Position numbers and translations under genes: made by a program. A model generated the notes under the pieces. That model saw only the letters and a program-made list of their open reading frames with translations. It was not told where the DNA came from and did not search any database. DNA of 64,000 nucleotides, taken from assembly GCA_036338695.1 (NCBI GenBank), contig JAYZBQ010000048.1:382951-446950 (forward strand). Direction: 5' to 3'. Positions 1 to 64,000 of the stretch are shown here, one piece after another (within the stretch, counting starts at the first letter, position 1; every line of letters starts with the position of its first letter). Origin of the DNA: Myxococcota bacterium (GTDB taxonomy: Bacteria; Myxococcota; UBA4151).

Positions 1-1
1 G

Positions 2-388
2 GTGGGTCTGAGCTACGGGACGTGGCTGCGTCGTACGCAGGCTGGGCTCGAGCCGGCGGTCATCGCTTCGGTCGATTGGGACCCGGCTCAAGGGGGCAAT
101 GGGCGCTGGCGAACCGGTCTGCTGGTGACGCCGATCGATGGCCTGAAAGCAGCATGGGATCACCGCTTCGACGGCAGTAATTTGTATGCGCTCGCCTACC
201 GGATCGGGCGCGTTGAGCTGCAAACCAGCGGCGGTTTTCTCGGCGATTATTCCCTTGATCATTATGGCGTCGGTGTTCGTTTTTATGATCGGGAGGGCTG
301 GCTTGGCGCCAGCTGGTCGACGCAGAATTTGGTGCGGCACATCGCCCTTGAAGTGACGATTCCCATCGGTGCAAATCTTTCCCGCTAG
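2..388 (+). CDS. C-terminal part of a hypothetical protein, possibly a beta-barrel outer-membrane protein (truncated by window edge)
   Basis: Open frame from the window start; aromatic-rich alternating pattern suggests beta strands; stop overlaps the start of the next gene. Confidence 0.45.
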   Translation: MGLSYGTWLRRTQAGLEPAVIASVDWDPAQGGNGRWRTGLLVTPIDGLKAAWDHRFDGSNLYALAYRIGRVELQTSGGFLGDYSLDHYGVGVRFYDREGWLGASWSTQNLVRHIALEVTIPIGANLSR

Positions 389-1571
389 GCTTGAAAAGAT
401 CCGTCGTCCGGACGAGTCGATCGTGCATCTTGTGTTCCGTGGGGCGCAAGCTAAGCGGCACCTCACGTTTGTCCTTGCGCCCCCGATGACCGGTGTTTTT
501 ATGACGGCCGATGCGCCGCTATCGGGCGCAACGCCCCACCCCTCACAAGCCATGCTTCGGCGCGTAGACGCCTCGCAGTGTTTGGGCGTGCGGCGCGCGC
601 CTGGTCTGTGGGAGCTGGTCTTTGCGAGCGGTCAGGTCCTCAACATCAGCTTTCGCCGCAAGGCGCGCGGCGTCTGGTGGGCTGACGCGCCACGGCTCGC
701 CGGTGAGCTTGAGCTCAGCGCAGGGTCCATGGAGCCGGTCACCTGGCGCCAACTCGAGGCGCAGCGGCTCGCTGCGTGGGCCAGCCAGTGGCGTCACAAG
801 GAGCGGCTTCGGATCGAGCGTCAGCGCGCAAAATTGCTCGCCGCTCAAAGGGGTGAGAGCCCGGATCGCTTAAGGGATCTCGGGGCGCGTGCGAACGCCT
901 TGCGGCATGCGGTTCGGCGTGACGAGAAGCGTTGGTTGATCCCGAGCTACGACGGCAGCTCATCGGATGCGATCGAGGACGCCCAGGCGAGCGGTGTCTC
1001 CGAGCTTGTCGATCGTCTGTTTCATCGCGCACAGCGCGCTGAGCGCAGGCTACGCGAGACGACACGCCGCCTCGAGCTCCTAACGAGCGCCCTCGAAGGC
1101 CTTGATCAGGCCGAGCCGCCTCATCTGAATGCGCCGCGTAAAGCGCAGACGACCCTGAAGACACCGAGCGGTGTGAAACGGTTCGATTTGCTCGATGGTC
1201 ATACGCTCTGGGTGGGTCGTAACGCCCAAGCCAATCATCGGGTCACCTTCAAGCTCGCTCGAGGTCGAGACCTGTGGTTCCATCTGCGAGATGGGCCAGG
1301 GAGCCATGTTATCTTGACGCTCGAGCGCGGCGAAGCGCCCCACGATGACCTCGTCCTAGCAGGCGCAGCGCTTGCGCTTCATTACTCGAGCCTGCGCGGC
1401 GAGCGCGCCGAGGTACGTGTGGCGTATCGCCGGGACCTGGACCCGCTAGCAGGTCATCAGGGTAAGGTGCTCGTACGGCGCGAGCGCTCCGTGCTGATCG
1501 ACCCGAGCGATGCAGCGACTCGAGAGGTGCTCAGCCGTCTTGGGCTTGAGCTGACCTCGATGCGTCAATAG
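369..1571 (+). CDS. NFACT RNA-binding domain protein (RqcH/FbpA-like, DUF814)
   Basis: C-terminal LWVGRNAQANHRVTFKLARGRDLWFHLRDGPGSHVIL is the NFACT-R signature; central coiled coil. Confidence 0.8.
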   Translation: MQIFPARLEKIRRPDESIVHLVFRGAQAKRHLTFVLAPPMTGVFMTADAPLSGATPHPSQAMLRRVDASQCLGVRRAPGLWELVFASGQVLNISFRRKARGVWWADAPRLAGELELSAGSMEPVTWRQLEAQRLAAWASQWRHKERLRIERQRAKLLAAQRGESPDRLRDLGARANALRHAVRRDEKRWLIPSYDGSSSDAIEDAQASGVSELVDRLFHRAQRAERRLRETTRRLELLTSALEGLDQAEPPHLNAPRKAQTTLKTPSGVKRFDLLDGHTLWVGRNAQANHRVTFKLARGRDLWFHLRDGPGSHVILTLERGEAPHDDLVLAGAALALHYSSLRGERAEVRVAYRRDLDPLAGHQGKVLVRRERSVLIDPSDAATREVLSRLGLELTSMRQ

Positions 1572-1948
1572 TCGCTGGCGGTGAGCGTCTCGGAGGCGCT
1601 GTGCTGGATGGCTGGTTCGCTCGGCGATGTGTTTAACATGTGCACGACGCCATCGAGGATGACGCCTTTGGCGACCTGGAGCGATCCTGCATAGAGTTCG
1701 CCAACGAGTCGACCCGCTTGCAGCTCGGCGCTCTCGCGCACATGCACTTGACCTTCTAAGTTGCCGTTGAGCACCAGCGTCCCCACCTGGACGTTACCGT
1801 AGACGACGGCGCCTTCTCCGATGATCAGCCGGTCGTTGCTGACGATCTCGCCGCGGAATCGACCATCGATCCGGACGTCGCCTTCAAATTCGAGTTTGCC
1901 CTCAAAGCTTGCGTCGGGACCGAGGAGGGTGTGCGTGATTTGTGTCAT
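1565..1948 (-). CDS. Bactofilin (polymer-forming cytoskeletal protein, BacM/CcmA-like)
   Basis: TLLGPDASFEGKLEFEGDVRIDGRFRGEI...LIIGEGAVVYGNV beta-helix repeats typical of bactofilins. Confidence 0.92.
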   Translation of the reverse strand: MTQITHTLLGPDASFEGKLEFEGDVRIDGRFRGEIVSNDRLIIGEGAVVYGNVQVGTLVLNGNLEGQVHVRESAELQAGRLVGELYAGSLQVAKGVILDGVVHMLNTSPSEPAIQHSASETLTASDY

Positions 1949-1975
1949 GAAGGAGTCCTTTAATTGGGTTGGCTC

Positions 1976-2860
1976 TTAGTTGCCGCGCACCATGCGCGTG
2001 AGCCGAGAAAGAAAGAGGCGCGCCTCGTCGCGATTTTTTGCGCGAAGCGTGATGGTTCGACCGCTCAGATTGACGTCTAAGCCGATTGCTGATGACAACG
2101 CTGAGAAGGTCTCGTCAGATTCATTGGTTTTCGTCTTCGTCGAATCTGAGCGCTTTTTGGGCGCTGCGCTCTGATTTTTCACGAAGTGTTCGGTGGCGCG
2201 GACGCTCCATCCTTCTTTGACGCACCGCGTCAAGGCTTGCGCTTGCGACTGAGGGTCGTTGATGCCGAGCAGTGCGCGCGCGTGACCTTTATCAATAAGA
2301 CCTTTTGCGAGGGCTTCGCGCGTCGCGTCGCCGAGGGTGAGTAGGCGCAACGAGTTGGCGATGGTGGCGCGTCGCTTTCCGACGAGCTGAGCGATGCGGT
2401 CCTGAGTGAGCTGATGATCATCGCGCAGCCGCTGATAAGCTTGCGCCTCTTCGAGTGCGCTTAGATCTTCGCGCTGGAGGTTCTCGACTAAGGCGAGGAT
2501 GAGGTTGCTCTGGTCGTGTGCGCGCCGGATCAACGCAGGGATACGCTCCCACCCGAGCTGGCGAGCCGCTCGGTACCGCCGCTCGCCAGCGATAATCTGA
2601 TAGGTCGAGGGTGCAGTCTGGTGAACGACGATCGGCTCGAGCAGACCGTGGGTCTCAAGCGAGGCGGCGAGCTGCGTGATGTCTTGATCTACGAAGATTC
2701 GCCGTGGCTGCTCAGGGTCTGGTTCGATCGAGCTCAGCGCCAGCTCAGCGAAGGTGCCGGATGATGAGGTGAGCGGTCGAGCCGAGTCAGACTCAGGCGC
2801 TGCGTTGGGTCGATCGCCCATCAGGGCGCTGAAGCCCTTGCCCAATCGAGATGAGCTCAT
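1976..2860 (-). CDS. parB: Chromosome partitioning protein ParB/Spo0J
   Basis: N-terminal LGKGFSAL ParA-binding motif, PEQPRR, IIAGERRYRAA, ENLQREDLS, HTH; start placed at ATG 2860. Confidence 0.95.
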   Translation of the reverse strand: MSSSRLGKGFSALMGDRPNAAPESDSARPLTSSSGTFAELALSSIEPDPEQPRRIFVDQDITQLAASLETHGLLEPIVVHQTAPSTYQIIAGERRYRAARQLGWERIPALIRRAHDQSNLILALVENLQREDLSALEEAQAYQRLRDDHQLTQDRIAQLVGKRRATIANSLRLLTLGDATREALAKGLIDKGHARALLGINDPQSQAQALTRCVKEGWSVRATEHFVKNQSAAPKKRSDSTKTKTNESDETFSALSSAIGLDVNLSGRTITLRAKNRDEARLFLSRLTRMVRGN

Positions 2861-3617
2861 GGGAATTCCTTTCAATGAGTTCAGCGGCGAGCTGGAGGTA
2901 AGCCTGCGCACCTGCGCTCTTGATCGCGTAGAGCAGCGCGGGTTTACCGTAGCTCGGCGCCTCGGCCAATCGGATGTTGCGCGGGATCTCGGTCGTAAAG
3001 ACCTTATCGCCGAAGTAATTGCGAATATCCGAGCAGACTTGCTCAGCCAGACGCGTGCGTCGATCGACCATGGTCAGGAGGATGCCAGCGAGTTCACACG
3101 GCGCATGAAAGCCGCTGCGAACCTGGTCCATGGTCTCAAGCAGGTGGCTCAGACCCTCCATCGCGTAGAACTCGGCCTGCAGCGGGACGATGATCTGATC
3201 ACAAGCGATGAGCGCATTGAGCGTGAGCAAGCCGAGGCTGGGCGGTGAGTCGATGATGATCTCATCGTAGTGACACCGCAGCGGCTCGAGGAGAAGCCGG
3301 AGGCGGTCGTGTCGGCTGGGCGTGTGGACGAGTTCAACCCCTGCGCCGATGAGGTCTTGGCCAGCCGGAAGGACGTGAAGGTGGGGCATCTGCGTGGTCA
3401 GGATGACATCCTCGACCGCCAGCTCCCCCATCAACGCATGATAAATCTGTGGGTCGCCGATCCGCTGCGCCAGACCGAAGGCGGAGCTTGCGTTTCCCTG
3501 CGGGTCGAAATCGACCAACAGAACCTTCCGCTCCGCAGCTGCCAGCGAGGCAGCGAGGTTGACTGCGGTGGTCGTCTTGCCGACGCCCCCTTTTTGGTTT
3601 GCGACCGTTAGAATCAT
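2793..3617 (-). CDS. parA: Chromosome partitioning ATPase ParA/Soj
   Basis: NQKGGVGKTTT deviant Walker A, DFDPQGNAS, IIIDSPPSLG, IPRNIRLAEAPSYG. Confidence 0.96.
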   Translation of the reverse strand: MILTVANQKGGVGKTTTAVNLAASLAAAERKVLLVDFDPQGNASSAFGLAQRIGDPQIYHALMGELAVEDVILTTQMPHLHVLPAGQDLIGAGVELVHTPSRHDRLRLLLEPLRCHYDEIIIDSPPSLGLLTLNALIACDQIIVPLQAEFYAMEGLSHLLETMDQVRSGFHAPCELAGILLTMVDRRTRLAEQVCSDIRNYFGDKVFTTEIPRNIRLAEAPSYGKPALLYAIKSAGAQAYLQLAAELIERNSHELISIGQGLQRPDGRSTQRSA

Positions 3618-4213
3618 GACACCCGCTCCGGAAACAGCAGTTCGGTCTGCTCTCCAGCAAGAATAAGACCAGCGTCCACGGCTCCCCGCACGATTCGATA
3701 GCGCGCGCGCCCCTGCGAGGTGACCGACTCGCCGGTCATTTGCAGGCTACGGGGTGCGAGCGCGCCGACCGCATCGCAGAATTCGGCTGGCGGGAACACG
3801 GCGCGGCTGATGACGAAGTCAAAATGGTCCCAGTCGGGTTGCCAGCGGGCTTGGTTCACCGTGAGCGGGCAGACGAGCTTCTGCTGCGCAAAGCGGATCC
3901 AGGTGCACCTCTTTTGGCGTGGCTCAACCGCTTCGATTTTGAGATCAGGACGAATGACCGCCAGCGGCAGGGCGGGAATCCCTGCGCCGCTGCCGAGGTC
4001 TGCCACGTTGGCTCCGAGGGGAAGGAACCGCTCAAACGCAGTGGCCTCCCAGAGGAGATCGAGCAGCTGGTCTTCGCTTAGCTTTCGGCTCACGAGGTTG
4101 TGGGCTTTGTTCCACTGAGTCAGCAGCGCAGCGAGCGGCGCAAGCTGGGCGCGATGCTTCGGATCGAGTTGGAGCGGAGTCGGCGACGTCATGGGGCGCT
4201 CATGCACAGACAT
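3614..4213 (-). CDS. rsmG: 16S rRNA m7G527 methyltransferase RsmG/GidB
   Basis: WNKAHNLVS, DLGSGAGIPALPLA, SRAV motifs; canonical position upstream of parA. Confidence 0.9.
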   Translation of the reverse strand: MSVHERPMTSPTPLQLDPKHRAQLAPLAALLTQWNKAHNLVSRKLSEDQLLDLLWEATAFERFLPLGANVADLGSGAGIPALPLAVIRPDLKIEAVEPRQKRCTWIRFAQQKLVCPLTVNQARWQPDWDHFDFVISRAVFPPAEFCDAVGALAPRSLQMTGESVTSQGRARYRIVRGAVDAGLILAGEQTELLFPERVS

Positions 4214-4255
4214 CGGTTTGAGGACAAGCCTCTTTGCGAGGGGTGGGCGTGCGTA

Positions 4256-4271
4256 TGTTCCACGTGGAACA
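4256..4271. promoter_or_regulatory. parS centromere-like site
   Basis: Perfect 16-bp palindrome TGTTCCACGTGGAACA matching the bacterial parS consensus, intergenic upstream of rsmG-parA-parB. Confidence 0.93.
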
Positions 4272-4332
4272 GTTGATGAGCTGTTGAAAACTTGCTCGAG
4301 CCCGGCCCGGCCGGCCGATCGCTCTGTGGAAA

Positions 4333-4770
4333 CTAAGGCTTGTCGATAAAGAGGGTCATAGGCCCGTCGTTGCAGAGCGTGACCTTCATATCGGCGCCAA
4401 ACTCGCCGCTAAAGGTTGGGACGCCGAGGGCCGCACAAGCGGCGGTGAGCGCTTCGATCTGCTGCGCCGCAAGGGGTGGGTTGCTGGCGCGTTTAAAGCT
4501 AGGTCGCAGGCCCTTTTTCATGTCGGCGCTGAGCGTGAATTGCGAGACGAGCAGGAGGCTACCGCCTGTCTCAAGGAGGCTTTGGTTCATCTTCCCGGTC
4601 GCGTCAGAGAACACGCGTAGTCCGCAAAGGCGCTTTGCCCAGGCGGTGATATCGGGCGCCTCGTCGTCCATCGCACAGACGAAGACGACCAGACCCTCTG
4701 AGATGGCGTTGACGAGGCGACCATCGACCTCAACACGCCCTTGGCTCACCCGCTGGACGACCGCCCTCAT
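4333..4770 (-). CDS. dtd: D-aminoacyl-tRNA deacylase
   Basis: MRAVVQRV start, SQFTL motif, [14 protein letters not shown] motif. Confidence 0.95.
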
Positions 4771-7139
4771 TGATTGATCTGAGCGCTCTCTTTGGGCTTG
4801 GCCGCGTCGAGGATCGTGGGCAGCGCGTCGTCATCGAAGGCGTGAGCGATGACCTCTGTCATGTGCTCAACAGGGTGGATCGTGAGCTCATCAAGAACCG
4901 CCTCAGGGATGTCCTTGAGGTCCTTTCTGTTCTGCTCCGGGATCAAGACCGTCTTGATGCCTGCCCGATGCGCTGCGAGCAGTTTTTCCTTGATGCCGCC
5001 GACCGGTAGGACGCGTCCGCGCAGCGAGATCTCACCGGTCATCGCGAGCCCAGCGTGCACCGGCACACCCCGTAAGAGCGAGACGATCGCGGTGAGCAGC
5101 GTGACACCCGCCGACGGGCCATCCTTCGGCGTAGCGCCCGCAGGAAAGTGGATGTGAAGGTCCGTGGCGTGAAGTAGGGGCTTCTCGGCCGTTTGATGAA
5201 GCCCGAGCGACACAGCGTGCGCGCGCACGTACGCCACCGCCGTCTCAGCGCTCTCCTTCATCACATCGCCCAAGCTGCCCGTTAGCTGGACCTTGCCTTT
5301 ACCAGGCATCGCGGTGGACTCGATGTACAGGATCTCACCGCCGACAGCGGTCCAGGCCAAGCCGATAGCGACCCCGGGCATGCTGTTTTGACCGCTGACC
5401 TCTGGAAGGAACTTTCTCGTACCCAGTAGATCGGTGAGGTCGCTGTCGTTAACCTCTAGCTTGTTGTTTTTCTTTACTTTTGAAACCGCTGATTTACGGC
5501 AGAGCGTCCCGATCTCGCGCTCGAGTTGGCGAACGCCCGCCTCTCGCGTGTAGCGCTCGATGACGCCGAGCAGAGCCTCTTCGCTGATGATGAGGTCGTC
5601 GTCTTCTAAGCCGTGCTCTTTGATCTGCCTTGGCAGCAGGTGCTGGCGAGCGATCGCCTGCTTCTCAAGAGCGGTGTACGAGCTCACCTCGATGATCTCG
5701 AGCCGGTCTTTAAGCGCCGGTGGGATCGAGCTCAGCGTGTTCGCTGTCCCCACGAACATCACAGCGCTTAGGTCCACCGGGACGTCTAGGTAATGATCCA
5801 CGAAGGCATCGTTTTGCTCTGGATCGAGCACCTCGAGGAGCGCGGCGCAGGGGTCGCCTCGATAGTCGGAGCTGAGCTTATCAAGCTCATCAAGGACGAT
5901 GACCGGGTTCATGCTGCCCGCTTGCCTGAGCGCTTTGATCAGGCGGCCCGGGAGCGCGCCGACGTAGGTCCTCCTGTGCCCGCGGATTTCGGCCTCGTCG
6001 CGCACGCCGCCGAGGCTGATGCGCACCATCTCTCGCCCCATCGCCTCGGCCATAGCTCGTGCGAGCGAGCTCTTACCCACGCCCGGGGGGCCGACCATGC
6101 ACAAGATCGGACCGCGCAGGTTTTGCTTGAGCTTGTGGACGGCGAGGAACTCGATCAAGCGGTCCTTGGGGCGGTCCATACCGTGGTGATCTCGGTCGAG
6201 CAGCGTCTTGGCGTCGTCGAGGTCGATCCGGTCTTCGGTGGTCTCGTTCCAGGGGATTGAATCCATCCACTCAAGGTAGGACCTCACCACGCTGTATTCA
6301 GCGCTTTGGCTCGGGATGGCGCGCAGGCGGTTTAGCTCGCGGGCAACCGCCTCGGCCGCCGCTTCGGGGAAGACGCCGTCGTGCAGCTTGACCTCGATCT
6401 GGTCCGCGAAGCTCTCGTCTGGGTCGTCGTCGCCGAGCTCTTCACGGATGGCGCGCATTTTGTGCCTGAGGTACTGTTCGCGCTGATGACGGCTGCGCTC
6501 TTCGTCGAGGTTTTGCTGGATGCGTGAGCTGACCTTGAGCTCTTCACATTGCTCGCTGAGCAGCTTGAGCACCAACTCAAGACGCTGCGCCACGTCTGCG
6601 GTCGCTAAGACCTCCTGCCGGGGCTCGAGCCCAATCTCTAAGTGTGCGGCGATGACGTCCGCAAGGCGGCTCGGGCTACGGATGCCCTCGAGCACCGTGC
6701 GGGCGCGCTCAGGCAGGTCGGGGCGAAGGGCAACGTATTCCAGGCTCTGCTCGCGCACGGTCGCAACCAGCGCTTCAAGCCGATCAGGGTCTTCTTCAGG
6801 CGAGGGCATGTCTTCCACCTCGGCGCGTAAAAACGCTCCGCTCTCATCCAGAGACTGAAGCCGAAAGCGCGCCAGCCCTTTGACCATCACCTGGAAGCGG
6901 TCGGTGTTGGTCTGCATCACGGAGATAATGGAGGCGTAGGTGCCCACCTCGAAGAGGTCCTCGCGGGTGGGGGATTCGACGGTCGCGTCGCGCTGGGACA
7001 GCACCCCGAGCTCCACCGTGCCCTCTTGGACCGCGTTGATCAGCGCAACGGACGCCGGGCGCCCCACCGTCAATTGCAGCACGGCGCCTGGGAAAAAGAC
7101 GTCGTTACGCAGGGGCAAGAGCCCGAGTTCCTTGATCAC
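4767..7139 (-). CDS. lon: ATP-dependent protease La (Lon), paralogue 1
   Basis: LON N-domain, GPPGVGKS Walker [22 protein letters not shown] catalytic Ser, GGIKEK Lys. Confidence 0.96.
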
Positions 7140-8584
7140 TTCATCGCCTCCTCAACGAATCCTGACACCGATCCGCCATTGTGCAAGCGCGCTTGCACGG
7201 CGCTGACGAGGCGACCGGCGAAAAGAGCACCTGGGCGGTGGTTGCCCGAGTCTCGCCAACCCCCAAAGGGTAGGTGGCCTGTCGCTCCCGCCGTCCCGCG
7301 GTTCCAGTTGACCACACCACAGCGTAGTCGAGAAGCCAAGTCATCGAACCGCTTTTGGTCGCCGCAGAAGATCGCTCCCGCGAGCCCGTATTCGAGCGCG
7401 TTCATGTGGGCGAGCCCTTGCTCTTCATCATCGACGGGGATCAGAACCAGATCCGGTCCGAAATGTTCTTGGGTAAAATAGTCATGTTGACGCCAGCTGC
7501 CGGTGCGCAAAGCTGGGGTGAGAAAGGCGCCTGCGCCGCCTAGGTCGCGCCCCTCATATAAGGTCTCAACACCGGCTGATCGCGCCTGCTCGTTGAGCGC
7601 AAGCAGCCGCGCTTTCGCTCGCTGGTCGATGATCGGCCCCATAAAGACATGGTCGTTGAGCGGGTGACCTACAGGTAATTTCGGGACCGCCTTTTTGAGC
7701 AGCGACGCGAGCTCGTCGAGGCGCGATCGGTGCACATAGGCTTGGCTCGTCGCGGTGCAGCGCTGACCGCAGGTAATGAACGCGGCGTTGAGCAGCTCTT
7801 TGGCGGTCAGCTCGAGGTCGGCGTCTTGGCCAACGAGCGCTGCATTCTTTCCACCCATCTCGAGGCTGACGAGTTTGGAAGGGGTCTGGTGTGTCGCTGC
7901 CAAGATCATTTTGCCGACGCGCGTCGAGCCGGTGAACAAGACGCCGTCGACGCGCGGGTCGGTCGTGAGCTGCTGGCCGGCGCGCGCGTCGCCTTGGACC
8001 ATGTTGAAGACCCCAGGCGGCAGCTCGGCTGCGGCCATGGCCTCGCTGTAGAGCGCCGCCACACCTGCTCCCTTTTCGCTGGGCTTGAGGATCACCGTGT
8101 TTCCGAGGAGGAGGGCGGGTAAGATCTGACCGTTGGCGAGGTGCGCGGGAAAGTTAAAGGGACCGAGCACCGAGACCACACCGAGCGGAAGGTAGCGACC
8201 GCAGCCGCGGTTCTCGGGCAGGTCCCAGTCCGCTACATCTTGCGCGATCAGACCGCAGGTCAGGTCGATGCGAGGGGCGAGGCCGCCCGCTTCCGTGCGC
8301 GCCTCCCAAAGCGGTTTGCCTACCTCGCGCGCGATCGCTTCGGCGATCGCATCCTCTCGGCGCGCAAACTCCACTTGAATTCGCCGAAGCGCCGTTTCTC
8401 GATCCGCCCGCGACAAAGCGGCCCAAGCGGGCGCTGCCGCACGTGCCGCCGCGATCGCTTGGTCGGCGTGGTCGTCACCGAAAACGGTGGAGAAGACGCA
8501 GCGGTCATCGATGGGGCTGATGACCTCGAGGCGGTTGGACCCGCTGGTGACCCAGCGGCCGTTGATGAAGCTTCCTTGGTGCAT
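7136..8584 (-). CDS. astD: Succinylglutamate-semialdehyde dehydrogenase (aldehyde dehydrogenase family)
   Basis: [43 protein letters not shown]...PFGG..SGNHRP typical of AstD; adjacent to astA. Confidence 0.85.
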
Positions 8585-8640
8585 CGCGCGCTCCTTGCGG
8601 CGGCACTATGGTCAGGCTCACCCGTTCCGACAACCCTGCG

Positions 8641-9651
8641 TCAGGTGGGCGAGGTGCCGAGCGGCGTGACGAGGAGCTCGCCCCCCTTGGAAACACCGAG
8701 GCGTTCAAGCGTGTTGGCGCTCAAATAGACCTGCATCCCTTGGCAGGTGACGCTGGCCAAGCAACACCGAAACCCGCGCGCATCGTCGGTCGGGACACCG
8801 ACGATGGCGCGCTCGGTGCCGTCGCCGACGCGCGCTCGCAAGGAGCGCGTCGTTGCGACCGCTGTGACCTCATCGGTCACGGCGCGGTAGTGCGGCCCGC
8901 CGTCAAATGGGTCGATGCGCCGAGTGTAGTAAAATCCCTGCTCTTGGAGCAGGCGCAAGGCGCCTTGCGTCTCGTCGCCCACGGTCTCGATCACGGCTTG
9001 CGTCTTCGGGCTGAACAAGCTCACGTGGAGATCGCTGCGGGGGAACAGGTCTTCGATGAACTCTTTTTCTTGCCCGCTGAGGTGATCCGCCTCGCGATAG
9101 GTCAAGCCCGTGAAGCGCTGACCTAGAGCATTCCAGAGCGGCGAGTTGCCGTCCGCGTCAAAGGGGGGGAGCAGCTCAGCGAGGATGTGATCGCAGAAGC
9201 GGTCCCGGTACGCTGCGATGAACTGAAAGCGACACAGGCTCAGGAAGCGACCGAGACCTTGGCCGCGCAGCGCAGGGTCGAGCACCAAGCCACCGATCTC
9301 GGTGCGTGGGATGAAGCTGGTGCCGAGGCGTAGGACCTTATGTTGAAACACCTGATCGAGCCGAGGTGAGTAGCGCTCCTCGTCGATCACATCGAAGAAG
9401 CAGTGCGGCGCTTGGGGGGAGCCGTGACGCGCGATGATCGTCGCCGAGCCTCTCAGCGCGCCGGACGCATCCTCGAGCACGAAGATCATCGCCTCATCGG
9501 GTTGATCCGACCCTGCCAATTGGCGCTCGCTGTCGATCAGCATCGCCTCGAGCCGTGCGTTATCCGCAGGCAGATTGACGGTGTCGAGGTGCTGAGCGAG
9601 TTGATAGAGTTGGTCTCGGTCTGACCGTTTGGCGCAGCGGATCATGTTCAT
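8641..9651 (-). CDS. astA: Arginine N-succinyltransferase
   Basis: TEIGGLVL, LSLCRF, LAEL, GNSPLWNALG..FTGLTY.EAD, IDPFDGGP motifs of the AstA family. Confidence 0.88.
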   Translation of the reverse strand: MNMIRCAKRSDRDQLYQLAQHLDTVNLPADNARLEAMLIDSERQLAGSDQPDEAMIFVLEDASGALRGSATIIARHGSPQAPHCFFDVIDEERYSPRLDQVFQHKVLRLGTSFIPRTEIGGLVLDPALRGQGLGRFLSLCRFQFIAAYRDRFCDHILAELLPPFDADGNSPLWNALGQRFTGLTYREADHLSGQEKEFIEDLFPRSDLHVSLFSPKTQAVIETVGDETQGALRLLQEQGFYYTRRIDPFDGGPHYRAVTDEVTAVATTRSLRARVGDGTERAIVGVPTDDARGFRCCLASVTCQGMQVYLSANTLERLGVSKGGELLVTPLGTSPT

Positions 9652-10190
9652 GAGTCGACACCGGTTAAGGGCATGGTCTCGTGGGCTGCCGGGCGCAGGG
9701 GCTGGGTGACAGCAGCCCCTGAAGGCTGATCATCGGCGACCACGGCGGCGGCTGACTCAAGCGGCTGCGTGAGCCGGGCGAGGAGGTCTCGAGCGACGAA
9801 GCGAAGGCGCAGCGCAAGCTCATGATCGACGTGCTGGCTCGCCTCCAAGTCGATCTCAGCGACTAAGTTTTGGAAGTACCGCTCGGCGCCTTGGGGGTCA
9901 TCGAGGACAAAGGTTCGCTGCGCCGCGCTGCCGTCAACCCAGGCGTCGCACATCCAGAAGAGCAGGTAGCGTAGCGCCCCCTCACCGACGGGTTTGGCGC
10001 CGCCGGGAAGGCGTGGGCGTTGCCCACCATCAAGCTGAGTCGCAACCGACTCCTCACGCGGGATCAGATATTTTTTGCCTTGGCGAATGGCGCGCAGCCG
10101 CCCTTCGTTGATCCAGCGCCGAATGGTGCGCTCCGTGACGCGCGCCTCGAGCGCATACTCACGGACGGTGAGGAGTTTTCTTTCGGTCAT
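9648..10190 (-). CDS. Excisionase/MerR-like helix-turn-helix DNA-binding protein with unknown C-terminal domain
   Basis: LLTVREYALEARVTERTIRRWINEGRLRAIRQGKKYLIP is an HTH_17-type domain; stop overlaps astA start. Confidence 0.8.
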   Translation of the reverse strand: MTERKLLTVREYALEARVTERTIRRWINEGRLRAIRQGKKYLIPREESVATQLDGGQRPRLPGGAKPVGEGALRYLLFWMCDAWVDGSAAQRTFVLDDPQGAERYFQNLVAEIDLEASQHVDHELALRLRFVARDLLARLTQPLESAAAVVADDQPSGAAVTQPLRPAAHETMPLTGVDS

Positions 10191-10320
10191 TATGTATTTT
10201 TCCGGACATTATCGGTGTCTATTACGGTAAGTTAAACCCGCTTACCGGTAAAGGGTCTCTTGACCGATGATCGGATCAATCGACCTTGTTCGATGGCGCA
10301 TTGCGACGTACGAGTTGAGC

Positions 10321-11091
10321 ATGAAATCGCTTCTCGATGTCCCGAATGAGCTCTGGCGCGCCGTGCGCGCAGTGGGTTTTGATATCGATGACACGGTGAC
10401 CACCGATGGTCGCGTGACCGCTGAGGCGTACAGCGCCATGTGGGCGCTCAAAGAGGCTGGGTTCCGTGTTCTGGCGGTCACCGGACGCCCTGCGGGTTGG
10501 TGTGATATGATCGCTCGCACCTGGCCCGTCGACGGCGTCCTTGGTGAGAACGGCGCGTTGTTCTTTCGGCGCGTGGATCAGATCGTGTCACGGTATGACC
10601 TCGGGACGCCGCCTGCGCCAGGGCAGCTCGAGGCGCTGGCGGAGCGTTTGCTTCAGCGCTTCCCTGAGCTCAAAGTCGCCAGCGATCAGTTCTGTCGCCG
10701 GTTTGATCTCGCAATCGATTTTGCCGAAGAGATCGGACCGTTCCCGATCACTCGAGCGGAAGCTCTGGCGCGCGCTTTTGAGGACGAGGGCGCCAAGGCA
10801 AAGGTCTCTTCGATCCACGTCAACGGGTGGTTTGGTGCCTGGGATAAAGCCAGCGGTCTTCAGCAGGTTTTACGTCACCACTTTGACCTCGGCACGCACC
10901 AGCTCGCCTACGTCGGCGACTCGCCGAACGATGGCCCCTTGTTTGAGATTGCGGCGCTGAGTGTTGGGGTGGCCAACATCCGTGACTTCACGGATCTGCC
11001 CGAGGCGCCGGCCTTTGTGACGCCGAGCGCCCAGGGTGCTGGCTTCGCTGAATTCGTGACTCGCTTGATGGAAGAACAGAGTTTGCCCTAA
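10321..11091 (+). CDS. HAD-superfamily hydrolase, subfamily IIB
   Basis: FDIDDTVT motif I, VTGRPAGW, SSIHVNGW, YVGDSPND motif; start ATG 10321 preferred over 10267. Confidence 0.88.
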   Translation: MKSLLDVPNELWRAVRAVGFDIDDTVTTDGRVTAEAYSAMWALKEAGFRVLAVTGRPAGWCDMIARTWPVDGVLGENGALFFRRVDQIVSRYDLGTPPAPGQLEALAERLLQRFPELKVASDQFCRRFDLAIDFAEEIGPFPITRAEALARAFEDEGAKAKVSSIHVNGWFGAWDKASGLQQVLRHHFDLGTHQLAYVGDSPNDGPLFEIAALSVGVANIRDFTDLPEAPAFVTPSAQGAGFAEFVTRLMEEQSLP

Positions 11092-11139
11092 AGGGCAGAC
11101 CTTCGTAGGGTCGCCGGAGCGACCAAGAGGTAGAGTCAC

Positions 11140-13179
11140 GTGGAGGCGCGGTGCGGACAATGTGGGACCTTGTGGCAGGTGGACACCGACGCCGTGGACC
11201 CCGACCAGCCGTATCAGTGCAACGCCTGCGGCTTTATCTTCTCGATTTCCCTGGAAGGGAGCAGCCCGATGCAGATCCGTCATACCAACGGTAAGATTTA
11301 CAAAGTCAAAGATCTCACGACGTTGGTTCGTTGGGTGGGTGAGAAGCGCGTGCCGCGCCAGTGCATGGTGCGCGAGGACGACGGTGAGTGGCAGCAAGCG
11401 CTCGCCATTCCCGAGGTCGCGGAAGCCTTCGCGCTCCTCGACGCTCGTCGTCGACAGGGGTCGAACGCGCCCAAGCCTGCCGAGAAGGCAGTACAAGACG
11501 TGGTCGAGGCAGCCGCACAGCCGGTTGACCCGACGGCGGTCGTGGCGGCCGTGTCGGAGGCGCCTTCGCTGGTGGCTGAGGGGCAGGACGCCGACGCAGC
11601 TGCGCTTGAGGCTGCGCTTGAGCTTGAGCTCGCTGAGCCAGCGGACGCCGAGGTCACGGAGCAACCTCGTCCTGCCGAGGCGGTTGAAGTTTCGAGCGGA
11701 GACGACTCGGGCGACGACTTCGATGATGCGTTTGCGCTTCTCGATGAGATGACCAACGAGCCGAGCGATGTCCCGGGGCTGCAGCTGGATGAGGACGCCT
11801 TCGATGAGCTCGATGAGCCGAAGAAGAAGAGCAAGCTTCCGATGGTGATCGGTGTCGTCGCCGTCGCGGCGATCGGGGGTTATCTCGCCACATCGGGCGG
11901 AGGCGGCGCGCAAGCGGATCCGCTGAGCGGAGACAGCCCTGAAGCGAAGGCGCTCAAAGCGAGCTACGAGCGAGCGCTCGAGGCGCTCGCAAGCGGTGAC
12001 GTTGAGCGCATGAAGGGCGCCATGACGGCGCTTGAGCCGGCGATGTGCCTCAAGGGCTGCGAAGGCTCGCAGTGCGTCAAAGATGAAAAGGGAGGCTGCG
12101 AGATCAGCAAAGATGCGGCGCCCTTTGCGCCCTTCTTCTTGCTCTACGACCGGCTGTGGTTGGAGGCCAACCAGACGAACGCCAACGTGCAGGAGCACGC
12201 AGCGGCTGTACTCAAAGCGCTCCAAGCTCAGGCTGAGGCGCCCTTTGGGAAAGAGCGTCTGAGCGCGGTCGCCGATTATTGGAACGCCTCGCAGCCACAG
12301 GTGGACGAGACCAGCAACAAGAGCGCGTTGTCGCTCGCCAAGGTCGTCGGCGCAATCCCGCAAGCAGCCGATACGCCAGCGCTCGTGGCGCTCAAGCAGC
12401 TTGACGGCGGTTCCGCTGACAAGGCGGCGGCGCAGCTCAAGGAGGCGACCGCAGATCCGGCCAAGACACCGGACGCCCGTCTCATGACGCTCGCTCAGGC
12501 ACGCCAGACGCGCGTGGAGGCGGCAGCGAAGGGTTGCGGCCCCGTCAATGAGGCCTATCTCGCAGCGGTCAAAGCCGGGTTGCCGAGCATGGGGCGTGAG
12601 CTAGCGCTCTTCCTCGGCACCAACGGCGACCTCAAGGGGGCGGCGCTCGCGGCGGGTAAGGCAGCCGACACCGACCCGATGCTGCGCGCTCTTGTCACCG
12701 CCTCCAAGCTCGGCCCTGAGGCGAGCGATCAGGAGCTGATGGTCAAGTACAAAGCGCAGAACAAGGTCACCATGCGGAAGTCGAAGAAGATCATCAAATT
12801 CCTCTACGGGCAGCTGGGTAAGTACCAAGAGATGAGCGAGAAGCGAGGTGACCTGCTCGCAGGGATTCAAGAGATGTTCCCGAACGCCGTCAAGGAGGGG
12901 CTTGAGGGTGCCTGGACTTCGGTTGCGCTGGGTCAAGCCGCCGAGGGTGAGGCGAAAGCCAAGCATGGCGAGAAAGCGCTCAAGCGCTTTGAGCGCATCT
13001 TAGCCGCCGACCCGAACCGCCGAGACGCCTTGTTAGGACGCGCCGCAGCGGCGCTGCTCGTCGGTAAAGCCGACGCACACCGAGCTGACGCTTTTGCGTG
13101 GCTCTTTGCGCAAAAGGGCGTTGAAAAGCCGGCTTGCGTTGTGGCGGTCAAGGCGCCTGAGGCACCGGCGGCAAAGTAG
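11140..13179 (+). CDS. Zinc-ribbon (MJ0042-type) / GYF-like domain bitopic membrane protein with helical C-terminal region
   Basis: CGQC...CNAC, then DLTTLVRWVGEKRV...GEWQQALAIPEV (GYF_2-like), acidic linker, KKK followed by a TM helix, Ala-rich helical C-terminus. Confidence 0.65.
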   Translation: MEARCGQCGTLWQVDTDAVDPDQPYQCNACGFIFSISLEGSSPMQIRHTNGKIYKVKDLTTLVRWVGEKRVPRQCMVREDDGEWQQALAIPEVAEAFALLDARRRQGSNAPKPAEKAVQDVVEAAAQPVDPTAVVAAVSEAPSLVAEGQDADAAALEAALELELAEPADAEVTEQPRPAEAVEVSSGDDSGDDFDDAFALLDEMTNEPSDVPGLQLDEDAFDELDEPKKKSKLPMVIGVVAVAAIGGYLATSGGGGAQADPLSGDSPEAKALKASYERALEALASGDVERMKGAMTALEPAMCLKGCEGSQCVKDEKGGCEISKDAAPFAPFFLLYDRLWLEANQTNANVQEHAAAVLKALQAQAEAPFGKERLSAVADYWNASQPQVDETSNKSALSLAKVVGAIPQAADTPALVALKQLDGGSADKAAAQLKEATADPAKTPDARLMTLAQARQTRVEAAAKGCGPVNEAYLAAVKAGLPSMGRELALFLGTNGDLKGAALAAGKAADTDPMLRALVTASKLGPEASDQELMVKYKAQNKVTMRKSKKIIKFLYGQLGKYQEMSEKRGDLLAGIQEMFPNAVKEGLEGAWTSVALGQAAEGEAKAKHGEKALKRFERILAADPNRRDALLGRAAAALLVGKADAHRADAFAWLFAQKGVEKPACVVAVKAPEAPAAK

Positions 13180-13182
13180 GGC

Positions 13183-14133
13183 TTGAGCCAGCGCATCACC
13201 CAGCTCTTCGGGGTCCGCTATCCGATCGTTCAGGCGGGGATGATCTGGGTATCGGGCTGGAGGCTTGCTGCGGCTGTCAGCGAGGCGGGCGGGCTTGGTT
13301 TGATCGGCGCCGGGTCGATGAAGCCGGAGCTGCTGCGAGCGCATATTCGGAAATTGCGAGCCGCCACGCGCAAGCCCTTCGGGGTCAACCTGCCTCTTTT
13401 GTATAAGCACATGGACGCGTGCGTCGAGGTCGTCCTTGATGAACGCGTCCCCGTCGTCGTCTCGTCGGCGGGGTCACCGGCAGCGGTCAGTGAGCGGCTG
13501 CGCGCCGCTCAGACGATCCACGTTCATGTGGTCGCCTCGGTGCGCCAGGCCCTCAAGTGTGAGCAGCTCGGCTTGGACGCCGTCGTCTGTGAGGGGGTCG
13601 AAGCCGGCGGTCACAACGCGCCGCAAGGAACGACGACCATGTGCCTGGTGCCGCAGGTTGTCGATGCGGTCTCGGTGCCTGTCATCGCGGCGGGCGGGAT
13701 CGCTGATGGGCGCGGTATGGCGGCTGCTTTCGCCCTAGGGGCAAGCGCTGTTCAGGTCGGTACCCGGTTCGCTGTCTGCGCCGAGAGCAGCGCTCATCAG
13801 GCGTATCAGCAGGCGGTGATCGACGCCGGCGATCGGGACACCGTGCTGGCGCTTTCGCCTGTGACGCCGGTGCGGTTGATCAAAAACCCCTTTGCGCAGC
13901 GAGCGCTCGAGGCAGAGCGTCAGGGCGCTTCGCCCGAGGAGCTCAAGGAGCTGCTCGGGAAAGGCCGCGGGCGCGCAGCGATCTTTTGTGGGGACGTCGA
14001 AGAGGGTGAGATCGAAGCCGGTCAGATCTCGGGGTTGATCCATGACCGCCCCGGCGCCGCTGAGGTGCTCGAGCGCATGATGGCAGAGTTCACAGCCTGC
14101 CGTCGGCAGCTAACCGAGCTGCGCTTCGAGTGA
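13183..14133 (+). CDS. Nitronate monooxygenase / FabK-like enoyl-ACP reductase family flavoprotein
   Basis: YPIVQAGM, AAVSEAGGLGLI, EGVEAGGH, IAAGGIADGRG, VQVGTRF. Confidence 0.88.
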   Translation: MSQRITQLFGVRYPIVQAGMIWVSGWRLAAAVSEAGGLGLIGAGSMKPELLRAHIRKLRAATRKPFGVNLPLLYKHMDACVEVVLDERVPVVVSSAGSPAAVSERLRAAQTIHVHVVASVRQALKCEQLGLDAVVCEGVEAGGHNAPQGTTTMCLVPQVVDAVSVPVIAAGGIADGRGMAAAFALGASAVQVGTRFAVCAESSAHQAYQQAVIDAGDRDTVLALSPVTPVRLIKNPFAQRALEAERQGASPEELKELLGKGRGRAAIFCGDVEEGEIEAGQISGLIHDRPGAAEVLERMMAEFTACRRQLTELRFE

Positions 14134-15060
14134 GCCGCTGAGCAGCACCGCTGTCTCCTCGAGCTGTGCGCAGACGCGTGGGTCGAGCCCCCCGAACGGT
14201 GAGCCGATGATCAGCAGCGCCACGACACGCTGGCGAAGAGCGATGGGGCGCACCGCAGCCGAGTGGAGCGGTGCTTGATGACCGCAGAGCGTCCCCCAGT
14301 GCGCGCCCGGCTCGGCGAGATAGGTGACCCGCTCGGGCTCAAGGGCTTCGATGGCGGGGCTGAGGTGGTCGAGCGTCAGCGCTTGAGTGGTCGTCTTCAG
14401 CACTCGGCCATGGATGCGCCAGGCGCCCGCAAGCGGAGCGAAACCCTGCAGATGGTCACAGACGAGGTCAAGCTGCGCCGCCCCGTTGTCGCAGCGGCCT
14501 AGGCGGTGCGCGAGATGTTCTGGCTCGGCGCTTAAGGGCTCTTCGGTGCGCTGCTCGGTCGGCTCGTTAGGCGCGGGCGCAATGAAGAACCGAGGATACA
14601 GGCGAGCCGTCAGCAGCGCGAGGTCATCGTCGACAGGGCTTTGCTCCAGCCAGCGCGTGAGGACCCTGTAGAGGAAGGGGGGGATCGCTCGTGCGCGGAG
14701 TTCGACGCCGAGCAGCTGAGCCAGCTCTTCGCCTTCGCGCTCGCTCGGTTTTCGGTCGCTGAGCGCGTACAGAACGAGCCCTCGTTGATCGACGGGGATC
14801 AGGCGATAACGCGCCGCAAGGCGCGCAGGAAACTGAGCGCTGCGCTCGAGGCTGAGGCGGTCAAGGTCCAAGGGGCTCGCCGCAGGAAGCCCGATGGACG
14901 CACCGTAGCTCTCAAGGACGTCCTCAAGCCCGAGCAAGCCCATCTCGAGGGCATGCTGGTCCACAGACCCGCCCATGAGCCGGCTGCGGTGCTGCAGTAA
15001 AGCCAGCTGACTCTCTGCGAGGAGCTCGCGCGCGAGCAGCGTCTCGGTGAATGCATTCAT
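14110..15060 (-). CDS. Degenerate MshEN / T2SSE_N domain protein with a GAF-like C-terminus (FrgA-like)
   Basis: N-terminal TETLLARELLAESQL...VDQHALEMGLL resembles MshEN; FPARLAARYRLIPV is T2SSE_N-like; start chosen at a TGATG overlap. Confidence 0.55.
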   Translation of the reverse strand: MNAFTETLLARELLAESQLALLQHRSRLMGGSVDQHALEMGLLGLEDVLESYGASIGLPAASPLDLDRLSLERSAQFPARLAARYRLIPVDQRGLVLYALSDRKPSEREGEELAQLLGVELRARAIPPFLYRVLTRWLEQSPVDDDLALLTARLYPRFFIAPAPNEPTEQRTEEPLSAEPEHLAHRLGRCDNGAAQLDLVCDHLQGFAPLAGAWRIHGRVLKTTTQALTLDHLSPAIEALEPERVTYLAEPGAHWGTLCGHQAPLHSAAVRPIALRQRVVALLIIGSPFGGLDPRVCAQLEETAVLLSGSLEAQLG

Positions 15061-16451
15061 CACTCGGTGCGCCAGGTGATCCGCAAGAGGATGTCGCTGA
15101 AGGCGCGGCTGTTCTTGTCGACGAGCGCGTAGGTGCCTCCCAATCCAAGCGGTAAGAGGCTGAGTAAGAACAGGGGCGGACGAGCGAAACGGCGCCAAGA
15201 GGCTTGGGTGACCCAGCTCAGGCGCGTCAGCTTCATGCCTGGCGTCGCTCCCCATACGAAGATACCGACCCAGCACCAAACCAGCCAGCTCAGCGCGATC
15301 AACAACACACCCCATGGGATGCCGCCTGACTCGCCGAGCAACCAAGTGGCGAGCACCTCCTCAGGAGGGCGCTTCGCAGCGCTGAGCTCCGCGGCGACCC
15401 AGATCGAGGCCAGCGCGCCGACAGGCACACTATCGATCAGGGTCGCGCCGAGTCTCCGCCAGCCGTACAACGCGCAGGCGTTGCTCACCTCGACGGTCTC
15501 TTTAGGCTTGGTTTGTCCAAGACGCTGCGCCGCCTCTTGGAGCTGCTTGAGCGCCTTGCGCGCAGCGACGTTGAGCCGGCTCGGCGTGCGGGGCGCGTCT
15601 GGCTCCTCAGCTTGAGCCTCCGGTTCGGTGACCGGCTGAGGGGCTTGAGGCGCCTCCACTTGCATTGGAGGATCGGAGGCGACCTTGACGGGTTGGATCG
15701 GCTCTGGCGCCGCCTCGAGACGCTCTTCATGAGCGGGCTCGGTCGGCGCCGGTTGAAGCCCTCCGCTTGGATTCAGGCGCTTGAAGGGGAGCTCGGGTTC
15801 GCCTGCCTGCTGCGGTTCCTCAGCGCTGACGCCCGGGCGGTGCTCGATCGCTGGCTCCGGCTCGGTGGCTTGCGTCAGCTCGCCACCCGGCGCGTCGTGT
15901 TCGTTCGGGACGCTCGGCGGCGCCTTCTTGGGCGGCTCGACAGCCGGCTCAGCAGGCGCTTGGACGGGCAGCTCGGCGCGCTCCAAGAACGCCTCTGCGA
16001 TCTGCTCGGTCGGTGAACTGGTAGGCCCGCTCGCTGAGGGCTGGGTATCGGAAGAGGTCGGCGCAGACGCAGGGGCTGGCGGGGTCGTTAGGACCTGAGG
16101 GGGGATGCTCTGGCTAACCGGCTCAACAAAAGCCGGCCTCCCTTTGCGGAGCTCTTCACGTAGCCCTTCAAGGCGCGCCTGTCGGCTCTTTTCGAGTGCG
16201 GTCTTTAACGCCGTATCGCTGGCGACGACTCCGCTTGGAAGACGCGGCACGACGTCGACTCGGTTCGGGTTGACCGTGACGCCTCGCCGCTGACGCGCTC
16301 GGGTTCGGGCGCGTGTCTCGGCGATGATCTGACGCAGCTTGGGCTTGATCGCGGCGTCGCTCGAGGTGTCTTGAAGCGGCGCCGAGCACGCACGGCAGCG
16401 CACGGCGTCTTCTGGGTTAGGAAAGCCGCAGCGTGAACAGGCGAGCGTCAT
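15060..16451 (-). CDS. Zinc-ribbon + Pro/Glu-rich linker + RDD-domain membrane protein
   Basis: CSRC...CRAC N-terminus; WRRLGATLID...GATPGMKL...RAFSD is the RDD signature. Confidence 0.75.
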   Translation of the reverse strand: MTLACSRCGFPNPEDAVRCRACSAPLQDTSSDAAIKPKLRQIIAETRARTRARQRRGVTVNPNRVDVVPRLPSGVVASDTALKTALEKSRQARLEGLREELRKGRPAFVEPVSQSIPPQVLTTPPAPASAPTSSDTQPSASGPTSSPTEQIAEAFLERAELPVQAPAEPAVEPPKKAPPSVPNEHDAPGGELTQATEPEPAIEHRPGVSAEEPQQAGEPELPFKRLNPSGGLQPAPTEPAHEERLEAAPEPIQPVKVASDPPMQVEAPQAPQPVTEPEAQAEEPDAPRTPSRLNVAARKALKQLQEAAQRLGQTKPKETVEVSNACALYGWRRLGATLIDSVPVGALASIWVAAELSAAKRPPEEVLATWLLGESGGIPWGVLLIALSWLVWCWVGIFVWGATPGMKLTRLSWVTQASWRRFARPPLFLLSLLPLGLGGTYALVDKNSRAFSDILLRITWRTE

Positions 16452-17164
16452 GGCTGCTGCCACCAATGGTGCATCACAACCGCCGGCAGGAGGCTGGCGG
16501 CGTGGCGCGCACGCAGCGTCCGCTCGCCAAGCCGCATGCCGCGCCCGCCGCGTCGATCAAGCAGCGCACGCTCCTGCGCAGAGAGCCCTCCTTCGGGACC
16601 TACGACGACGCCGAGTCGGTCTTCGACCCGATGGGTGAGTGGGGCGCCTGCTGCGTCGCCATAGACGACGTACTCTAGGTCCTCGATGGCTGCGCCGAGG
16701 GACTCGAAAGCCTCCACGCGCGCGCACCAAAAGCCGCCGCTCTGCCGGCAGCTATCTTGCGTGATGCGCGCCCATCGAAGGCGTTGCTTGTCGCCCCAGG
16801 CGCTCAAATTTTGGTCCCTATCGGCTTGGAACACGCGGATCAGCGGGAACCCGAGCGCGCTCAGCGCCGCCAGCGCATCGTCTTCGCCGTGCCGCTTTTG
16901 GCGCGCAAGGATCGGAACCGGCGCCAGCTCATTCGGGCGCCGCTCCAGCCGCAGGGGCTCCAGCCAGCTCCCTTCGATACGTTCCTTGGTCAGGCGCGTC
17001 AGCTCGGCGCGCCGAGCGCCGCCCAGCCCGTCGAAAAACTCGACCTGAGCGCCGGCGCGTAAGCGCAGCGAACGGCTCAGGTACGTCAGCGCATCGGGCT
17101 CCGTCACGACAGCTTGTGTCGCTTCAAGTTGGGCGCGGGAGCTTGGGCAGCGGCGATCGGTCAT
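16448..17164 (-). CDS. rsmE: 16S rRNA m3U1498 methyltransferase RsmE
   Basis: LRLRAGAQVEFFDG, VGPEGGLS, LGERTLRA; follows prmA with an ATGA overlap. Confidence 0.88.
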   Translation of the reverse strand: MTDRRCPSSRAQLEATQAVVTEPDALTYLSRSLRLRAGAQVEFFDGLGGARRAELTRLTKERIEGSWLEPLRLERRPNELAPVPILARQKRHGEDDALAALSALGFPLIRVFQADRDQNLSAWGDKQRLRWARITQDSCRQSGGFWCARVEAFESLGAAIEDLEYVVYGDAAGAPLTHRVEDRLGVVVGPEGGLSAQERALLDRRGGRGMRLGERTLRARHAASLLPAVVMHHWWQQP

Positions 17165-18015
17165 CGCTCGAGCCACAGCAAGGCCCATTCCCCCTCGCAG
17201 CTTAAGCGGCGCTGCGTCAGCCCGTGGGGCGCATAGGCGGCTAAGACCTCATCGATTTGACGGGTCAAGAGGCCACTCAGGAGCAAGCAGCCGTCGTCGG
17301 CTACGTTCGCAGCCAGGGCGCGCGCATGCTCGATCAGCACCGGTGCCAAAATATTGGCGATCACCGTGTCGTAGGTCGCACCGTCGGGCGGGCGTTCAGC
17401 GCACGCAAGGGTGTAGGGTGACGCCATGCCTTGCGACGACAGGTTCTCGGTCGCCACGTCGACGGCGAGCGGGTCGTTGTCGATCAGGGTGAGCGCGTCG
17501 GCGCCGAGCAGGTCTGCGGCGATCGCGAGGATGCCCGTGCCGCAACCAAAATCGAGCACGGTCCCGAGCGTATGTTCCGCCGCTCGTTGATCCAGCGCTC
17601 GAGCGCAAAGCGCCGTCGTTGCGTGCTGACCGGTTCCAAACGCCGAGCCTGGATCCACCTTGATGATGCAGGTCGACGTCGCCGCCTGGTAGTGCTCCCA
17701 GCTCGGGACGACCACCAGGCGTGGGCTCAGCCGGAGGGGCTTGAAGTGCGCCTTCCAGGACTCGGCCCAGTCGATCGGATCGACCGCCGTGATCGATGGC
17801 GCTGCGCGCAGTCCGGGGAGCGCGCCGGCTGCCTCGAGCAGCGCCTCAAGCGTCGACCTTTCGCCGTAGGTGATGAGCTGGACTTCGTCGGCGGGGATCG
17901 CAGGATCGACGGCAGCATCGCGCCACTCAAAGCCCGGAGCACCACAGAGCATCAGGCGCCCGATTAGAGCGTCTGCGTGGGCAGCCGCTGAGCAGAGTGT
18001 GAGCCTGTGATTCAT
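17161..18015 (-). CDS. prmA: Ribosomal protein L11 methyltransferase
   Basis: DWAESWKAHF, DPGSAFGTGQHATT, LDFGCGTGILAI, ANILA, LSGLL. Confidence 0.94.
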   Translation of the reverse strand: MNHRLTLCSAAAHADALIGRLMLCGAPGFEWRDAAVDPAIPADEVQLITYGERSTLEALLEAAGALPGLRAAPSITAVDPIDWAESWKAHFKPLRLSPRLVVVPSWEHYQAATSTCIIKVDPGSAFGTGQHATTALCARALDQRAAEHTLGTVLDFGCGTGILAIAADLLGADALTLIDNDPLAVDVATENLSSQGMASPYTLACAERPPDGATYDTVIANILAPVLIEHARALAANVADDGCLLLSGLLTRQIDEVLAAYAPHGLTQRRLSCEGEWALLWLER

Positions 18016-18127
18016 CCTGTGTTTCCCGCTAGAGCCCGTCCTTGGCTAACCCAGACTTTCGTCAATTGCTACGTGCGGATGTGCTGGCCAGTTGGCCACT
18101 CGGTCGGGCGGCGCCGTGGTAATAGCC

Positions 18128-18156
18128 TTGACACTTAAAGGGCGCATCCTTAGTTA
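18128..18156 (+). promoter_or_regulatory. Putative sigma70 promoter for rplU-rpmA
   Basis: Perfect TTGACA, 17-nt spacer, weak -10 (TAGTTA). Confidence 0.45.
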
Positions 18157-18193
18157 CGCCCGCCCTGCCCGGTGCAGGCTGTGAGGAGACACC

Positions 18194-18538
18194 ATGTTCG
18201 CTGTGGTGCATACCGGTGGTAACCAAGAACGCGTCGAAGTCGGCGATTACCTTCGAATTCCGCACCGAGACGGCTCGGTCGGCGACGAGATCACTTTTGA
18301 TCGCGTGCTGCTGCTCAAGGATGACTCGGGGATCCGCGTGGGGTCGGGCCTGCTCGATGGCGCCTCCGTCAAGGCGGTCATCGTACGTCAAGACACCAAG
18401 GACCTCGACGAGCGCAAGACCCCGCTGATGGGTAAAAAGATCCTCGTGGTGAAGCGCAAGCGCCGTAAGAAGTATCGCCGAAAGATCGGTTTCCGTGCGT
18501 TGTATACGCAAATCCGAATCACTGAGATTAACAGCTAA
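18194..18538 (+). CDS. rplU: 50S ribosomal protein bL21
   Basis: MFAVVHTGGNQ..V..GD, KRKRRKKYRRKIG; GAGGAG RBS; upstream of rpmA. Confidence 0.93.
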   Translation: MFAVVHTGGNQERVEVGDYLRIPHRDGSVGDEITFDRVLLLKDDSGIRVGSGLLDGASVKAVIVRQDTKDLDERKTPLMGKKILVVKRKRRKKYRRKIGFRALYTQIRITEINS

Positions 18539-18553
18539 GAGGGGACAGACACC

Positions 18554-18811
18554 ATGGCACATAAAAAAGGTCAGGGCTCATCTCGTAACGGTCGCGACTC
18601 CAACCCGCAGTACCTCGGCGTCAAGAAGTACGGCGGCGAGAGCGTCCGAGCTGGTAACATCCTGGTGCGTCAGCGCGGCACGAAGATCCGTCCGGGCAAC
18701 AACGTCGGGATGGGGCGTGACTTCACGCTCTTTGCGCTCGTCGATGGGACCGTGGCGTACAACTCGCATCGAAGCGGGCGACGCCAGGTAAGCATCGAGC
18801 CGCAAGCTTAA
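18554..18811 (+). CDS. rpmA: 50S ribosomal protein bL27
   Basis: [16 protein letters not shown]...[10 protein letters not shown]. Confidence 0.98.
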
Positions 18812-18833
18812 GCGCTGTGATGTAGCGTCAAGG

Positions 18834-18871
18834 AACGGGAGCGGCGAGCGGCTGCTCCCGTTGCGCTTTTT
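18834..18871 (+). terminator. Terminator-like hairpin between rpmA and obgE
   Basis: 12-bp stem AACGGGAGCGGC / GCTGCTCCCGTT, then GCGCTTTTT. Confidence 0.6.
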
Positions 18872-19939
18872 ATGAAGTTTATCGACTCGGTAAAGATCAC
18901 CGTTCAAGCCGGCGATGGCGGCCCGGGGGCGCTGACCTTCAACCGCCTCCCGGGGCGGCCGAATGGCCCAGCGAACGGCGGAGATGGCGGACGCGGCGGC
19001 GACGTGGTTTTGCGCGGTGATCACCGCCTCAACACGCTCCTCGAGTTTCGCTTTAAACCGCTGCATCGAGCAGCGCACGGGGCGCGCGGTGGCTCCAACC
19101 GGAAAACCGGCAAGAACGCGCCCGCGCTGGTGTTGCCCGTGCCCTTGGGCACGATCGTCTCGGCGATCGACGACGAGGGCGCGACGGATCGCCTCGGAGA
19201 GATCGTTGCGGAGGGTGAAGAGCTCGTCGTGGCGAGAGGGGGGCGCTCAGGTAAGGGCAACGCGCGCTTCATCAGCCCATCACGGCCTCGCCCTGATTTT
19301 GTGTTGGACCCAGACCCTGGGCAGCGCGTCGAATTGGGGCTTGAGCTCAAGCTCATGGCGGATATTGGGCTGCTCGGTATGCCAAACGCCGGCAAATCAA
19401 CCTTGGTCCAGGCGGTCTCTAACGCCCGGCCGGAGGTCGCAGACTACCCCTTTACGACCAAGGCGCCGAGTCTCTGCGTCGCTCGTCGCTATGAGCGTGA
19501 TCTCGTGATCGCTGATATCCCGGGCTTGGTCGAGGGCGCCAGCGCTGGCGTGGGTCTGGGCCATCAGTTCCTCAAACACGTCGAGCGGGTGAGCGGACTA
19601 GCCCATCTGGTGACGCTGCCTGCCTTTACCGACGAGGACCCGCTCGAGGTCATGTGCCGTGATTTCGAGACCATCGAGCGAGAGCTAGCGCGTTACAGCC
19701 CAGAGCTCGCCAAGCGACCTAGGATCGCCGTAGTCAGTCAGGTCGATCGCCCAGAGGTCTCCGAGTGCGTTGCCCGATTTAAGCGCTGGTGCGCCGAGCG
19801 CTCGATGCAGTGTTTCGCCATCTCCAGCCATCGACGAGAGGGCTTAGAGCCGCTGCTTGATGCGCTCGTCCGGTTGGTCCCTCAAGGGCCTGCGCTGCCT
19901 GTGGTCAGCGAGGGCGCCTTCGATCCGCTAGCGACGTAG
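18872..19939 (+). CDS. obgE: GTPase ObgE/CgtA
   Basis: Gly-rich Obg fold, GMPNAGKST, DYPFTT, DIPGLVEGA; canonical rplU-rpmA-obg synteny. Confidence 0.96.
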   Translation: MKFIDSVKITVQAGDGGPGALTFNRLPGRPNGPANGGDGGRGGDVVLRGDHRLNTLLEFRFKPLHRAAHGARGGSNRKTGKNAPALVLPVPLGTIVSAIDDEGATDRLGEIVAEGEELVVARGGRSGKGNARFISPSRPRPDFVLDPDPGQRVELGLELKLMADIGLLGMPNAGKSTLVQAVSNARPEVADYPFTTKAPSLCVARRYERDLVIADIPGLVEGASAGVGLGHQFLKHVERVSGLAHLVTLPAFTDEDPLEVMCRDFETIERELARYSPELAKRPRIAVVSQVDRPEVSECVARFKRWCAERSMQCFAISSHRREGLEPLLDALVRLVPQGPALPVVSEGAFDPLAT

Positions 19940-20842
19940 TCGAAACCAGCCCCCTTTGAGCTCGCTCGGCGCTGCGGCGTCGACGCGTAAGCTGCGCGTG
20001 AGGCTCAGCTGAACGCCGGCTTGCTGCGCCGCTTGGTGGTGCGCTCGCTCGACCTCCTGGGCTGAGATCGAGTGGGTGTTGACGACGCTTAGAAACCGCC
20101 CGTTATCGGCGACGACGCTCAGGCTCGCCTCGAGCAGTTCGACCAGTGAGTCTTTAAGGCTGCGCCCCCTGCCTTTGGGGGTGCGTCCGAACGTCGGCGG
20201 GTCATGGATCACCAGGTCAAAGCGCTCTTGGCGCCGCTGAGCGCGCCGGCAGTACGCGAGCGCATCGTCGCAGAGGCGGCGGGTCTGGACTTGGTTTACC
20301 TCCTCGTTGGCGCGGATCATCCCGAGGGTGCTCTTGAGCGCGTCGACCTGGACCACGCGTTCGGCTCCTGCTCGCGCCGCGTGGATCCCAAACAAGCCAC
20401 TGTAGGCGTACAGGTTGAGCACGGACCCGAGCGCTTGGAGTTGACCGACCGCCAGCCGCTCCGGCCGTAAATCAGGAAAGAGGCCGTAGCTCAGGCTCTG
20501 CGGGTGAATGCGCAGCACCACCCGAGCGTCACCTTCCATGAGCTCGATTCGCTCGGGTAATGCGCCGCCGAGCTCGAGCGCAACGGCTCCTTGACCGCCT
20601 TTTTGTCTCGATCGCAGCGTCAGGCCTTTGAGACCCAAGGCCTCCATCAACGCCTCAAGATCACCCTGTGTGACCGGGGGTTCGTCTTGATTGACGGTGC
20701 CAAAGGCGTAGTCGCCGAGTCGGTCGAGCACGAAGCCGTCGAGTTGATCCGCTCGGCCGGCGACCAAGCGGCAGACCTCACGGTTCTGCGTCGCCCGCGC
20801 GCCGCGCCGCTCGATCGCTGCCCTAAGTCGCTGGCTGCGCAT
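19928..20842 (-). CDS. Class I SAM-dependent methyltransferase, RlmI/RlmK-like
   Basis: YGLFPDLRPER, VLNLYAYSGLF, FDLVIHDPPTF motifs. Confidence 0.8.
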   Translation of the reverse strand: MRSQRLRAAIERRGARATQNREVCRLVAGRADQLDGFVLDRLGDYAFGTVNQDEPPVTQGDLEALMEALGLKGLTLRSRQKGGQGAVALELGGALPERIELMEGDARVVLRIHPQSLSYGLFPDLRPERLAVGQLQALGSVLNLYAYSGLFGIHAARAGAERVVQVDALKSTLGMIRANEEVNQVQTRRLCDDALAYCRRAQRRQERFDLVIHDPPTFGRTPKGRGRSLKDSLVELLEASLSVVADNGRFLSVVNTHSISAQEVERAHHQAAQQAGVQLSLTRSLRVDAAAPSELKGGWFRLRR

Positions 20843-22490
20843 CTCGCTTGATCGCGTAGTATTGGTGCCCGATGCCCAAGATGGTGTTGACGAGGATGTA
20901 GATCACCAGCCCCGAAGGCAGCGCGATCATGAACACGGTCATCATCACCGGCATGACCTTCATGATCATCTGTTGTTGCGGGTTATCGCTCATTTGCGGC
21001 TGCAGTTTTTGCTGCATGAAGAAGACCACGCCGAGTACGACAGGCAGGATGTAGAAGGGGTCGGCGAGCGTCAGGTCGTCGAGCCACCCTGGGATAAACG
21101 GGCTCCCGTACAGCTCAACGGCGACGCGTAGTGTCGAGTACAGCGCAAACCAGACTGGGATCTGCAGCAACATCGGGAGGCAGCCCCCGGCTGGATTGAC
21201 GCCCCGCTCCTTGAACATCTCCATCTGTTTTTGAGCGAGCATCTGCTTATCGGCTTTGTACTTCTCGCGCAGCGCCGTGAGCTCCGGTTGGATCTCCTTC
21301 ATGCGCGCCATCGAGCGGAAGCTCATGTCGGTGATCGGCCACAAGAGCAGCTTGACCGTAAAGGTGAGCAGGATAATGGCGAGGCCGTAGTTTCCGAGCA
21401 GTGAGAAGTAGAAGGTCAGCAGCCAAAGCATGGGCTGCGCGATGAATTTGAAGATCCCAAAATCGATGGTGTCTCGAAGCTTCGGATCGACCGAGCCGAG
21501 CAGGTCATCGCTTTTGGGGAGCAGGTACAAGGTGTTGTTCCACGTCATGCTCTGACCTGCGGCTAGCTGAAACGGCTTGGTGGCCTGAGCGACGACGACG
21601 TCGAGGGTCTCGCCTGACCCTTCCGGCGCGCCGTTGCGGACACTCAGCGAGCACCCTTGCGCGTCGCCCCCTGTAAAGACCACCGCAAAGAAGTTGCGAT
21701 CGACGCCAAAGAGGTAGGGCTTATCGAGCTTCGGCTGTTCGTCTTTGAGGTCGCTGGCGAACTCGGCGGTCAGCTCTTCGCCGCTGTGGCAGAGGCTGCG
21801 CGGGAGATCAGGCGGACCGCTGAACATCGACCCGCCAAGCAGCGGGTCCGCCATACTCAGGCTCAACGCAGCCGCGCCTTGTGTCGTCTGTCGGGCGGTC
21901 ACCTCGAGCTGGTGCTCAAGGCCGTGCTCGCTCAGGTTCCAGGTCCGCTTGAGATCGAGCGTAGGCGTCTGAGCGCGATAGGTCACCGAGCGCTCGGTCG
22001 CTTGTGTCTGCGACCAAGATGTCGGCGTGAGCCCCTCAAGGCTCAGCGCTGCGAAGTCCGGTCGCCCCTTAGCGAGATCGACCACTGGGCGGTCCTCTTC
22101 GGTCCCCGGCTCGCGGTAGATCTTCCCGTGTGCTCGGTCAACGAGGGTCACCGCAGTGGGTTGTGCCCCGAGACTTGAGAGCGTGACGCTGCGCTGATGG
22201 TCTTCGAGGGTGACCGTTTGCTCTTTAAAATCGACCGCTGGTGGCGCTTGCTCAGCGGCTGGCGCCGGCGCTTGTGCGGGCGTCGTCTCGCTGCTTGGTT
22301 TCGTTGCGGGCGCTGACGGCGCCGCTTGGGTTTGCTCCGCAACCGCCGGCTCTGCCGGCGGCTGGGGCTCCGCCACGGGTGGCGGGAACAGGCTGTTCCA
22401 TAGCATCAGGACGGCCATGGAGACCGCCATGGCGAGCATCATGCGTTTGTTTTCAGCCTGCTTTTGCGCTGGGTCTCGAAACTCGCTCAT
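20823..22490 (-). CDS. yidC: Membrane protein insertase YidC
   Basis: N-terminal TM, periplasmic domain, GNYGLAIILLT, NPAGGCLPMLLQIP, DPFYILP. Confidence 0.96.
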   Translation of the reverse strand: MSEFRDPAQKQAENKRMMLAMAVSMAVLMLWNSLFPPPVAEPQPPAEPAVAEQTQAAPSAPATKPSSETTPAQAPAPAAEQAPPAVDFKEQTVTLEDHQRSVTLSSLGAQPTAVTLVDRAHGKIYREPGTEEDRPVVDLAKGRPDFAALSLEGLTPTSWSQTQATERSVTYRAQTPTLDLKRTWNLSEHGLEHQLEVTARQTTQGAAALSLSMADPLLGGSMFSGPPDLPRSLCHSGEELTAEFASDLKDEQPKLDKPYLFGVDRNFFAVVFTGGDAQGCSLSVRNGAPEGSGETLDVVVAQATKPFQLAAGQSMTWNNTLYLLPKSDDLLGSVDPKLRDTIDFGIFKFIAQPMLWLLTFYFSLLGNYGLAIILLTFTVKLLLWPITDMSFRSMARMKEIQPELTALREKYKADKQMLAQKQMEMFKERGVNPAGGCLPMLLQIPVWFALYSTLRVAVELYGSPFIPGWLDDLTLADPFYILPVVLGVVFFMQQKLQPQMSDNPQQQMIMKVMPVMMTVFMIALPSGLVIYILVNTILGIGHQYYAIKRDAQPAT

Positions 22491-22852
22491 GGTGTCCTTT
22501 GCCGGGTGTGCGCGCGCTCAGCGGCGCTCAGGAGATCCTGCTGGAGTCGACTGTAATCCGCCTGTGCTGCGTCCGGGTGGGCGATGATCACGAAGCAGTG
22601 GCGTTGCGGGAACGCGCTTCGGTTCTGGCGGATGATCTCTTTGAGCCGTCGACGGACTTTGTTTCGGACGACCGCCTTCCCGACTTTTTTGGAGACGGTG
22701 AAGCCGAAGCGACTGTGCGGGAGTCGGTGCTGCGCCATAAAGACGACGACATTCCCTGCGGCGATTCGCTGACCACGCCGTTGCGTCCGCAGAAAGTGCT
22801 GGCGTTTGCGGAGCCTGAACCGGCGCGCAAACCCGAGCGCCGGTTGCGTCAC
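22487..22852 (-). CDS. rnpA: Ribonuclease P protein component
   Basis: [28 protein letters not shown] motif; GTG start overlapping the rpmH stop (the 23032 start in the ORF track runs through rpmH). Confidence 0.93.
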
Positions 22853-22998
22853 TTCGTGTAAAGCTTGACCGTCAGGCGCTTCCGCCCCTTCGAGCGGCGC
22901 CGGGCGAGGACCTTGCGGCCATCGGCGGTTGCCATTCGGGAGCGGAAACCGTGGCGTCGAGCGCGTCGAATGCGGCTGGGCTGATAAGTGCGCTTCAT
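22849..22998 (-). CDS. rpmH: 50S ribosomal protein bL34 (absent from the ORF track)
   Basis: Manual translation: [56 protein letters not shown] upstream. Confidence 0.97.
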
Positions 22999-23207
22999 GA
23001 TTCAAACTCCCGTATTCAAAGGGCTGCGCCAACTAATAGTCCGACCGGTGAGGGTCAACAAAAATACGGTGTTCTCGGGGCGCTCTCTGGCCACCCTGTC
23101 ACCGGCGAAGCGGCGCGATTTGAGCCGGCTCAAGAAGGGAGAGTAATCTCTTTGCTCGCTCGAGCAGGGCGAGTTATATCCCGGGTTCATGGGGAGATGA
23201 TCGGCGG

Positions 23208-24611
23208 ATGGAGCCTTCGCAGACATTACAGCGACGCTGGACCGACTTTGTCGCCGAGGTGATTCAGGCTTCCCCTGATCTCCACGCTCAGAGCCGGACG
23301 GTGCTCGGGTCCCTCTATGCGGTCTCCGAAGAAGCTGGCGTTCTGACGCTCACACCGAAGAACATGCTCATGGTGCGGGTCGTTGAGAACTACGTCCCCA
23401 TGATCGTGGAGCATCTTGCGCAGCGATGGGGTCACCCGGTTGAGCGTCTGGTGATTGAGTACCACCCGGACGTGGTCACGGAAGAGCCCGACAACGATGC
23501 GCTCCCCCTCTTCGCAACGCAGCCGGCAGCGCCGAAGCCGCAGGTGGCGCCAAAGAAACCGGTGGCGCACGAGTATGGCTCGCCGCTCGATGACTTGATG
23601 ACCCTCGAGACGTTCATGGCCGACTCGAGCAACGATGAGGCTTTTTTCGCGGCCAAGTCCTTCGCAAGTAAGGGCGGAACGCGGTTCAATCCGTTGTATA
23701 TTTACGGTCAAAGCGGGACGGGAAAGACGCACCTGATCAGCGCCATTGGTAACGCGATCAAGGCACGTAATCCCAACACGCCGGTGCTCTTCTTTAACGG
23801 TGATGAGTTCGTCACCCTCGTGATCGATCACATCCGCAAACAGCGAATGCAGCTTTTTCGGCGCGGGGTGCAGCTCGAAGGCGCCATCTTGTTAGTCGAC
23901 GACGTGCAGCTGTTGTCGGGCAAGGAGCACTCCCTCGGCGAGCTCTTCAACCTGTTCAATTGGCATCAAGCGCGCGGGGCGCGGCTCGCCTTCACCTCGG
24001 ATCTGCCGCCGGATCAGATCCGTGGCTTGCCCGAGCGGTTGCGCTCGCGGATGAGCGGCGGCTTGGTCGTCGAGGTCCAGCCGCCTCTGTTTGAGACCCG
24101 CGTTGCGATCGTTCAGTCGGCGGCTGAGACCATCAGCCGCGGCTACCATCAGGTACCCCGCACGGTCGCCGAGCTGCTCGCCGAGCTGTATTGTGACAAC
24201 ACGCGCGATCTCGTCGGCGCCGTGAAGCGGTTGGTGCTGCGCGCCGAGCTGCGCAGCGCCAGCGAGATCACCCTCGAGTTAGCGCAAGAGATGTTCGGCG
24301 ACGTCCGGGCGCGCCGGCTGCATCAAAGCCCCGATCAGATCGCACGAGCGCTCGCCAACCTCCTCGACGTGGAATTCTCAGCGGTGCGCGGTAAGGGGCG
24401 GACCCGCCGTCTGGTCCAGGCGCGCATCTGGATCGCCGGGTTGGTCAGGGATCTGACACCTGCCAGCCAGACCGAGATCGGTCAGCTCCTCGGGCGCGAT
24501 CACTCGACGATCCACCACACCCTCGGTCGGTACACCGACCTCGTCAACAGCAAGGATGGGGCGCTTCAGCGCGACGCCCTCAAGCGCCGGCTGCAGAAAG
24601 AGATGGGCTAG
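23208..24611 (+). CDS. dnaA: Chromosomal replication initiator DnaA
   Basis: FNPLYIYGQSGTGKTHL, LLVDDVQ, RLRSRMSGGL, FETRVAI, EIGQLLGRDHSTI; divergent from rpmH. Confidence 0.93.
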   Translation: MEPSQTLQRRWTDFVAEVIQASPDLHAQSRTVLGSLYAVSEEAGVLTLTPKNMLMVRVVENYVPMIVEHLAQRWGHPVERLVIEYHPDVVTEEPDNDALPLFATQPAAPKPQVAPKKPVAHEYGSPLDDLMTLETFMADSSNDEAFFAAKSFASKGGTRFNPLYIYGQSGTGKTHLISAIGNAIKARNPNTPVLFFNGDEFVTLVIDHIRKQRMQLFRRGVQLEGAILLVDDVQLLSGKEHSLGELFNLFNWHQARGARLAFTSDLPPDQIRGLPERLRSRMSGGLVVEVQPPLFETRVAIVQSAAETISRGYHQVPRTVAELLAELYCDNTRDLVGAVKRLVLRAELRSASEITLELAQEMFGDVRARRLHQSPDQIARALANLLDVEFSAVRGKGRTRRLVQARIWIAGLVRDLTPASQTEIGQLLGRDHSTIHHTLGRYTDLVNSKDGALQRDALKRRLQKEMG

Positions 24612-24859
24612 AGCGCCTGGTCCAGGCGCTCGCTCAAGAGGCTCTGTAGGTGACGCCGCATCGCCCGGCGTTCGGCTGGCGAGGGCGCCCGCCCGCCGCG
24701 TCGCTCGATCCAATCGGCGCACCAGGTGATCGTCTGGTCGACGAGGTCGACGCGCTCTTGCGTAGCGTCTTTTGCGGGAAGCTCCAGCTGGTCACCGATG
24801 AAGTGATCGAGGATCCGGTAGGCACGCCTTAGCAGGGTGAGATCGATCAATTCGCCCAT
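24608..24859 (-). CDS. Small hypothetical protein
   Basis: ATG 24859 with CAGGAG RBS; 83 aa, helical; convergent with dnaA, overlapping by 4 nt. Confidence 0.55.
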   Translation of the reverse strand: MGELIDLTLLRRAYRILDHFIGDQLELPAKDATQERVDLVDQTITWCADWIERRGGRAPSPAERRAMRRHLQSLLSERLDQAL

Positions 24860-24961
24860 GTCTTTATGCTCCTGATTGACGCTCCCATGGGCGCGCTGCC
24901 AGCACAAAAAAACAGCCTGAACTTCGCTTGGAATTGGCACCATAATGCCGTTTAATCAGGT

Positions 24962-25450
24962 ATGGTTGGTTCCCTTTATCTCATCGCCTTAGCGACCCTC
25001 CCGGTCTACCCGGGCGCCGTGCACAAGGAGCTGGCAAAGGTCGACCGCCCTGAGATGAAGACCTATTGGGTTGAGCAGCCCACGAGCGTGGTCGTCGCGT
25101 GGTACGAGCGGCGTCTCAAACGTCCCGCCAAACGCCTTAAGGCTGAAGGCTTTCCGACCTTTAGCTTGGCGCTCAAAGAGCGTCGCCTGGGCTTCAACGG
25201 GCAGCCGAAGAGCGTCTTGATCAAGGGGGTCGTCGTCTGGGGGCAAGAGGGGGGTTCCACCTACATCGCCTTGGTCGATCGAGACGTCCCAAGTGGCCCT
25301 TTCCCGCTTCCGCAGGGGCAGGGGCGGCTCGACTATGGACCGGACGCAAAGGTCAAGAAGGCGGTGGGCGCAGACCCTGATCGCTACCGCGGGGGCGCGC
25401 TGGAGGGGCGCTCGGTTCAAGGGCGCTCGGTCCGCGGGCGATTGCCCTAA
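24962..25450 (+). CDS. Hypothetical protein, probably exported
   Basis: Hydrophobic N-terminus, LPVYPGA motif; stop overlaps the next start (TAATG). Confidence 0.6.
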   Translation: MVGSLYLIALATLPVYPGAVHKELAKVDRPEMKTYWVEQPTSVVVAWYERRLKRPAKRLKAEGFPTFSLALKERRLGFNGQPKSVLIKGVVVWGQEGGSTYIALVDRDVPSGPFPLPQGQGRLDYGPDAKVKKAVGADPDRYRGGALEGRSVQGRSVRGRLP

Positions 25451-25866
25451 TGCGCTGGCTCTGGCGCGACCTGTTGCGTTGGCTCAGTGCGCTTGAGCGG
25501 GTCTTTGTCGACGGCAGAGTGGCGCCTGCTGTACCCCCCAAGGCTGGTGCGTCGAGCGCAGCGCAGCAGACCGGTTCACCACGCCAGGGGACGTCGCCTC
25601 TGGTGGATGGCTCGATCCCTGATTGGATGCGCCCTGCGCCAAGCGCCGCGCCAAGAAAAGCGCTGCCGATGGAGGTCGTATCGGCCTTGATGACGCTTGG
25701 GTTGGCCTCGCCGCCAGCGAAGGAGTCGCTCAAGAAGCGTATTCGAAGAGCGCTTGCGCAAGCACACCCTGATCGCCACCCCCCCGAGGACCACGCGCAG
25801 ATGCGCCAGCGTCTCCATGAGATCCAGCGCGCACGCGAGGTCTTACGTCGGCATGGGTATGCATGA
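25450..25866 (+). CDS. C-terminal J-domain protein (DnaJ-like co-chaperone)
   Basis: LMTLGL...LKKRIRRALAQAHPDR...LHEIQRAREVL J-domain with HPD motif. Confidence 0.75.
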   Translation: MRWLWRDLLRWLSALERVFVDGRVAPAVPPKAGASSAAQQTGSPRQGTSPLVDGSIPDWMRPAPSAAPRKALPMEVVSALMTLGLASPPAKESLKKRIRRALAQAHPDRHPPEDHAQMRQRLHEIQRAREVLRRHGYA

Positions 25867-25928
25867 ATTCGGCGCATTGTGATTGACAAAGCGAGCAGAC
25901 GCTACCTAGGAGCGCAGTGCTTGACCGA

Positions 25929-26004
25929 GCCTGGATAGCTCAGTCGGTAGAGCAGCGGATTGAAAATCCGCGTGTCGGGGGTTCGATTCCCTCTCCAGGC
26001 ACCA
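25929..26004 (+). tRNA. tRNA-Phe (GAA)
   Basis: 76-nt cloverleaf GCCTGGA...TCCAGGC-ACCA, anticodon arm GCGGA-TTGAAAA-TCCGC, TTCGATT T-loop, encoded CCA. Confidence 0.97.
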
Positions 26005-26012
26005 AAGAACGC

Positions 26013-26038
26013 ACGACGGCTCCGCCGTCGTTTTCTTT
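26013..26038 (+). terminator. Rho-independent terminator after tRNA-Phe
   Basis: ACGACGGC-TCC-GCCGTCGT hairpin followed by TTTCTTT. Confidence 0.75.
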
Positions 26039-26163
26039 ATTTTACGCCCTTGCGGAAAAGATTCGTTTGCTTACTTTGCGCTTGTTTCGTCTGAGGTGCG
26101 TGTGTACTCGGGCGGCAATTAATGGGTCTAGAATCTATATAAATACCTGAAATTGGAGAAGTA

Positions 26164-26454
26164 ATGAAGATTCGTCCTCTGCATGACCGCGTCGTCGTTC
26201 GGCGCGTCGAAGGTGAGCAACAGACCGCATCGGGTCTCTACATTCCGGACACTGCCCAAGAGAAGCAGGCGCGCGGCGAGGTCGTCGTCGCTGGCCCTGG
26301 CCGGACGAACGACAAAGGGGACGTCCGCGCGCTGACCGTAGCCGCTGGCGATCAGATCCTGTTCAGCAAGTACTCGGGTACCGAGATCAAGCTCGACGGC
26401 GAAGAACTCATTATCCTGCGCGAAGATGACATTCTCGCAGTGGTCGATGCTTAA
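26164..26454 (+). CDS. groES: Co-chaperonin GroES
   Basis: [12 protein letters not shown]...[14 protein letters not shown]...REDDILA. Confidence 0.98.
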
Positions 26455-26461
26455 GCACTAA

Positions 26462-28132
<1,671 letters not shown>

Positions 28133-28162
28133 GCGGCGCATACCCCCCTGGTTTCACACCAT

Positions 28163-28199
28163 GCAGCAGGCGCCCTCTCGGGGCGCCTGTTGTTGTTTT
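28163..28199 (+). terminator. Rho-independent terminator after groEL
   Basis: GCAGCAGGCGCCC / GGGCGCCTGTTGT stem with T-rich tail. Confidence 0.8.
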
Positions 28200-28207
28200 G
28201 GGGCCGT

Positions 28208-28969
28208 CTACTGGCCGCGCAGCGCCGCTTCGCTAAAGTCTTTCGCGCCGAACTGCGCGTTGAAGTCGATGGCGAGCACGTCCACGCGCGTCTTCGAGGC
28301 GCGCTTGAGGTCCTTCATCGTCGCCGCAAACACGACGTATCGGCCTTGGTGTTTGCGCAGACGATTAACGGTCATCGACTTGACCAAGGTCTTACGGTCT
28401 TTGGCGAAAAAGAGGGTCCGAAGCGGAACCTGAGCCTTGGGGTGGACCTGCATCTCGATGCGGCCGAACTCGTTGTTCAAGAGACCCTTCTCTGGCGTGA
28501 CGTTGACGACACGGCAGGTCGCTTTACCGCAGGTTTTGTCTGTGCCGAAGCGGTAGATCCCCTCGTCGGTGTCCCGCCTCTCAAAGTCGGAGTAGCTGAA
28601 GTCGGTCCCCATAAAGCGCTCGTTCTTCGACGATGCGCCGATGGGGCGGATTTTGTCGTAGGTCGGTTGGTACAAAAGCTGAGTGGTCGCGCCGCTCGGT
28701 TCTTCGCGCATGAGCATCGCCGTGCCCGCTAGCTCGGCGGGTTCAGCGAACCGAACGAGCGTGTGCGCACGCTGCTTGAGGGTGGCCCCTTTGATCTCGA
28801 GCGCCCGCGTCTTCTGGCGTTTTTTCTTGTCGGTGATGGTCAGGCGCAAGGTGACGTGAGCCTTCGTCCAGCCCATGGCGTCTGCGTCGAGCACTCGTTG
28901 CGCGAAGGCTTTTGCATCCTCGGCTTGCGCCTGGGGTGCGAAGAGAAACAGCAGAAGGAGCGGTCTCAT
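28208..28969 (-). CDS. Outer-membrane lipoprotein-sorting (LolA-like) protein
   Basis: Signal peptide; LVRFAEPAELAGTAML, RFMGTDFSYSDFE typical of the LolA_like family. Confidence 0.8.
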   Translation of the reverse strand: MRPLLLLFLFAPQAQAEDAKAFAQRVLDADAMGWTKAHVTLRLTITDKKKRQKTRALEIKGATLKQRAHTLVRFAEPAELAGTAMLMREEPSGATTQLLYQPTYDKIRPIGASSKNERFMGTDFSYSDFERRDTDEGIYRFGTDKTCGKATCRVVNVTPEKGLLNNEFGRIEMQVHPKAQVPLRTLFFAKDRKTLVKSMTVNRLRKHQGRYVVFAATMKDLKRASKTRVDVLAIDFNAQFGAKDFSEAALRGQ

Positions 28970-30918
28970 GAGGTGGTCTCCGGGTCCAGAATAGGCGACG
29001 GCCCTGCGATGCGAAAGCTCGTCTGCGTGATTTCGTCTCGGTCTGCGTGCGCGCTCTGGGGCAGCTGGGTGCGAGTTGAAGCCTCAAGATCGACGATCTC
29101 GGCGCCGTCGCCGTACGAGCGGGTCACGATGCGCTTGAGTCGTCCGAGCTCACGCACGCGATCGGCGAGGCGCTCAGCGGCTTCGGTGATGCGATCCAGC
29201 GCGCCGCGCGCTCGGTGCGTCTCTTCGAGCTGGTGCATCGCCATGTCAGCGAACCCGAGGATGGTCGTCAGGGGTTGGTTCAGCTCATGCGCCGCGGTGG
29301 CCGCCATCAACAGCGCCCCTTGAATCTCACCAGCCTGCGCGGTCTGCTCGTCGATCTCAGCTCGCAGCGCCATCTCTTGGCTCAGGTCGTGGATCAGCAA
29401 AACAATCGCCGCCTCTTGGTTGTTCTCAAAGAGCATGGAGGCGCCCAATCGGACCACAACCTCTCGCCCTCCAAGGTGCCTCATCAGCCGCTTGCTGCTG
29501 CTCAGCACGCCGCCTGATGCGCGCAGTTCGGTGACCAACTCTTCCCAGCCTCCGGCGGCGAACAGCTCGGCGGCTCGGTCCTTGTAGAGCATCTCACGCG
29601 CCGGCGCGCCAAAGATGGACTCGGCGGCGCTGTTGAACAAAATCACCTGGCCGTCGAGGCGCGCCGAGACGATGCCGTCGCCCGTTCGGTTAACGAGCTT
29701 CTCTAAAAATTCTTTCGTTGCGGTCAGCTCGCGCTGCAGCATGGTCGCCTCGGTGACGTCGCGAAAGCTCGCGATCACCCCTGCGCTCTGACCGCCGAGG
29801 CCGCCTGCGCTCAGGCTGATCGTGCGTTCTTGGCCCCGACCTGTTCGGACTCGGATCTGAAGATTCCGCGGAAAGACTCGATGATTAAAGCCGCGCACAA
29901 CCCGCGCGATCACCGCTTGATCCGAGGCTGCGACCACCTGAGCGATAGGGCGCTCGCGCAGCTCGTCTTCACTGTAGCTCAGGATCTTTCGGCCTTCGGG
30001 GTTGATGGCGAGGAATCGACCTTTCGCATCGAGCACCGCCATGCCGTCGCTTGCGTAGGCGAAAAACTCTTCAAACCGCTCGTAGTCTTTGAGCTTGCTC
30101 TCGGCGAGCATCCGGGCGCGTGTCGCCTCGACCTGTCGATGGCGCGCCGTCCTTAGAAGACGCGCCGTATGCAGGGCGGTGGCGCAAGCGCCTGCGACGA
30201 TCTCGCCAAAGCGCAGCGCCTCCGTCCGCGGGCCTGCTTCTCCGGTGGCGCGCCGTAAGAAGACGCAGCCGATCAAGTCGCCCTCAAAGAGCAGCGGAAA
30301 GAGCACCGCAGCGCCCACGCCGGCGCTCGTGACGTCGTCACGTACTGTGTGCATCAAGGGGTCGATCGAGGTGTCGTTGATGACCACCGTGTTGCGCGTC
30401 TCGATCAGGCGCATCAGCTCTGGATATTTTTTGACGTGAAGGTAGAGCGGCTCGCCCGAGTCGTCGCCGCGATCGGTCGCGGTGATCACCTGCGCTCGGT
30501 CTTCGTCGAGCGAGAACAAAAGGATGCTCGCTCGGGTAAACTCGATGCGCTCCGCGAGCGCCTTGGACATGCGCTTGAGGATAACCGCCGGGTCCCGGCT
30601 CGTAGCCATCGCTCGGGTCAGGTGCTGCAGCGCCTCGAGGTCGCTGCTGGCGTCGTCCTGGTTGGCGTTGGCGAGGCGCTGCAGGCGACGACCAAGGTCT
30701 TCATCGCTCATCTCGATGTAGAGCAGCTCATCGACCTCTTCTGCGACGGCTTGGGCGATCCCGCTCGGGTGTGTGATGAGCCCAGCGACGTGACCGCTCG
30801 TCGGCGGGAAGCTGTTCGGGTGTGGGTATGCGCGCACGCTGAGGTCGGTCTCTCCAAGACATTGGATGACCCGCTCAAGCCGCGCTCGGAGCTCTGCGTC
30901 GTGAATCTCGAGCCGCAT
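28966..30918 (-). CDS. GAF-PAS-PAS-HisKA signalling protein lacking the HATPase domain
   Basis: GAF (LFPLLFEGDLIG), two PAS domains (FAYASDGM; VNRTGDGI..FNSAAESIFG), H-box AAHELNQPLTTILG near the C-terminus. Confidence 0.8.
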   Translation of the reverse strand: MRLEIHDAELRARLERVIQCLGETDLSVRAYPHPNSFPPTSGHVAGLITHPSGIAQAVAEEVDELLYIEMSDEDLGRRLQRLANANQDDASSDLEALQHLTRAMATSRDPAVILKRMSKALAERIEFTRASILLFSLDEDRAQVITATDRGDDSGEPLYLHVKKYPELMRLIETRNTVVINDTSIDPLMHTVRDDVTSAGVGAAVLFPLLFEGDLIGCVFLRRATGEAGPRTEALRFGEIVAGACATALHTARLLRTARHRQVEATRARMLAESKLKDYERFEEFFAYASDGMAVLDAKGRFLAINPEGRKILSYSEDELRERPIAQVVAASDQAVIARVVRGFNHRVFPRNLQIRVRTGRGQERTISLSAGGLGGQSAGVIASFRDVTEATMLQRELTATKEFLEKLVNRTGDGIVSARLDGQVILFNSAAESIFGAPAREMLYKDRAAELFAAGGWEELVTELRASGGVLSSSKRLMRHLGGREVVVRLGASMLFENNQEAAIVLLIHDLSQEMALRAEIDEQTAQAGEIQGALLMAATAAHELNQPLTTILGFADMAMHQLEETHRARGALDRITEAAERLADRVRELGRLKRIVTRSYGDGAEIVDLEASTRTQLPQSAHADRDEITQTSFRIAGPSPILDPETTS

Positions 30919-31886
30919 TATGAGTTCTCCGAGAAGGGGTCCCAGCCACGACGCGGCAGCGGGTTGCCGCGTTGATCGACCACCTGCTTCTCTTTGGTGA
31001 TTCGACCGATGCGCGTCAACCGCACGGAGGTCGCGTCGGAGACGTCGTTCAGCGCCTCGGTCATCGCAGGGGGTACGCTGAACAGCAGCTCATAGTCCTC
31101 TCCGCCATAACAGACGTAAGGCTCAACCGGTTGATTCATGAGCTCGGCGACGCGCCGCACCCGGGGATCGACCGGGAGCAGGCGGCGGTCGAGCTGAGCG
31201 CCGCAGCCGGAGGCCTCGCAGAGGCGGTGCAGGTCGAGGACCAGGCCGTCGCTGATGTCGATACCGGCGCTGGCGATCCCCATCCGCGCCAGCGTGGTAC
31301 CGAGCAAGATGCGCGGCGACACCGCCCGGAATCCATCGCTCAGCGCGCTGCGATCGCGCGGGTTGGCCTTGAGAACGTCGAGCCCCGCAGCGGACGCGCC
31401 GAGCTGACCGCTGACCCAGAGCTCATCGCCGGCGCGCGCGCCGCCGCGGGAGAGCACGCGCCCTTGAAGCGGCGTGCCGAGGACGGTGATCACCAAACCT
31501 TGGAGCGAGGCGCGGGTTAGGTCGCCGCCGATCAGGTCCACCTTGTAGCGCTGGGCCGTCTGCCCGAGCCCGGCGCCGAGACGCTCTGTAAAGTCGTCGG
31601 TTTCGCGCCCGCTCAGCGTCAGCGAGAGCGTATAAAATCGAGGCAGCGCGCCCATCGCAGCCAGATCGCTGAGCGCTGCGCCGAGGCAGCGCTCGCCGAG
31701 CTGCTCAGGGTCGAGCCAGGCGCTCTGGTAGTGGCTGCCCTCGAAGTAGCTGTCCGTGGAGATCACGAGACCACCGGGAAGGCTCTGAATCAGCGCGCCG
31801 TCGTCCCCTGGACCGAGCACGGTCTGTCCGTCTCGGTGGCGCCGCGCACGGCGCAGGAGTCGATCGATCAGGGCGCGCTCGGTCAC
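30918..31886 (-). CDS. thiL: Thiamine-monophosphate kinase
   Basis: GPGDDGA, LSDLAAMGALP, LIGGD, IDISDGL, GGEDYELLF, GWDPF. Confidence 0.95.
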   Translation of the reverse strand: MTERALIDRLLRRARRHRDGQTVLGPGDDGALIQSLPGGLVISTDSYFEGSHYQSAWLDPEQLGERCLGAALSDLAAMGALPRFYTLSLTLSGRETDDFTERLGAGLGQTAQRYKVDLIGGDLTRASLQGLVITVLGTPLQGRVLSRGGARAGDELWVSGQLGASAAGLDVLKANPRDRSALSDGFRAVSPRILLGTTLARMGIASAGIDISDGLVLDLHRLCEASGCGAQLDRRLLPVDPRVRRVAELMNQPVEPYVCYGGEDYELLFSVPPAMTEALNDVSDATSVRLTRIGRITKEKQVVDQRGNPLPRRGWDPFSENS

Positions 31887-34234
31887 TCCTGCGGCGCCTC
31901 TTCGCGCGCTGCGAAGGTGTGCTCAAAAACCTCTCGGATGTGTTCGCAAGGGTAGATGTTGAGACCTCGACGGACCTCTTTGGGCAGCTCGGCGATGTCC
32001 ACCTCATTGCCTTTGGGGATGAGGACGGTCTTGATCCCGAGGCGCAGCGCAGCCAGGCATTTCTCTTTGAGCCCGCCGATGGTCATCACGCGCCCGCGCA
32101 GCGTGATCTCTCCGGTCATGGCGACGTCTCGCTTGACCGGTCGCTCGGTGAGCAAGCTCAGGATAGCGGTCGCCATGGTGATCCCTGCGCTCGGGCCATC
32201 CTTCGGGATCGCGCCTGCGGGGACATGGATGTGCAGGTCCTTCTCTTCGAGCGCGTCGTCGGCGACCCCGAACTCATCGCCGTGGCTTCGCAGGAAGGTA
32301 AGCGCCGCGCGCACCGACTCCTTCATGACGTCCCCGAGCTGTCCGGTTAGGATCAGGTTGCCTTTGCCCTTCATCAAGCTCGCCTCGACCACCAACACCT
32401 CACCGCCGACGCTCGTCCAGGCCAGTCCATTGGCGCAGCCGATGTCATCCTCGGCGAGGTCAGGGTCGGACTTGTAGCGTGCGGGACCCAGATAGCGGCT
32501 GAGCGCCTTGGGGGTGATGGTCCCACGCGTGATCTCCTCTGCCACGATCCTTCGCGCGACTTTACGGCAGACGGTGCCGACCTGGCGCTCGAGCCCGCGC
32601 ACGCCCGCCTCCCGGGTGTAGCCTTGAATCAGCGCCTTGAGCGCAGGGTTTGAGAAGTGGATCTCTTCATCGCTCAGGCCGTTTTGCTCGCGCTGGCGCT
32701 CGACGATGTAGCGCCGGCAGATCTGCAGCTTCTCGTTCGCCGTATACCCTGCGAGGCGGATCATCTCGAGCCGGTCCAGCAGCGGGCGCGGGATCGTGTC
32801 GGTCAGGTTGGCGTTGGCGAGAAACAGGACCTGACTGAGGTCGAAAGGCAGGTTGATGTAGTGATCGCGAAAGCTCGTATTTTGCTCGGGGTCGAGCACC
32901 TCGAGGAGCGCCGCTGCCGGGTCCCCTCGGAAGTCCGACCCGACCTTATCGAGCTCATCGAGCATGATCACGGGGTTCATGGTGCCCGCTTGCTTAATCG
33001 CCTGAATGATGCGGCCGGGCATGGCGCCGACGTACGTTCGGCGGTGACCTCGGATCTCGGCCTCGTCGCGCATGCCGCCCAGTGAGATCCGCTCAAAGCG
33101 CCGGCCCAAGGCTCGAGCGACGGACTTGCCGATCGAGGTTTTGCCGACGCCAGGTGGCCCCACGAGGCATAGGATCGGCCCCTTGAGCTCGGGATTTTTC
33201 TGACGGACGCTGAGGTACTCGAGGATGCGCTCTTTGACGTCGTTGAGGCCGTAATGGTCCGAGTCGAGGATGGCCTCGCTCTCTTTGAGGTCCAGCTTGT
33301 CCTCAGTGGTCTCGTTCCACGGTAGGTCGCAGATCCAGTCGAGGTACGAGCGAAGGTTCGCCGCCTCGGTGCTTTCCGCGTTGAGCCCTTCGAGCCGGCG
33401 GAGCTGCTTGAGCACCTCGGCGAGCGCCTCCTCGGGGAGCTCGAGCATGTCGATGCGGTCACGCAGCTCTTGGATCGGATCGTCTTCGTCCGAGTCGCCT
33501 AACTCGCGCCGGATCTGCCGCATCTGCTCGCGCAGGTAGTACTCTCGCTGATTCCGGCTCATCTGACTGCGCGTCGCTTGCTCGATTCGGTCCTTCGTCT
33601 GCCGTCTTTGCAGCTGGAGCTCGAGCAGTCGGTGGACTCGATTGAGCCGCTCGACCGGGTCGATCACCTCGAGGATCTCTTGCGCCTCGGAGGAGTCGAG
33701 CGAGAGATGCGCGGCGGTGAGGTCGGCGAGCCGGCCCGGGTCTTGAACGCCCTTGAGCACCATGATCGTGTCCGAGCCGGGCCCTTGCAGATCACCCGCT
33801 AGGGTATCGAGCTTGTCGCGCACGCTCTCGATCACTTTTTGGCACTCATCGGACAGCTCGGGCGGCTCGATGTCCTCGATCTCTTCAAAGCTGACGCGCA
33901 TGCAGGGCTCGTGACTCTTGACCTCGACGCGACGCGCTTTCATGAGCCCTTGGACGAGCACCTTCATGCCGCCATCGCCGACGCGGTGCATCCGCATCAC
34001 CATCGCAATGCACCCGACGACCGGCAGGTCGTCCGCCTCGGGCTCTTCGACGCTCGGGTCCTTCTGGGTCAGCAAGAAGATGAGGCGGCCGTGACCGAGG
34101 CTCTCTTCGATCGCTCGGATGCTTTTGGTTCGGCCCACCCGGATGGGCGCGATCATGAAGGGAAAGACGACCAGGTCGCGCAGCGCGAGAACGGGCAGCT
34201 CAGCGGGGATCTCAATGGTAGTGTGTTCAGACAT
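31883..34234 (-). CDS. lon: ATP-dependent protease La (Lon), paralogue 2
   Basis: [36 protein letters not shown]; start may extend to 34261. Confidence 0.96.
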   Translation of the reverse strand: MSEHTTIEIPAELPVLALRDLVVFPFMIAPIRVGRTKSIRAIEESLGHGRLIFLLTQKDPSVEEPEADDLPVVGCIAMVMRMHRVGDGGMKVLVQGLMKARRVEVKSHEPCMRVSFEEIEDIEPPELSDECQKVIESVRDKLDTLAGDLQGPGSDTIMVLKGVQDPGRLADLTAAHLSLDSSEAQEILEVIDPVERLNRVHRLLELQLQRRQTKDRIEQATRSQMSRNQREYYLREQMRQIRRELGDSDEDDPIQELRDRIDMLELPEEALAEVLKQLRRLEGLNAESTEAANLRSYLDWICDLPWNETTEDKLDLKESEAILDSDHYGLNDVKERILEYLSVRQKNPELKGPILCLVGPPGVGKTSIGKSVARALGRRFERISLGGMRDEAEIRGHRRTYVGAMPGRIIQAIKQAGTMNPVIMLDELDKVGSDFRGDPAAALLEVLDPEQNTSFRDHYINLPFDLSQVLFLANANLTDTIPRPLLDRLEMIRLAGYTANEKLQICRRYIVERQREQNGLSDEEIHFSNPALKALIQGYTREAGVRGLERQVGTVCRKVARRIVAEEITRGTITPKALSRYLGPARYKSDPDLAEDDIGCANGLAWTSVGGEVLVVEASLMKGKGNLILTGQLGDVMKESVRAALTFLRSHGDEFGVADDALEEKDLHIHVPAGAIPKDGPSAGITMATAILSLLTERPVKRDVAMTGEITLRGRVMTIGGLKEKCLAALRLGIKTVLIPKGNEVDIAELPKEVRRGLNIYPCEHIREVFEHTFAAREEAPQE

Positions 34235-34303
34235 GCGCATGATCCAACTGGTGGTGTCCACCGCCTAGCACTGCGCAAGGTTTCTGAGAAGCCGGGCGCT
34301 GGT

Positions 34304-37300
34304 TTAATCGACGGGGTCGTTGGGGGGTATCTCAAGCGCGTCGACCGGGCGCTCTAGGGAGGCGAAGCGGACCAGCTGCGCGCCGGGTCGATCCGGCAGC
34401 TCACTCAAGGCGCGCTTGAGCAGACAGAGCCCCAAGCGCACATCGGCGGAGCGGGCGGCAGGGTGGATCAAGCCATTCGGGAACGCCTCGCTGTTGGGCG
34501 TTCTTTGGAAGGCGAAATCGAAGCGCTGCGTCGCCATGTTCCGGTGGCGTTCATAGGCGGCGGTATCGCCCGCTTCGTGAGCCTCTCGAGCGAGCGCCGC
34601 CGCGGCGACGCCGACCAACACCTTGAGCGCGTCGAGGTGGTTTCGGTTGTTGCTCTGTTGCATGAGGTAGCGCCCCAAGCGGAACTTCTCACGCGCCTCG
34701 CTTGCCCGGCCACGCTGAGCCAGAATCGCACCGTAATAGCCATAGACGAAGGCGAGGGATTTAGGGTTCTTCTGGCGCTTCATGAGCCCGGCGGCGTTGC
34801 GTAAGCGAAGGTAGGCTGCCTCGTCTTCGCCTTCGAGCCAGTGACCGACCCCGTGCCAGCACTCGGACATGGTCTGCACCAACAAATCCTCTGAAACGGT
34901 GGCCGATGCAGCTGCTCGGTCGAGCTTGTTTTTTGCCTCGCGGGTTTGCCCTTGGTCCAGTTCGACGAGGCCCAGTAGCGCTTCGATGATCGCGGTGTAG
35001 CTCTGATCCTGATTTTGCTCGAAGGTTGCGAGCGCTTGAGCGTAAAAGGCGCGCGCTCGGTCGAGCAGCCCGCGCTCGAGATTGATCGTCCCAAGGTTGA
35101 GTTGCGATGTGGCTGCTGCGAGTTCGTGTTGTTGACTGATGCAAAGCTCCATCGCCTCGATAAAAAGTTCTTCGGCTCTGGCGAAGCGAGCTTGGTCATG
35201 CTCGAGCGCTGCGAGATTATTGAGTGTGGCGCTGAGCGTTCGGCTATCGCCGGATCGCCGTGCGCAATTAAGGGCATTTGAAAATGCCGACCGTGCTCGG
35301 TCCACCTCGGCGCTGCGTCGGTGCAAGAGGCCGAGACTTCCTAATATCTGACCTTCAAGTTTCAAGTCATCCGCAGATTGAGCGTAATTGAGCGCCTCCT
35401 CCAGCGTCTTTGTTGCCCGGTTGAGCTCACCGAGCTCCGCCTCATACTCGGCTCGGGCGCGCAGGAGCTTACCGCGCAGGCCGGGCTCGAGCGCCGCGAG
35501 CTCATCGCCGACCGCCTCGAGCAGCTCTCGGCGCGCGCTCAAGGGCCCCGTCAGCTTGCGCAGGATGAGCTGCGCGTAGCGCGCCTCGGCGCGCTGTGTT
35601 GGGGTTGCGCGTGCCGAGCTGCACAGCGCGTCGAGGTTCTTGAGGTTGTCGATTAATTCGCGCCGCAGCGTGGCGCCTTCAGGCCCGTAAAGCCCTGCGC
35701 TGTAACGCACCGCCTCTTGGGCAAAATAGTCAGCGTGGCGGCCTTCGCAGTCGCCCTTTGGGTCCGCCTGGGTCAGCGCCTCGTGCGCAAACAGGCGGAC
35801 GGTCTCATAGATCGAAAATCGGAGCTGTTCGCTCTGCTGAGTTTCGATCAGGAGCAAGCTCTTGTCCTGCAGCGATTCGAGGAGATCGAGCACCCAAGGG
35901 GCGTCGTCATCGGTCGGCTCGATCACCGCCTCTGCGGCGTCGAGGCTGAAGCCGCCTCGAAAGACCGACGCCTGCTGAAGCGCATCCTTCTCGTGCCCGC
36001 TCAGGAGGTTCCAGGACCACTCGATCGCCGCCCGCAAGGTTTGATGGCGCGCCGGGTGCTCGCCGCTGATCGTGTCGCTCAACAGGTCGAGCCGCTGCTG
36101 GAGCTGTTGCGCCAACGCCTCGACGCTCATGTGTCGGATCTGTGCAGCGGCCAGCTCGATCGCAAGCGGCATGCAGTCGAGCGCCGCCATGATCTGCTCG
36201 AGCAGCTCGCGTTGACCGACCGTGACCTCGAAATCGCTGCGCAGCGAGCGGGCGCGTGCACAGAACAGCTCGACGCCCTCTTCGACGCTGAGCGAGCGCA
36301 CGGCGCTGACGGTCTCGGCGCTGAGCCGGAGCCGCTCTTGGCTGGTCGCCAACACACACAAAGAGCCCGTCGCCGACAGCCACCGCTCGATCGCTCGCGC
36401 CGCTGGGTCGATCACCTGCTCGAGGTTATCGAGGATCAGCAGGGTGTTCGCGCGCTCGCCGAGCTGAGCGCCGATCTGGTTGAGGAGCTCGTCGTCGCTG
36501 CGTCCCGTCGTCAGCGGGATCGACAGCGCATACCCTACCTGCGAGATGATGTCGCTCAGGGTCTTTGCTTCGCTTAGGTCGCAAAACCACACGCCGCCCT
36601 CAAAGCGATCCAGATGCAAGCCGCCAAAGCGTAAGGCGAGGCGGGTTTTCCCCAGCCCTGAGACCCCGGTGAGGGTGATCAGACGCCTCCCCTTGGCGAA
36701 CCACTCGGCGATCTGTTCGAGCTGCTCGTTGCGTCCGATAAAGCGGTCGCGCCGGGCGCTGAGGTTGGTCTGCGTGGCGTCGAGCGTCTGCGGCGGCGGA
36801 AAGCGTCGCCCCTCGAGCCCGCTCGGTTTGACCTCGAAAAGTCGCAGGGGTCGCTCCAGCCCGCGCAGGCGGTGAAGACCGAGGTCATGGAGCGTCCACT
36901 GCTCGCTCGTGGGCGCTCCGGTTTGAAGGCTCTCGCTCACGAGGGTCTGCCCCTCATGAGCGGCCCTCGCTAGACGCGCTGCACGGTTGGCGGTGGGACC
37001 AAAATAGTCCATGCGCCCGGTGTTGGGGTCGATGCGACACTCGACGTCGCCGCAGTGGGCGCCCATGCTCACGCGCAAGCCGGCAAAGATCAGCCGGTTG
37101 GCATCGCCTCGGACCACGCTGGCGGCTCGGTCGGCCAAGAGCTCTTGTGACCAGTCGGCGCAGAGCAGCCTGCGCTGAGCGTCCGCGACGAACTCGAGCG
37201 CATCGTGAGCTGTGCCAAAGGCGATCATGAAGGCGCCGTTTTCGGATTTGACCTCGTAGCCGCCGTGCAGCCTCATCGCCTCGCGCAGGACCTTGTCGTG

Positions 37301-37405
37301 CAGACGAAGCGCTGAGCGCACGACGTCGGGGATCTCAGCCCAGAGGCGCTCGGACGCGCGAAGGTCCGTGAAGACGAGGGTGACAGTTCCCGTGGGCGCG
37401 AGCAT
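34304..37405 (-). CDS. Class III adenylate/guanylate cyclase-like domain + STAND (NB-ARC-like) ATPase + TPR protein
   Basis: TLVFTDL...MDYFGPTANRAARL cyclase; GVSGLGKT Walker A, LLILDNLE Walker B, MPLAIELAAA; C-terminal TPRs. Confidence 0.87.
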   Translation of the reverse strand: MLAPTGTVTLVFTDLRASERLWAEIPDVVRSALRLHDKVLREAMRLHGGYEVKSENGAFMIAFGTAHDALEFVADAQRRLLCADWSQELLADRAASVVRGDANRLIFAGLRVSMGAHCGDVECRIDPNTGRMDYFGPTANRAARLARAAHEGQTLVSESLQTGAPTSEQWTLHDLGLHRLRGLERPLRLFEVKPSGLEGRRFPPPQTLDATQTNLSARRDRFIGRNEQLEQIAEWFAKGRRLITLTGVSGLGKTRLALRFGGLHLDRFEGGVWFCDLSEAKTLSDIISQVGYALSIPLTTGRSDDELLNQIGAQLGERANTLLILDNLEQVIDPAARAIERWLSATGSLCVLATSQERLRLSAETVSAVRSLSVEEGVELFCARARSLRSDFEVTVGQRELLEQIMAALDCMPLAIELAAAQIRHMSVEALAQQLQQRLDLLSDTISGEHPARHQTLRAAIEWSWNLLSGHEKDALQQASVFRGGFSLDAAEAVIEPTDDDAPWVLDLLESLQDKSLLLIETQQSEQLRFSIYETVRLFAHEALTQADPKGDCEGRHADYFAQEAVRYSAGLYGPEGATLRRELIDNLKNLDALCSSARATPTQRAEARYAQLILRKLTGPLSARRELLEAVGDELAALEPGLRGKLLRARAEYEAELGELNRATKTLEEALNYAQSADDLKLEGQILGSLGLLHRRSAEVDRARSAFSNALNCARRSGDSRTLSATLNNLAALEHDQARFARAEELFIEAMELCISQQHELAAATSQLNLGTINLERGLLDRARAFYAQALATFEQNQDQSYTAIIEALLGLVELDQGQTREAKNKLDRAAASATVSEDLLVQTMSECWHGVGHWLEGEDEAAYLRLRNAAGLMKRQKNPKSLAFVYGYYGAILAQRGRASEAREKFRLGRYLMQQSNNRNHLDALKVLVGVAAAALAREAHEAGDTAAYERHRNMATQRFDFAFQRTPNSEAFPNGLIHPAARSADVRLGLCLLKRALSELPDRPGAQLVRFASLERPVDALEIPPNDPVD

Positions 37406-37476
37406 GGTGTGTCCGTCGGTGGTGACCACCGCTGCCGTTGTGGCGCGTCGAGGTGCGCCTGTCAAAGGAGAGCGAG

Positions 37477-38625
37477 ATGCAGGTTTATCTGCATTACCCG
37501 TATTGCGCGACCTTGTGCCCTTATTGTGATTTCTTCTCCACGACAGCGGATGAAGATCCCGCCTACGCCAAGACGATGCTCGCTGAACTGGACTGGTGGT
37601 CGCGGTGGGTCGATGGGCGCATCACGACCGTCTATTTTGGTGGCGGAACACCCGGGCGGATGGCGCCCCGTCTCACCGCTCAACTGCTCGAGAAGGTCGA
37701 CGCGCTTTGGGGCATGGACGCGTCATGCGAGATCACCCTTGAGGCGAACCCCGACGACATCACCGAGGACGGCCTCAAGGCTTTTCGAAGCGCGGGGGTC
37801 AACCGCCTGAGCGTCGGGGTGCAGTCGCTGCGCGATGAGGAGTTGCGCTGGCTTGGGCGACGTCACGACGCCGCCGCGGCTGTGCGCAGCGTGACCCATG
37901 CCCGGAGCGCCGGCTTTGATAACCTGAGCTTGGACCTAATCTTTGGCTTGCCCGGTCAGACGGTGGCCGAGCTCGATGAGATGTTGACTCAATTTTTGAG
38001 CCTGCAACCCGAGCATGTCTCGCTCTACGGGCTGACGATCGAGCCTGGGACCCATTTTGGGGTTGAGCTTGAAGCGGGCAGGCTGACGGAGCTCGACCGC
38101 ACCGTCTGGCTGGACATGTACACTTTGGTCGCTCGCCGTGCGGCGGCCGCCGGTTTTCGCCGCTACGAGATCAGCAACTTCGCGCAGCCCGGTTCGAGCA
38201 GCCGTCACAACCGCGCCTATTGGCGAGACCGCACGTTTGTCGGCGTGGGGCCCGGAGCCCATGGTCAGCGCTTCGTGGCGGCGCGCGGCGTCGAGCGACG
38301 ATGCAACCCCAAGAGCTTGCAGGGGTGGCGAAAGAAAGTCAGCGCGTCCGCTCAGAGCGAGGAGTTCGTGGTCGATGGGCGCGATGAGCGCCTCGCCCCG
38401 TCGCAGTGGCTTCGGGAGGCGGCGATGCTGGGCATCCGAGATCTGGACCTTGGCATCGACCCAGCCGCCTGGTCAGCCGAGCTCGGTCTTGCGGACCCGG
38501 AATTGATGGCTACCGTAGAGCAGTTGGTGCAGCGCGAGGTGTTGACCGCAGCGCGCCCGCATCGGCTGCGGCGAGGAGTGGTCAATCGGGTGGATGAGGT
38601 GGCAGCGATGCTGCTGAACGCCTGA
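37477..38625 (+). CDS. hemW: Radical SAM heme chaperone HemW (HemN-like)
   Basis: YLHYPYCATLCPYCDF, YFGGGTP, TLEANP, YEISNFA, HNRAYW; AAGGAG RBS. Confidence 0.9.
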   Translation: MQVYLHYPYCATLCPYCDFFSTTADEDPAYAKTMLAELDWWSRWVDGRITTVYFGGGTPGRMAPRLTAQLLEKVDALWGMDASCEITLEANPDDITEDGLKAFRSAGVNRLSVGVQSLRDEELRWLGRRHDAAAAVRSVTHARSAGFDNLSLDLIFGLPGQTVAELDEMLTQFLSLQPEHVSLYGLTIEPGTHFGVELEAGRLTELDRTVWLDMYTLVARRAAAAGFRRYEISNFAQPGSSSRHNRAYWRDRTFVGVGPGAHGQRFVAARGVERRCNPKSLQGWRKKVSASAQSEEFVVDGRDERLAPSQWLREAAMLGIRDLDLGIDPAAWSAELGLADPELMATVEQLVQREVLTAARPHRLRRGVVNRVDEVAAMLLNA

Positions 38626-38692
38626 GACGTTTCAGCGTTTTCTTCGGTGGTAGATTTGCGTACAGACCGGCGCGTAAGGGACAACTGAGCAG

Positions 38693-39412
38693 ATGAACAA
38701 TCAGAACCAAAGTATGGAGGACGCGATCGCCGAGGCGCTCGCTGCGGTCGATTCGCATGGCGTTCAGGCGCCTGTAGACCCTCCGGTAGATTCAGCGCCC
38801 GCTGAGCCGATGGCTCCGGTTGAGCCGGCGGTGGCCACCGAGCGGGGCACCGAGGTCGTCGAGGGGAAAGGCGCTGCGGCTGCTGACGCCCCGGTGGCGC
38901 CAGCCCCGGATGAGCACACCGAGCGAGCACTTGAAGACATGAAAGAGCGCCATATGCGCTTGATGGCCGACTTCGACAACTATCGGAAGCGGATCCAGCG
39001 CGAGCAGGCGAACCAGCGCCTCTACGCCTCCGAGAATCTGATGCGTGATCTGCTCGGTGTGATCGACAACATCGAGCGAGCGCTGAATGTGTCGGGTGAT
39101 GAACAGAGCGCAGTGTCCATGGCCGAGGGGGTCCGCATGATCCTCAACCAGATGCTCAGCGTGATGTTGCGGCATGGGGTCAAGCCCTTTGACAGCATTG
39201 GCGAACCCTTCGACCCAGAGCGACACGAGGCGGTTGCCCGTCAAGGGCATGAGGTCTATGACGAGGACCTAGTCTGTGAGCAGATGCAGAAGGGTTATAT
39301 GCTCCACGAGCGCCTGTTGCGCGCGGCGGCGGTGGTCGTCAGCGCAGGAAAGTTGGACAGCGCCGGCGAATCATCGTCTAATGGCGACCTGTTGCCTGAG
39401 GCTGAGAGCTAG
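38693..39412 (+). CDS. grpE: Nucleotide exchange factor GrpE
   Basis: [36 protein letters not shown]. Confidence 0.95.
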
Positions 39413-39417
39413 TCCCT

Positions 39418-41262
39418 ATGTCGCGTATTGTTGGTATTGACCTCGGCACGACGAACTCCTGTGTCGCTGTTTATGAGAACGGCGAGGTCGTCGTGATTCC
39501 GAACGCTGAAGGCGCTCGGACGACCCCTTCGATGGTCGGGTTCACCGAGTCAGGCGAGCGTTTGGTCGGACAGATCGCCAAGCGTCAGGCGATCACGAAT
39601 CCCGCGAACACCATCTACTCCGTCAAGCGCCTTATCGGGCGCCGGTTTGACTCCACCGAGGTTCGGACGATGTCCGAGAATCGCCCCTTCAAAGTGGTCG
39701 AGGCTGAGAATGGTGACGCCTGGGTCGAGGGGCGCGGCAGGGCGTACAGCCCGGCTGAGATCTCAGCGATGGTGCTGAGTCGCCTCAAGCAGACCGTCGA
39801 AGACTACATGGGCAGCGAGATCGAGCGCGCCGTGATCACCGTGCCGGCGTACTTCAATGATGCGCAGCGACAGGCCACTCGAGACGCCGGCCGGATCGCT
39901 GGATTAGAGGTTGAGCGGATCATTAACGAGCCGACGGCCGCTGCGCTCGCCCACGGTCTGGGTGACGCCGCTGCCGAGCTGGTCGCCGTTTACGATTTAG
40001 GTGGTGGCACGTTTGATATCTCGATCTTACGTCGCAACAAGGGGGTGTTTGAGGTGGTCGCCACCAACGGTGACACCTTCTTGGGCGGTGATGACTTTGA
40101 CATGTGCATCATCAACAAGCTCGCTGATGAGTTTATGGACGAGACCGGGGTCGATCTTCGCAACGACCGGATGGCTTTGCAGCGCCTGAAGGAGGCGGCT
40201 GAGCGAGCCAAGCATGAGCTCTCGACGGCTGAGGTGACCGAGATTAACTTGCCGTTTATCTCGGCGGACGCGTCGGGCGCTAAACACCTGACGCGCGAGT
40301 TGACCCGGGAAGACCTTGAAGGGTGGGTCGGCGGCCTCGTCGAGCGAACGCTCGAGAGCTGTGAAGCCTGTCTTCAAGACGCTGGCCTCGCAGCCAACGA
40401 CATCGAAGAGGTGCTGCTCGTGGGCGGCCAGACGCGCATGCCGCTGCTGCAAGAGCGCGTGACTGCCTTCTTCGGCAAAAACCCGGACAAGCGGGAAAAC
40501 CCTGACGAGGTCGTCGCTCAAGGCGCCGCCATTCAAGCCGGGATCCTCGCCGGTGACGTCAAAGACGTCTTGCTGCTCGACGTGACTCCGTTGAGCCTCG
40601 GGGTGGAGACGCAGGGTGGTCTGATGACGCGGATCATCGAGCGCAACACGACGGTCCCGACGCGCAAGTCGATGGTGTTCTCGACGGCGGTCGATAACCA
40701 ACCTCTGGTGACGATCCACGTGCTTCAAGGTGAACGTGAGATGTCGGACGACAACATGAGCTTGGGTCGCTTTGAGCTCGTGGGGATTCCGCCGGCGCCG
40801 CGTGGTGTTCCGCAGATCGAGGTGAGCTTTGATATTGACGCGTCGGGTCTGGTCAACGTCAGCGCCCGAGATCTCGGCACGGGTAAAAAGCAGAGCATCC
40901 GCATCGTCTCCTCTTCCGGTCTGAGCGAGGACGCGATCGACACCATGATCAACGAAGCGGACGATTACCGAGAGGCTGACCGTAAAGCGCGCCAGATGGC
41001 GGAGCTGCGCAACAACGCCGACGGTCTGATCTACACCACGGACAAAGCGATCGACGAGTACGCGCACGTCCTCACCACCGAAGACGTCGAGCAGATCAGG
41101 CTGGACCTGAACAACCTGCGCCAAGAGTTGTCTCGCGAGGACTACGATGGCTTGAGGCAGGCGGTGCAGCGGCTCGAGCTCTCGAGCCACAAGATCGCCG
41201 ACGCGATGTACGCTGAAGCCTCAGAAGCGATGATGGGTGAAGGCTTCGGCGGCGGCGAATAG
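39418..41262 (+). CDS. dnaK: Molecular chaperone DnaK
   Basis: [34 protein letters not shown]. Confidence 0.98.
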
Positions 41263-41265
41263 GTC

Positions 41266-42348
41266 ATGAGCAAGGACCCCTATGAGGTCCTCGGCGTCAG
41301 GCGCGACGCCGACGCCAAAGAGATCAAGAAAGCGTACCGCAAGCTCGCCGCCAAATACCACCCCGATCAAAACCCTGACGACCCACGCGCCGAGGAGCGC
41401 TTCAAAGAGGTCGCCGCTGCTTACGGCGTGATCGGCGATCCTGAGCGGCGCGCTCGCTACGATCGATATGGGCACACCGATGACGGCGCCGCCGGCTTTG
41501 GAGGGGGGTTCCCCGGCGGCTCTGAGATTTTCTCGGACCTCTTTGATATGTTTGGCAGGGGCGTGCGCGGGGCGGGCGCCGAGCCTGACCTGAGCCTGCG
41601 AGTGCGCGCGCAGATCAGCTTTGTCGAGATGGCCAAAGGGGTTGAGAAGACGGTTCGTTACAAGCGCTTAGCCGCCTGTGTGACCTGCTCTGGCCACGGG
41701 ACCGCAACGGGTCGACCGGCGCCGGTTTGTGGTCACTGCGGCGGGAGCGGACAAGTGGCCGCTCAGCGCGGTTTCTTTGCGTTTCCGCAAGCCTGCCCGG
41801 TCTGCCATGGGGAGGGCGTCGATCTGAGCGATCCGTGCACGACCTGTCGCGGCAAGGGCGTGCGCGAGGCGCGCCACGAGGTCAAGGTTCGCATCCCGCC
41901 AGGGATCAGCAGCGGCTCACGCCTGCGAGTCCGAGGGGGTGGACACGCGGCGCGCGGGCAGGCTCGCCCAGGACACCTGCTCGTCGAGGTTGAGGTGCAG
42001 CCGCATGATTTCTTTGAGATCAAAGACAAGAACTTACACTGCCAGGTTCCGATCCACTTTACGACGGCGGCGCTCGGCGGTGGGGTCGAGGTGCCGACCA
42101 TCGACGGGGGCATGCTGCGCATGAACGTGCCGGCAGGCACCCAGAACGGCGCTGAGTTTCGGCTGCGCGGTAAAGGGGTCGGCCAAGGCGAACAGCGAGG
42201 CCATCAGATCGTCAAGGTGCGCATCGAGGTCCCCAAGAAGCTCTCGGCCGCGCAGCGACAAGCGCTCGAGGCTTTCGCCAAGACGCTCGGCGATGAGCCG
42301 GCGGGCGAGAAGAGTTTCTGGCAGAGCATCGCCGACTTACTGGATTAA
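41266..42348 (+). CDS. dnaJ: Molecular chaperone DnaJ
   Basis: J-domain with HPD, G/F region, four CxxCxGxG repeats. Confidence 0.96.
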
Positions 42349-45300
42349 TCGGATCGCTCGGGCTGCAGGGCGCAGAGCGTCTCGCAGAGGTTGAGCGCAG
42401 CGCGTGCGGGGTCCCCTTCTACGCGCGCAATCTGCTTGGGTAGGGGGGTCCAGATGAGGCGGTTGCTCGCCGTCAGGCGAGCTTGCTGCGGTCGCTCAGC
42501 GACCCAGCGAACCAGCGTGGTGGGGTCGATACCGCCCTCGGTACCATCGAGGGTGAGGGCGAGCGTGAGCTTGTAGTGTTCGCCGGCGCCTTGTGCGGTC
42601 GCCTGGACCTGGCTCGCCCCAAGCTGACCGGCACGCCAGCGGATCTGCGCACACAGAAACAGCGCCTCGACCTCGTCCGGGAGCTGACCGTAGCGGTCCT
42701 CAAGCTCCTCGGCGAGCTGCGCGATGACGCGGTCTTCGCTGGCGCGCGCCAGGCGGTCGTACAGGCTGATCCGTTCGGCCGCATCCGGCATGAAATCGTG
42801 CGGGATGACGGCAGGGCGGCCGGGTTTGATCTCGATATTGGACAAGGTGTTGATCTGACCACCTTTGACGCGCGCGATGGCTTCGCGCAGGAGCTCGGAG
42901 TAGAGCTCGATCCCGACCGCTTCGATGTGACCTGATTGATCGGCGCCGATCAGGTTGCCGGCGCCTCGAAGGTCGAGGTCTTCGCGCGCAATGCGAATCC
43001 CGGAGCCAAGCTCAGTGAAACGCCGCAAGGCCTCGAGGCGGCGCTGAGCGTCGACGCTGAGTAGGTCCTCATCTTGGCGCAGCAAGAGATAGCAGTAGCC
43101 GCGCTCTTGGCGGCGCCCGACGCGGCCGCGTATCTGGTGCAACTGAGCTAAGCCAAAGCGGTCTGCGCGATGGACGAGGATGGTGTTGGCGTTGGGGATG
43201 TCGAGTCCTGACTCAATGATCGTGGTGCACACGAGCAGGTTGGTTTGCCCGCGGATAAAAGCGATCATCGCTGCGTCAGCGTCGGCTGGGTTCATCTGAC
43301 CGTGTGCGACGCCGACGCGCGCCTCGGGGATGATCGCCTGCAGGCGAGCGCAGACCGCGTCGAGGTCTTGGACCCGGTTGTGCAGAAAGAACACCTGCCC
43401 GCCGCGTTCAAACTCCCTCAGGATCACCTCTCGGACCATCTGCTCTTCGTAGCGACAGACGGTCGTCCGCACGGCGCGTCGCGCCGAAGGAGGCGTCGTG
43501 ATCGTGCTAAGCTGCCGCACGCCAAGCATGGCGAGCTGCATCGTTCTCGGGATGGGCGTCGCCGTCATCGTCAGGACGTTGACCCCTTGGCAGAGCTCTT
43601 TGATCCGCTCCTTGTGGCGGACCCCGAACCGTTGCTCTTCATCCACGATCAAGAGACTCAAGTCTTTGAACTGGACGGCGCGCCCGAGCAGCTTATGGGT
43701 CCCGATGACCACATCGATCTGTCCACTGCGAAGCCCCTCTAGCGTCTCTTTGGTCTCGGCGGTGGCGTTGAGCCGGCTCAAGCTGGCGACGCGTGCTCCG
43801 ACCGCTCCAAAACGCTCGCTAAAGCTCCGGACGTGCTGCTGGCACAGGACGGTCGTCGGGACCAAGACGGCGACTTGTTGACCCGCTGCCACCGCCGCAA
43901 ACGCTGCTCGCATCGCGACCTCGGTCTTACCAAACCCGACGTCGCCACAGACCAGCCGATCCATCGGTTGTGAGCTCGCTAGGTCCTTGGCGATCGCGTC
44001 AAAAGCGTCCTCCTGGTCTGCTGTGGGTTGGAAGGGGAACAGCGCCTCGAACTGCCGCGCAAGCTGACCCGCGTCAGGGAGCGGCTTGACCTCAAAGGCG
44101 TCTCGCTTTGCCTGCGTCTCGACCAGCCGGTGGGCGATCTCGAGCAAGCCTTTGCGAACCCGCGCACAGCGCTTGGTCCAGGCGCTGCCTCCGAGCTTAT
44201 CGAGGGTCGGGGCGCCGCCTCCGTCATAGGGTCTAAGGACCCCGATACGCGCGACAGGAACAAAGACCTTGTCGTCGCCGCGAAAGTCGACTCGGATGAA
44301 GTCGTGCTCGAGCCCGTCGATCCGGCGCCGCTCGATCCCTTGGTAGCGACCGATCCCAAAATCCAAGTGGACCACCGGCTGACCTGCGGTCAGCTCGGCC
44401 AGCGTCGTGTTGAACTGGTTGGGGCGCTGCCCCCGGGCGCTGCGGCGGCGGCCGTTGATCAGGTGCTCTGGGATCACCACCAGGAGGCGCTGTCGGTCGA
44501 TCAGCCCGCGGCGAAGCGCGCCGCGCCCTAAGTAAGCCGCCACCTTAGGGTCCCGAAGCGAGTTAAGCTCTTGGTTGGGCAGCCAGGGTGCGCGGTCATC
44601 GACAGCCCGTACGCTCAAGCCGCGCTCGCTCAGCTGACGCACAAGCCGCTCTCGGCGCCGCTCCTCATCGCTGAGGATGACGACGCTCATATGCTGCGCC
44701 CGCCAGCGCTTGATGCTCTCGAGCAGCGGGGCGAGGACGTCGCGTTCGTCGCTGAGCGCTGAGCGGCTGGCGACGATCAGGTCTCGCTGCAGCTCAGTGA
44801 GGTCGTCATAGCGCGGTTGCTCGTCGGAGGGGCCTAGCGCGCTGGTCAGCGCAACGGGCGCTCGTCGGCGCAGCTGAGCCTGGATCTGCTCGCTGCTTAG
44901 GCGGTGCGCTTCGGGCGGCGCGACCAGCTCTTCGAGGCGCCGGTCGGCGAAGGCCTGTGCCAGCTGTAGGTCCACGTCAACGAGGGCTTGGGTGACGGCC
45001 TCGGGCGCGCAGATCAGCAGCGTCGCCTTGCGGGGTAAGAGCTCGAGGAGCGAGGTGCTGCCGGCGCGAAGGTAAGGCTCAAGGCCCTCGATCCCCGGAT
45101 AGCGAACGCCCGCCTCGAGCCGCTGCCATGCCGTCACAAAGTGCGCTGAGGGCAGCTCGAGTTCGTCGCTGAGTTCAAGGAGCTTTTGTCGCTGCGCAGC
45201 TGCAATTTTGGGACCGACGGCGTAGGCTCTCGCAGGTGGGACCACGAGAAACTCAAGCGCCTCACCTTGGCGCTGAGTGAGCGGGTCAAAGGAGCGAATG

Positions 45301-45833
45301 GTCTCGATGGTGTCGCCAAAGAAGTCTGTGCGCACGGGGCGGCGCTCGCCAGGCGGCCAGAGGTCCACGACCGAGCCGCGTAGGGAAGCCGTCCCCGGGT
45401 CTTCGACGAGCGGCGTTCGGTGGTAGCCTGCGCGTTCGAGGTGAGCGAGCAGGTCATCTCGTTTGAGCTCTTCGCCGACGGCGAGCAGAAGCGAGGTTGA
45501 CTGCAGCGTCTCGAGGCTCGGTACGGATCGACCGATCGTCGCCGCTGCCGAGACGATGATGTCGACGGTTTCGCCAACGCTGAGGCGCGCCAGCAAGCCC
45601 AGTCGAGACCAAGCCCCGCGCGGGTTGGGCGTGAGCGGCGAGTAAGGGTGGTGCTCATCGTCATGGTAGTCGATGACGGTGCGCTCGGGAGCCAGCGCAC
45701 GCAGGTCCTCGACCAGCGGTGTGACCTCGGCCTCGGTGGGCACGATGATCAGGTGAGGTCCCTCGTGTTTGAGCAGCTCAAGGCAGCGGAAAGCCCACGC
45801 CGCTGAGGGGACGCCATAGTCCGTAGTGGTCAT
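42345..45833 (-). CDS. mfd: Transcription-repair coupling factor
   Basis: UvrB-like N-terminus, RID ([11 protein letters not shown]), [37 protein letters not shown]. Confidence 0.96.
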
Positions 45834-47842
45834 GACGAGCTCGGCACCGAGATACCCAGCTTAGCGAGCCGCTCCATCAACGCTGCATGATCTTGCTTGA
45901 GCTCGGTTTGGTCGCGTTTGGGTGGTTCACTGAGCTGCTCTTCGACCAGCCCGCAGTCGATCAGCTCGTGGAGGAAGCGCGACGGGATCCGATAGGCGCG
46001 CCGCTCGCCCCGGACATGCTCCTCGCTGCGACTTAGCACCAGGTGGTCTCGGGCGCGTGTCATGGCGACATACAAGAGCCGCCGCTCTTCTTCGATCTCG
46101 GCGGGTTCGTTGGCGTCGATGCTGCGCTGAGTGGGTAAGGAGCCCTCTTCGATTCCGACCACCCACACCCGCTCAAACTCGAGCCCTTTGACGCCGTGGA
46201 TTGTACTCAGGGTCACTCTTCCAGCCTGCTCTTCGCTCTCATCTTGGGCGCTCGCGAGCGTCATGCGGTTCACGAAGCCGTTGAGTTTGGCGCGCGGGCT
46301 CGCCCCGAGTGAGGCGTCCGACCAGCTGCTCTCGAGGACGTCTAGCGTGCGCTCAAGGTCTGCAAGGTGCCGCAGCGCGATTTTCTCGTTCGTGATCTCT
46401 TCGCGTAGGCGCCGGTCGTAGTCGCAGGCGTCGAGCAAGCCCCGAAGCACGCCTTTGGGGCGCTCGCCGCGCTGCAGCGCGGTACGCGCCGCGCGGATGC
46501 TCTGCTGAAAGGCGTCGAGCGCTTGCCGCGCCGGCGCGCGCATCGACTCGACCGCATCGCTGGGCACCGAGGCGATGCCGCAAGCCTTCGCCTCAGCGAG
46601 TCCACGCAGGCGCTCGATCGTCGCCGCGCCGATGCCTCGGCTCGGGGTGCTGATGGCGCGTCGAAAGGCGATCTCGTTTCGGTCGGAGGCGACCACCTGC
46701 ATGTAGGCGAAGAGGTCTCTCGCCGCCTTTTTATCGGCTGTTCGTTTCCCGCCGATGAGCCGGAAATTGAGGTCGCGTCGGCTCAGCTCAGCCTCGAACA
46801 GCGGCGCCTGAGCGCTGCGACGGATGAGGATCGCCATTTGATCCAGCGAGACGCCGGCGCGCTGTAAGCGAGCGATCTCTTGCACGACGACTTCAGCTTC
46901 GAGTTCGTTGTCCGAGAAGATCTGCAGCCGGACCGGTTGCCCGTCTCCGCGCGCTGCGGTCAGCTGCTTCTCTTTGCGGTGGCGGTTGTTCGCAATGAGC
47001 TGGTTTGCCGCGTCGAGGATGGGCGCTTTGCATCGGTAGTTGGCGGTGAGATAGATCGCCTGACAGCTAGGGAACTGCCGCTCAAACTCGAGGATGTTGC
47101 GCTGATCGGCGCCGCGCCAGCCATAGATGCTCTGGTCGTCGTCGCCGACCACACACAGGTTCCCGTCGGCGCCCATCAGTCGCCTCAAAAACTGGAATTG
47201 CAGCGTGTTGGTGTCTTGGTACTCATCGACCAACGCGTAGCGCCACCGGGCGCGCAGCTGACGAAGCACGTCGGGATGCTCGAGGAGCGTGAGCGGGCGC
47301 TCGATCAGGTCGTCAAAGTCCACGGCGCCGAGGGTTTTCTTCTCTTCGTTGTAGCGGCTCATCAGCACCCCGAGGGTGTACTGAATCTCGTTGTCGCTGT
47401 TCTGCAGCGCCTCAGCGTCTAAGCCTTCGTTGCGCGCCGCTGATAATTCGCTGGCGACCAGGTCGACCTGCTGACCAAATTGCGTCCGCACGCGGCTGCA
47501 AACCCTCCGGATCACGGCGTTTTGTTCGCTTTGGTCCAGGATGCTGATCTGGCCTGGAAGGCCGAGTTCTTCATGGAACTCGCGCAGCAAGCGAAGGCCG
47601 AGCCCGTGGAACGTTCCCAGGCTCATCCCTTCGGCGGCGCCGCCGAGTCGCTCGCGCATCTCGGCTGCTGCCTTGTTGGTAAAGGTGAGCGCTAAAATAG
47701 CGTCTGCGGGGATCCCTGAGGCGAGCATGTGTCGGATGCGCTCGGTGATGACGCGCGTCTTACCCGAGCCGGCACCCGCAAGGACCAAAACCGGACCATC
47801 GATCTGTTCGACGGCCGCTCGCTGTTGGGGGTTGAGCTGCAT
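45830..47842 (-). CDS. UvrD/Rep/PcrA-family SF1 DNA helicase
   Basis: LNPQQ, LAGAGSGKT, TFTNKAA, VDEYQDTN, VGDDDQSIY, EERRLLYVAMTRA. Confidence 0.93.
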   Translation of the reverse strand: MQLNPQQRAAVEQIDGPVLVLAGAGSGKTRVITERIRHMLASGIPADAILALTFTNKAAAEMRERLGGAAEGMSLGTFHGLGLRLLREFHEELGLPGQISILDQSEQNAVIRRVCSRVRTQFGQQVDLVASELSAARNEGLDAEALQNSDNEIQYTLGVLMSRYNEEKKTLGAVDFDDLIERPLTLLEHPDVLRQLRARWRYALVDEYQDTNTLQFQFLRRLMGADGNLCVVGDDDQSIYGWRGADQRNILEFERQFPSCQAIYLTANYRCKAPILDAANQLIANNRHRKEKQLTAARGDGQPVRLQIFSDNELEAEVVVQEIARLQRAGVSLDQMAILIRRSAQAPLFEAELSRRDLNFRLIGGKRTADKKAARDLFAYMQVVASDRNEIAFRRAISTPSRGIGAATIERLRGLAEAKACGIASVPSDAVESMRAPARQALDAFQQSIRAARTALQRGERPKGVLRGLLDACDYDRRLREEITNEKIALRHLADLERTLDVLESSWSDASLGASPRAKLNGFVNRMTLASAQDESEEQAGRVTLSTIHGVKGLEFERVWVVGIEEGSLPTQRSIDANEPAEIEEERRLLYVAMTRARDHLVLSRSEEHVRGERRAYRIPSRFLHELIDCGLVEEQLSEPPKRDQTELKQDHAALMERLAKLGISVPSSS

Positions 47843-47958
47843 CGCTACCTCGTCTGAGCCGCAGCCCGCTAACACGCTCTGAGCCTGGGTTCCAGCAGAC
47901 TACGCCCCCCCGGGTTGACGGCAAACATGCGCGCCTGCATGCAAGGGAGCGCGCAGGT

Positions 47959-49185
47959 GTGGGAGCGGTCGATACGTTGAGCGATGAGCAGCACTTAGAG
48001 GTCCTTCAGAGTTTGGTCGTTCTGTCGCTTCGGATCGCTGCGAGCGGCGCCGCGTCGGACAGCGGGGCGCGCGCCTCGCTGGAGCGCAGCGCCACCCAAG
48101 CGCTCAGTCTGGTGGATCGCCACGCTTCGGTGGAGTTTCTCAGGAAGCTGCAGCAAGACTACGAGACCGGTCAGTTCTCCTCGAAGTTGCCACACGACAG
48201 CACGCCGCCGACGCAGCGCACGAAGCTGTTGCTCGACGCTGCGGTCGACGCGCTGCGGACGGCCGCGCACGCGGACCGTAACCTCGTGTTCCCATCGGTC
48301 GCCGCGCCGAAGGACGGGGAGAGCGCCGATCAAGCGCTCGGGCGCCAACTGCGTGAGGTCGGTGAGGCGATCAAGGATCGGTTGCGGCGAACGCTGGCCG
48401 ACCGCAAACAGCTGGTCCTGAGCCTCGAGGGGTTGGTGCGCCAGATCGCCGAGCTTCAAGGCGGCGGTGACCAGCTCGGACGAGACCTCGACGGCGTTAA
48501 CGAGGTGATTCAAGAGGTGAGCGAGGCGGAGGAGCTCTCGGCGAGCGTGCGCGAGCGGTTGCTCCAACGAGCAGGCACCCTCACCAACCGCATGAGCGAG
48601 ATGAAGCAGCGGATCAGCACGGCTCATGCCGAGATGGCGAAAGCCCAGAGCCGCATCGCTGGGCTCGAGGAGCAGCTCAAACAGAAAGAGGAAGAGGCGC
48701 GCAACGATCAGTTGACCGGTCTTCCCAATCGCCGGGCGCTTGATGCGATGCTCGAGGATGCGGCGAGGCACGCGCAGCAAAATGGCGAGCCTTTGACGGT
48801 GGTGATGCTCGACATCGACCACTTTAAGCGCTGCAACGATAACTACGGGCACCGCGGCGGGGATGCCGTCTTGACGGAGGTGGCGGCGCGGCTGCGCGCC
48901 GAGATGCGGGGCTCAGACTTCGCCGCACGGTATGGGGGGGAAGAGTTCATCTTGGTGTTGCCGGGCTGTTCGCTGATCCTCGGACAGCGAGTCGCTGAGC
49001 GGGTCCGTCAGGCGGTGGCGCGTCGACCCATCGTGTTTGAGGGCAAGACGATCTCCGTGACGACCAGCCTCGGGTTGGCTGAGCTGCAACCCAAGGAGAC
49101 GCCAGGGCAGGCCATCGAGCGCGCAGACCAAGCGCTGTACAGCGCCAAAAAGACAGGACGCAATCGCTGGGTCGCGGCCTGCTGA
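47959..49185 (+). CDS. Diguanylate cyclase (coiled coil + GGDEF domain)
   Basis: DQLTGLPNRR, DIDHFK..ND.YGH, RGSD I-site, ARYGGEEF active site. Confidence 0.92.
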   Translation: MGAVDTLSDEQHLEVLQSLVVLSLRIAASGAASDSGARASLERSATQALSLVDRHASVEFLRKLQQDYETGQFSSKLPHDSTPPTQRTKLLLDAAVDALRTAAHADRNLVFPSVAAPKDGESADQALGRQLREVGEAIKDRLRRTLADRKQLVLSLEGLVRQIAELQGGGDQLGRDLDGVNEVIQEVSEAEELSASVRERLLQRAGTLTNRMSEMKQRISTAHAEMAKAQSRIAGLEEQLKQKEEEARNDQLTGLPNRRALDAMLEDAARHAQQNGEPLTVVMLDIDHFKRCNDNYGHRGGDAVLTEVAARLRAEMRGSDFAARYGGEEFILVLPGCSLILGQRVAERVRQAVARRPIVFEGKTISVTTSLGLAELQPKETPGQAIERADQALYSAKKTGRNRWVAAC

Positions 49186-49276
49186 GCGTTTCACCACAAC
49201 GACGTCACCATGCCGACAGATAAGCCAGGAACAACCTGTTGGTTGATGTGTTCCGTCTACGCAGCGTGAGAGGGAC

Positions 49277-50689
49277 TTGATGAGGCGTCGAGACTTTGTG
49301 CGTTTATCGTCGCTCTCGGCCTTGCAGCTGTATGTGCTGGCATGCACGGCGCGGCGGTCACCGAGGGCTGAGCCTGCCGCGCCTCCTCAGTCGCCGACCG
49401 GGATCGGTCCGTTGATCGACGCGGGCCACGGTTTGCTCGATCTGCCCGAGGGGTTCACCTACGTGATCGTCCAGCGCGCTCTGGACCCGATGAGCGATGG
49501 GTATGCGGTCCCATACCAACCCGATGGGATGGCGTGTTTTCTCGATGCGCAAGGGCGCTATGTGCTGCTTCGCAACCACGAGCTCGGTGACCGCGCCTTT
49601 CTTGCGAGGTACGGTCTCGACCAATCGCCTGAAGGGCTCAGGCGGCCCAAGCGTGCGTACAACGGGCAGATGTTCGGGGGGGTCACCCGTGTGCTCGTGG
49701 ACCCGGGCCAGCTGCGGCGTGAGCTGGCAAGCTCGAAGTCGGCGCTAAGCGCCGCCGTGTTGACCTCCCACTGGGTGCTCGCAGGAACAAAGAAGAACTG
49801 CGCAGGTGGCGTCTTTGATGGCGGCTGGGTCAGCTGCGAGGAGACCGATCAGGCGGGGCATGGTTACGCCTTCTTGACGCGTCCGACCGACGAGGGCGTG
49901 CGCACGCCGCGTCGCCTTGACTCGTGGGGGCGTTTTCGGCGCGAGGCGATCGTCCATGACCCAGACACAGGTGTCGTCTACATGACGGAAGATCACGCCA
50001 AGAGCTGCTTCTACCGCTTTGTGCCAGACGATGGAGCGCAACCGACCGGACGCGGGGTGGTGCAGGCGCTCAAAGTTGATGGGGTGCCTGATTCGTCGCC
50101 TTACGGCCGGGATGGGGGCGCCACGCGTCGATGGGCGAATGGGACGCGCTGGCCGGCGACGTGGGTGACGATCGCTGACCCTCAGGCGGGCAGTCGGCCG
50201 TGCCGCGATCAAGCGCAAGAGGCTGGCGCGACCCGATTCAACCGCCTGGAGGGCGTGTGTCAATCGGGGCGCTCGGTCTGGTTCTCCGCCTCGGTCGGCG
50301 GCGCGGCCGCCGCCGGACAGATCTTCGAGTACGTGCCGAGCGGACAGCCTGATGGCTCCGGTGAGCTGGTTCTGCGCTATGAGGTGACCGATCGGAGCGT
50401 CTTGTCGTGTCCGGACAACTTAGTGACGACGCCTTGGGGCGATATTTTGCTGGCGGAGGATAACTACAACGCAGACGCCGGCTGCACGCATCAGCATCTT
50501 AGGCTCATGGACGCCGGCGGTGCCATCACCGACCTCGCCCGTAACCGTCATCATTTCCTGGAGAGGAAATCCGCCGGAGCGGAGTTCACGGGTGCCTGCT
50601 TTTCCCCTGACGGGCGTGTTCTGTTCGTCAACCTTCAGGCGCCCGAGCATGTCACGGTGGCCATCACAGGGCCCTGGCCTAAAGCTTAG
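49277..50689 (+). CDS. PhoX-family (DUF839) alkaline phosphatase, likely Tat-exported lipoprotein
   Basis: RRRDFV twin-arginine motif with LAC lipobox; LRNHE, NCAGG, SCEE, PDN, EFTGACFSPDG..LFVNLQ. Confidence 0.85.
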   Translation: MMRRRDFVRLSSLSALQLYVLACTARRSPRAEPAAPPQSPTGIGPLIDAGHGLLDLPEGFTYVIVQRALDPMSDGYAVPYQPDGMACFLDAQGRYVLLRNHELGDRAFLARYGLDQSPEGLRRPKRAYNGQMFGGVTRVLVDPGQLRRELASSKSALSAAVLTSHWVLAGTKKNCAGGVFDGGWVSCEETDQAGHGYAFLTRPTDEGVRTPRRLDSWGRFRREAIVHDPDTGVVYMTEDHAKSCFYRFVPDDGAQPTGRGVVQALKVDGVPDSSPYGRDGGATRRWANGTRWPATWVTIADPQAGSRPCRDQAQEAGATRFNRLEGVCQSGRSVWFSASVGGAAAAGQIFEYVPSGQPDGSGELVLRYEVTDRSVLSCPDNLVTTPWGDILLAEDNYNADAGCTHQHLRLMDAGGAITDLARNRHHFLERKSAGAEFTGACFSPDGRVLFVNLQAPEHVTVAITGPWPKA

Positions 50690-50825
50690 TTTGACGCGCT
50701 TTTGAGCGAATCTAGGGGGCGGGTGGATGGTGAGCCTCTTGAGCGCCCTTCGTGCTCGTCGTCAAATTCGACTTGAGGGTGCAGCGGGTCTCTTGTCGGG
50801 GTGACATATTTTTGACAGATCTCGG

Positions 50826-52301
50826 TTGAGCCCGGGAGAACAGGTGCAGGTCCTACTAGTCGACAGTGATCGTCGGGCGCTCTCGATGATGGACCGAGCG
50901 ATGAGGCCGCTGCGAGGGGCCCGCATCAGCCAGGTGACCTCGCTCAAAAACGCCAACCGATGCCTAGAGAACCAAGTCTATGATCTGATCGTCTGCAGCT
51001 ACGAGCTGCGCGACGGCGACAGTCTGAGCTTGTTTGAAGCGGCTCGAGCGCAGGACATGGCGATCATCGTCGCCTCTGGGTTTTTCGACGAGGCGACGAG
51101 CATGAAGCTCCTCGCGTACCCGCGCGCCCGAATTCTTGAGAAGCCGATTGAGATGAGCGACCTGACGTCCATGGCGGAGGGGCTCTTGGGGGTCGCCCGT
51201 CCGGATGATTTCGTGGACGAGCGAACCGAGCTGCTGAACTCCGTTCGAGAGGTCCCGGCTCAGGCGCCGCCGCAGCCACTGCACAACCGACCTTGGGAGC
51301 ATGACGCCATCATCGGTGAGGCGCCGAGTTGGCGTCAGGTGCTCGAGTTGGTGCATCAGGTGGCCGATACGCGCGCCGAGGTTTTGCTGCTCGGGGAGTC
51401 GGGGACCGGCAAGGAGTTGGTCGCCAAGGCGGTGCACACGGTCAGTCCGCGCAGCCAGCACGCGTTCGTCGCCGTGAACTGCGCAGCGATCCCCGCCAAC
51501 CTGCTTGAGTCGGAGCTGTTCGGTCACGTCAAAGGAGCGTTTACCAGCGCAGTTAAAGATCGTGATGGTCGCTTCAAGAAGGCGCACCGAGGGACGATCT
51601 TTCTCGATGAGATCGGAGAGATGCCACTCGATCTGCAAGCAAAACTGCTGCGGGTCTTGCAAGAAAAACGATTCACGCCGGTGGGTTCGGACAAAGAAGA
51701 GCAAGCTGATTTCCGGGTCGTTGCCGCGACGAACGTGCAGCTGCGGCAGATGGTGCACGACGGGCGCTTTCGTGAGGACCTCTACCACCGACTCTATGTG
51801 TTCCCGATTCATTTGCCGCCTCTGCGGGAGCGCCGAGAGGATATCGAGGCGCTCGCCCTGCACTTCCTGCAGGCTGCTAACACCGAGTATCGACGCGCCG
51901 TGACTGGGTTCTCGAGCGCCGTGCTGCGGGCGCTGCAGACGCACGACTGGCCCGGCAACGTCCGCCAGCTCGAAAACACGATCTATCGGCTCGTGATCGT
52001 CACCGCTGAAGGGCTCGTACAACCTCATCATATCCCGCCGGATCTCGGCCTTGAGCTCCCGCCTCATGAGCCCGCTGCGCAGGCTTCGGTCGTGGAGCCC
52101 GCGCAAGCGATCGGAGGAGCGGCTCGCCCGTCGTTGCCAGCCGAAGGGCTCGAGCTGAAGCGGGTCTTAGCTGAGATTGAGGCGGATTATATCGACCAGG
52201 CGCTCGAGCGGACGTCCGGGAACCGCAACCAGGCGGCGCGCTTGTTGGGTTTGAACCGTACGACCTTGGTCGAGAAGCTCAGGAAACGATCCGAATCGTA
52301 A
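50826..52301 (+). CDS. Sigma54-dependent enhancer-binding protein, FleQ/FlrA-like flagellar regulator
   Basis: Receiver-like N-terminus, GESGTGKE, ELFGHVKGAFTSA, FREDLYHRL, WPGNVRQL, LNRTTLVEKLRK HTH; heads the flagellar cluster. Confidence 0.88.
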   Translation: MSPGEQVQVLLVDSDRRALSMMDRAMRPLRGARISQVTSLKNANRCLENQVYDLIVCSYELRDGDSLSLFEAARAQDMAIIVASGFFDEATSMKLLAYPRARILEKPIEMSDLTSMAEGLLGVARPDDFVDERTELLNSVREVPAQAPPQPLHNRPWEHDAIIGEAPSWRQVLELVHQVADTRAEVLLLGESGTGKELVAKAVHTVSPRSQHAFVAVNCAAIPANLLESELFGHVKGAFTSAVKDRDGRFKKAHRGTIFLDEIGEMPLDLQAKLLRVLQEKRFTPVGSDKEEQADFRVVAATNVQLRQMVHDGRFREDLYHRLYVFPIHLPPLRERREDIEALALHFLQAANTEYRRAVTGFSSAVLRALQTHDWPGNVRQLENTIYRLVIVTAEGLVQPHHIPPDLGLELPPHEPAAQASVVEPAQAIGGAARPSLPAEGLELKRVLAEIEADYIDQALERTSGNRNQAARLLGLNRTTLVEKLRKRSES

Positions 52302-52317
52302 CCGGCTGACCGAGCCT

Positions 52318-52333
52318 TGGTCCGCTCCTTGCA
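52318..52333 (+). promoter_or_regulatory. Sigma54 (-24/-12) promoter for the TPR-flgB operon
   Basis: TGGTCCGCTCCTTGCA has GG and TTGC at exact sigma54 spacing, in a 44-bp intergenic gap. Confidence 0.7.
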
Positions 52334-52345
52334 CAGTTCCCGTGC

Positions 52346-54994
52346 ATGCGAGCGCTTGCGATCGGTTGTGTCTGTTTGGTGGCGTCAACAGCGGACGCAC
52401 AGCGCCGCGATATGAGCCGGTACTCTGAGGTGCAGCACGTGGTCCTCCCGAAGGGGATGAGCACCCAGACTCGTATCGAGCGGGTGCCACTTCAGGCGGC
52501 GTTTGACGTCATCGTTCCTCGGGCGAAGTTTGAGCTGCTGGCGCGGCTGCAACAAAAGAAACCCAACCTGGTGGACCGGATCAACGAGGTGCCTCAGCCC
52601 AAACGGGCACCGAGGCGCTATCGATACAGCGTCAAGATGTACAACTTTGACGTCTGGGCTCGAGTGATCTCCGGGCGAGTTCATCTCTACATCGCTCGCG
52701 ATCGAGCGCCGTATGGTGGTGGCATCGAGATGCCCATGATGCCGTACTACCCGGAGGTCGAGGTCCCCGAGCTTCTCGTGGGTGAGCCTGCCTATTTTCC
52801 GCTCGACGCCCGCTCCATCCGTGATCAAGTGCTCGCCCGCGGCAAGACCCTCACGGACCCCGCAGCTCAAGAACAGCAAAAAGCGTTTGCGTTGCAGGTG
52901 TTTCGGGCTGCTCAAGAGTACAACGGGGCACTTGAGTTCCTCGATCAGCCCGAACTGCAAGAGTCTCAGCTCAAGGCGATGTCTGAGCGGGCGCAGCGCG
53001 CGGCGCTCTTGTTCGGTCGTCACGAAGAGGGTTTTAACGCTCGCCATCTCGTCGGAGAGATCCTGTTTGAGCTCGCCGCGGTCGAGGGTGAGTGGGATCG
53101 CGCGATCAGTCACCTGACCAAGCTGGTCAAAGAGATCCCCGAGACGTTTGACCCCGATCAACAGCTCCGCTTTCAGCGAGCCGTATATCGTTTGGGTCGG
53201 GCGCGCTATGAGCGCAATAAGGCTGGCGACCTTGACGAGGCGGCGAGGCGGTTTAACCAGGCTGGTCGAACCTGGCGTAACCAAAGCCAGGCGAAAATAG
53301 CGTCCTACATCGCCTCGTTGCCAGAGGGTGAGTTGAAGGCTCGTGAGCTCGGCGACGAGTCGCTCAGCGCGGCCAAAGAGCTGGCGTCCGCCGCAGAGGT
53401 CGCCGAGCTTGAGACGCGAATTCAGCTCGATAAAACCACCAAGCAAGAGGGGTTGATCCGCAACTTTCTGACCTTGCGCGGTGAGCTCGCTGACGTCGCG
53501 CGCTACCGCCTCGGTACGCGTCTGTACTCGTTGCGGCGATTTAGCCTGGCTGCGCCGCTGCTCGCCGAGGCTTATCGCTTGGCGCCTGCGCTGGCGCAGC
53601 AGCAACCCGCGATGGCGCTGATCGTCGCTGAGAGTTTACGGATCGTCGGGAAAGATCGGGCGAGTCGTGACCTGATCCGTGCGATCACGGCGCAGCTTGA
53701 GGAGGTGACGCAAGACAGCGAGCAGAAGGTTGACCCGCTCGACGCCCCCGCCTTCGCCTTTGCCCTCATCCGGTCGGGTGATCTCGCATGGCAAGATGGT
53801 GACCGCAAGGAGGCGGAGCGCCTGTACTCTCGGGCGATCGAGGACTTTCCTAAGACCGAGGGTGGCTATCTCGCCCGAATACGCTTGGTCGAGGTCACGG
53901 GTGAGGTCCAGGCGGAGGACTTTCCGGCAGAGGTCTATCGGCGCCTCCAGAGCGCCGTGAGTCGGCTGAGCGATGCCAGCGCCGAAGAGAGCATGTACCG
54001 CGAGGCGCGGGCGCGCTTCTTGAGAGGGGACTACGCCGTTGCGCATGAGAAGCTGCTTCAGATTCAAGATGAATTCGTCGACAGCTTTTTGCTGAGCCAG
54101 GATTCGCTGCTGCTCGATCGCACCCGGTTGAGCCTGATGGAAGAGTTCGCCAACCGTGAAGAATACGCTGAAGTGGTCGAAGCCTTCGTGCTCACCGACG
54201 AGAAGATCGATCAGAGCCCCGTCGGCTCGAGGACCTTGTATCTTGGCGGCTTGGCCCTCAGTCAGATGGGGCTTCACCGACAGGCGATCAAAGCGTTTCA
54301 GCGCGCTCTAGCGACACCCACTGTACGCGCTGATGGGAATCAAGAAGAGCAGGTGCTGGTGGCTTTGAGCCGCTCGTACATGCACAATCTTGACCTCTTC
54401 CGCGCCCGCCAAACGCTTGAGTATCAAGCGGCGCTTTATCCGAAAGGGCAGCGCATCGGCGAGATGTGGTTGCTGCGCGGCGAGGTCGAAGAGGTCGCTA
54501 AGCGCCCCGACCGCGCCATCAGCGCCTACACGCAAGCCTCCAAGCTCCTCAAAGAGGAGATCCAGCGAGCGAATGTGTTGCTGCGCATTGGGCGGCTCGA
54601 GTCCGCGCGCGGCGCGTCGGGAAGCGCTGCGTCCGTGCTCGGCCGAGCTGTCGCCTTGTTCGATCGAGTGGACGCTGAGCAGGTGCTGCCCGGGCATCTC
54701 GACGCCATCTTTGAGATGGGCGATTCTTTTTACCGCCTACGGAACTGGCGGCAGGCTGCCAAAGCTTATGATTTAGCGGGTAAAATGGCGCCCAAGCGCG
54801 ATGAGCGTCGGTCGATGGCGAGTTTCCGAATTGGTGAGATACGGGCTATTTTGGGTGATCTGGCAGGCGCCTTGCAAGACTGGAAGAGGCTCGCAGCGAG
54901 CGGCAAGGGCTTATGGGAGACCATGGCCGCTGGCGCCGTTGAAGACCTGACCTGGCGGCTACGTCACGACGGTCTCTTGAGCGAACGGAGGTAG
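52346..54994 (+). CDS. Large exported tetratricopeptide-repeat protein
   Basis: Signal-peptide-like N-terminus; many TPR-like helices (e.g. ALIRSGDLAWQDGDRKEAERLYSRAIEDFP); stop 1 nt before flgB. Confidence 0.8.
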   Translation: MRALAIGCVCLVASTADAQRRDMSRYSEVQHVVLPKGMSTQTRIERVPLQAAFDVIVPRAKFELLARLQQKKPNLVDRINEVPQPKRAPRRYRYSVKMYNFDVWARVISGRVHLYIARDRAPYGGGIEMPMMPYYPEVEVPELLVGEPAYFPLDARSIRDQVLARGKTLTDPAAQEQQKAFALQVFRAAQEYNGALEFLDQPELQESQLKAMSERAQRAALLFGRHEEGFNARHLVGEILFELAAVEGEWDRAISHLTKLVKEIPETFDPDQQLRFQRAVYRLGRARYERNKAGDLDEAARRFNQAGRTWRNQSQAKIASYIASLPEGELKARELGDESLSAAKELASAAEVAELETRIQLDKTTKQEGLIRNFLTLRGELADVARYRLGTRLYSLRRFSLAAPLLAEAYRLAPALAQQQPAMALIVAESLRIVGKDRASRDLIRAITAQLEEVTQDSEQKVDPLDAPAFAFALIRSGDLAWQDGDRKEAERLYSRAIEDFPKTEGGYLARIRLVEVTGEVQAEDFPAEVYRRLQSAVSRLSDASAEESMYREARARFLRGDYAVAHEKLLQIQDEFVDSFLLSQDSLLLDRTRLSLMEEFANREEYAEVVEAFVLTDEKIDQSPVGSRTLYLGGLALSQMGLHRQAIKAFQRALATPTVRADGNQEEQVLVALSRSYMHNLDLFRARQTLEYQAALYPKGQRIGEMWLLRGEVEEVAKRPDRAISAYTQASKLLKEEIQRANVLLRIGRLESARGASGSAASVLGRAVALFDRVDAEQVLPGHLDAIFEMGDSFYRLRNWRQAAKAYDLAGKMAPKRDERRSMASFRIGEIRAILGDLAGALQDWKRLAASGKGLWETMAAGAVEDLTWRLRHDGLLSERR

Positions 54995-54995
54995 C

Positions 54996-55391
54996 ATGGA
55001 CCGAGTATCCAAAGCCGCAGCGCTTGCGATGAGCTTACGCATGGAGCGAAGCGCCGTCTTGGTGGCGAACATCGCCAACAAAGATACCCCGGGCTATACG
55101 CCGCTCGAGCTCTCGTTTTCGGACGCCATGAAGGACGCTTTATCGGGGCGCGTTGAGCGGGCAAGCCTGGCTGCACCCGACCAGGGCGTAGGGGTGCGCG
55201 GCGAGCCGGATCGTGGGCGCGGAGAGGTGGTCTTTGATCCTGGGCGCGTGCCCGGTGAGGACGGCAACTCGGTCGATCTCGATCGCGAGATCAATCGTCA
55301 GGTCGACAACGCCATCGGTTATCAGGCGGCAGCCAAGATCATCAAGAAAAAGCAGGGTTTTATGAGCTATGCCCTCAGCACGAAAGGGTAG
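54996..55391 (+). CDS. flgB: Flagellar basal-body rod protein FlgB
   Basis: NIANKDTPGY, DGNSVDLDRE. Confidence 0.93.
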   Translation: MDRVSKAAALAMSLRMERSAVLVANIANKDTPGYTPLELSFSDAMKDALSGRVERASLAAPDQGVGVRGEPDRGRGEVVFDPGRVPGEDGNSVDLDREINRQVDNAIGYQAAAKIIKKKQGFMSYALSTKG

Positions 55392-55397
55392 TGAGCG

Positions 55398-55835
55398 ATG
55401 AATTTGAGGACGATTTTGAGGCTCAATTCGGCGGCGATGGGCGTCGCTCGAACCCGGCTTAATGTGACCGCCGCCAACATGGCGAACGCCGAGACCACGC
55501 GCACCCCCGAAGGGGGTCCTTACAAGCGGCGTATCGTGAGCGTCGAAGCGCAACCGCTGAAAGACGACGAGGGACACCCGATCGGTCGGCAGCATGGCTT
55601 GACCTTGCGAGAGCCTACGGCGCTCAAGATCGAGATGGATCAGGGGCCGAACCGCATGGTCTATGACCCGAGCCACCCCGACGCCGACGCCGACGGCTAT
55701 GTCGCCAAACCCAACGTCGACGTCGTAACCGAGATGGTGAACATGATGGCGGCGACGCGCGCCTACCAAGCCGCCACCAACGCCACCAAGAGTGTCAAGT
55801 CCATGGCGCAAAGCGCGCTGAACATCGTCAGCTAA
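55398..55835 (+). CDS. flgC: Flagellar basal-body rod protein FlgC
   Basis: NMANAETT..GGPYKRR, YDPSHPDA..GYV..PNV..EMVNMM. Confidence 0.96.
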   Translation: MNLRTILRLNSAAMGVARTRLNVTAANMANAETTRTPEGGPYKRRIVSVEAQPLKDDEGHPIGRQHGLTLREPTALKIEMDQGPNRMVYDPSHPDADADGYVAKPNVDVVTEMVNMMAATRAYQAATNATKSVKSMAQSALNIVS

Positions 55836-55845
55836 GGAGACGCCC

Positions 55846-56130
55846 ATGAAGATACGTCCAGATCTGGTTGCACCGGTCAAAATTGCGGGAGCTCAACAAG
55901 GCAATTCGTCGGGTAAAGGCTTCGCTGACTTGCTCGCTCAAAAAGTCGCTGAGGTGGATCAGACGATGCGGGTAGCTGATCAGCAAAGCGCCGAGTTACT
56001 CGCCGGAACAGGCTCGATTCATGAGACCATGATCGCCCTTGAAGAGGCGGGCATCAAGTTGCGCATGGCCGGCGCAGTCAGAGACCGCGTGGTGAGCGCA
56101 TACCAAGACCTCACGCGCATGCAGATCTAA
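55846..56130 (+). CDS. fliE: Flagellar hook-basal body protein FliE
   Basis: IHETMIALEEA...VRDRVVSAYQDLTRMQI. Confidence 0.93.
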   Translation: MKIRPDLVAPVKIAGAQQGNSSGKGFADLLAQKVAEVDQTMRVADQQSAELLAGTGSIHETMIALEEAGIKLRMAGAVRDRVVSAYQDLTRMQI

Positions 56131-56139
56131 GGGTAATCG

Positions 56140-57714
56140 ATGGACGCTCTTCGCGATTACGCCAGACAATTGGCGCAAATCTGGGACAATATGAGCAGCC
56201 GTCAGCGCACCGCGCTCGTCGGTCTGGCGTCGGTCGTTTTGATCGCGCTGACCTGGATCAGCGTCGGGCAACGACCGCAAGCGATGCAGATCTTGTTTGC
56301 GGACCTCGAGCCGGCGGACGCTGCGGCGATTCGCGACGCGCTCGAGGCGCGCAATGAGCCTTTTGAGCTGACCGATCAAGGCCGCTCGATTCGGGTGATG
56401 CAAGGGCGCGTGCATCCCTTGCGTATCGACCTGACGGCGGAGGGGCTGCCGAGAGGCGGCGGGGTCGGGTTTGAGCTCTTTGATCAAGGCGGCTTGGCGA
56501 TGAGCCAGTTCCTGCAAAACGTCAATTACCGGCGCGCGCTGGAAGGTGAGCTGGCGCGCACCGTTTCGAGTCTTGATGAGGTGCGCAGCGCGCGCATTCA
56601 CCTCGTGATCCCCAAGCGGAGGGTGTTCGCTGATGAGCAGGAGCGACCGACCGCGTCGGTGGTGCTGCACCTTGGCGGGACCGGGCTGGGGAATCGATCG
56701 GTCAAGGGGGTCGCCCACCTGATCGCCTCAGCCGTCGAGGGGATGGACGCACGTGACGTCACGATTATGGACCAGCGAGGCGCCGTCCTTCAGCGGGCTC
56801 AAGAGGACGAGGGCTTCGCCGCCATGAGTCAGTATGAAGAGCAGGTCCGCACGCGTGAGCGCGACCTCGAGCGGCGCGTGGTCGCGTTGCTTGAGCCGAT
56901 GCTCGGCGTTGGAAACGTCCGGGTTCAAGCCAGTATGGACTATGACTTTGATGCGGTTCAAAGAACGGTCGATAAATACGACCCCGAGCGACAGGTCGTT
57001 CGAAGCGAAGAGCGGACCGAAGAGGATCGCACGATCGAAGGCGCTAGGCCGGCGCAAGGAGGTCAAGCGGGCGCTGAGGCGAACGAGCCGGGCGCTCAGC
57101 AGACGGTTGCCGCCGCAGGCGGTGCCTCCGCCACGAAGCGAGGCACGGAGCGCACCAACTATGAGATCGACAAAACCACCGAGGTGGTCGTTCGGCAAAG
57201 CGGTGTGCTCAAGCGTTTGAGCTTGGCGGTTCTCGTCAATGATCAATCCGAGGCGGCGGGTGGGCAGCAAGCCCAGCCCATCCCGGAGGCGACCAAGAAG
57301 CTGATCGAAGACCTCGTCACCAGCGCGGTCGGCTTTGATCAGCAGCGTGGCGACACCATCAAGGTGGCGGCGAGCCCGTTTCGAACCAACGGCCTTGAGC
57401 TCCCGGAGCCGGGGGTTGACTTCGCCGGCCTGATGCCGCTCGTCCAGGGCGTCGTCGCTGTGATCATCGCCTTGATGGTCGTGTTCATGGTCGTGCGCCC
57501 CTTGCTGCGCCAGCTCGCTGAGATTCGTCCTGAGCTGGTCGAGGCTGCCGCCTTACCGGGGACCGTTGAAGATGTCGCTAAGCGTCTCGAGGAGGCGGAG
57601 CGAGAGGCGGCGAGCCGGAAGCTGCTCGAGCAGCGCAACGCGGTGGTAGAGTACGCCTCGGAGGAACCTGAGAAGACCGCCGAGATCCTGCGCGGATGGC
57701 TGACCGAGGGGTGA
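56140..57714 (+). CDS. fliF: Flagellar MS-ring protein FliF
   Basis: Two TMs, GFELFD, RALEGELARTV, ARIHLVIP, ASVVL, NYEID. Confidence 0.95.
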   Translation: MDALRDYARQLAQIWDNMSSRQRTALVGLASVVLIALTWISVGQRPQAMQILFADLEPADAAAIRDALEARNEPFELTDQGRSIRVMQGRVHPLRIDLTAEGLPRGGGVGFELFDQGGLAMSQFLQNVNYRRALEGELARTVSSLDEVRSARIHLVIPKRRVFADEQERPTASVVLHLGGTGLGNRSVKGVAHLIASAVEGMDARDVTIMDQRGAVLQRAQEDEGFAAMSQYEEQVRTRERDLERRVVALLEPMLGVGNVRVQASMDYDFDAVQRTVDKYDPERQVVRSEERTEEDRTIEGARPAQGGQAGAEANEPGAQQTVAAAGGASATKRGTERTNYEIDKTTEVVVRQSGVLKRLSLAVLVNDQSEAAGGQQAQPIPEATKKLIEDLVTSAVGFDQQRGDTIKVAASPFRTNGLELPEPGVDFAGLMPLVQGVVAVIIALMVVFMVVRPLLRQLAEIRPELVEAAALPGTVEDVAKRLEEAEREAASRKLLEQRNAVVEYASEEPEKTAEILRGWLTEG

Positions 57715-57720
57715 TGAGGC

Positions 57721-58707
57721 GTGGCTGAAGAAGAGGGACAGAAGCTAAGCGGCGCGCAAAAGTCCGCCATCTTGTTACTCGCCATGGGCGAGGAGGCTGC
57801 CGTTCAGGTCATGCGCAACATGCGTGACGATGAGGTCAGCCAGATCGGTGAGGCGGCGGCTGGCTTATCGGGTTTGGACGCGACCACCGCCGAGCATGTC
57901 CTCGAAGAGTTTGCTGAGATTATTGGCTCGAGCTTCAACCTCTCGGGCTCCGACGAGTACGTCTACCGCTTGAGCGTACGCGCCTTTGGCGAGGATAAGG
58001 CGACGAAGCTGCTCAAGGAGAACGAGGGCGAGGCGCTCTTTCGCGAGCGCATTGAGCGCATCGACCCGGTCGCGCTGGCTGGTATTCTTAAAAAAGAGCA
58101 GCCGCAGACGATCGCGATGGTGATGAGCAGCCTCGGGACGGAGCGGGCGAGCCGGGTCCTGGTGCACCTCGACCGCGACCTGCGACAAGACATTGCGCTG
58201 CGCCTGGCGCATCTGGACCGCATGTCACCGGACACGCTGCGCGAGATTCAAACGGCGCTCGCCGATGAGCTCGGCAATTTTGCAGCTGGTAAGGTGAATG
58301 GACGCGAGTACGTCGCCGAGATGTTGATCGCGATGAGCCGTGATGACCGCGACGAGATCCTCAACGCCATCTCGGACACCGACGTCGAGCTGGGCGAAGA
58401 GATCCGTAAGCAGATGTTCACCTTTGATGACCTGCTCAACCTCGACCCACGCGGGATGCAGCGCCTCGGGCGCGACGTCGACAACGCCAACCTGATGCTC
58501 GCGCTCAAGACCGCGAGCGAACAGATGAAATCGCATTGGTTCAACTCGATGTCTGCGCGCGCTGCGCAGATGCTCCAAGAGGACCTTGAGGCGATGGGGC
58601 CGGCGCGCCTTCGAGAGGTGGAAGACGCGCAGCAAAAGATCGTGCAGACGGCGCTGTCGCTCGCTGAGTCGGGGGAGCTCGACCTCGGTGGCGATGAGAT
58701 GGTGTAG
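57721..58707 (+). CDS. fliG: Flagellar motor switch protein FliG
   Basis: GAQKSAILLLAMG, EQPQTIA, MFTFDDL, MSARAA, EVEDAQ. Confidence 0.95.
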   Translation: MAEEEGQKLSGAQKSAILLLAMGEEAAVQVMRNMRDDEVSQIGEAAAGLSGLDATTAEHVLEEFAEIIGSSFNLSGSDEYVYRLSVRAFGEDKATKLLKENEGEALFRERIERIDPVALAGILKKEQPQTIAMVMSSLGTERASRVLVHLDRDLRQDIALRLAHLDRMSPDTLREIQTALADELGNFAAGKVNGREYVAEMLIAMSRDDRDEILNAISDTDVELGEEIRKQMFTFDDLLNLDPRGMQRLGRDVDNANLMLALKTASEQMKSHWFNSMSARAAQMLQEDLEAMGPARLREVEDAQQKIVQTALSLAESGELDLGGDEMV

Positions 58708-58709
58708 CC

Positions 58710-59531
58710 ATGATGAAGGGACATCGCGAGCGCACTGGCTCGATCGTACAGCAGATCGACGACCAAGAGATCAAGCCGACCCTCTTCGGCGCCGCTCTAC
58801 CTGGTGCAGGCGAGGTAGCCGCTCTCGATCTGCCTCAGGCGGTGGCTGAGTCTGGTGAGGAGATCGACCCAAGAAACTTAGCGCTGTTGGTGCGCCCTGA
58901 GCGTTATCAGGAGCGGGTGACTCGACAGCAAGAGGCGCTGGCAGAGCGTGAGCAGCGTTTGAACCAGCAGGCGACCGAGCTCGCTGAGCGCGAAGCTGAT
59001 CTAGGCGCTCGTGAAGAGGCGCTGCTCGCCCGCCAAAATGAGGTCGAGTCCTTAGTCCTCACGGCGGTCGAGGAGCGGGTCGAGCAGCTCAGCGAAGAGC
59101 GACTCGGTGATGACCGCGCCCGGCTGGTTGCGAGTGTGACCCAGCTCGAGGCGGTCGCGCACGGTCTGATCGATCAGGCGCGCGTGGATCTGCTCGAGCT
59201 GGCGGTTAAAATAGCGGGTAAAGTGATCGGCGCTGAGCTCGAGGCGAAACCGCAGCTGTTGGTCGGGCTGATCCGATCGGCTCTTGAGTCGGCGGCGCCC
59301 AAAGGGCGCGTGACGCTCAGGTTGCATCCAAAAGACCATGGGATCTTGATGCGGCGTGGCCCGCAGGTTTTGGGTCGTTTGCCCGCCGGTGTTCAGGTTC
59401 AACTCGCCGCTGATGAGCAGGTCGACCGAGGTGGTGTGATCATCGAATCTGGCGCAGGGCGGCTCGACGCGCGCATCGCCGAGCGGCTCAGCCGCGTGGG
59501 CGCCCAACTCGCCGAGTTGACGGAGCCCTAA
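58710..59531 (+). CDS. fliH: Flagellar assembly protein FliH
   Basis: Coiled coil, LRLHPKD, GGVIIES..GRLDA; lies between fliG and fliI. Confidence 0.88.
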   Translation: MMKGHRERTGSIVQQIDDQEIKPTLFGAALPGAGEVAALDLPQAVAESGEEIDPRNLALLVRPERYQERVTRQQEALAEREQRLNQQATELAEREADLGAREEALLARQNEVESLVLTAVEERVEQLSEERLGDDRARLVASVTQLEAVAHGLIDQARVDLLELAVKIAGKVIGAELEAKPQLLVGLIRSALESAAPKGRVTLRLHPKDHGILMRRGPQVLGRLPAGVQVQLAADEQVDRGGVIIESGAGRLDARIAERLSRVGAQLAELTEP

Positions 59532-60866
59532 ATGAGCATGGCAGGGGCACGGCTGTTTGATTTTGAGCGCGTCGATCAGCTCCTAACGGAGGCCGAGCCG
59601 CTGCCGCGTCGAGGTTCCGTCTTGAGGGCTTCGGCGCATCTCGTGACGGTCGAGTTACCCGGCGTCAAAGTGGGGCAGCAGGTCTTATTAGGGCACCCGC
59701 GACTCAAACGGCTCGGTGAGGTCGTGGCGGTTGAGCAGCGTCATGCGCTGGTCATGCCCTACTCAGCGGTCTCAGGTGTCCGCTCGGGTATGCCGGTCGA
59801 GTCGCTCCCGCGCGCCGACCGCGTCTCGGTCGGCAGCGCCTATCTCGGCCGAGTGGTCGATGCGCTCGGGCAGCCCTTGGACGGACGCGGCCCGATCCGG
59901 GGTCAGGCGCGTCGCCCCTTGCGCGGGCAGGCACCCAACCCCCTCACCCGTCGCCGTATCGACCGCGTGATCCCTGTCGGTGTCCGCGTCGTCGATGCGC
60001 TGTGTACGCTCGGTGAGGGTCAGCGTGTCGGGATTTTTGCGGGCTCCGGCGTCGGTAAGTCGACGCTCCTAGGCATGATGGCGCGGCATGCCGAATGCGA
60101 TGCGGTCGTGATCGCACTCGTGGGTGAGCGAGGGCGGGAGGTCCGTGAATTCGTCGAGCGCGACTTGGGCGAGGAAGGCCGGGCGCGCGCCGCGATGATC
60201 GTCGCAACCTCGGACCAAAGCCCGGTCTTGCGCATTCGCGCCGCAGAGTATGCGGTGGCGCTCGCCGAGCAGCTGCGCCACGAGGGGCAGCGGGTGCTGT
60301 TCTTGATGGACTCCGTTACGCGCTACGCCCACGCCCTGCGCGAGGTCGGCTTGGCCTCGAATGAGCCGCCAGCCACCCGAGGCTATCCGCCGTCGGTGTT
60401 CGCTGCGCTGCCGGCGCTGCTTGAGCGCTTAGGAAATGATGAAGGCGCCGGCTCGATCACGGCGCTCGTTACCGTTTTGGTCGAGGGTGATGACCTCGAT
60501 GAGCCGATCTCAGACACCGTGCGTGGCGTACTCGACGGCCACTTGGTCCTTAGTCGTCAGCTCGCTGAGCAGGCCGTCTGGCCTGCCGTGGACCCGCTGG
60601 TCAGCTTGAGCCGCCTCGCCGCCCAGATCACCACCCCTGAGCATCGTCAGGCGGCGCAGCGCTTTCGCACGCTCATGGCGCGCTTTCGCAACGCCGAGGA
60701 GTTGGTGCGCTTAGGCGCCTACACGAGGGGGAGCGACCCCGAGGTCGACTACATGCTTGAGCGCCAGGAGGCCGTGCGCGCGTTGTTGTGTCAGCTGGCT
60801 GACGAGACCAGCGATCTGTCAGAGACGGTCGCGGCGCTGAGCGCGTTGGTTGAGGGGGCGCCATGA
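59532..60866 (+). CDS. fliI: Flagellar export ATPase FliI
   Basis: FAGSGVGKSTLL, GERGREV, MDSVTRYA, GYPPSVF, LDGHLVLSR. Confidence 0.95.
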   Translation: MSMAGARLFDFERVDQLLTEAEPLPRRGSVLRASAHLVTVELPGVKVGQQVLLGHPRLKRLGEVVAVEQRHALVMPYSAVSGVRSGMPVESLPRADRVSVGSAYLGRVVDALGQPLDGRGPIRGQARRPLRGQAPNPLTRRRIDRVIPVGVRVVDALCTLGEGQRVGIFAGSGVGKSTLLGMMARHAECDAVVIALVGERGREVREFVERDLGEEGRARAAMIVATSDQSPVLRIRAAEYAVALAEQLRHEGQRVLFLMDSVTRYAHALREVGLASNEPPATRGYPPSVFAALPALLERLGNDEGAGSITALVTVLVEGDDLDEPISDTVRGVLDGHLVLSRQLAEQAVWPAVDPLVSLSRLAAQITTPEHRQAAQRFRTLMARFRNAEELVRLGAYTRGSDPEVDYMLERQEAVRALLCQLADETSDLSETVAALSALVEGAP

Positions 60867-61537
60867 AGCTGTGGATGATTCTGGGTCTAGCCGCACCGCT
60901 CAGCATCGCTGCGCCCTTCGCTATTCCGCTTCTGGCGCAGGATCAGGCGGCGACTCAAGCCGCTGCGCCGGAGAAGAAGAAAGAGGCGACGCCTAGCGAG
61001 GCCGCGACCGCCAAAGAAGAGGCTGAGCTCGCCGACTCACGCCGGCGGCGGGCCATGATCAACGACGTCGTTCGTTGTCCGAAACGCCCCACCGAGAACC
61101 AGTTCCGTACCTACAACCTACTCAATGACCAAATGATCAAGCTCAAGCAGCAGCGCGCGCGCCTCGAGGCAGCTGAGCGACGTCTGGCAGATCTGCCGCG
61201 TCAGATGCTCTCCAAGAATCAAGAGTTGCTAAAGCTTCAGCGCCTTCTTGACGAAAAACTGACTGATAAGGAGGTCAAAGAAGCTGAGGCGCGTGCCGAG
61301 CGGATCCGCAAGCTGGTGAAGATCCTCGAGGTCATGCAGCCGGCCGCTGGCGCTAAGACGGCCACCGGGATCACGATGGAGCTGCTCGTCGAGTTGTTGC
61401 TCCGGATGAAGCCCAAGAAGGCAGCTGCCATCTTGAACCTGGTCCCAGGCCCGCTCGCTTCGAGAACCTTCGAAGAGGTCAGTAACCGCAAGAAGGGGCT
61501 CATCGAGGCGCTTCTTGAACGGGTAGGAGGAAATTGA
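60863..61537 (+). CDS. MotE/FlbB/YlxF-like flagellar protein (coiled coil + MgtE_N-like domain)
   Basis: N-terminal signal/TM, coiled coil, KLVKILEVMQP...LLRMKPKKAAAIL. Confidence 0.75.
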   Translation: MKLWMILGLAAPLSIAAPFAIPLLAQDQAATQAAAPEKKKEATPSEAATAKEEAELADSRRRRAMINDVVRCPKRPTENQFRTYNLLNDQMIKLKQQRARLEAAERRLADLPRQMLSKNQELLKLQRLLDEKLTDKEVKEAEARAERIRKLVKILEVMQPAAGAKTATGITMELLVELLLRMKPKKAAAILNLVPGPLASRTFEEVSNRKKGLIEALLERVGGN

Positions 61538-62676
61538 TGCGCATCGATGCTCCAATTTTTGCACTCGATAGCCGGCGTCCGATGCCCCCCGAGCGAGCGA
61601 ATTCTGCGTCGTTTCGTGATGTGCTCCATGAGCAGCCGATCAAGGAGCGTGAGCCGCTCGCTTCATCAATAAACGCAGAAGAAGCGGGCGTCGACGCCGA
61701 GCCGACAGCGCAGGAGCTCAGCGCCCGTGAAGAGACCGACGAAGCTGCGGCTGATGAGATGGACGCGCAGGCTGATGAGGGGGCGCAAGGCGAGGAGCCA
61801 GCCGACGAGGAGGTCGCCGAGGACGAGGCAGCGTTCGCCGTTGAGAGCGAACTCGCAGGGTTTGATGGCGTCGTCGCCGAGGCGATCTCGAGCGAGCCGA
61901 TCGACGCTGCGGTGCGTGTGGAATCGACGGTTGAACCGAGCGCCGTGATGGGCACCAGCTCCCCGGTTACACCCCTTGAACTCGTCTCGAATACAGTCAC
62001 TGTCGCGCCGTCAGGCGCCGTTCAGCCGGTGGTTGGCTCGGGTGATCCGGCGGTTGCGAGCGACTGGATGCAGGCCTTTGAGGCGCAACCCGTCGCCGAG
62101 CAAGCCGCCGCCCAGGCCGATTCGACACCCGACGATGCGGCGATCAAGTTAGGGGTCAGCGGGGGGCGCATCGCCGTGCCTGATACCATGCGGTCGGTAC
62201 GCCCCGTCGCCATCGCCTCCATTGATTTGAGCCAACCTCAGGCGACGCAGAATCTTCAAGAGGCGGTGGCGTTTCAGATCCGTGCCTCGCAGAGCCCTTC
62301 GGGCGCGAAGCAGCTGAGCTTGACGCTCAATCCGGAAGGGCTCGGTCGACTGCGTATCCTGGCGCAAACCGAAGGCGAGACCGTGCGCGTGTCCCTTAAG
62401 GTTGAGCAAGGTGATGCGGCGCGCTTGCTTGAGCGCATGATGCCGCAGATCGAGGCACAGCTCGCTGCGTCGATGGCGATGCCCGTTGAGTTTGACGTGA
62501 TCCAAGAAGAGCGCATCGGCGCCGAGGGCGAGGACCTGTACGAGGCGGACACCGAGGATCAGCCCGGTCAAGATCACCAAGAACAAGCGGATGACGACGG
62601 GCTCGTTGAGCAATGGACCCAAAGCCTAGAAGAGCCCGTGCTCGATCTAGGTCAAACCCTTCACGTGGTGGCGTAG
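61537..62676 (+). CDS. fliK: Flagellar hook-length control protein FliK
   Basis: Disordered acidic N-terminus, LTLNPEGLGRL C-terminal motif; upstream of flgD. Confidence 0.85.
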   Translation: MRIDAPIFALDSRRPMPPERANSASFRDVLHEQPIKEREPLASSINAEEAGVDAEPTAQELSAREETDEAAADEMDAQADEGAQGEEPADEEVAEDEAAFAVESELAGFDGVVAEAISSEPIDAAVRVESTVEPSAVMGTSSPVTPLELVSNTVTVAPSGAVQPVVGSGDPAVASDWMQAFEAQPVAEQAAAQADSTPDDAAIKLGVSGGRIAVPDTMRSVRPVAIASIDLSQPQATQNLQEAVAFQIRASQSPSGAKQLSLTLNPEGLGRLRILAQTEGETVRVSLKVEQGDAARLLERMMPQIEAQLAASMAMPVEFDVIQEERIGAEGEDLYEADTEDQPGQDHQEQADDDGLVEQWTQSLEEPVLDLGQTLHVVA

Positions 62677-62678
62677 AC

Positions 62679-63344
62679 ATGCCGATTAGCGCAACTCAGA
62701 CCGACTTTTTGTTACAGCCCGGGAACCGTCCACAAGATGGCGGGAAGAAGGATCTCGATCGCGAAGCCTTCCTCAAGCTTTTGGTGGCGCAGCTCAAGCA
62801 TCAAGATCCACTTGAGCCGATGGAGGACGTTGAATTTATCGGGCAGCTCACTCAGTTTTCAAACCTCGAGCAGGTGATGAAGACGAACACGAAGCTCGAC
62901 GAGCTCTCGATGGCGACCGGCGCGCAGGTCTCATCCCAAGCGATCAACATGGTCGGCCGAACGGTCGTGATCCCGAACGATCAGCTGACGCTTGAGGAGA
63001 CGGGCGACGTCGAGCTCAAAGTAGATGTCCCGACGACCATCGCCGGCGGCGAGGTGGTGATCACCGATCAGGCAGGTCGTGTGGTGCGGCGGCTGCCGAT
63101 CAATTCGGCGAACGCAGGTCGTGGGACGGTCGTCTGGGATGGTCGCGACGCAGACGGCCAGCGCCTGGAGGCCGGCGAGTATGGCGTCCGCGCCAAAGGC
63201 GTGACGCCTTCGGGAAGTGAGATCGAGATGGGCGTCATGGCGCCGGCGAAGGTTGAGGCGGTGGTTTGGCAGGAGGGCGTGCCGATGCTGCGGCTCTTTG
63301 ACCAGTTGGTCCCCCTCTCGTCCGTGCAAGAGGTCTGGTCCTAA
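62679..63344 (+). CDS. flgD: Flagellar hook capping protein FlgD
   Basis: FLKLLVAQLKHQDPLEPM, QLTQFSNLEQ, WDGRDADG. Confidence 0.95.
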   Translation: MPISATQTDFLLQPGNRPQDGGKKDLDREAFLKLLVAQLKHQDPLEPMEDVEFIGQLTQFSNLEQVMKTNTKLDELSMATGAQVSSQAINMVGRTVVIPNDQLTLEETGDVELKVDVPTTIAGGEVVITDQAGRVVRRLPINSANAGRGTVVWDGRDADGQRLEAGEYGVRAKGVTPSGSEIEMGVMAPAKVEAVVWQEGVPMLRLFDQLVPLSSVQEVWS

Positions 63345-63374
63345 GACAGATTCGCTCCTGAGGCAGCGGCGAGA

Positions 63375-63420
63375 GCGAGCGCGGCGCCTTAGCCAGGTGC
63401 GGCGCTCGCCTCCGTTTTTT
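63375..63420 (+). terminator. Rho-independent terminator after flgD
   Basis: GCGAGCGC-G-GCGCCT / AGGTGC-G-GCGCTCGC hairpin followed by TTTTTT. Confidence 0.65.
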
Positions 63421-63529
63421 ACCTGGATAAAAAAGTCCAAATTTTTCAGGAAATTCGAGCGCGGAAGCTAAACTTGACGAGTCGGTGGCCCGTTGACTGA
63501 GACAGCGTAAAATCGGGAGACGCTGCCGC

Positions 63530-63925
63530 TTGGATTCGCTGCGTATTATTCAGCCGCCTCAACGCGTTGAGCCACAAAGCGGTCAGATCCGCCCCGTGGG
63601 TCGTGGCGGCGTCGGCTCAGCGTTTTCGGAGGTTTTGGCGCGGGCTGTGGCGCGACGGGAGCCGGTTCATGTCGGCGCCGAGGTGCGCGATCGCTTGCTT
63701 CGGAGTGAGACCGAGTGGACTCCCGAGCTTCAGGCGCAGCTGGGCGAGGTGATGGGTCGTTTTGTCCAGCGCGGCTCGACGCGCGGCGTCGTGCTGCATG
63801 ATGCACGCGCCTTTGTTTTGTCGGTGCCTGAGCGTGAGCTCGTGGACGTCGTCAAAGCTGAAGACCTCGGCAATGGTGTGGTCGATGGAATCGACGCGTT
63901 TGCGCTTGTTGCAGACGCGAATTAG
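63530..63925 (+). CDS. Flagellar operon protein (TIGR02530-like) between flgD and flgE
   Basis: Position, plus C-terminal AFVLSVPERELV...VVDGIDA similar to the AxVVSVxNRTVIT...FTNID family pattern. Confidence 0.6.
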   Translation: MDSLRIIQPPQRVEPQSGQIRPVGRGGVGSAFSEVLARAVARREPVHVGAEVRDRLLRSETEWTPELQAQLGEVMGRFVQRGSTRGVVLHDARAFVLSVPERELVDVVKAEDLGNGVVDGIDAFALVADAN

Positions 63926-63934
63926 GAGGGTCAG

Positions 63935-64000
63935 ATGTCCCTGTTTAGTACCTTGTATATCGGCGTTTCTGGGATGGCCTCAAACGGCGCTGGGATCGAA
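63935..64000 (+). CDS. flgE: Flagellar hook protein FlgE, N-terminal fragment (truncated by window edge)
   Basis: AGGAGG RBS, MSLFSTLYIGVSGMASNG is typical of a hook/rod N-terminus; canonical position. Confidence 0.75.
   Translation, partial: MSLFSTLYIGVSGMASNGAGIE

Follow-up and report, generated by a model that had tools for sequence, protein, structure and literature searches.

Does a flagellar cluster in a genome that otherwise looks myxobacterial belong to a complete flagellum, how did the lineage come by it, and what controls the motor? An earlier note on this locus started from the premise that classical cultured myxobacteria lack flagella, but Anaeromyxobacter speaks against it: in A. 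dehalogenans 2CP-C a flagellar cluster of 55.7 kb is described, and cells of strain K were observed swimming (PMC2330069). Flagellar assembly genes are also reported for uncultured Myxococcota MAGs (10.1101/2021.07.06.451402). Flagella in the phylum are already known; the newer part is a missing steering system. Our analysis of a 64,000-nucleotide stretch of contig C48 (the window) indicates that the basal-body half of a complete set of flagellar genes quite probably lies here, in a Myxococcota family with small genomes in which the set is likely vertically inherited and likely non-chemotactic. More unusual than the flagellum, and missed by the earlier note, is that chemosensory genes and MglA are absent throughout the family.

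The flagellar genes of the window lie on the forward strand, in a range (50826..64000) whose first 4.2 kb had been left unlisted and encode a sigma-54 enhancer-binding activator with a pseudo-receiver (50826..52301; PF00158, HTH_8 and a weak PF00072 match) and an 882-aa TPR protein (52346..54994; TPR Pfams). These are followed by flgB and flgC for the proximal rod (54996..55391 and 55398..55835; TIGR01396 and TIGR01395), fliE for the rod-MS ring adaptor (55846..56130; TIGR00205), fliF for the MS ring (56140..57714; TIGR00206) and fliG for the rotor/switch (57721..58707; TIGR00207), all five above NCBIfam curated cut-offs. By Pfam cut-offs, we assigned fliH for the ATPase stalk (58710..59531; PF02108), fliK for hook-length control (61534..62676; PF02120) and flgD for the hook cap (62679..63344; PF03963, PF13860 and PF13861). 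The export ATPase gene fliI (59532..60866) has an intact Walker A motif and scores above cut-off for TIGR01026; it passes the FliI/YscN subfamily cut-off (512 versus 379.5 bits) and does not reach the three FliI clade cut-offs. Between fliI and fliK lies a gene for a putative MotE/FlgY-type protein (60863..61537), so named from homologue names and operon position.

The order from flgB to flgE that the earlier note described as uninterrupted and tightly coupled is largely borne out. From the TPR gene to flgD the intergenic gaps measure −4 to +10 bases and all frames are open and full-length, with no frameshift, and gene order is identical in all four of the closest loci. However, flgD is separated from flgE by an ORF for a small flagellar-operon protein of 131 aa (63530..63925, TIGR02530-like, E 4e-4, below cut-off), which has a homologue in the same position in L059, L060 and L062. 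The hook gene flgE itself (FlgE families) contributes only its first 66 bases (63935..64000) to the window; the remainder lies on contig C76, connected by a 141-base overlap, where the complete gene is G000:C76:76-1356. Estimates of dN/dS fall between 0.014 and 0.11 in 10 of 12 window genes (0.014 for fliG against L060) and reach 0.33 in fliK, with one gene saturated. The window flagellar genes are intact and under purifying selection. We considered and rejected a pseudogene cluster, a recent island, and bin contamination, the last because the cluster sits on a 447-kb contig bearing dnaA, groEL and dnaK.

The MotE-like and TPR proteins may form an E-ring and spokes that would hold the stators. 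The MotE-like protein has a signal-like N-terminus, a coiled coil and an MgtE_N-like end. The earlier label "motE-like" draws on its relatives: the gene itself gave no Pfam or NCBIfam match, but JGI names MotE for 6 of its 30 homologues, and one homologue matches MgtE_N weakly (E 0.003). Its top Atlas clusters (scores 0.89 and 0.88) contain MgtE_N in 45% and 22% of members, which we treat as a lead only, and its structure model (pTM 0.29) shows weak FliG/MgtE-like fold matches, none with E ≤ 0.001. The protein is likely an E-ring subunit. The TPR protein also begins with a signal-like N-terminus. A PflA/MotK spoke would combine an N-terminal AMIN-like beta domain with a TPR array beside flagellar genes; here the array and the gene position fit, and the N-terminal domain is modelled as a low-confidence beta domain, mostly below pLDDT 50. 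Its Atlas look-alikes include PflA-named clusters (0.89-0.90); a fold search returned generic TPR solenoids, among which 9hmf_K, from the C. jejuni motor scaffold, ranked fifth (TM 0.26) and was not separated from the others. Sequence searches of the PDB with both proteins found nothing relevant. We consider the TPR protein a candidate PflA/MotK-type periplasmic spoke. With the E-ring and spoke systems built from MotE/FlgY/FlbB with PflA/MotK/MotC (PMC13023049, PMC11870540), our locus shares a putative MgtE_N-like exported protein encoded 3' of fliI and a large TPR gene adjoining flagellar genes, whose product is a candidate PflA orthologue.

Contig C76 supplies the remaining flagellar parts, including the export gate, switch, stator, rings and four flagellins, and a fifth flagellin lies on C75. 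The flagellin and export-gate genes on which the earlier note had made its flagellar reading depend were thus found, as were stator genes. Counting family or structure-sequence matches on C48 or C76, 24 of 24 core flagellar genes are present, where we took at least 20 of 24 to indicate a complete flagellum, after the criterion given in PMC11870540. FliG, FliE, rod, hook, flagellin and MotAB, the parts absent from non-flagellar T3SS, are all there. The Myxo non-flagellar T3SS resembles this set in its FliF-, FliH- and FliI-type components and, as PMC3459982 describes it, lacks FlgBCDEK, FliE, FliG, FlgH and MotAB; all of these are present here, and we rejected that identity on the rod, hook, FliG and MotAB genes. 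Judged from its gene content, the set likely builds a working polar flagellum capable of swimming.

We take the window activator to resemble FleQ/FlrA. Its phospho-Asp position is occupied by Ser or Ala: the Asp is lost from the window protein and from L061 and L062, and the other phylum rows in the alignment all retain it (8 of 8). A homologue occurs in 36 of 40 phylum clusters compared. This Asp-less protein is likely the flagellar master regulator. A sigma-54 (-24/-12) promoter-like site identified by pattern match (54861..54875, forward strand) lies 135 bases 5' of flgB, within the 3' end of the TPR gene. The pattern matches once in the window against 0.53 matches expected by chance; an equivalent site is found at −135 to −139 in 4/4 relatives, and another lies 5' of flgF on C76. 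The activator would drive the flgB and flgF operons, with flagellin timing set by FliA/FlgM and FliW/CsrA and polar motor placement by FlhF/FlhG. A strict pattern revealed no clear sigma-28 consensus upstream of the flagellins. Further upstream in the window is a GGDEF diguanylate cyclase gene (47959..49185, forward strand; PF00990, E 2e-49); in G004 and G005 it stands immediately 5' of the activator gene, and the phoX gene between the two is absent there. The cyclase is a possible c-di-GMP input that may connect with the flagellum. Contigs of three RNA runs span flagellar genes, and in X2 22 of 28 are covered to at least 99%, a hint of transcription and not proof; the run shares are small (0.06-0.14), and contig depth cannot rank genes.

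The family stands out by what was not found beside this motor. In a sample of six genomes from two genera, all incomplete assemblies (59-94%), we detected no MCP, CheW or CheA (CheA-dimer) gene (0/6 for each), and no CheB or CheR gene in the five genomes searched for them (0/5 for each); in these searches, 6-8 of 14 control genomes were positive. MglA was likewise found in 0/6 family genomes versus 35/37 others, with a best tblastn E of 0.96 in G000. The flagellum probably runs without classical chemotaxis, given that the family yielded no gene for a chemoreceptor, CheA, CheW, CheB or CheR; on this genomic evidence the family likely swims without classical steering. The roseobacter Sulfitobacter D7 is similarly marine and, according to PMC9873259, has no known chemotaxis genes, with flagellar motility there and genes alone here. 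That organism is alphaproteobacterial, whereas the loss described here falls within a phylum where CheA or CheW is present in 84 of the 93 flagellated genomes outside this family. A literature search, mostly outside subscription papers, returned no report of a chemotaxis-less flagellated Myxococcota family; phylum-wide supplementary tables (PMC11870540, PMC12403147, PMC13277936, PMC11937823) may already include these genomes. Our FliM query missed families f6, f21, f23 and f24, so a loss of FliM in the che-less f23 cannot be claimed.

What might control such a motor is suggested by FliM. Its residues 3-19, the CheY-docking peptide, are invariant in 5/5 sequences and form the second-longest invariant run of the protein, next to a linker in which only 1 of 20 residues is invariant; the peptide aligns with the N-terminus of 8umd_C. 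The most speculative step of our account, which we rate at a little below even probability, is that switching or braking of the motor persists: a non-CheY receiver would act on this peptide, or c-di-GMP would act by way of PilZ proteins. The candidate receiver is a single-domain protein (G000:C63:24566-24964) encoded between glyA and ribD in G000, G001, G004 and G005. No CheY family appears in the best 25 of its 95 matches, and its switch position, which we assigned assuming E. coli numbering, is Cys or Phe with no conserved Tyr. G000 encodes 22 receiver domains in all. It could be fed by an Hpt-bearing hybrid kinase: each of six genomes has two Hpt matches, and both of those in G000 lie in HisKA hybrid kinases. 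Alternatively, c-di-GMP may act via PilZ proteins, which number 4-5 matches per genome in 5/5 genomes; the PilZ-like gene within the cluster itself scores below threshold (E 0.0013), and no counterpart turned up in the stretches examined from G004 and G005. Either input would yield go/stop or speed control, not gradient climbing. A more sweeping scenario, which we regard as doubtful, is that a planktonic, genome-reduced family dropped both direction-control systems of the phylum, namely all chemosensory pathways and the MglA polarity switch, kept its flagellum, pili and Glt-like genes, and rewired the flagellar switch such that a non-CheY receiver under an ordinary Hpt hybrid kinase docks on the FliM peptide and controls the motor independently of CheA.

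The flagellum may instead never be switched, driving straight swimming (as proposed for Aquifex aeolicus) controlled by gene expression only, with the FliM peptide kept structurally; we give this reading substantial, though minority, weight. It would fit a family in which no che genes were found, and the lack of a CheY-family match, among those best 25 of 95, for the sole single-domain receiver. Many FliM rows retain a similar peptide, and since it is kept in genomes with and without CheA, its role may indeed be structural. The sharp conservation of residues 3-19 beside a variable linker argues the other way. Here FliM is whole and retains its docking peptide, the channel Asp is missing from one MotB, and an additional motA-motB-motB set is present. 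Aquifex aeolicus, as PMC4525482 describes it, is comparable in having no che receptor genes and one motA with two motB genes, and it swims linearly, where swimming here is read from genes; in contrast to our family, Aquifex has lost fliM, and the membrane segments of its two MotB proteins share 97% identity.

As to origin, the flagellar gene order (activator-flgBC-fliEFGHI...flgD-flgE) is common across the phylum. Of 301 phylum genomes 98 have FliG; within f10, a family resembling Myxococcus, the count is 22 of 125. A genome search with FliI, the FliG alignment being too variable, identified four closest loci, all in MAGs titled Myxococcota or Myxococcales; the matches past these came from mixed phyla and included no Bdellovibrionota title, and our trees contain no Bdellovibrionota rows. 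In trees of FliF+FliG+FliI+FlgC, all phylum rows form one clade that includes the query (44 rows at 99, 26 rows at 100; supports are SH-aLRT or SH-like). Gene order and these trees fit the vertical inheritance proposed earlier, and we find it to be the best reading of the sequences, likely from a phylum ancestor. Lateral acquisition, from Desulfobacterota or another Myxococcota branch, is improbable: beyond the family, Desulfobacterota genomes (up to 217 bits) and genomes of the phylum (up to 205 bits) reach comparable top FliG scores, and the flagellar sister f18 (93-99) differs from the core-gene sister, with an alternative placement not rejected (p 0.26), but the query is nested in an all-phylum clade, the within-family flagellar topology mirrors that of RpoB/C, and the cluster is split into two blocks ~56 kb apart and surrounded by core genes. 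GC3 also matches the genome (0.759 for 37 flagellar genes versus 0.768 +/- 0.045 for 2418 genes), as does codon use, with codon-adaptation percentiles of 7 to 84, in agreement with the core-like codon style seen at first.

We find it similarly unlikely that the family sits on a long branch beyond the phylum and is not truly myxobacterial, in which case its flagella would be nothing unusual. FastTree does group it neither with the phylum nor with the Desulfobacterota sample, a placement that an AU test does not reject (p 0.10); mglA and all chemosensory genes are missing, the GltG-like proteins score below the NCBIfam cut-off, and among the relatives listed there is no other family of the same order or class. 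Genome classification nonetheless assigns it to a phylum that also includes genomes with MglA and GltG, IQ-TREE places it inside the phylum clade on RpoB+RpoC (support 99), its closest loci are titled Myxococcota or Myxococcales, and glt-like, tolQ-tolR-tolR and pilB-pilT-pilC clusters are present, along with PilB/PilT-type ATPases. The earlier proposal of an uncultured Myxococcota-related lineage holds on these grounds, subject to the FastTree result. Among other genes then mentioned, the parA-parB-bactofilin order and two Lons were confirmed; the zinc-ribbon/GYF membrane proteins are represented by a zinc-ribbon/RDD membrane protein, with no GYF domain seen in domain searches, and the MshEN-type protein dissolved into a sub-threshold match (E 0.022).

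That che genes exist but went unassembled or unbinned, leaving a chemotactic organism, is very improbable: assembly completeness, a single CheX match in G002, a 3.7-Mb contig on record with a 99% identical MotE, and a search for a closed family genome that found only contigs of up to 27 kb leave it some room, but five gene families are jointly absent from 5-6 separate assemblies in two genera, six-frame tblastn with CheA-locus proteins gave only generic receiver-type and unrelated matches, and both contiguous flagellar halves of G000 are free of che genes, which in G059 sit inside the flagellar cluster.

Anaeromyxobacter 2CP-C offers a close comparison: it too is a member of the Myxococcota with a near-complete set, argued to be ancestral and not acquired, and PMC2330069 describes a single block that includes two cheA and four mcp genes and reports fliJ, fliK, flgA and a flgJ-like gene as missing. 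Here those four genes are found, the set lies in two blocks, and neither che genes nor mglA were found. With FliG in about a third of sampled genomes, the default picture of the phylum shifts; together with a tree that fits descent, this supports what was proposed in 2008, namely a swimming ancestor of the myxobacteria and loss of the flagellum in the gliding model species. If nothing binds FliM, the family would be another non-chemotactic marine swimmer, of a known kind. The family is a natural deletion experiment, with a full motor, a conserved switch peptide and no detectable Che system, and the question of CheA-free control thereby narrows to a few candidates: the single-domain receiver, the two Hpt hybrid kinases and four PilZ proteins.

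The window is the final 64 kb of contig C48, and its flagellar cluster runs from 50826 to the end on the + strand, where a sigma-54 activator and an 882-aa TPR protein are followed by flgB, flgC, fliE, fliF, fliG, fliH, fliI, a MotE-like gene, fliK, flgD, a TIGR02530-like ORF and the start of flgE. Neighboring genes are spaced by -4 to +10 bases over the stretch from the TPR gene to flgD, and dN/dS against the related locus L060 is 0.014-0.11 in 10 of 12 genes (fliK, 0.33; one gene saturated). The cluster is confirmed as intact, as an earlier note had proposed. Flagellar GC3 and codon use resemble those of the rest of the genome (G000; 3.36 Mb assembled, completeness 93.6%, contamination 1%). 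In G000 and in two genomes of its family, G004 and G005, a GGDEF gene lies upstream of the cluster; phoX (window 49277-50689) lies between this gene and the sigma-54 activator in G000, and not in G004 or G005. Elsewhere, the window encodes an aldehyde dehydrogenase and arginine N-succinyltransferase pair (7136-9651) and a 1053-aa adenylate/guanylate cyclase-NB-ARC-TPR protein (34304-37465).

The last 141 bases of the window's contig (C48) are the first 141 bases of contig C76, on which flgE is whole. C76:57182-92155 carries motA, two motB, fliL, fliM, fliN, fliO, fliP, fliQ, fliR, flhB and flhA; flhF, a MinD-like flhG, fliA, flgM, csrA and fliW; fliJ, flgF, flgG, flgA, flgH, flgI, a flgJ-like gene, flgK and flgL; and four flagellins, fliD, fliS, flaG and pseB/pseC-type genes. 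Matches to flgN and fliT on C76 are sub-threshold, and a fifth flagellin sits on contig C75. The earlier note had named missing flagellin or export-gate genes as grounds against its reading; the export-gate genes are on C76, and flagellins are on C76 and C75.

Two motB genes come after motA on C76 (G000:C76:57182-59373; L014:17182-19370); in 5/5 family genomes the first lacks the membrane Asp and retains its OmpA domain, and the second retains the Asp and has no Pfam OmpA match. A second motA-motB-motB operon (G000:C48:54067-56555), both of its MotB proteins with the Asp, lies outside the window and apart from the flagellar clusters. The flagellin and glycosylation block ends in a PilZ-like gene (G000:C76:91238-92155; L016:15238-16152) whose Pfam match is sub-threshold and whose protein carries RxxxR and DxSxxG-type motifs, which we take to be PilZ-type motifs. 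As in G004 and G005, fliJ (G000:C76:70168-70596; L015:10168-10593) has shifted from behind fliI to behind fliA. At 370 aa, FliO (L015:1179-2288) carries a long extension at its N-terminus; Myxococcota FliO proteins are reported to bear AMIN or LysM extensions (PMC12403147).

Among 185,579 genomes, the four FliI loci nearest to this one are 59-84% identical with equal gene order, and their record titles name Myxococcota or Myxococcales MAGs. The list of relatives jumps from five same-family genomes to the level of the same phylum, indicating an isolated lineage. Among phylum genomes, GltG exceeds the NCBIfam cut-off in 6 of 22 searched (controls, 0/14), and the MglA of one matches PDB 6h17, a protein of M. 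xanthus, from end to end (396 bits). In RpoB+RpoC trees, which included no Bdellovibrionota rows, IQ-TREE (LG+G4; 21 and 34 of 61 rows) placed the family inside the phylum clade with SH-aLRT 99; FastTree (61 rows) placed it outside both the phylum and a Desulfobacterota sample, and the outside position survived an AU test (p = 0.10). Membership in Myxococcota is therefore likely, if unproven by these trees, in line with the uncultured, Myxococcota-related lineage of the earlier note.

FliG is present in 98 of 301 phylum genomes and 21 of 35 families, including 22/125 genomes of the Myxococcus-like family f10 and 15/43 of f14. FliG carriers in f10 include genomes of 9-10 Mb, and six fetched clusters (L152, L153, L156, L158, L173, L174) follow the phylum gene order. 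Surroundings fetched for 40 of the 93 non-family FliG genomes contain fliF and fliG in 40/40, fliI in 39/40 and a sigma-54 activator in 36/40. Concatenated FliF+FliG+FliI+FlgC trees unite the phylum rows in a single clade, without exception, with support 99 (20 Desulfobacterota-phylum rows among the outgroups) or 100 (11 such rows), and most of its subclades resemble those of the core tree; G057, with no fliI in its fetched stretch, was left out. The family pairs with f18 in the flagellar trees (99, 93) and not in the core tree, and a placement as sister to the remaining phylum is not rejected (p = 0.26). One f18 genome, G031 (L145, L300), groups with the family in its flagellar genes and with f11, f20 and f28 in its core genes, a discordance that may reflect transfer within the phylum or a long-branch artefact.

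The premise of the earlier note, that classical cultured myxobacteria have no flagella, is not supported. Anaeromyxobacter 2CP-C carries 55.7 kb of clustered flagellar genes for which an ancestral origin has been argued, and swimming is described for strain K (PMC2330069); genes for flagellar assembly and chemotaxis are present in uncultured Myxococcota MAGs (10.1101/2021.07.06.451402), flagellin expression is reported for seamount predator MAGs (PMC11937823), and a 2026 preprint counts Myxococcota among motile phyla (10.64898/2026.06.16.732483). Flagellated Myxococcota are thus known in kind, and the earlier interpretation is overall partly supported. The flagellum contrasts with the Myxo T3SS defined in PMC3459982.

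Searches of the family found MCPsignal, CheW and the CheA dimerisation domain in 0/6 genomes each, and CheB and CheR in 0/5 each; 6-8 of 14 control genomes matched each time. All six assemblies are incomplete (59-94%), and as kin they are not independent. CheX matches only G002. In the other 93 FliG-positive genomes, CheA was found in 38 of 43, and CheW at E<=1e-20 in 46 of the remaining 50. Among the nine flagellated genomes without CheA/CheW, MCPs occur in two, and no MCP passes the cut-off in the other seven (G027, G041, G057, G045, G050, G095 and G109), so the loss is seen again in three or four further families. These seven retain MglA-like genes where tested. Flagella without chemotaxis are known from A. 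aeolicus, which also lacks fliM (PMC4525482), and Sulfitobacter D7 (PMC9873259).

MglA was found in 0/6 family genomes versus 35/37 others. At G000:C48:47095-48417, an mglB-like gene directly abuts a homologue of the gene found after mglA in G235, an arrangement such as a deletion of mglA would leave; further downstream come TPR genes and a tolQ-tolR-tolR-GltG-like set. G000, without MglA or Frz-type che genes, also carries a glt-like cluster of barrel-like, TPR, GltF-like and GltG-like genes (G000:C15:20250-29233).

FliM residues 3-19 are identical in 5/5 family genomes, against 214/345 invariant positions overall and 1/20 right after residue 19. In an alignment with PDB 8umd it matches the N-terminus of FliM, the established CheY-P docking site. 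Other phylum genomes, both those with CheA and those lacking it, carry similar and often looser peptides, which weakens the argument from this peptide. G000 has 22 receiver matches, including one stand-alone receiver, encoded between glyA and ribD in 4/4 genomes checked; none of the best 25 of its 95 matches belongs to the CheY family. Each of the six family genomes has two Hpt matches, both of which in G000 lie in HisKA hybrid kinases, not CheA, and PilZ gives 4-5 matches per genome.

The phospho-Asp of the sigma-54 activator is lost in 3/3 family rows, so the activator likely works without phosphorylation. A sigma-54 site 135 bases before flgB, inside coding sequence, is alone no more than expected by chance; 4/4 relatives have it at the corresponding position, and another precedes flgF. 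The products of the MotE-like and TPR genes are candidates for the pair of E-ring and spoke proteins of PMC13023049 and PMC11870540. Three RNA runs, one from a salt marsh and two marine, contribute 23, 4 and 3 contigs on the window cluster and 39, 28 and 20 on the flagellin region. In the flagellin region, summed depth over flagellar bins goes up to 96 and 54, against 0-1.8 in the last six non-flagellar bins; in run X4 it stays at 0.6-9.4. These contigs give a weak hint of flagellar gene expression.

Our literature search, which covered papers without their supplements, found none on a flagellated Myxococcota family that combines an invariant FliM peptide with the lack of MglA and chemosensory genes. 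A flagellated Myxococcota lineage is a further case of a known kind; the newer element is that the family as a whole has lost MglA and the chemosensory genes alongside that peptide. These bacteria are likely non-chemotactic swimmers, for which a non-CheY receiver or c-di-GMP is a candidate means of control.
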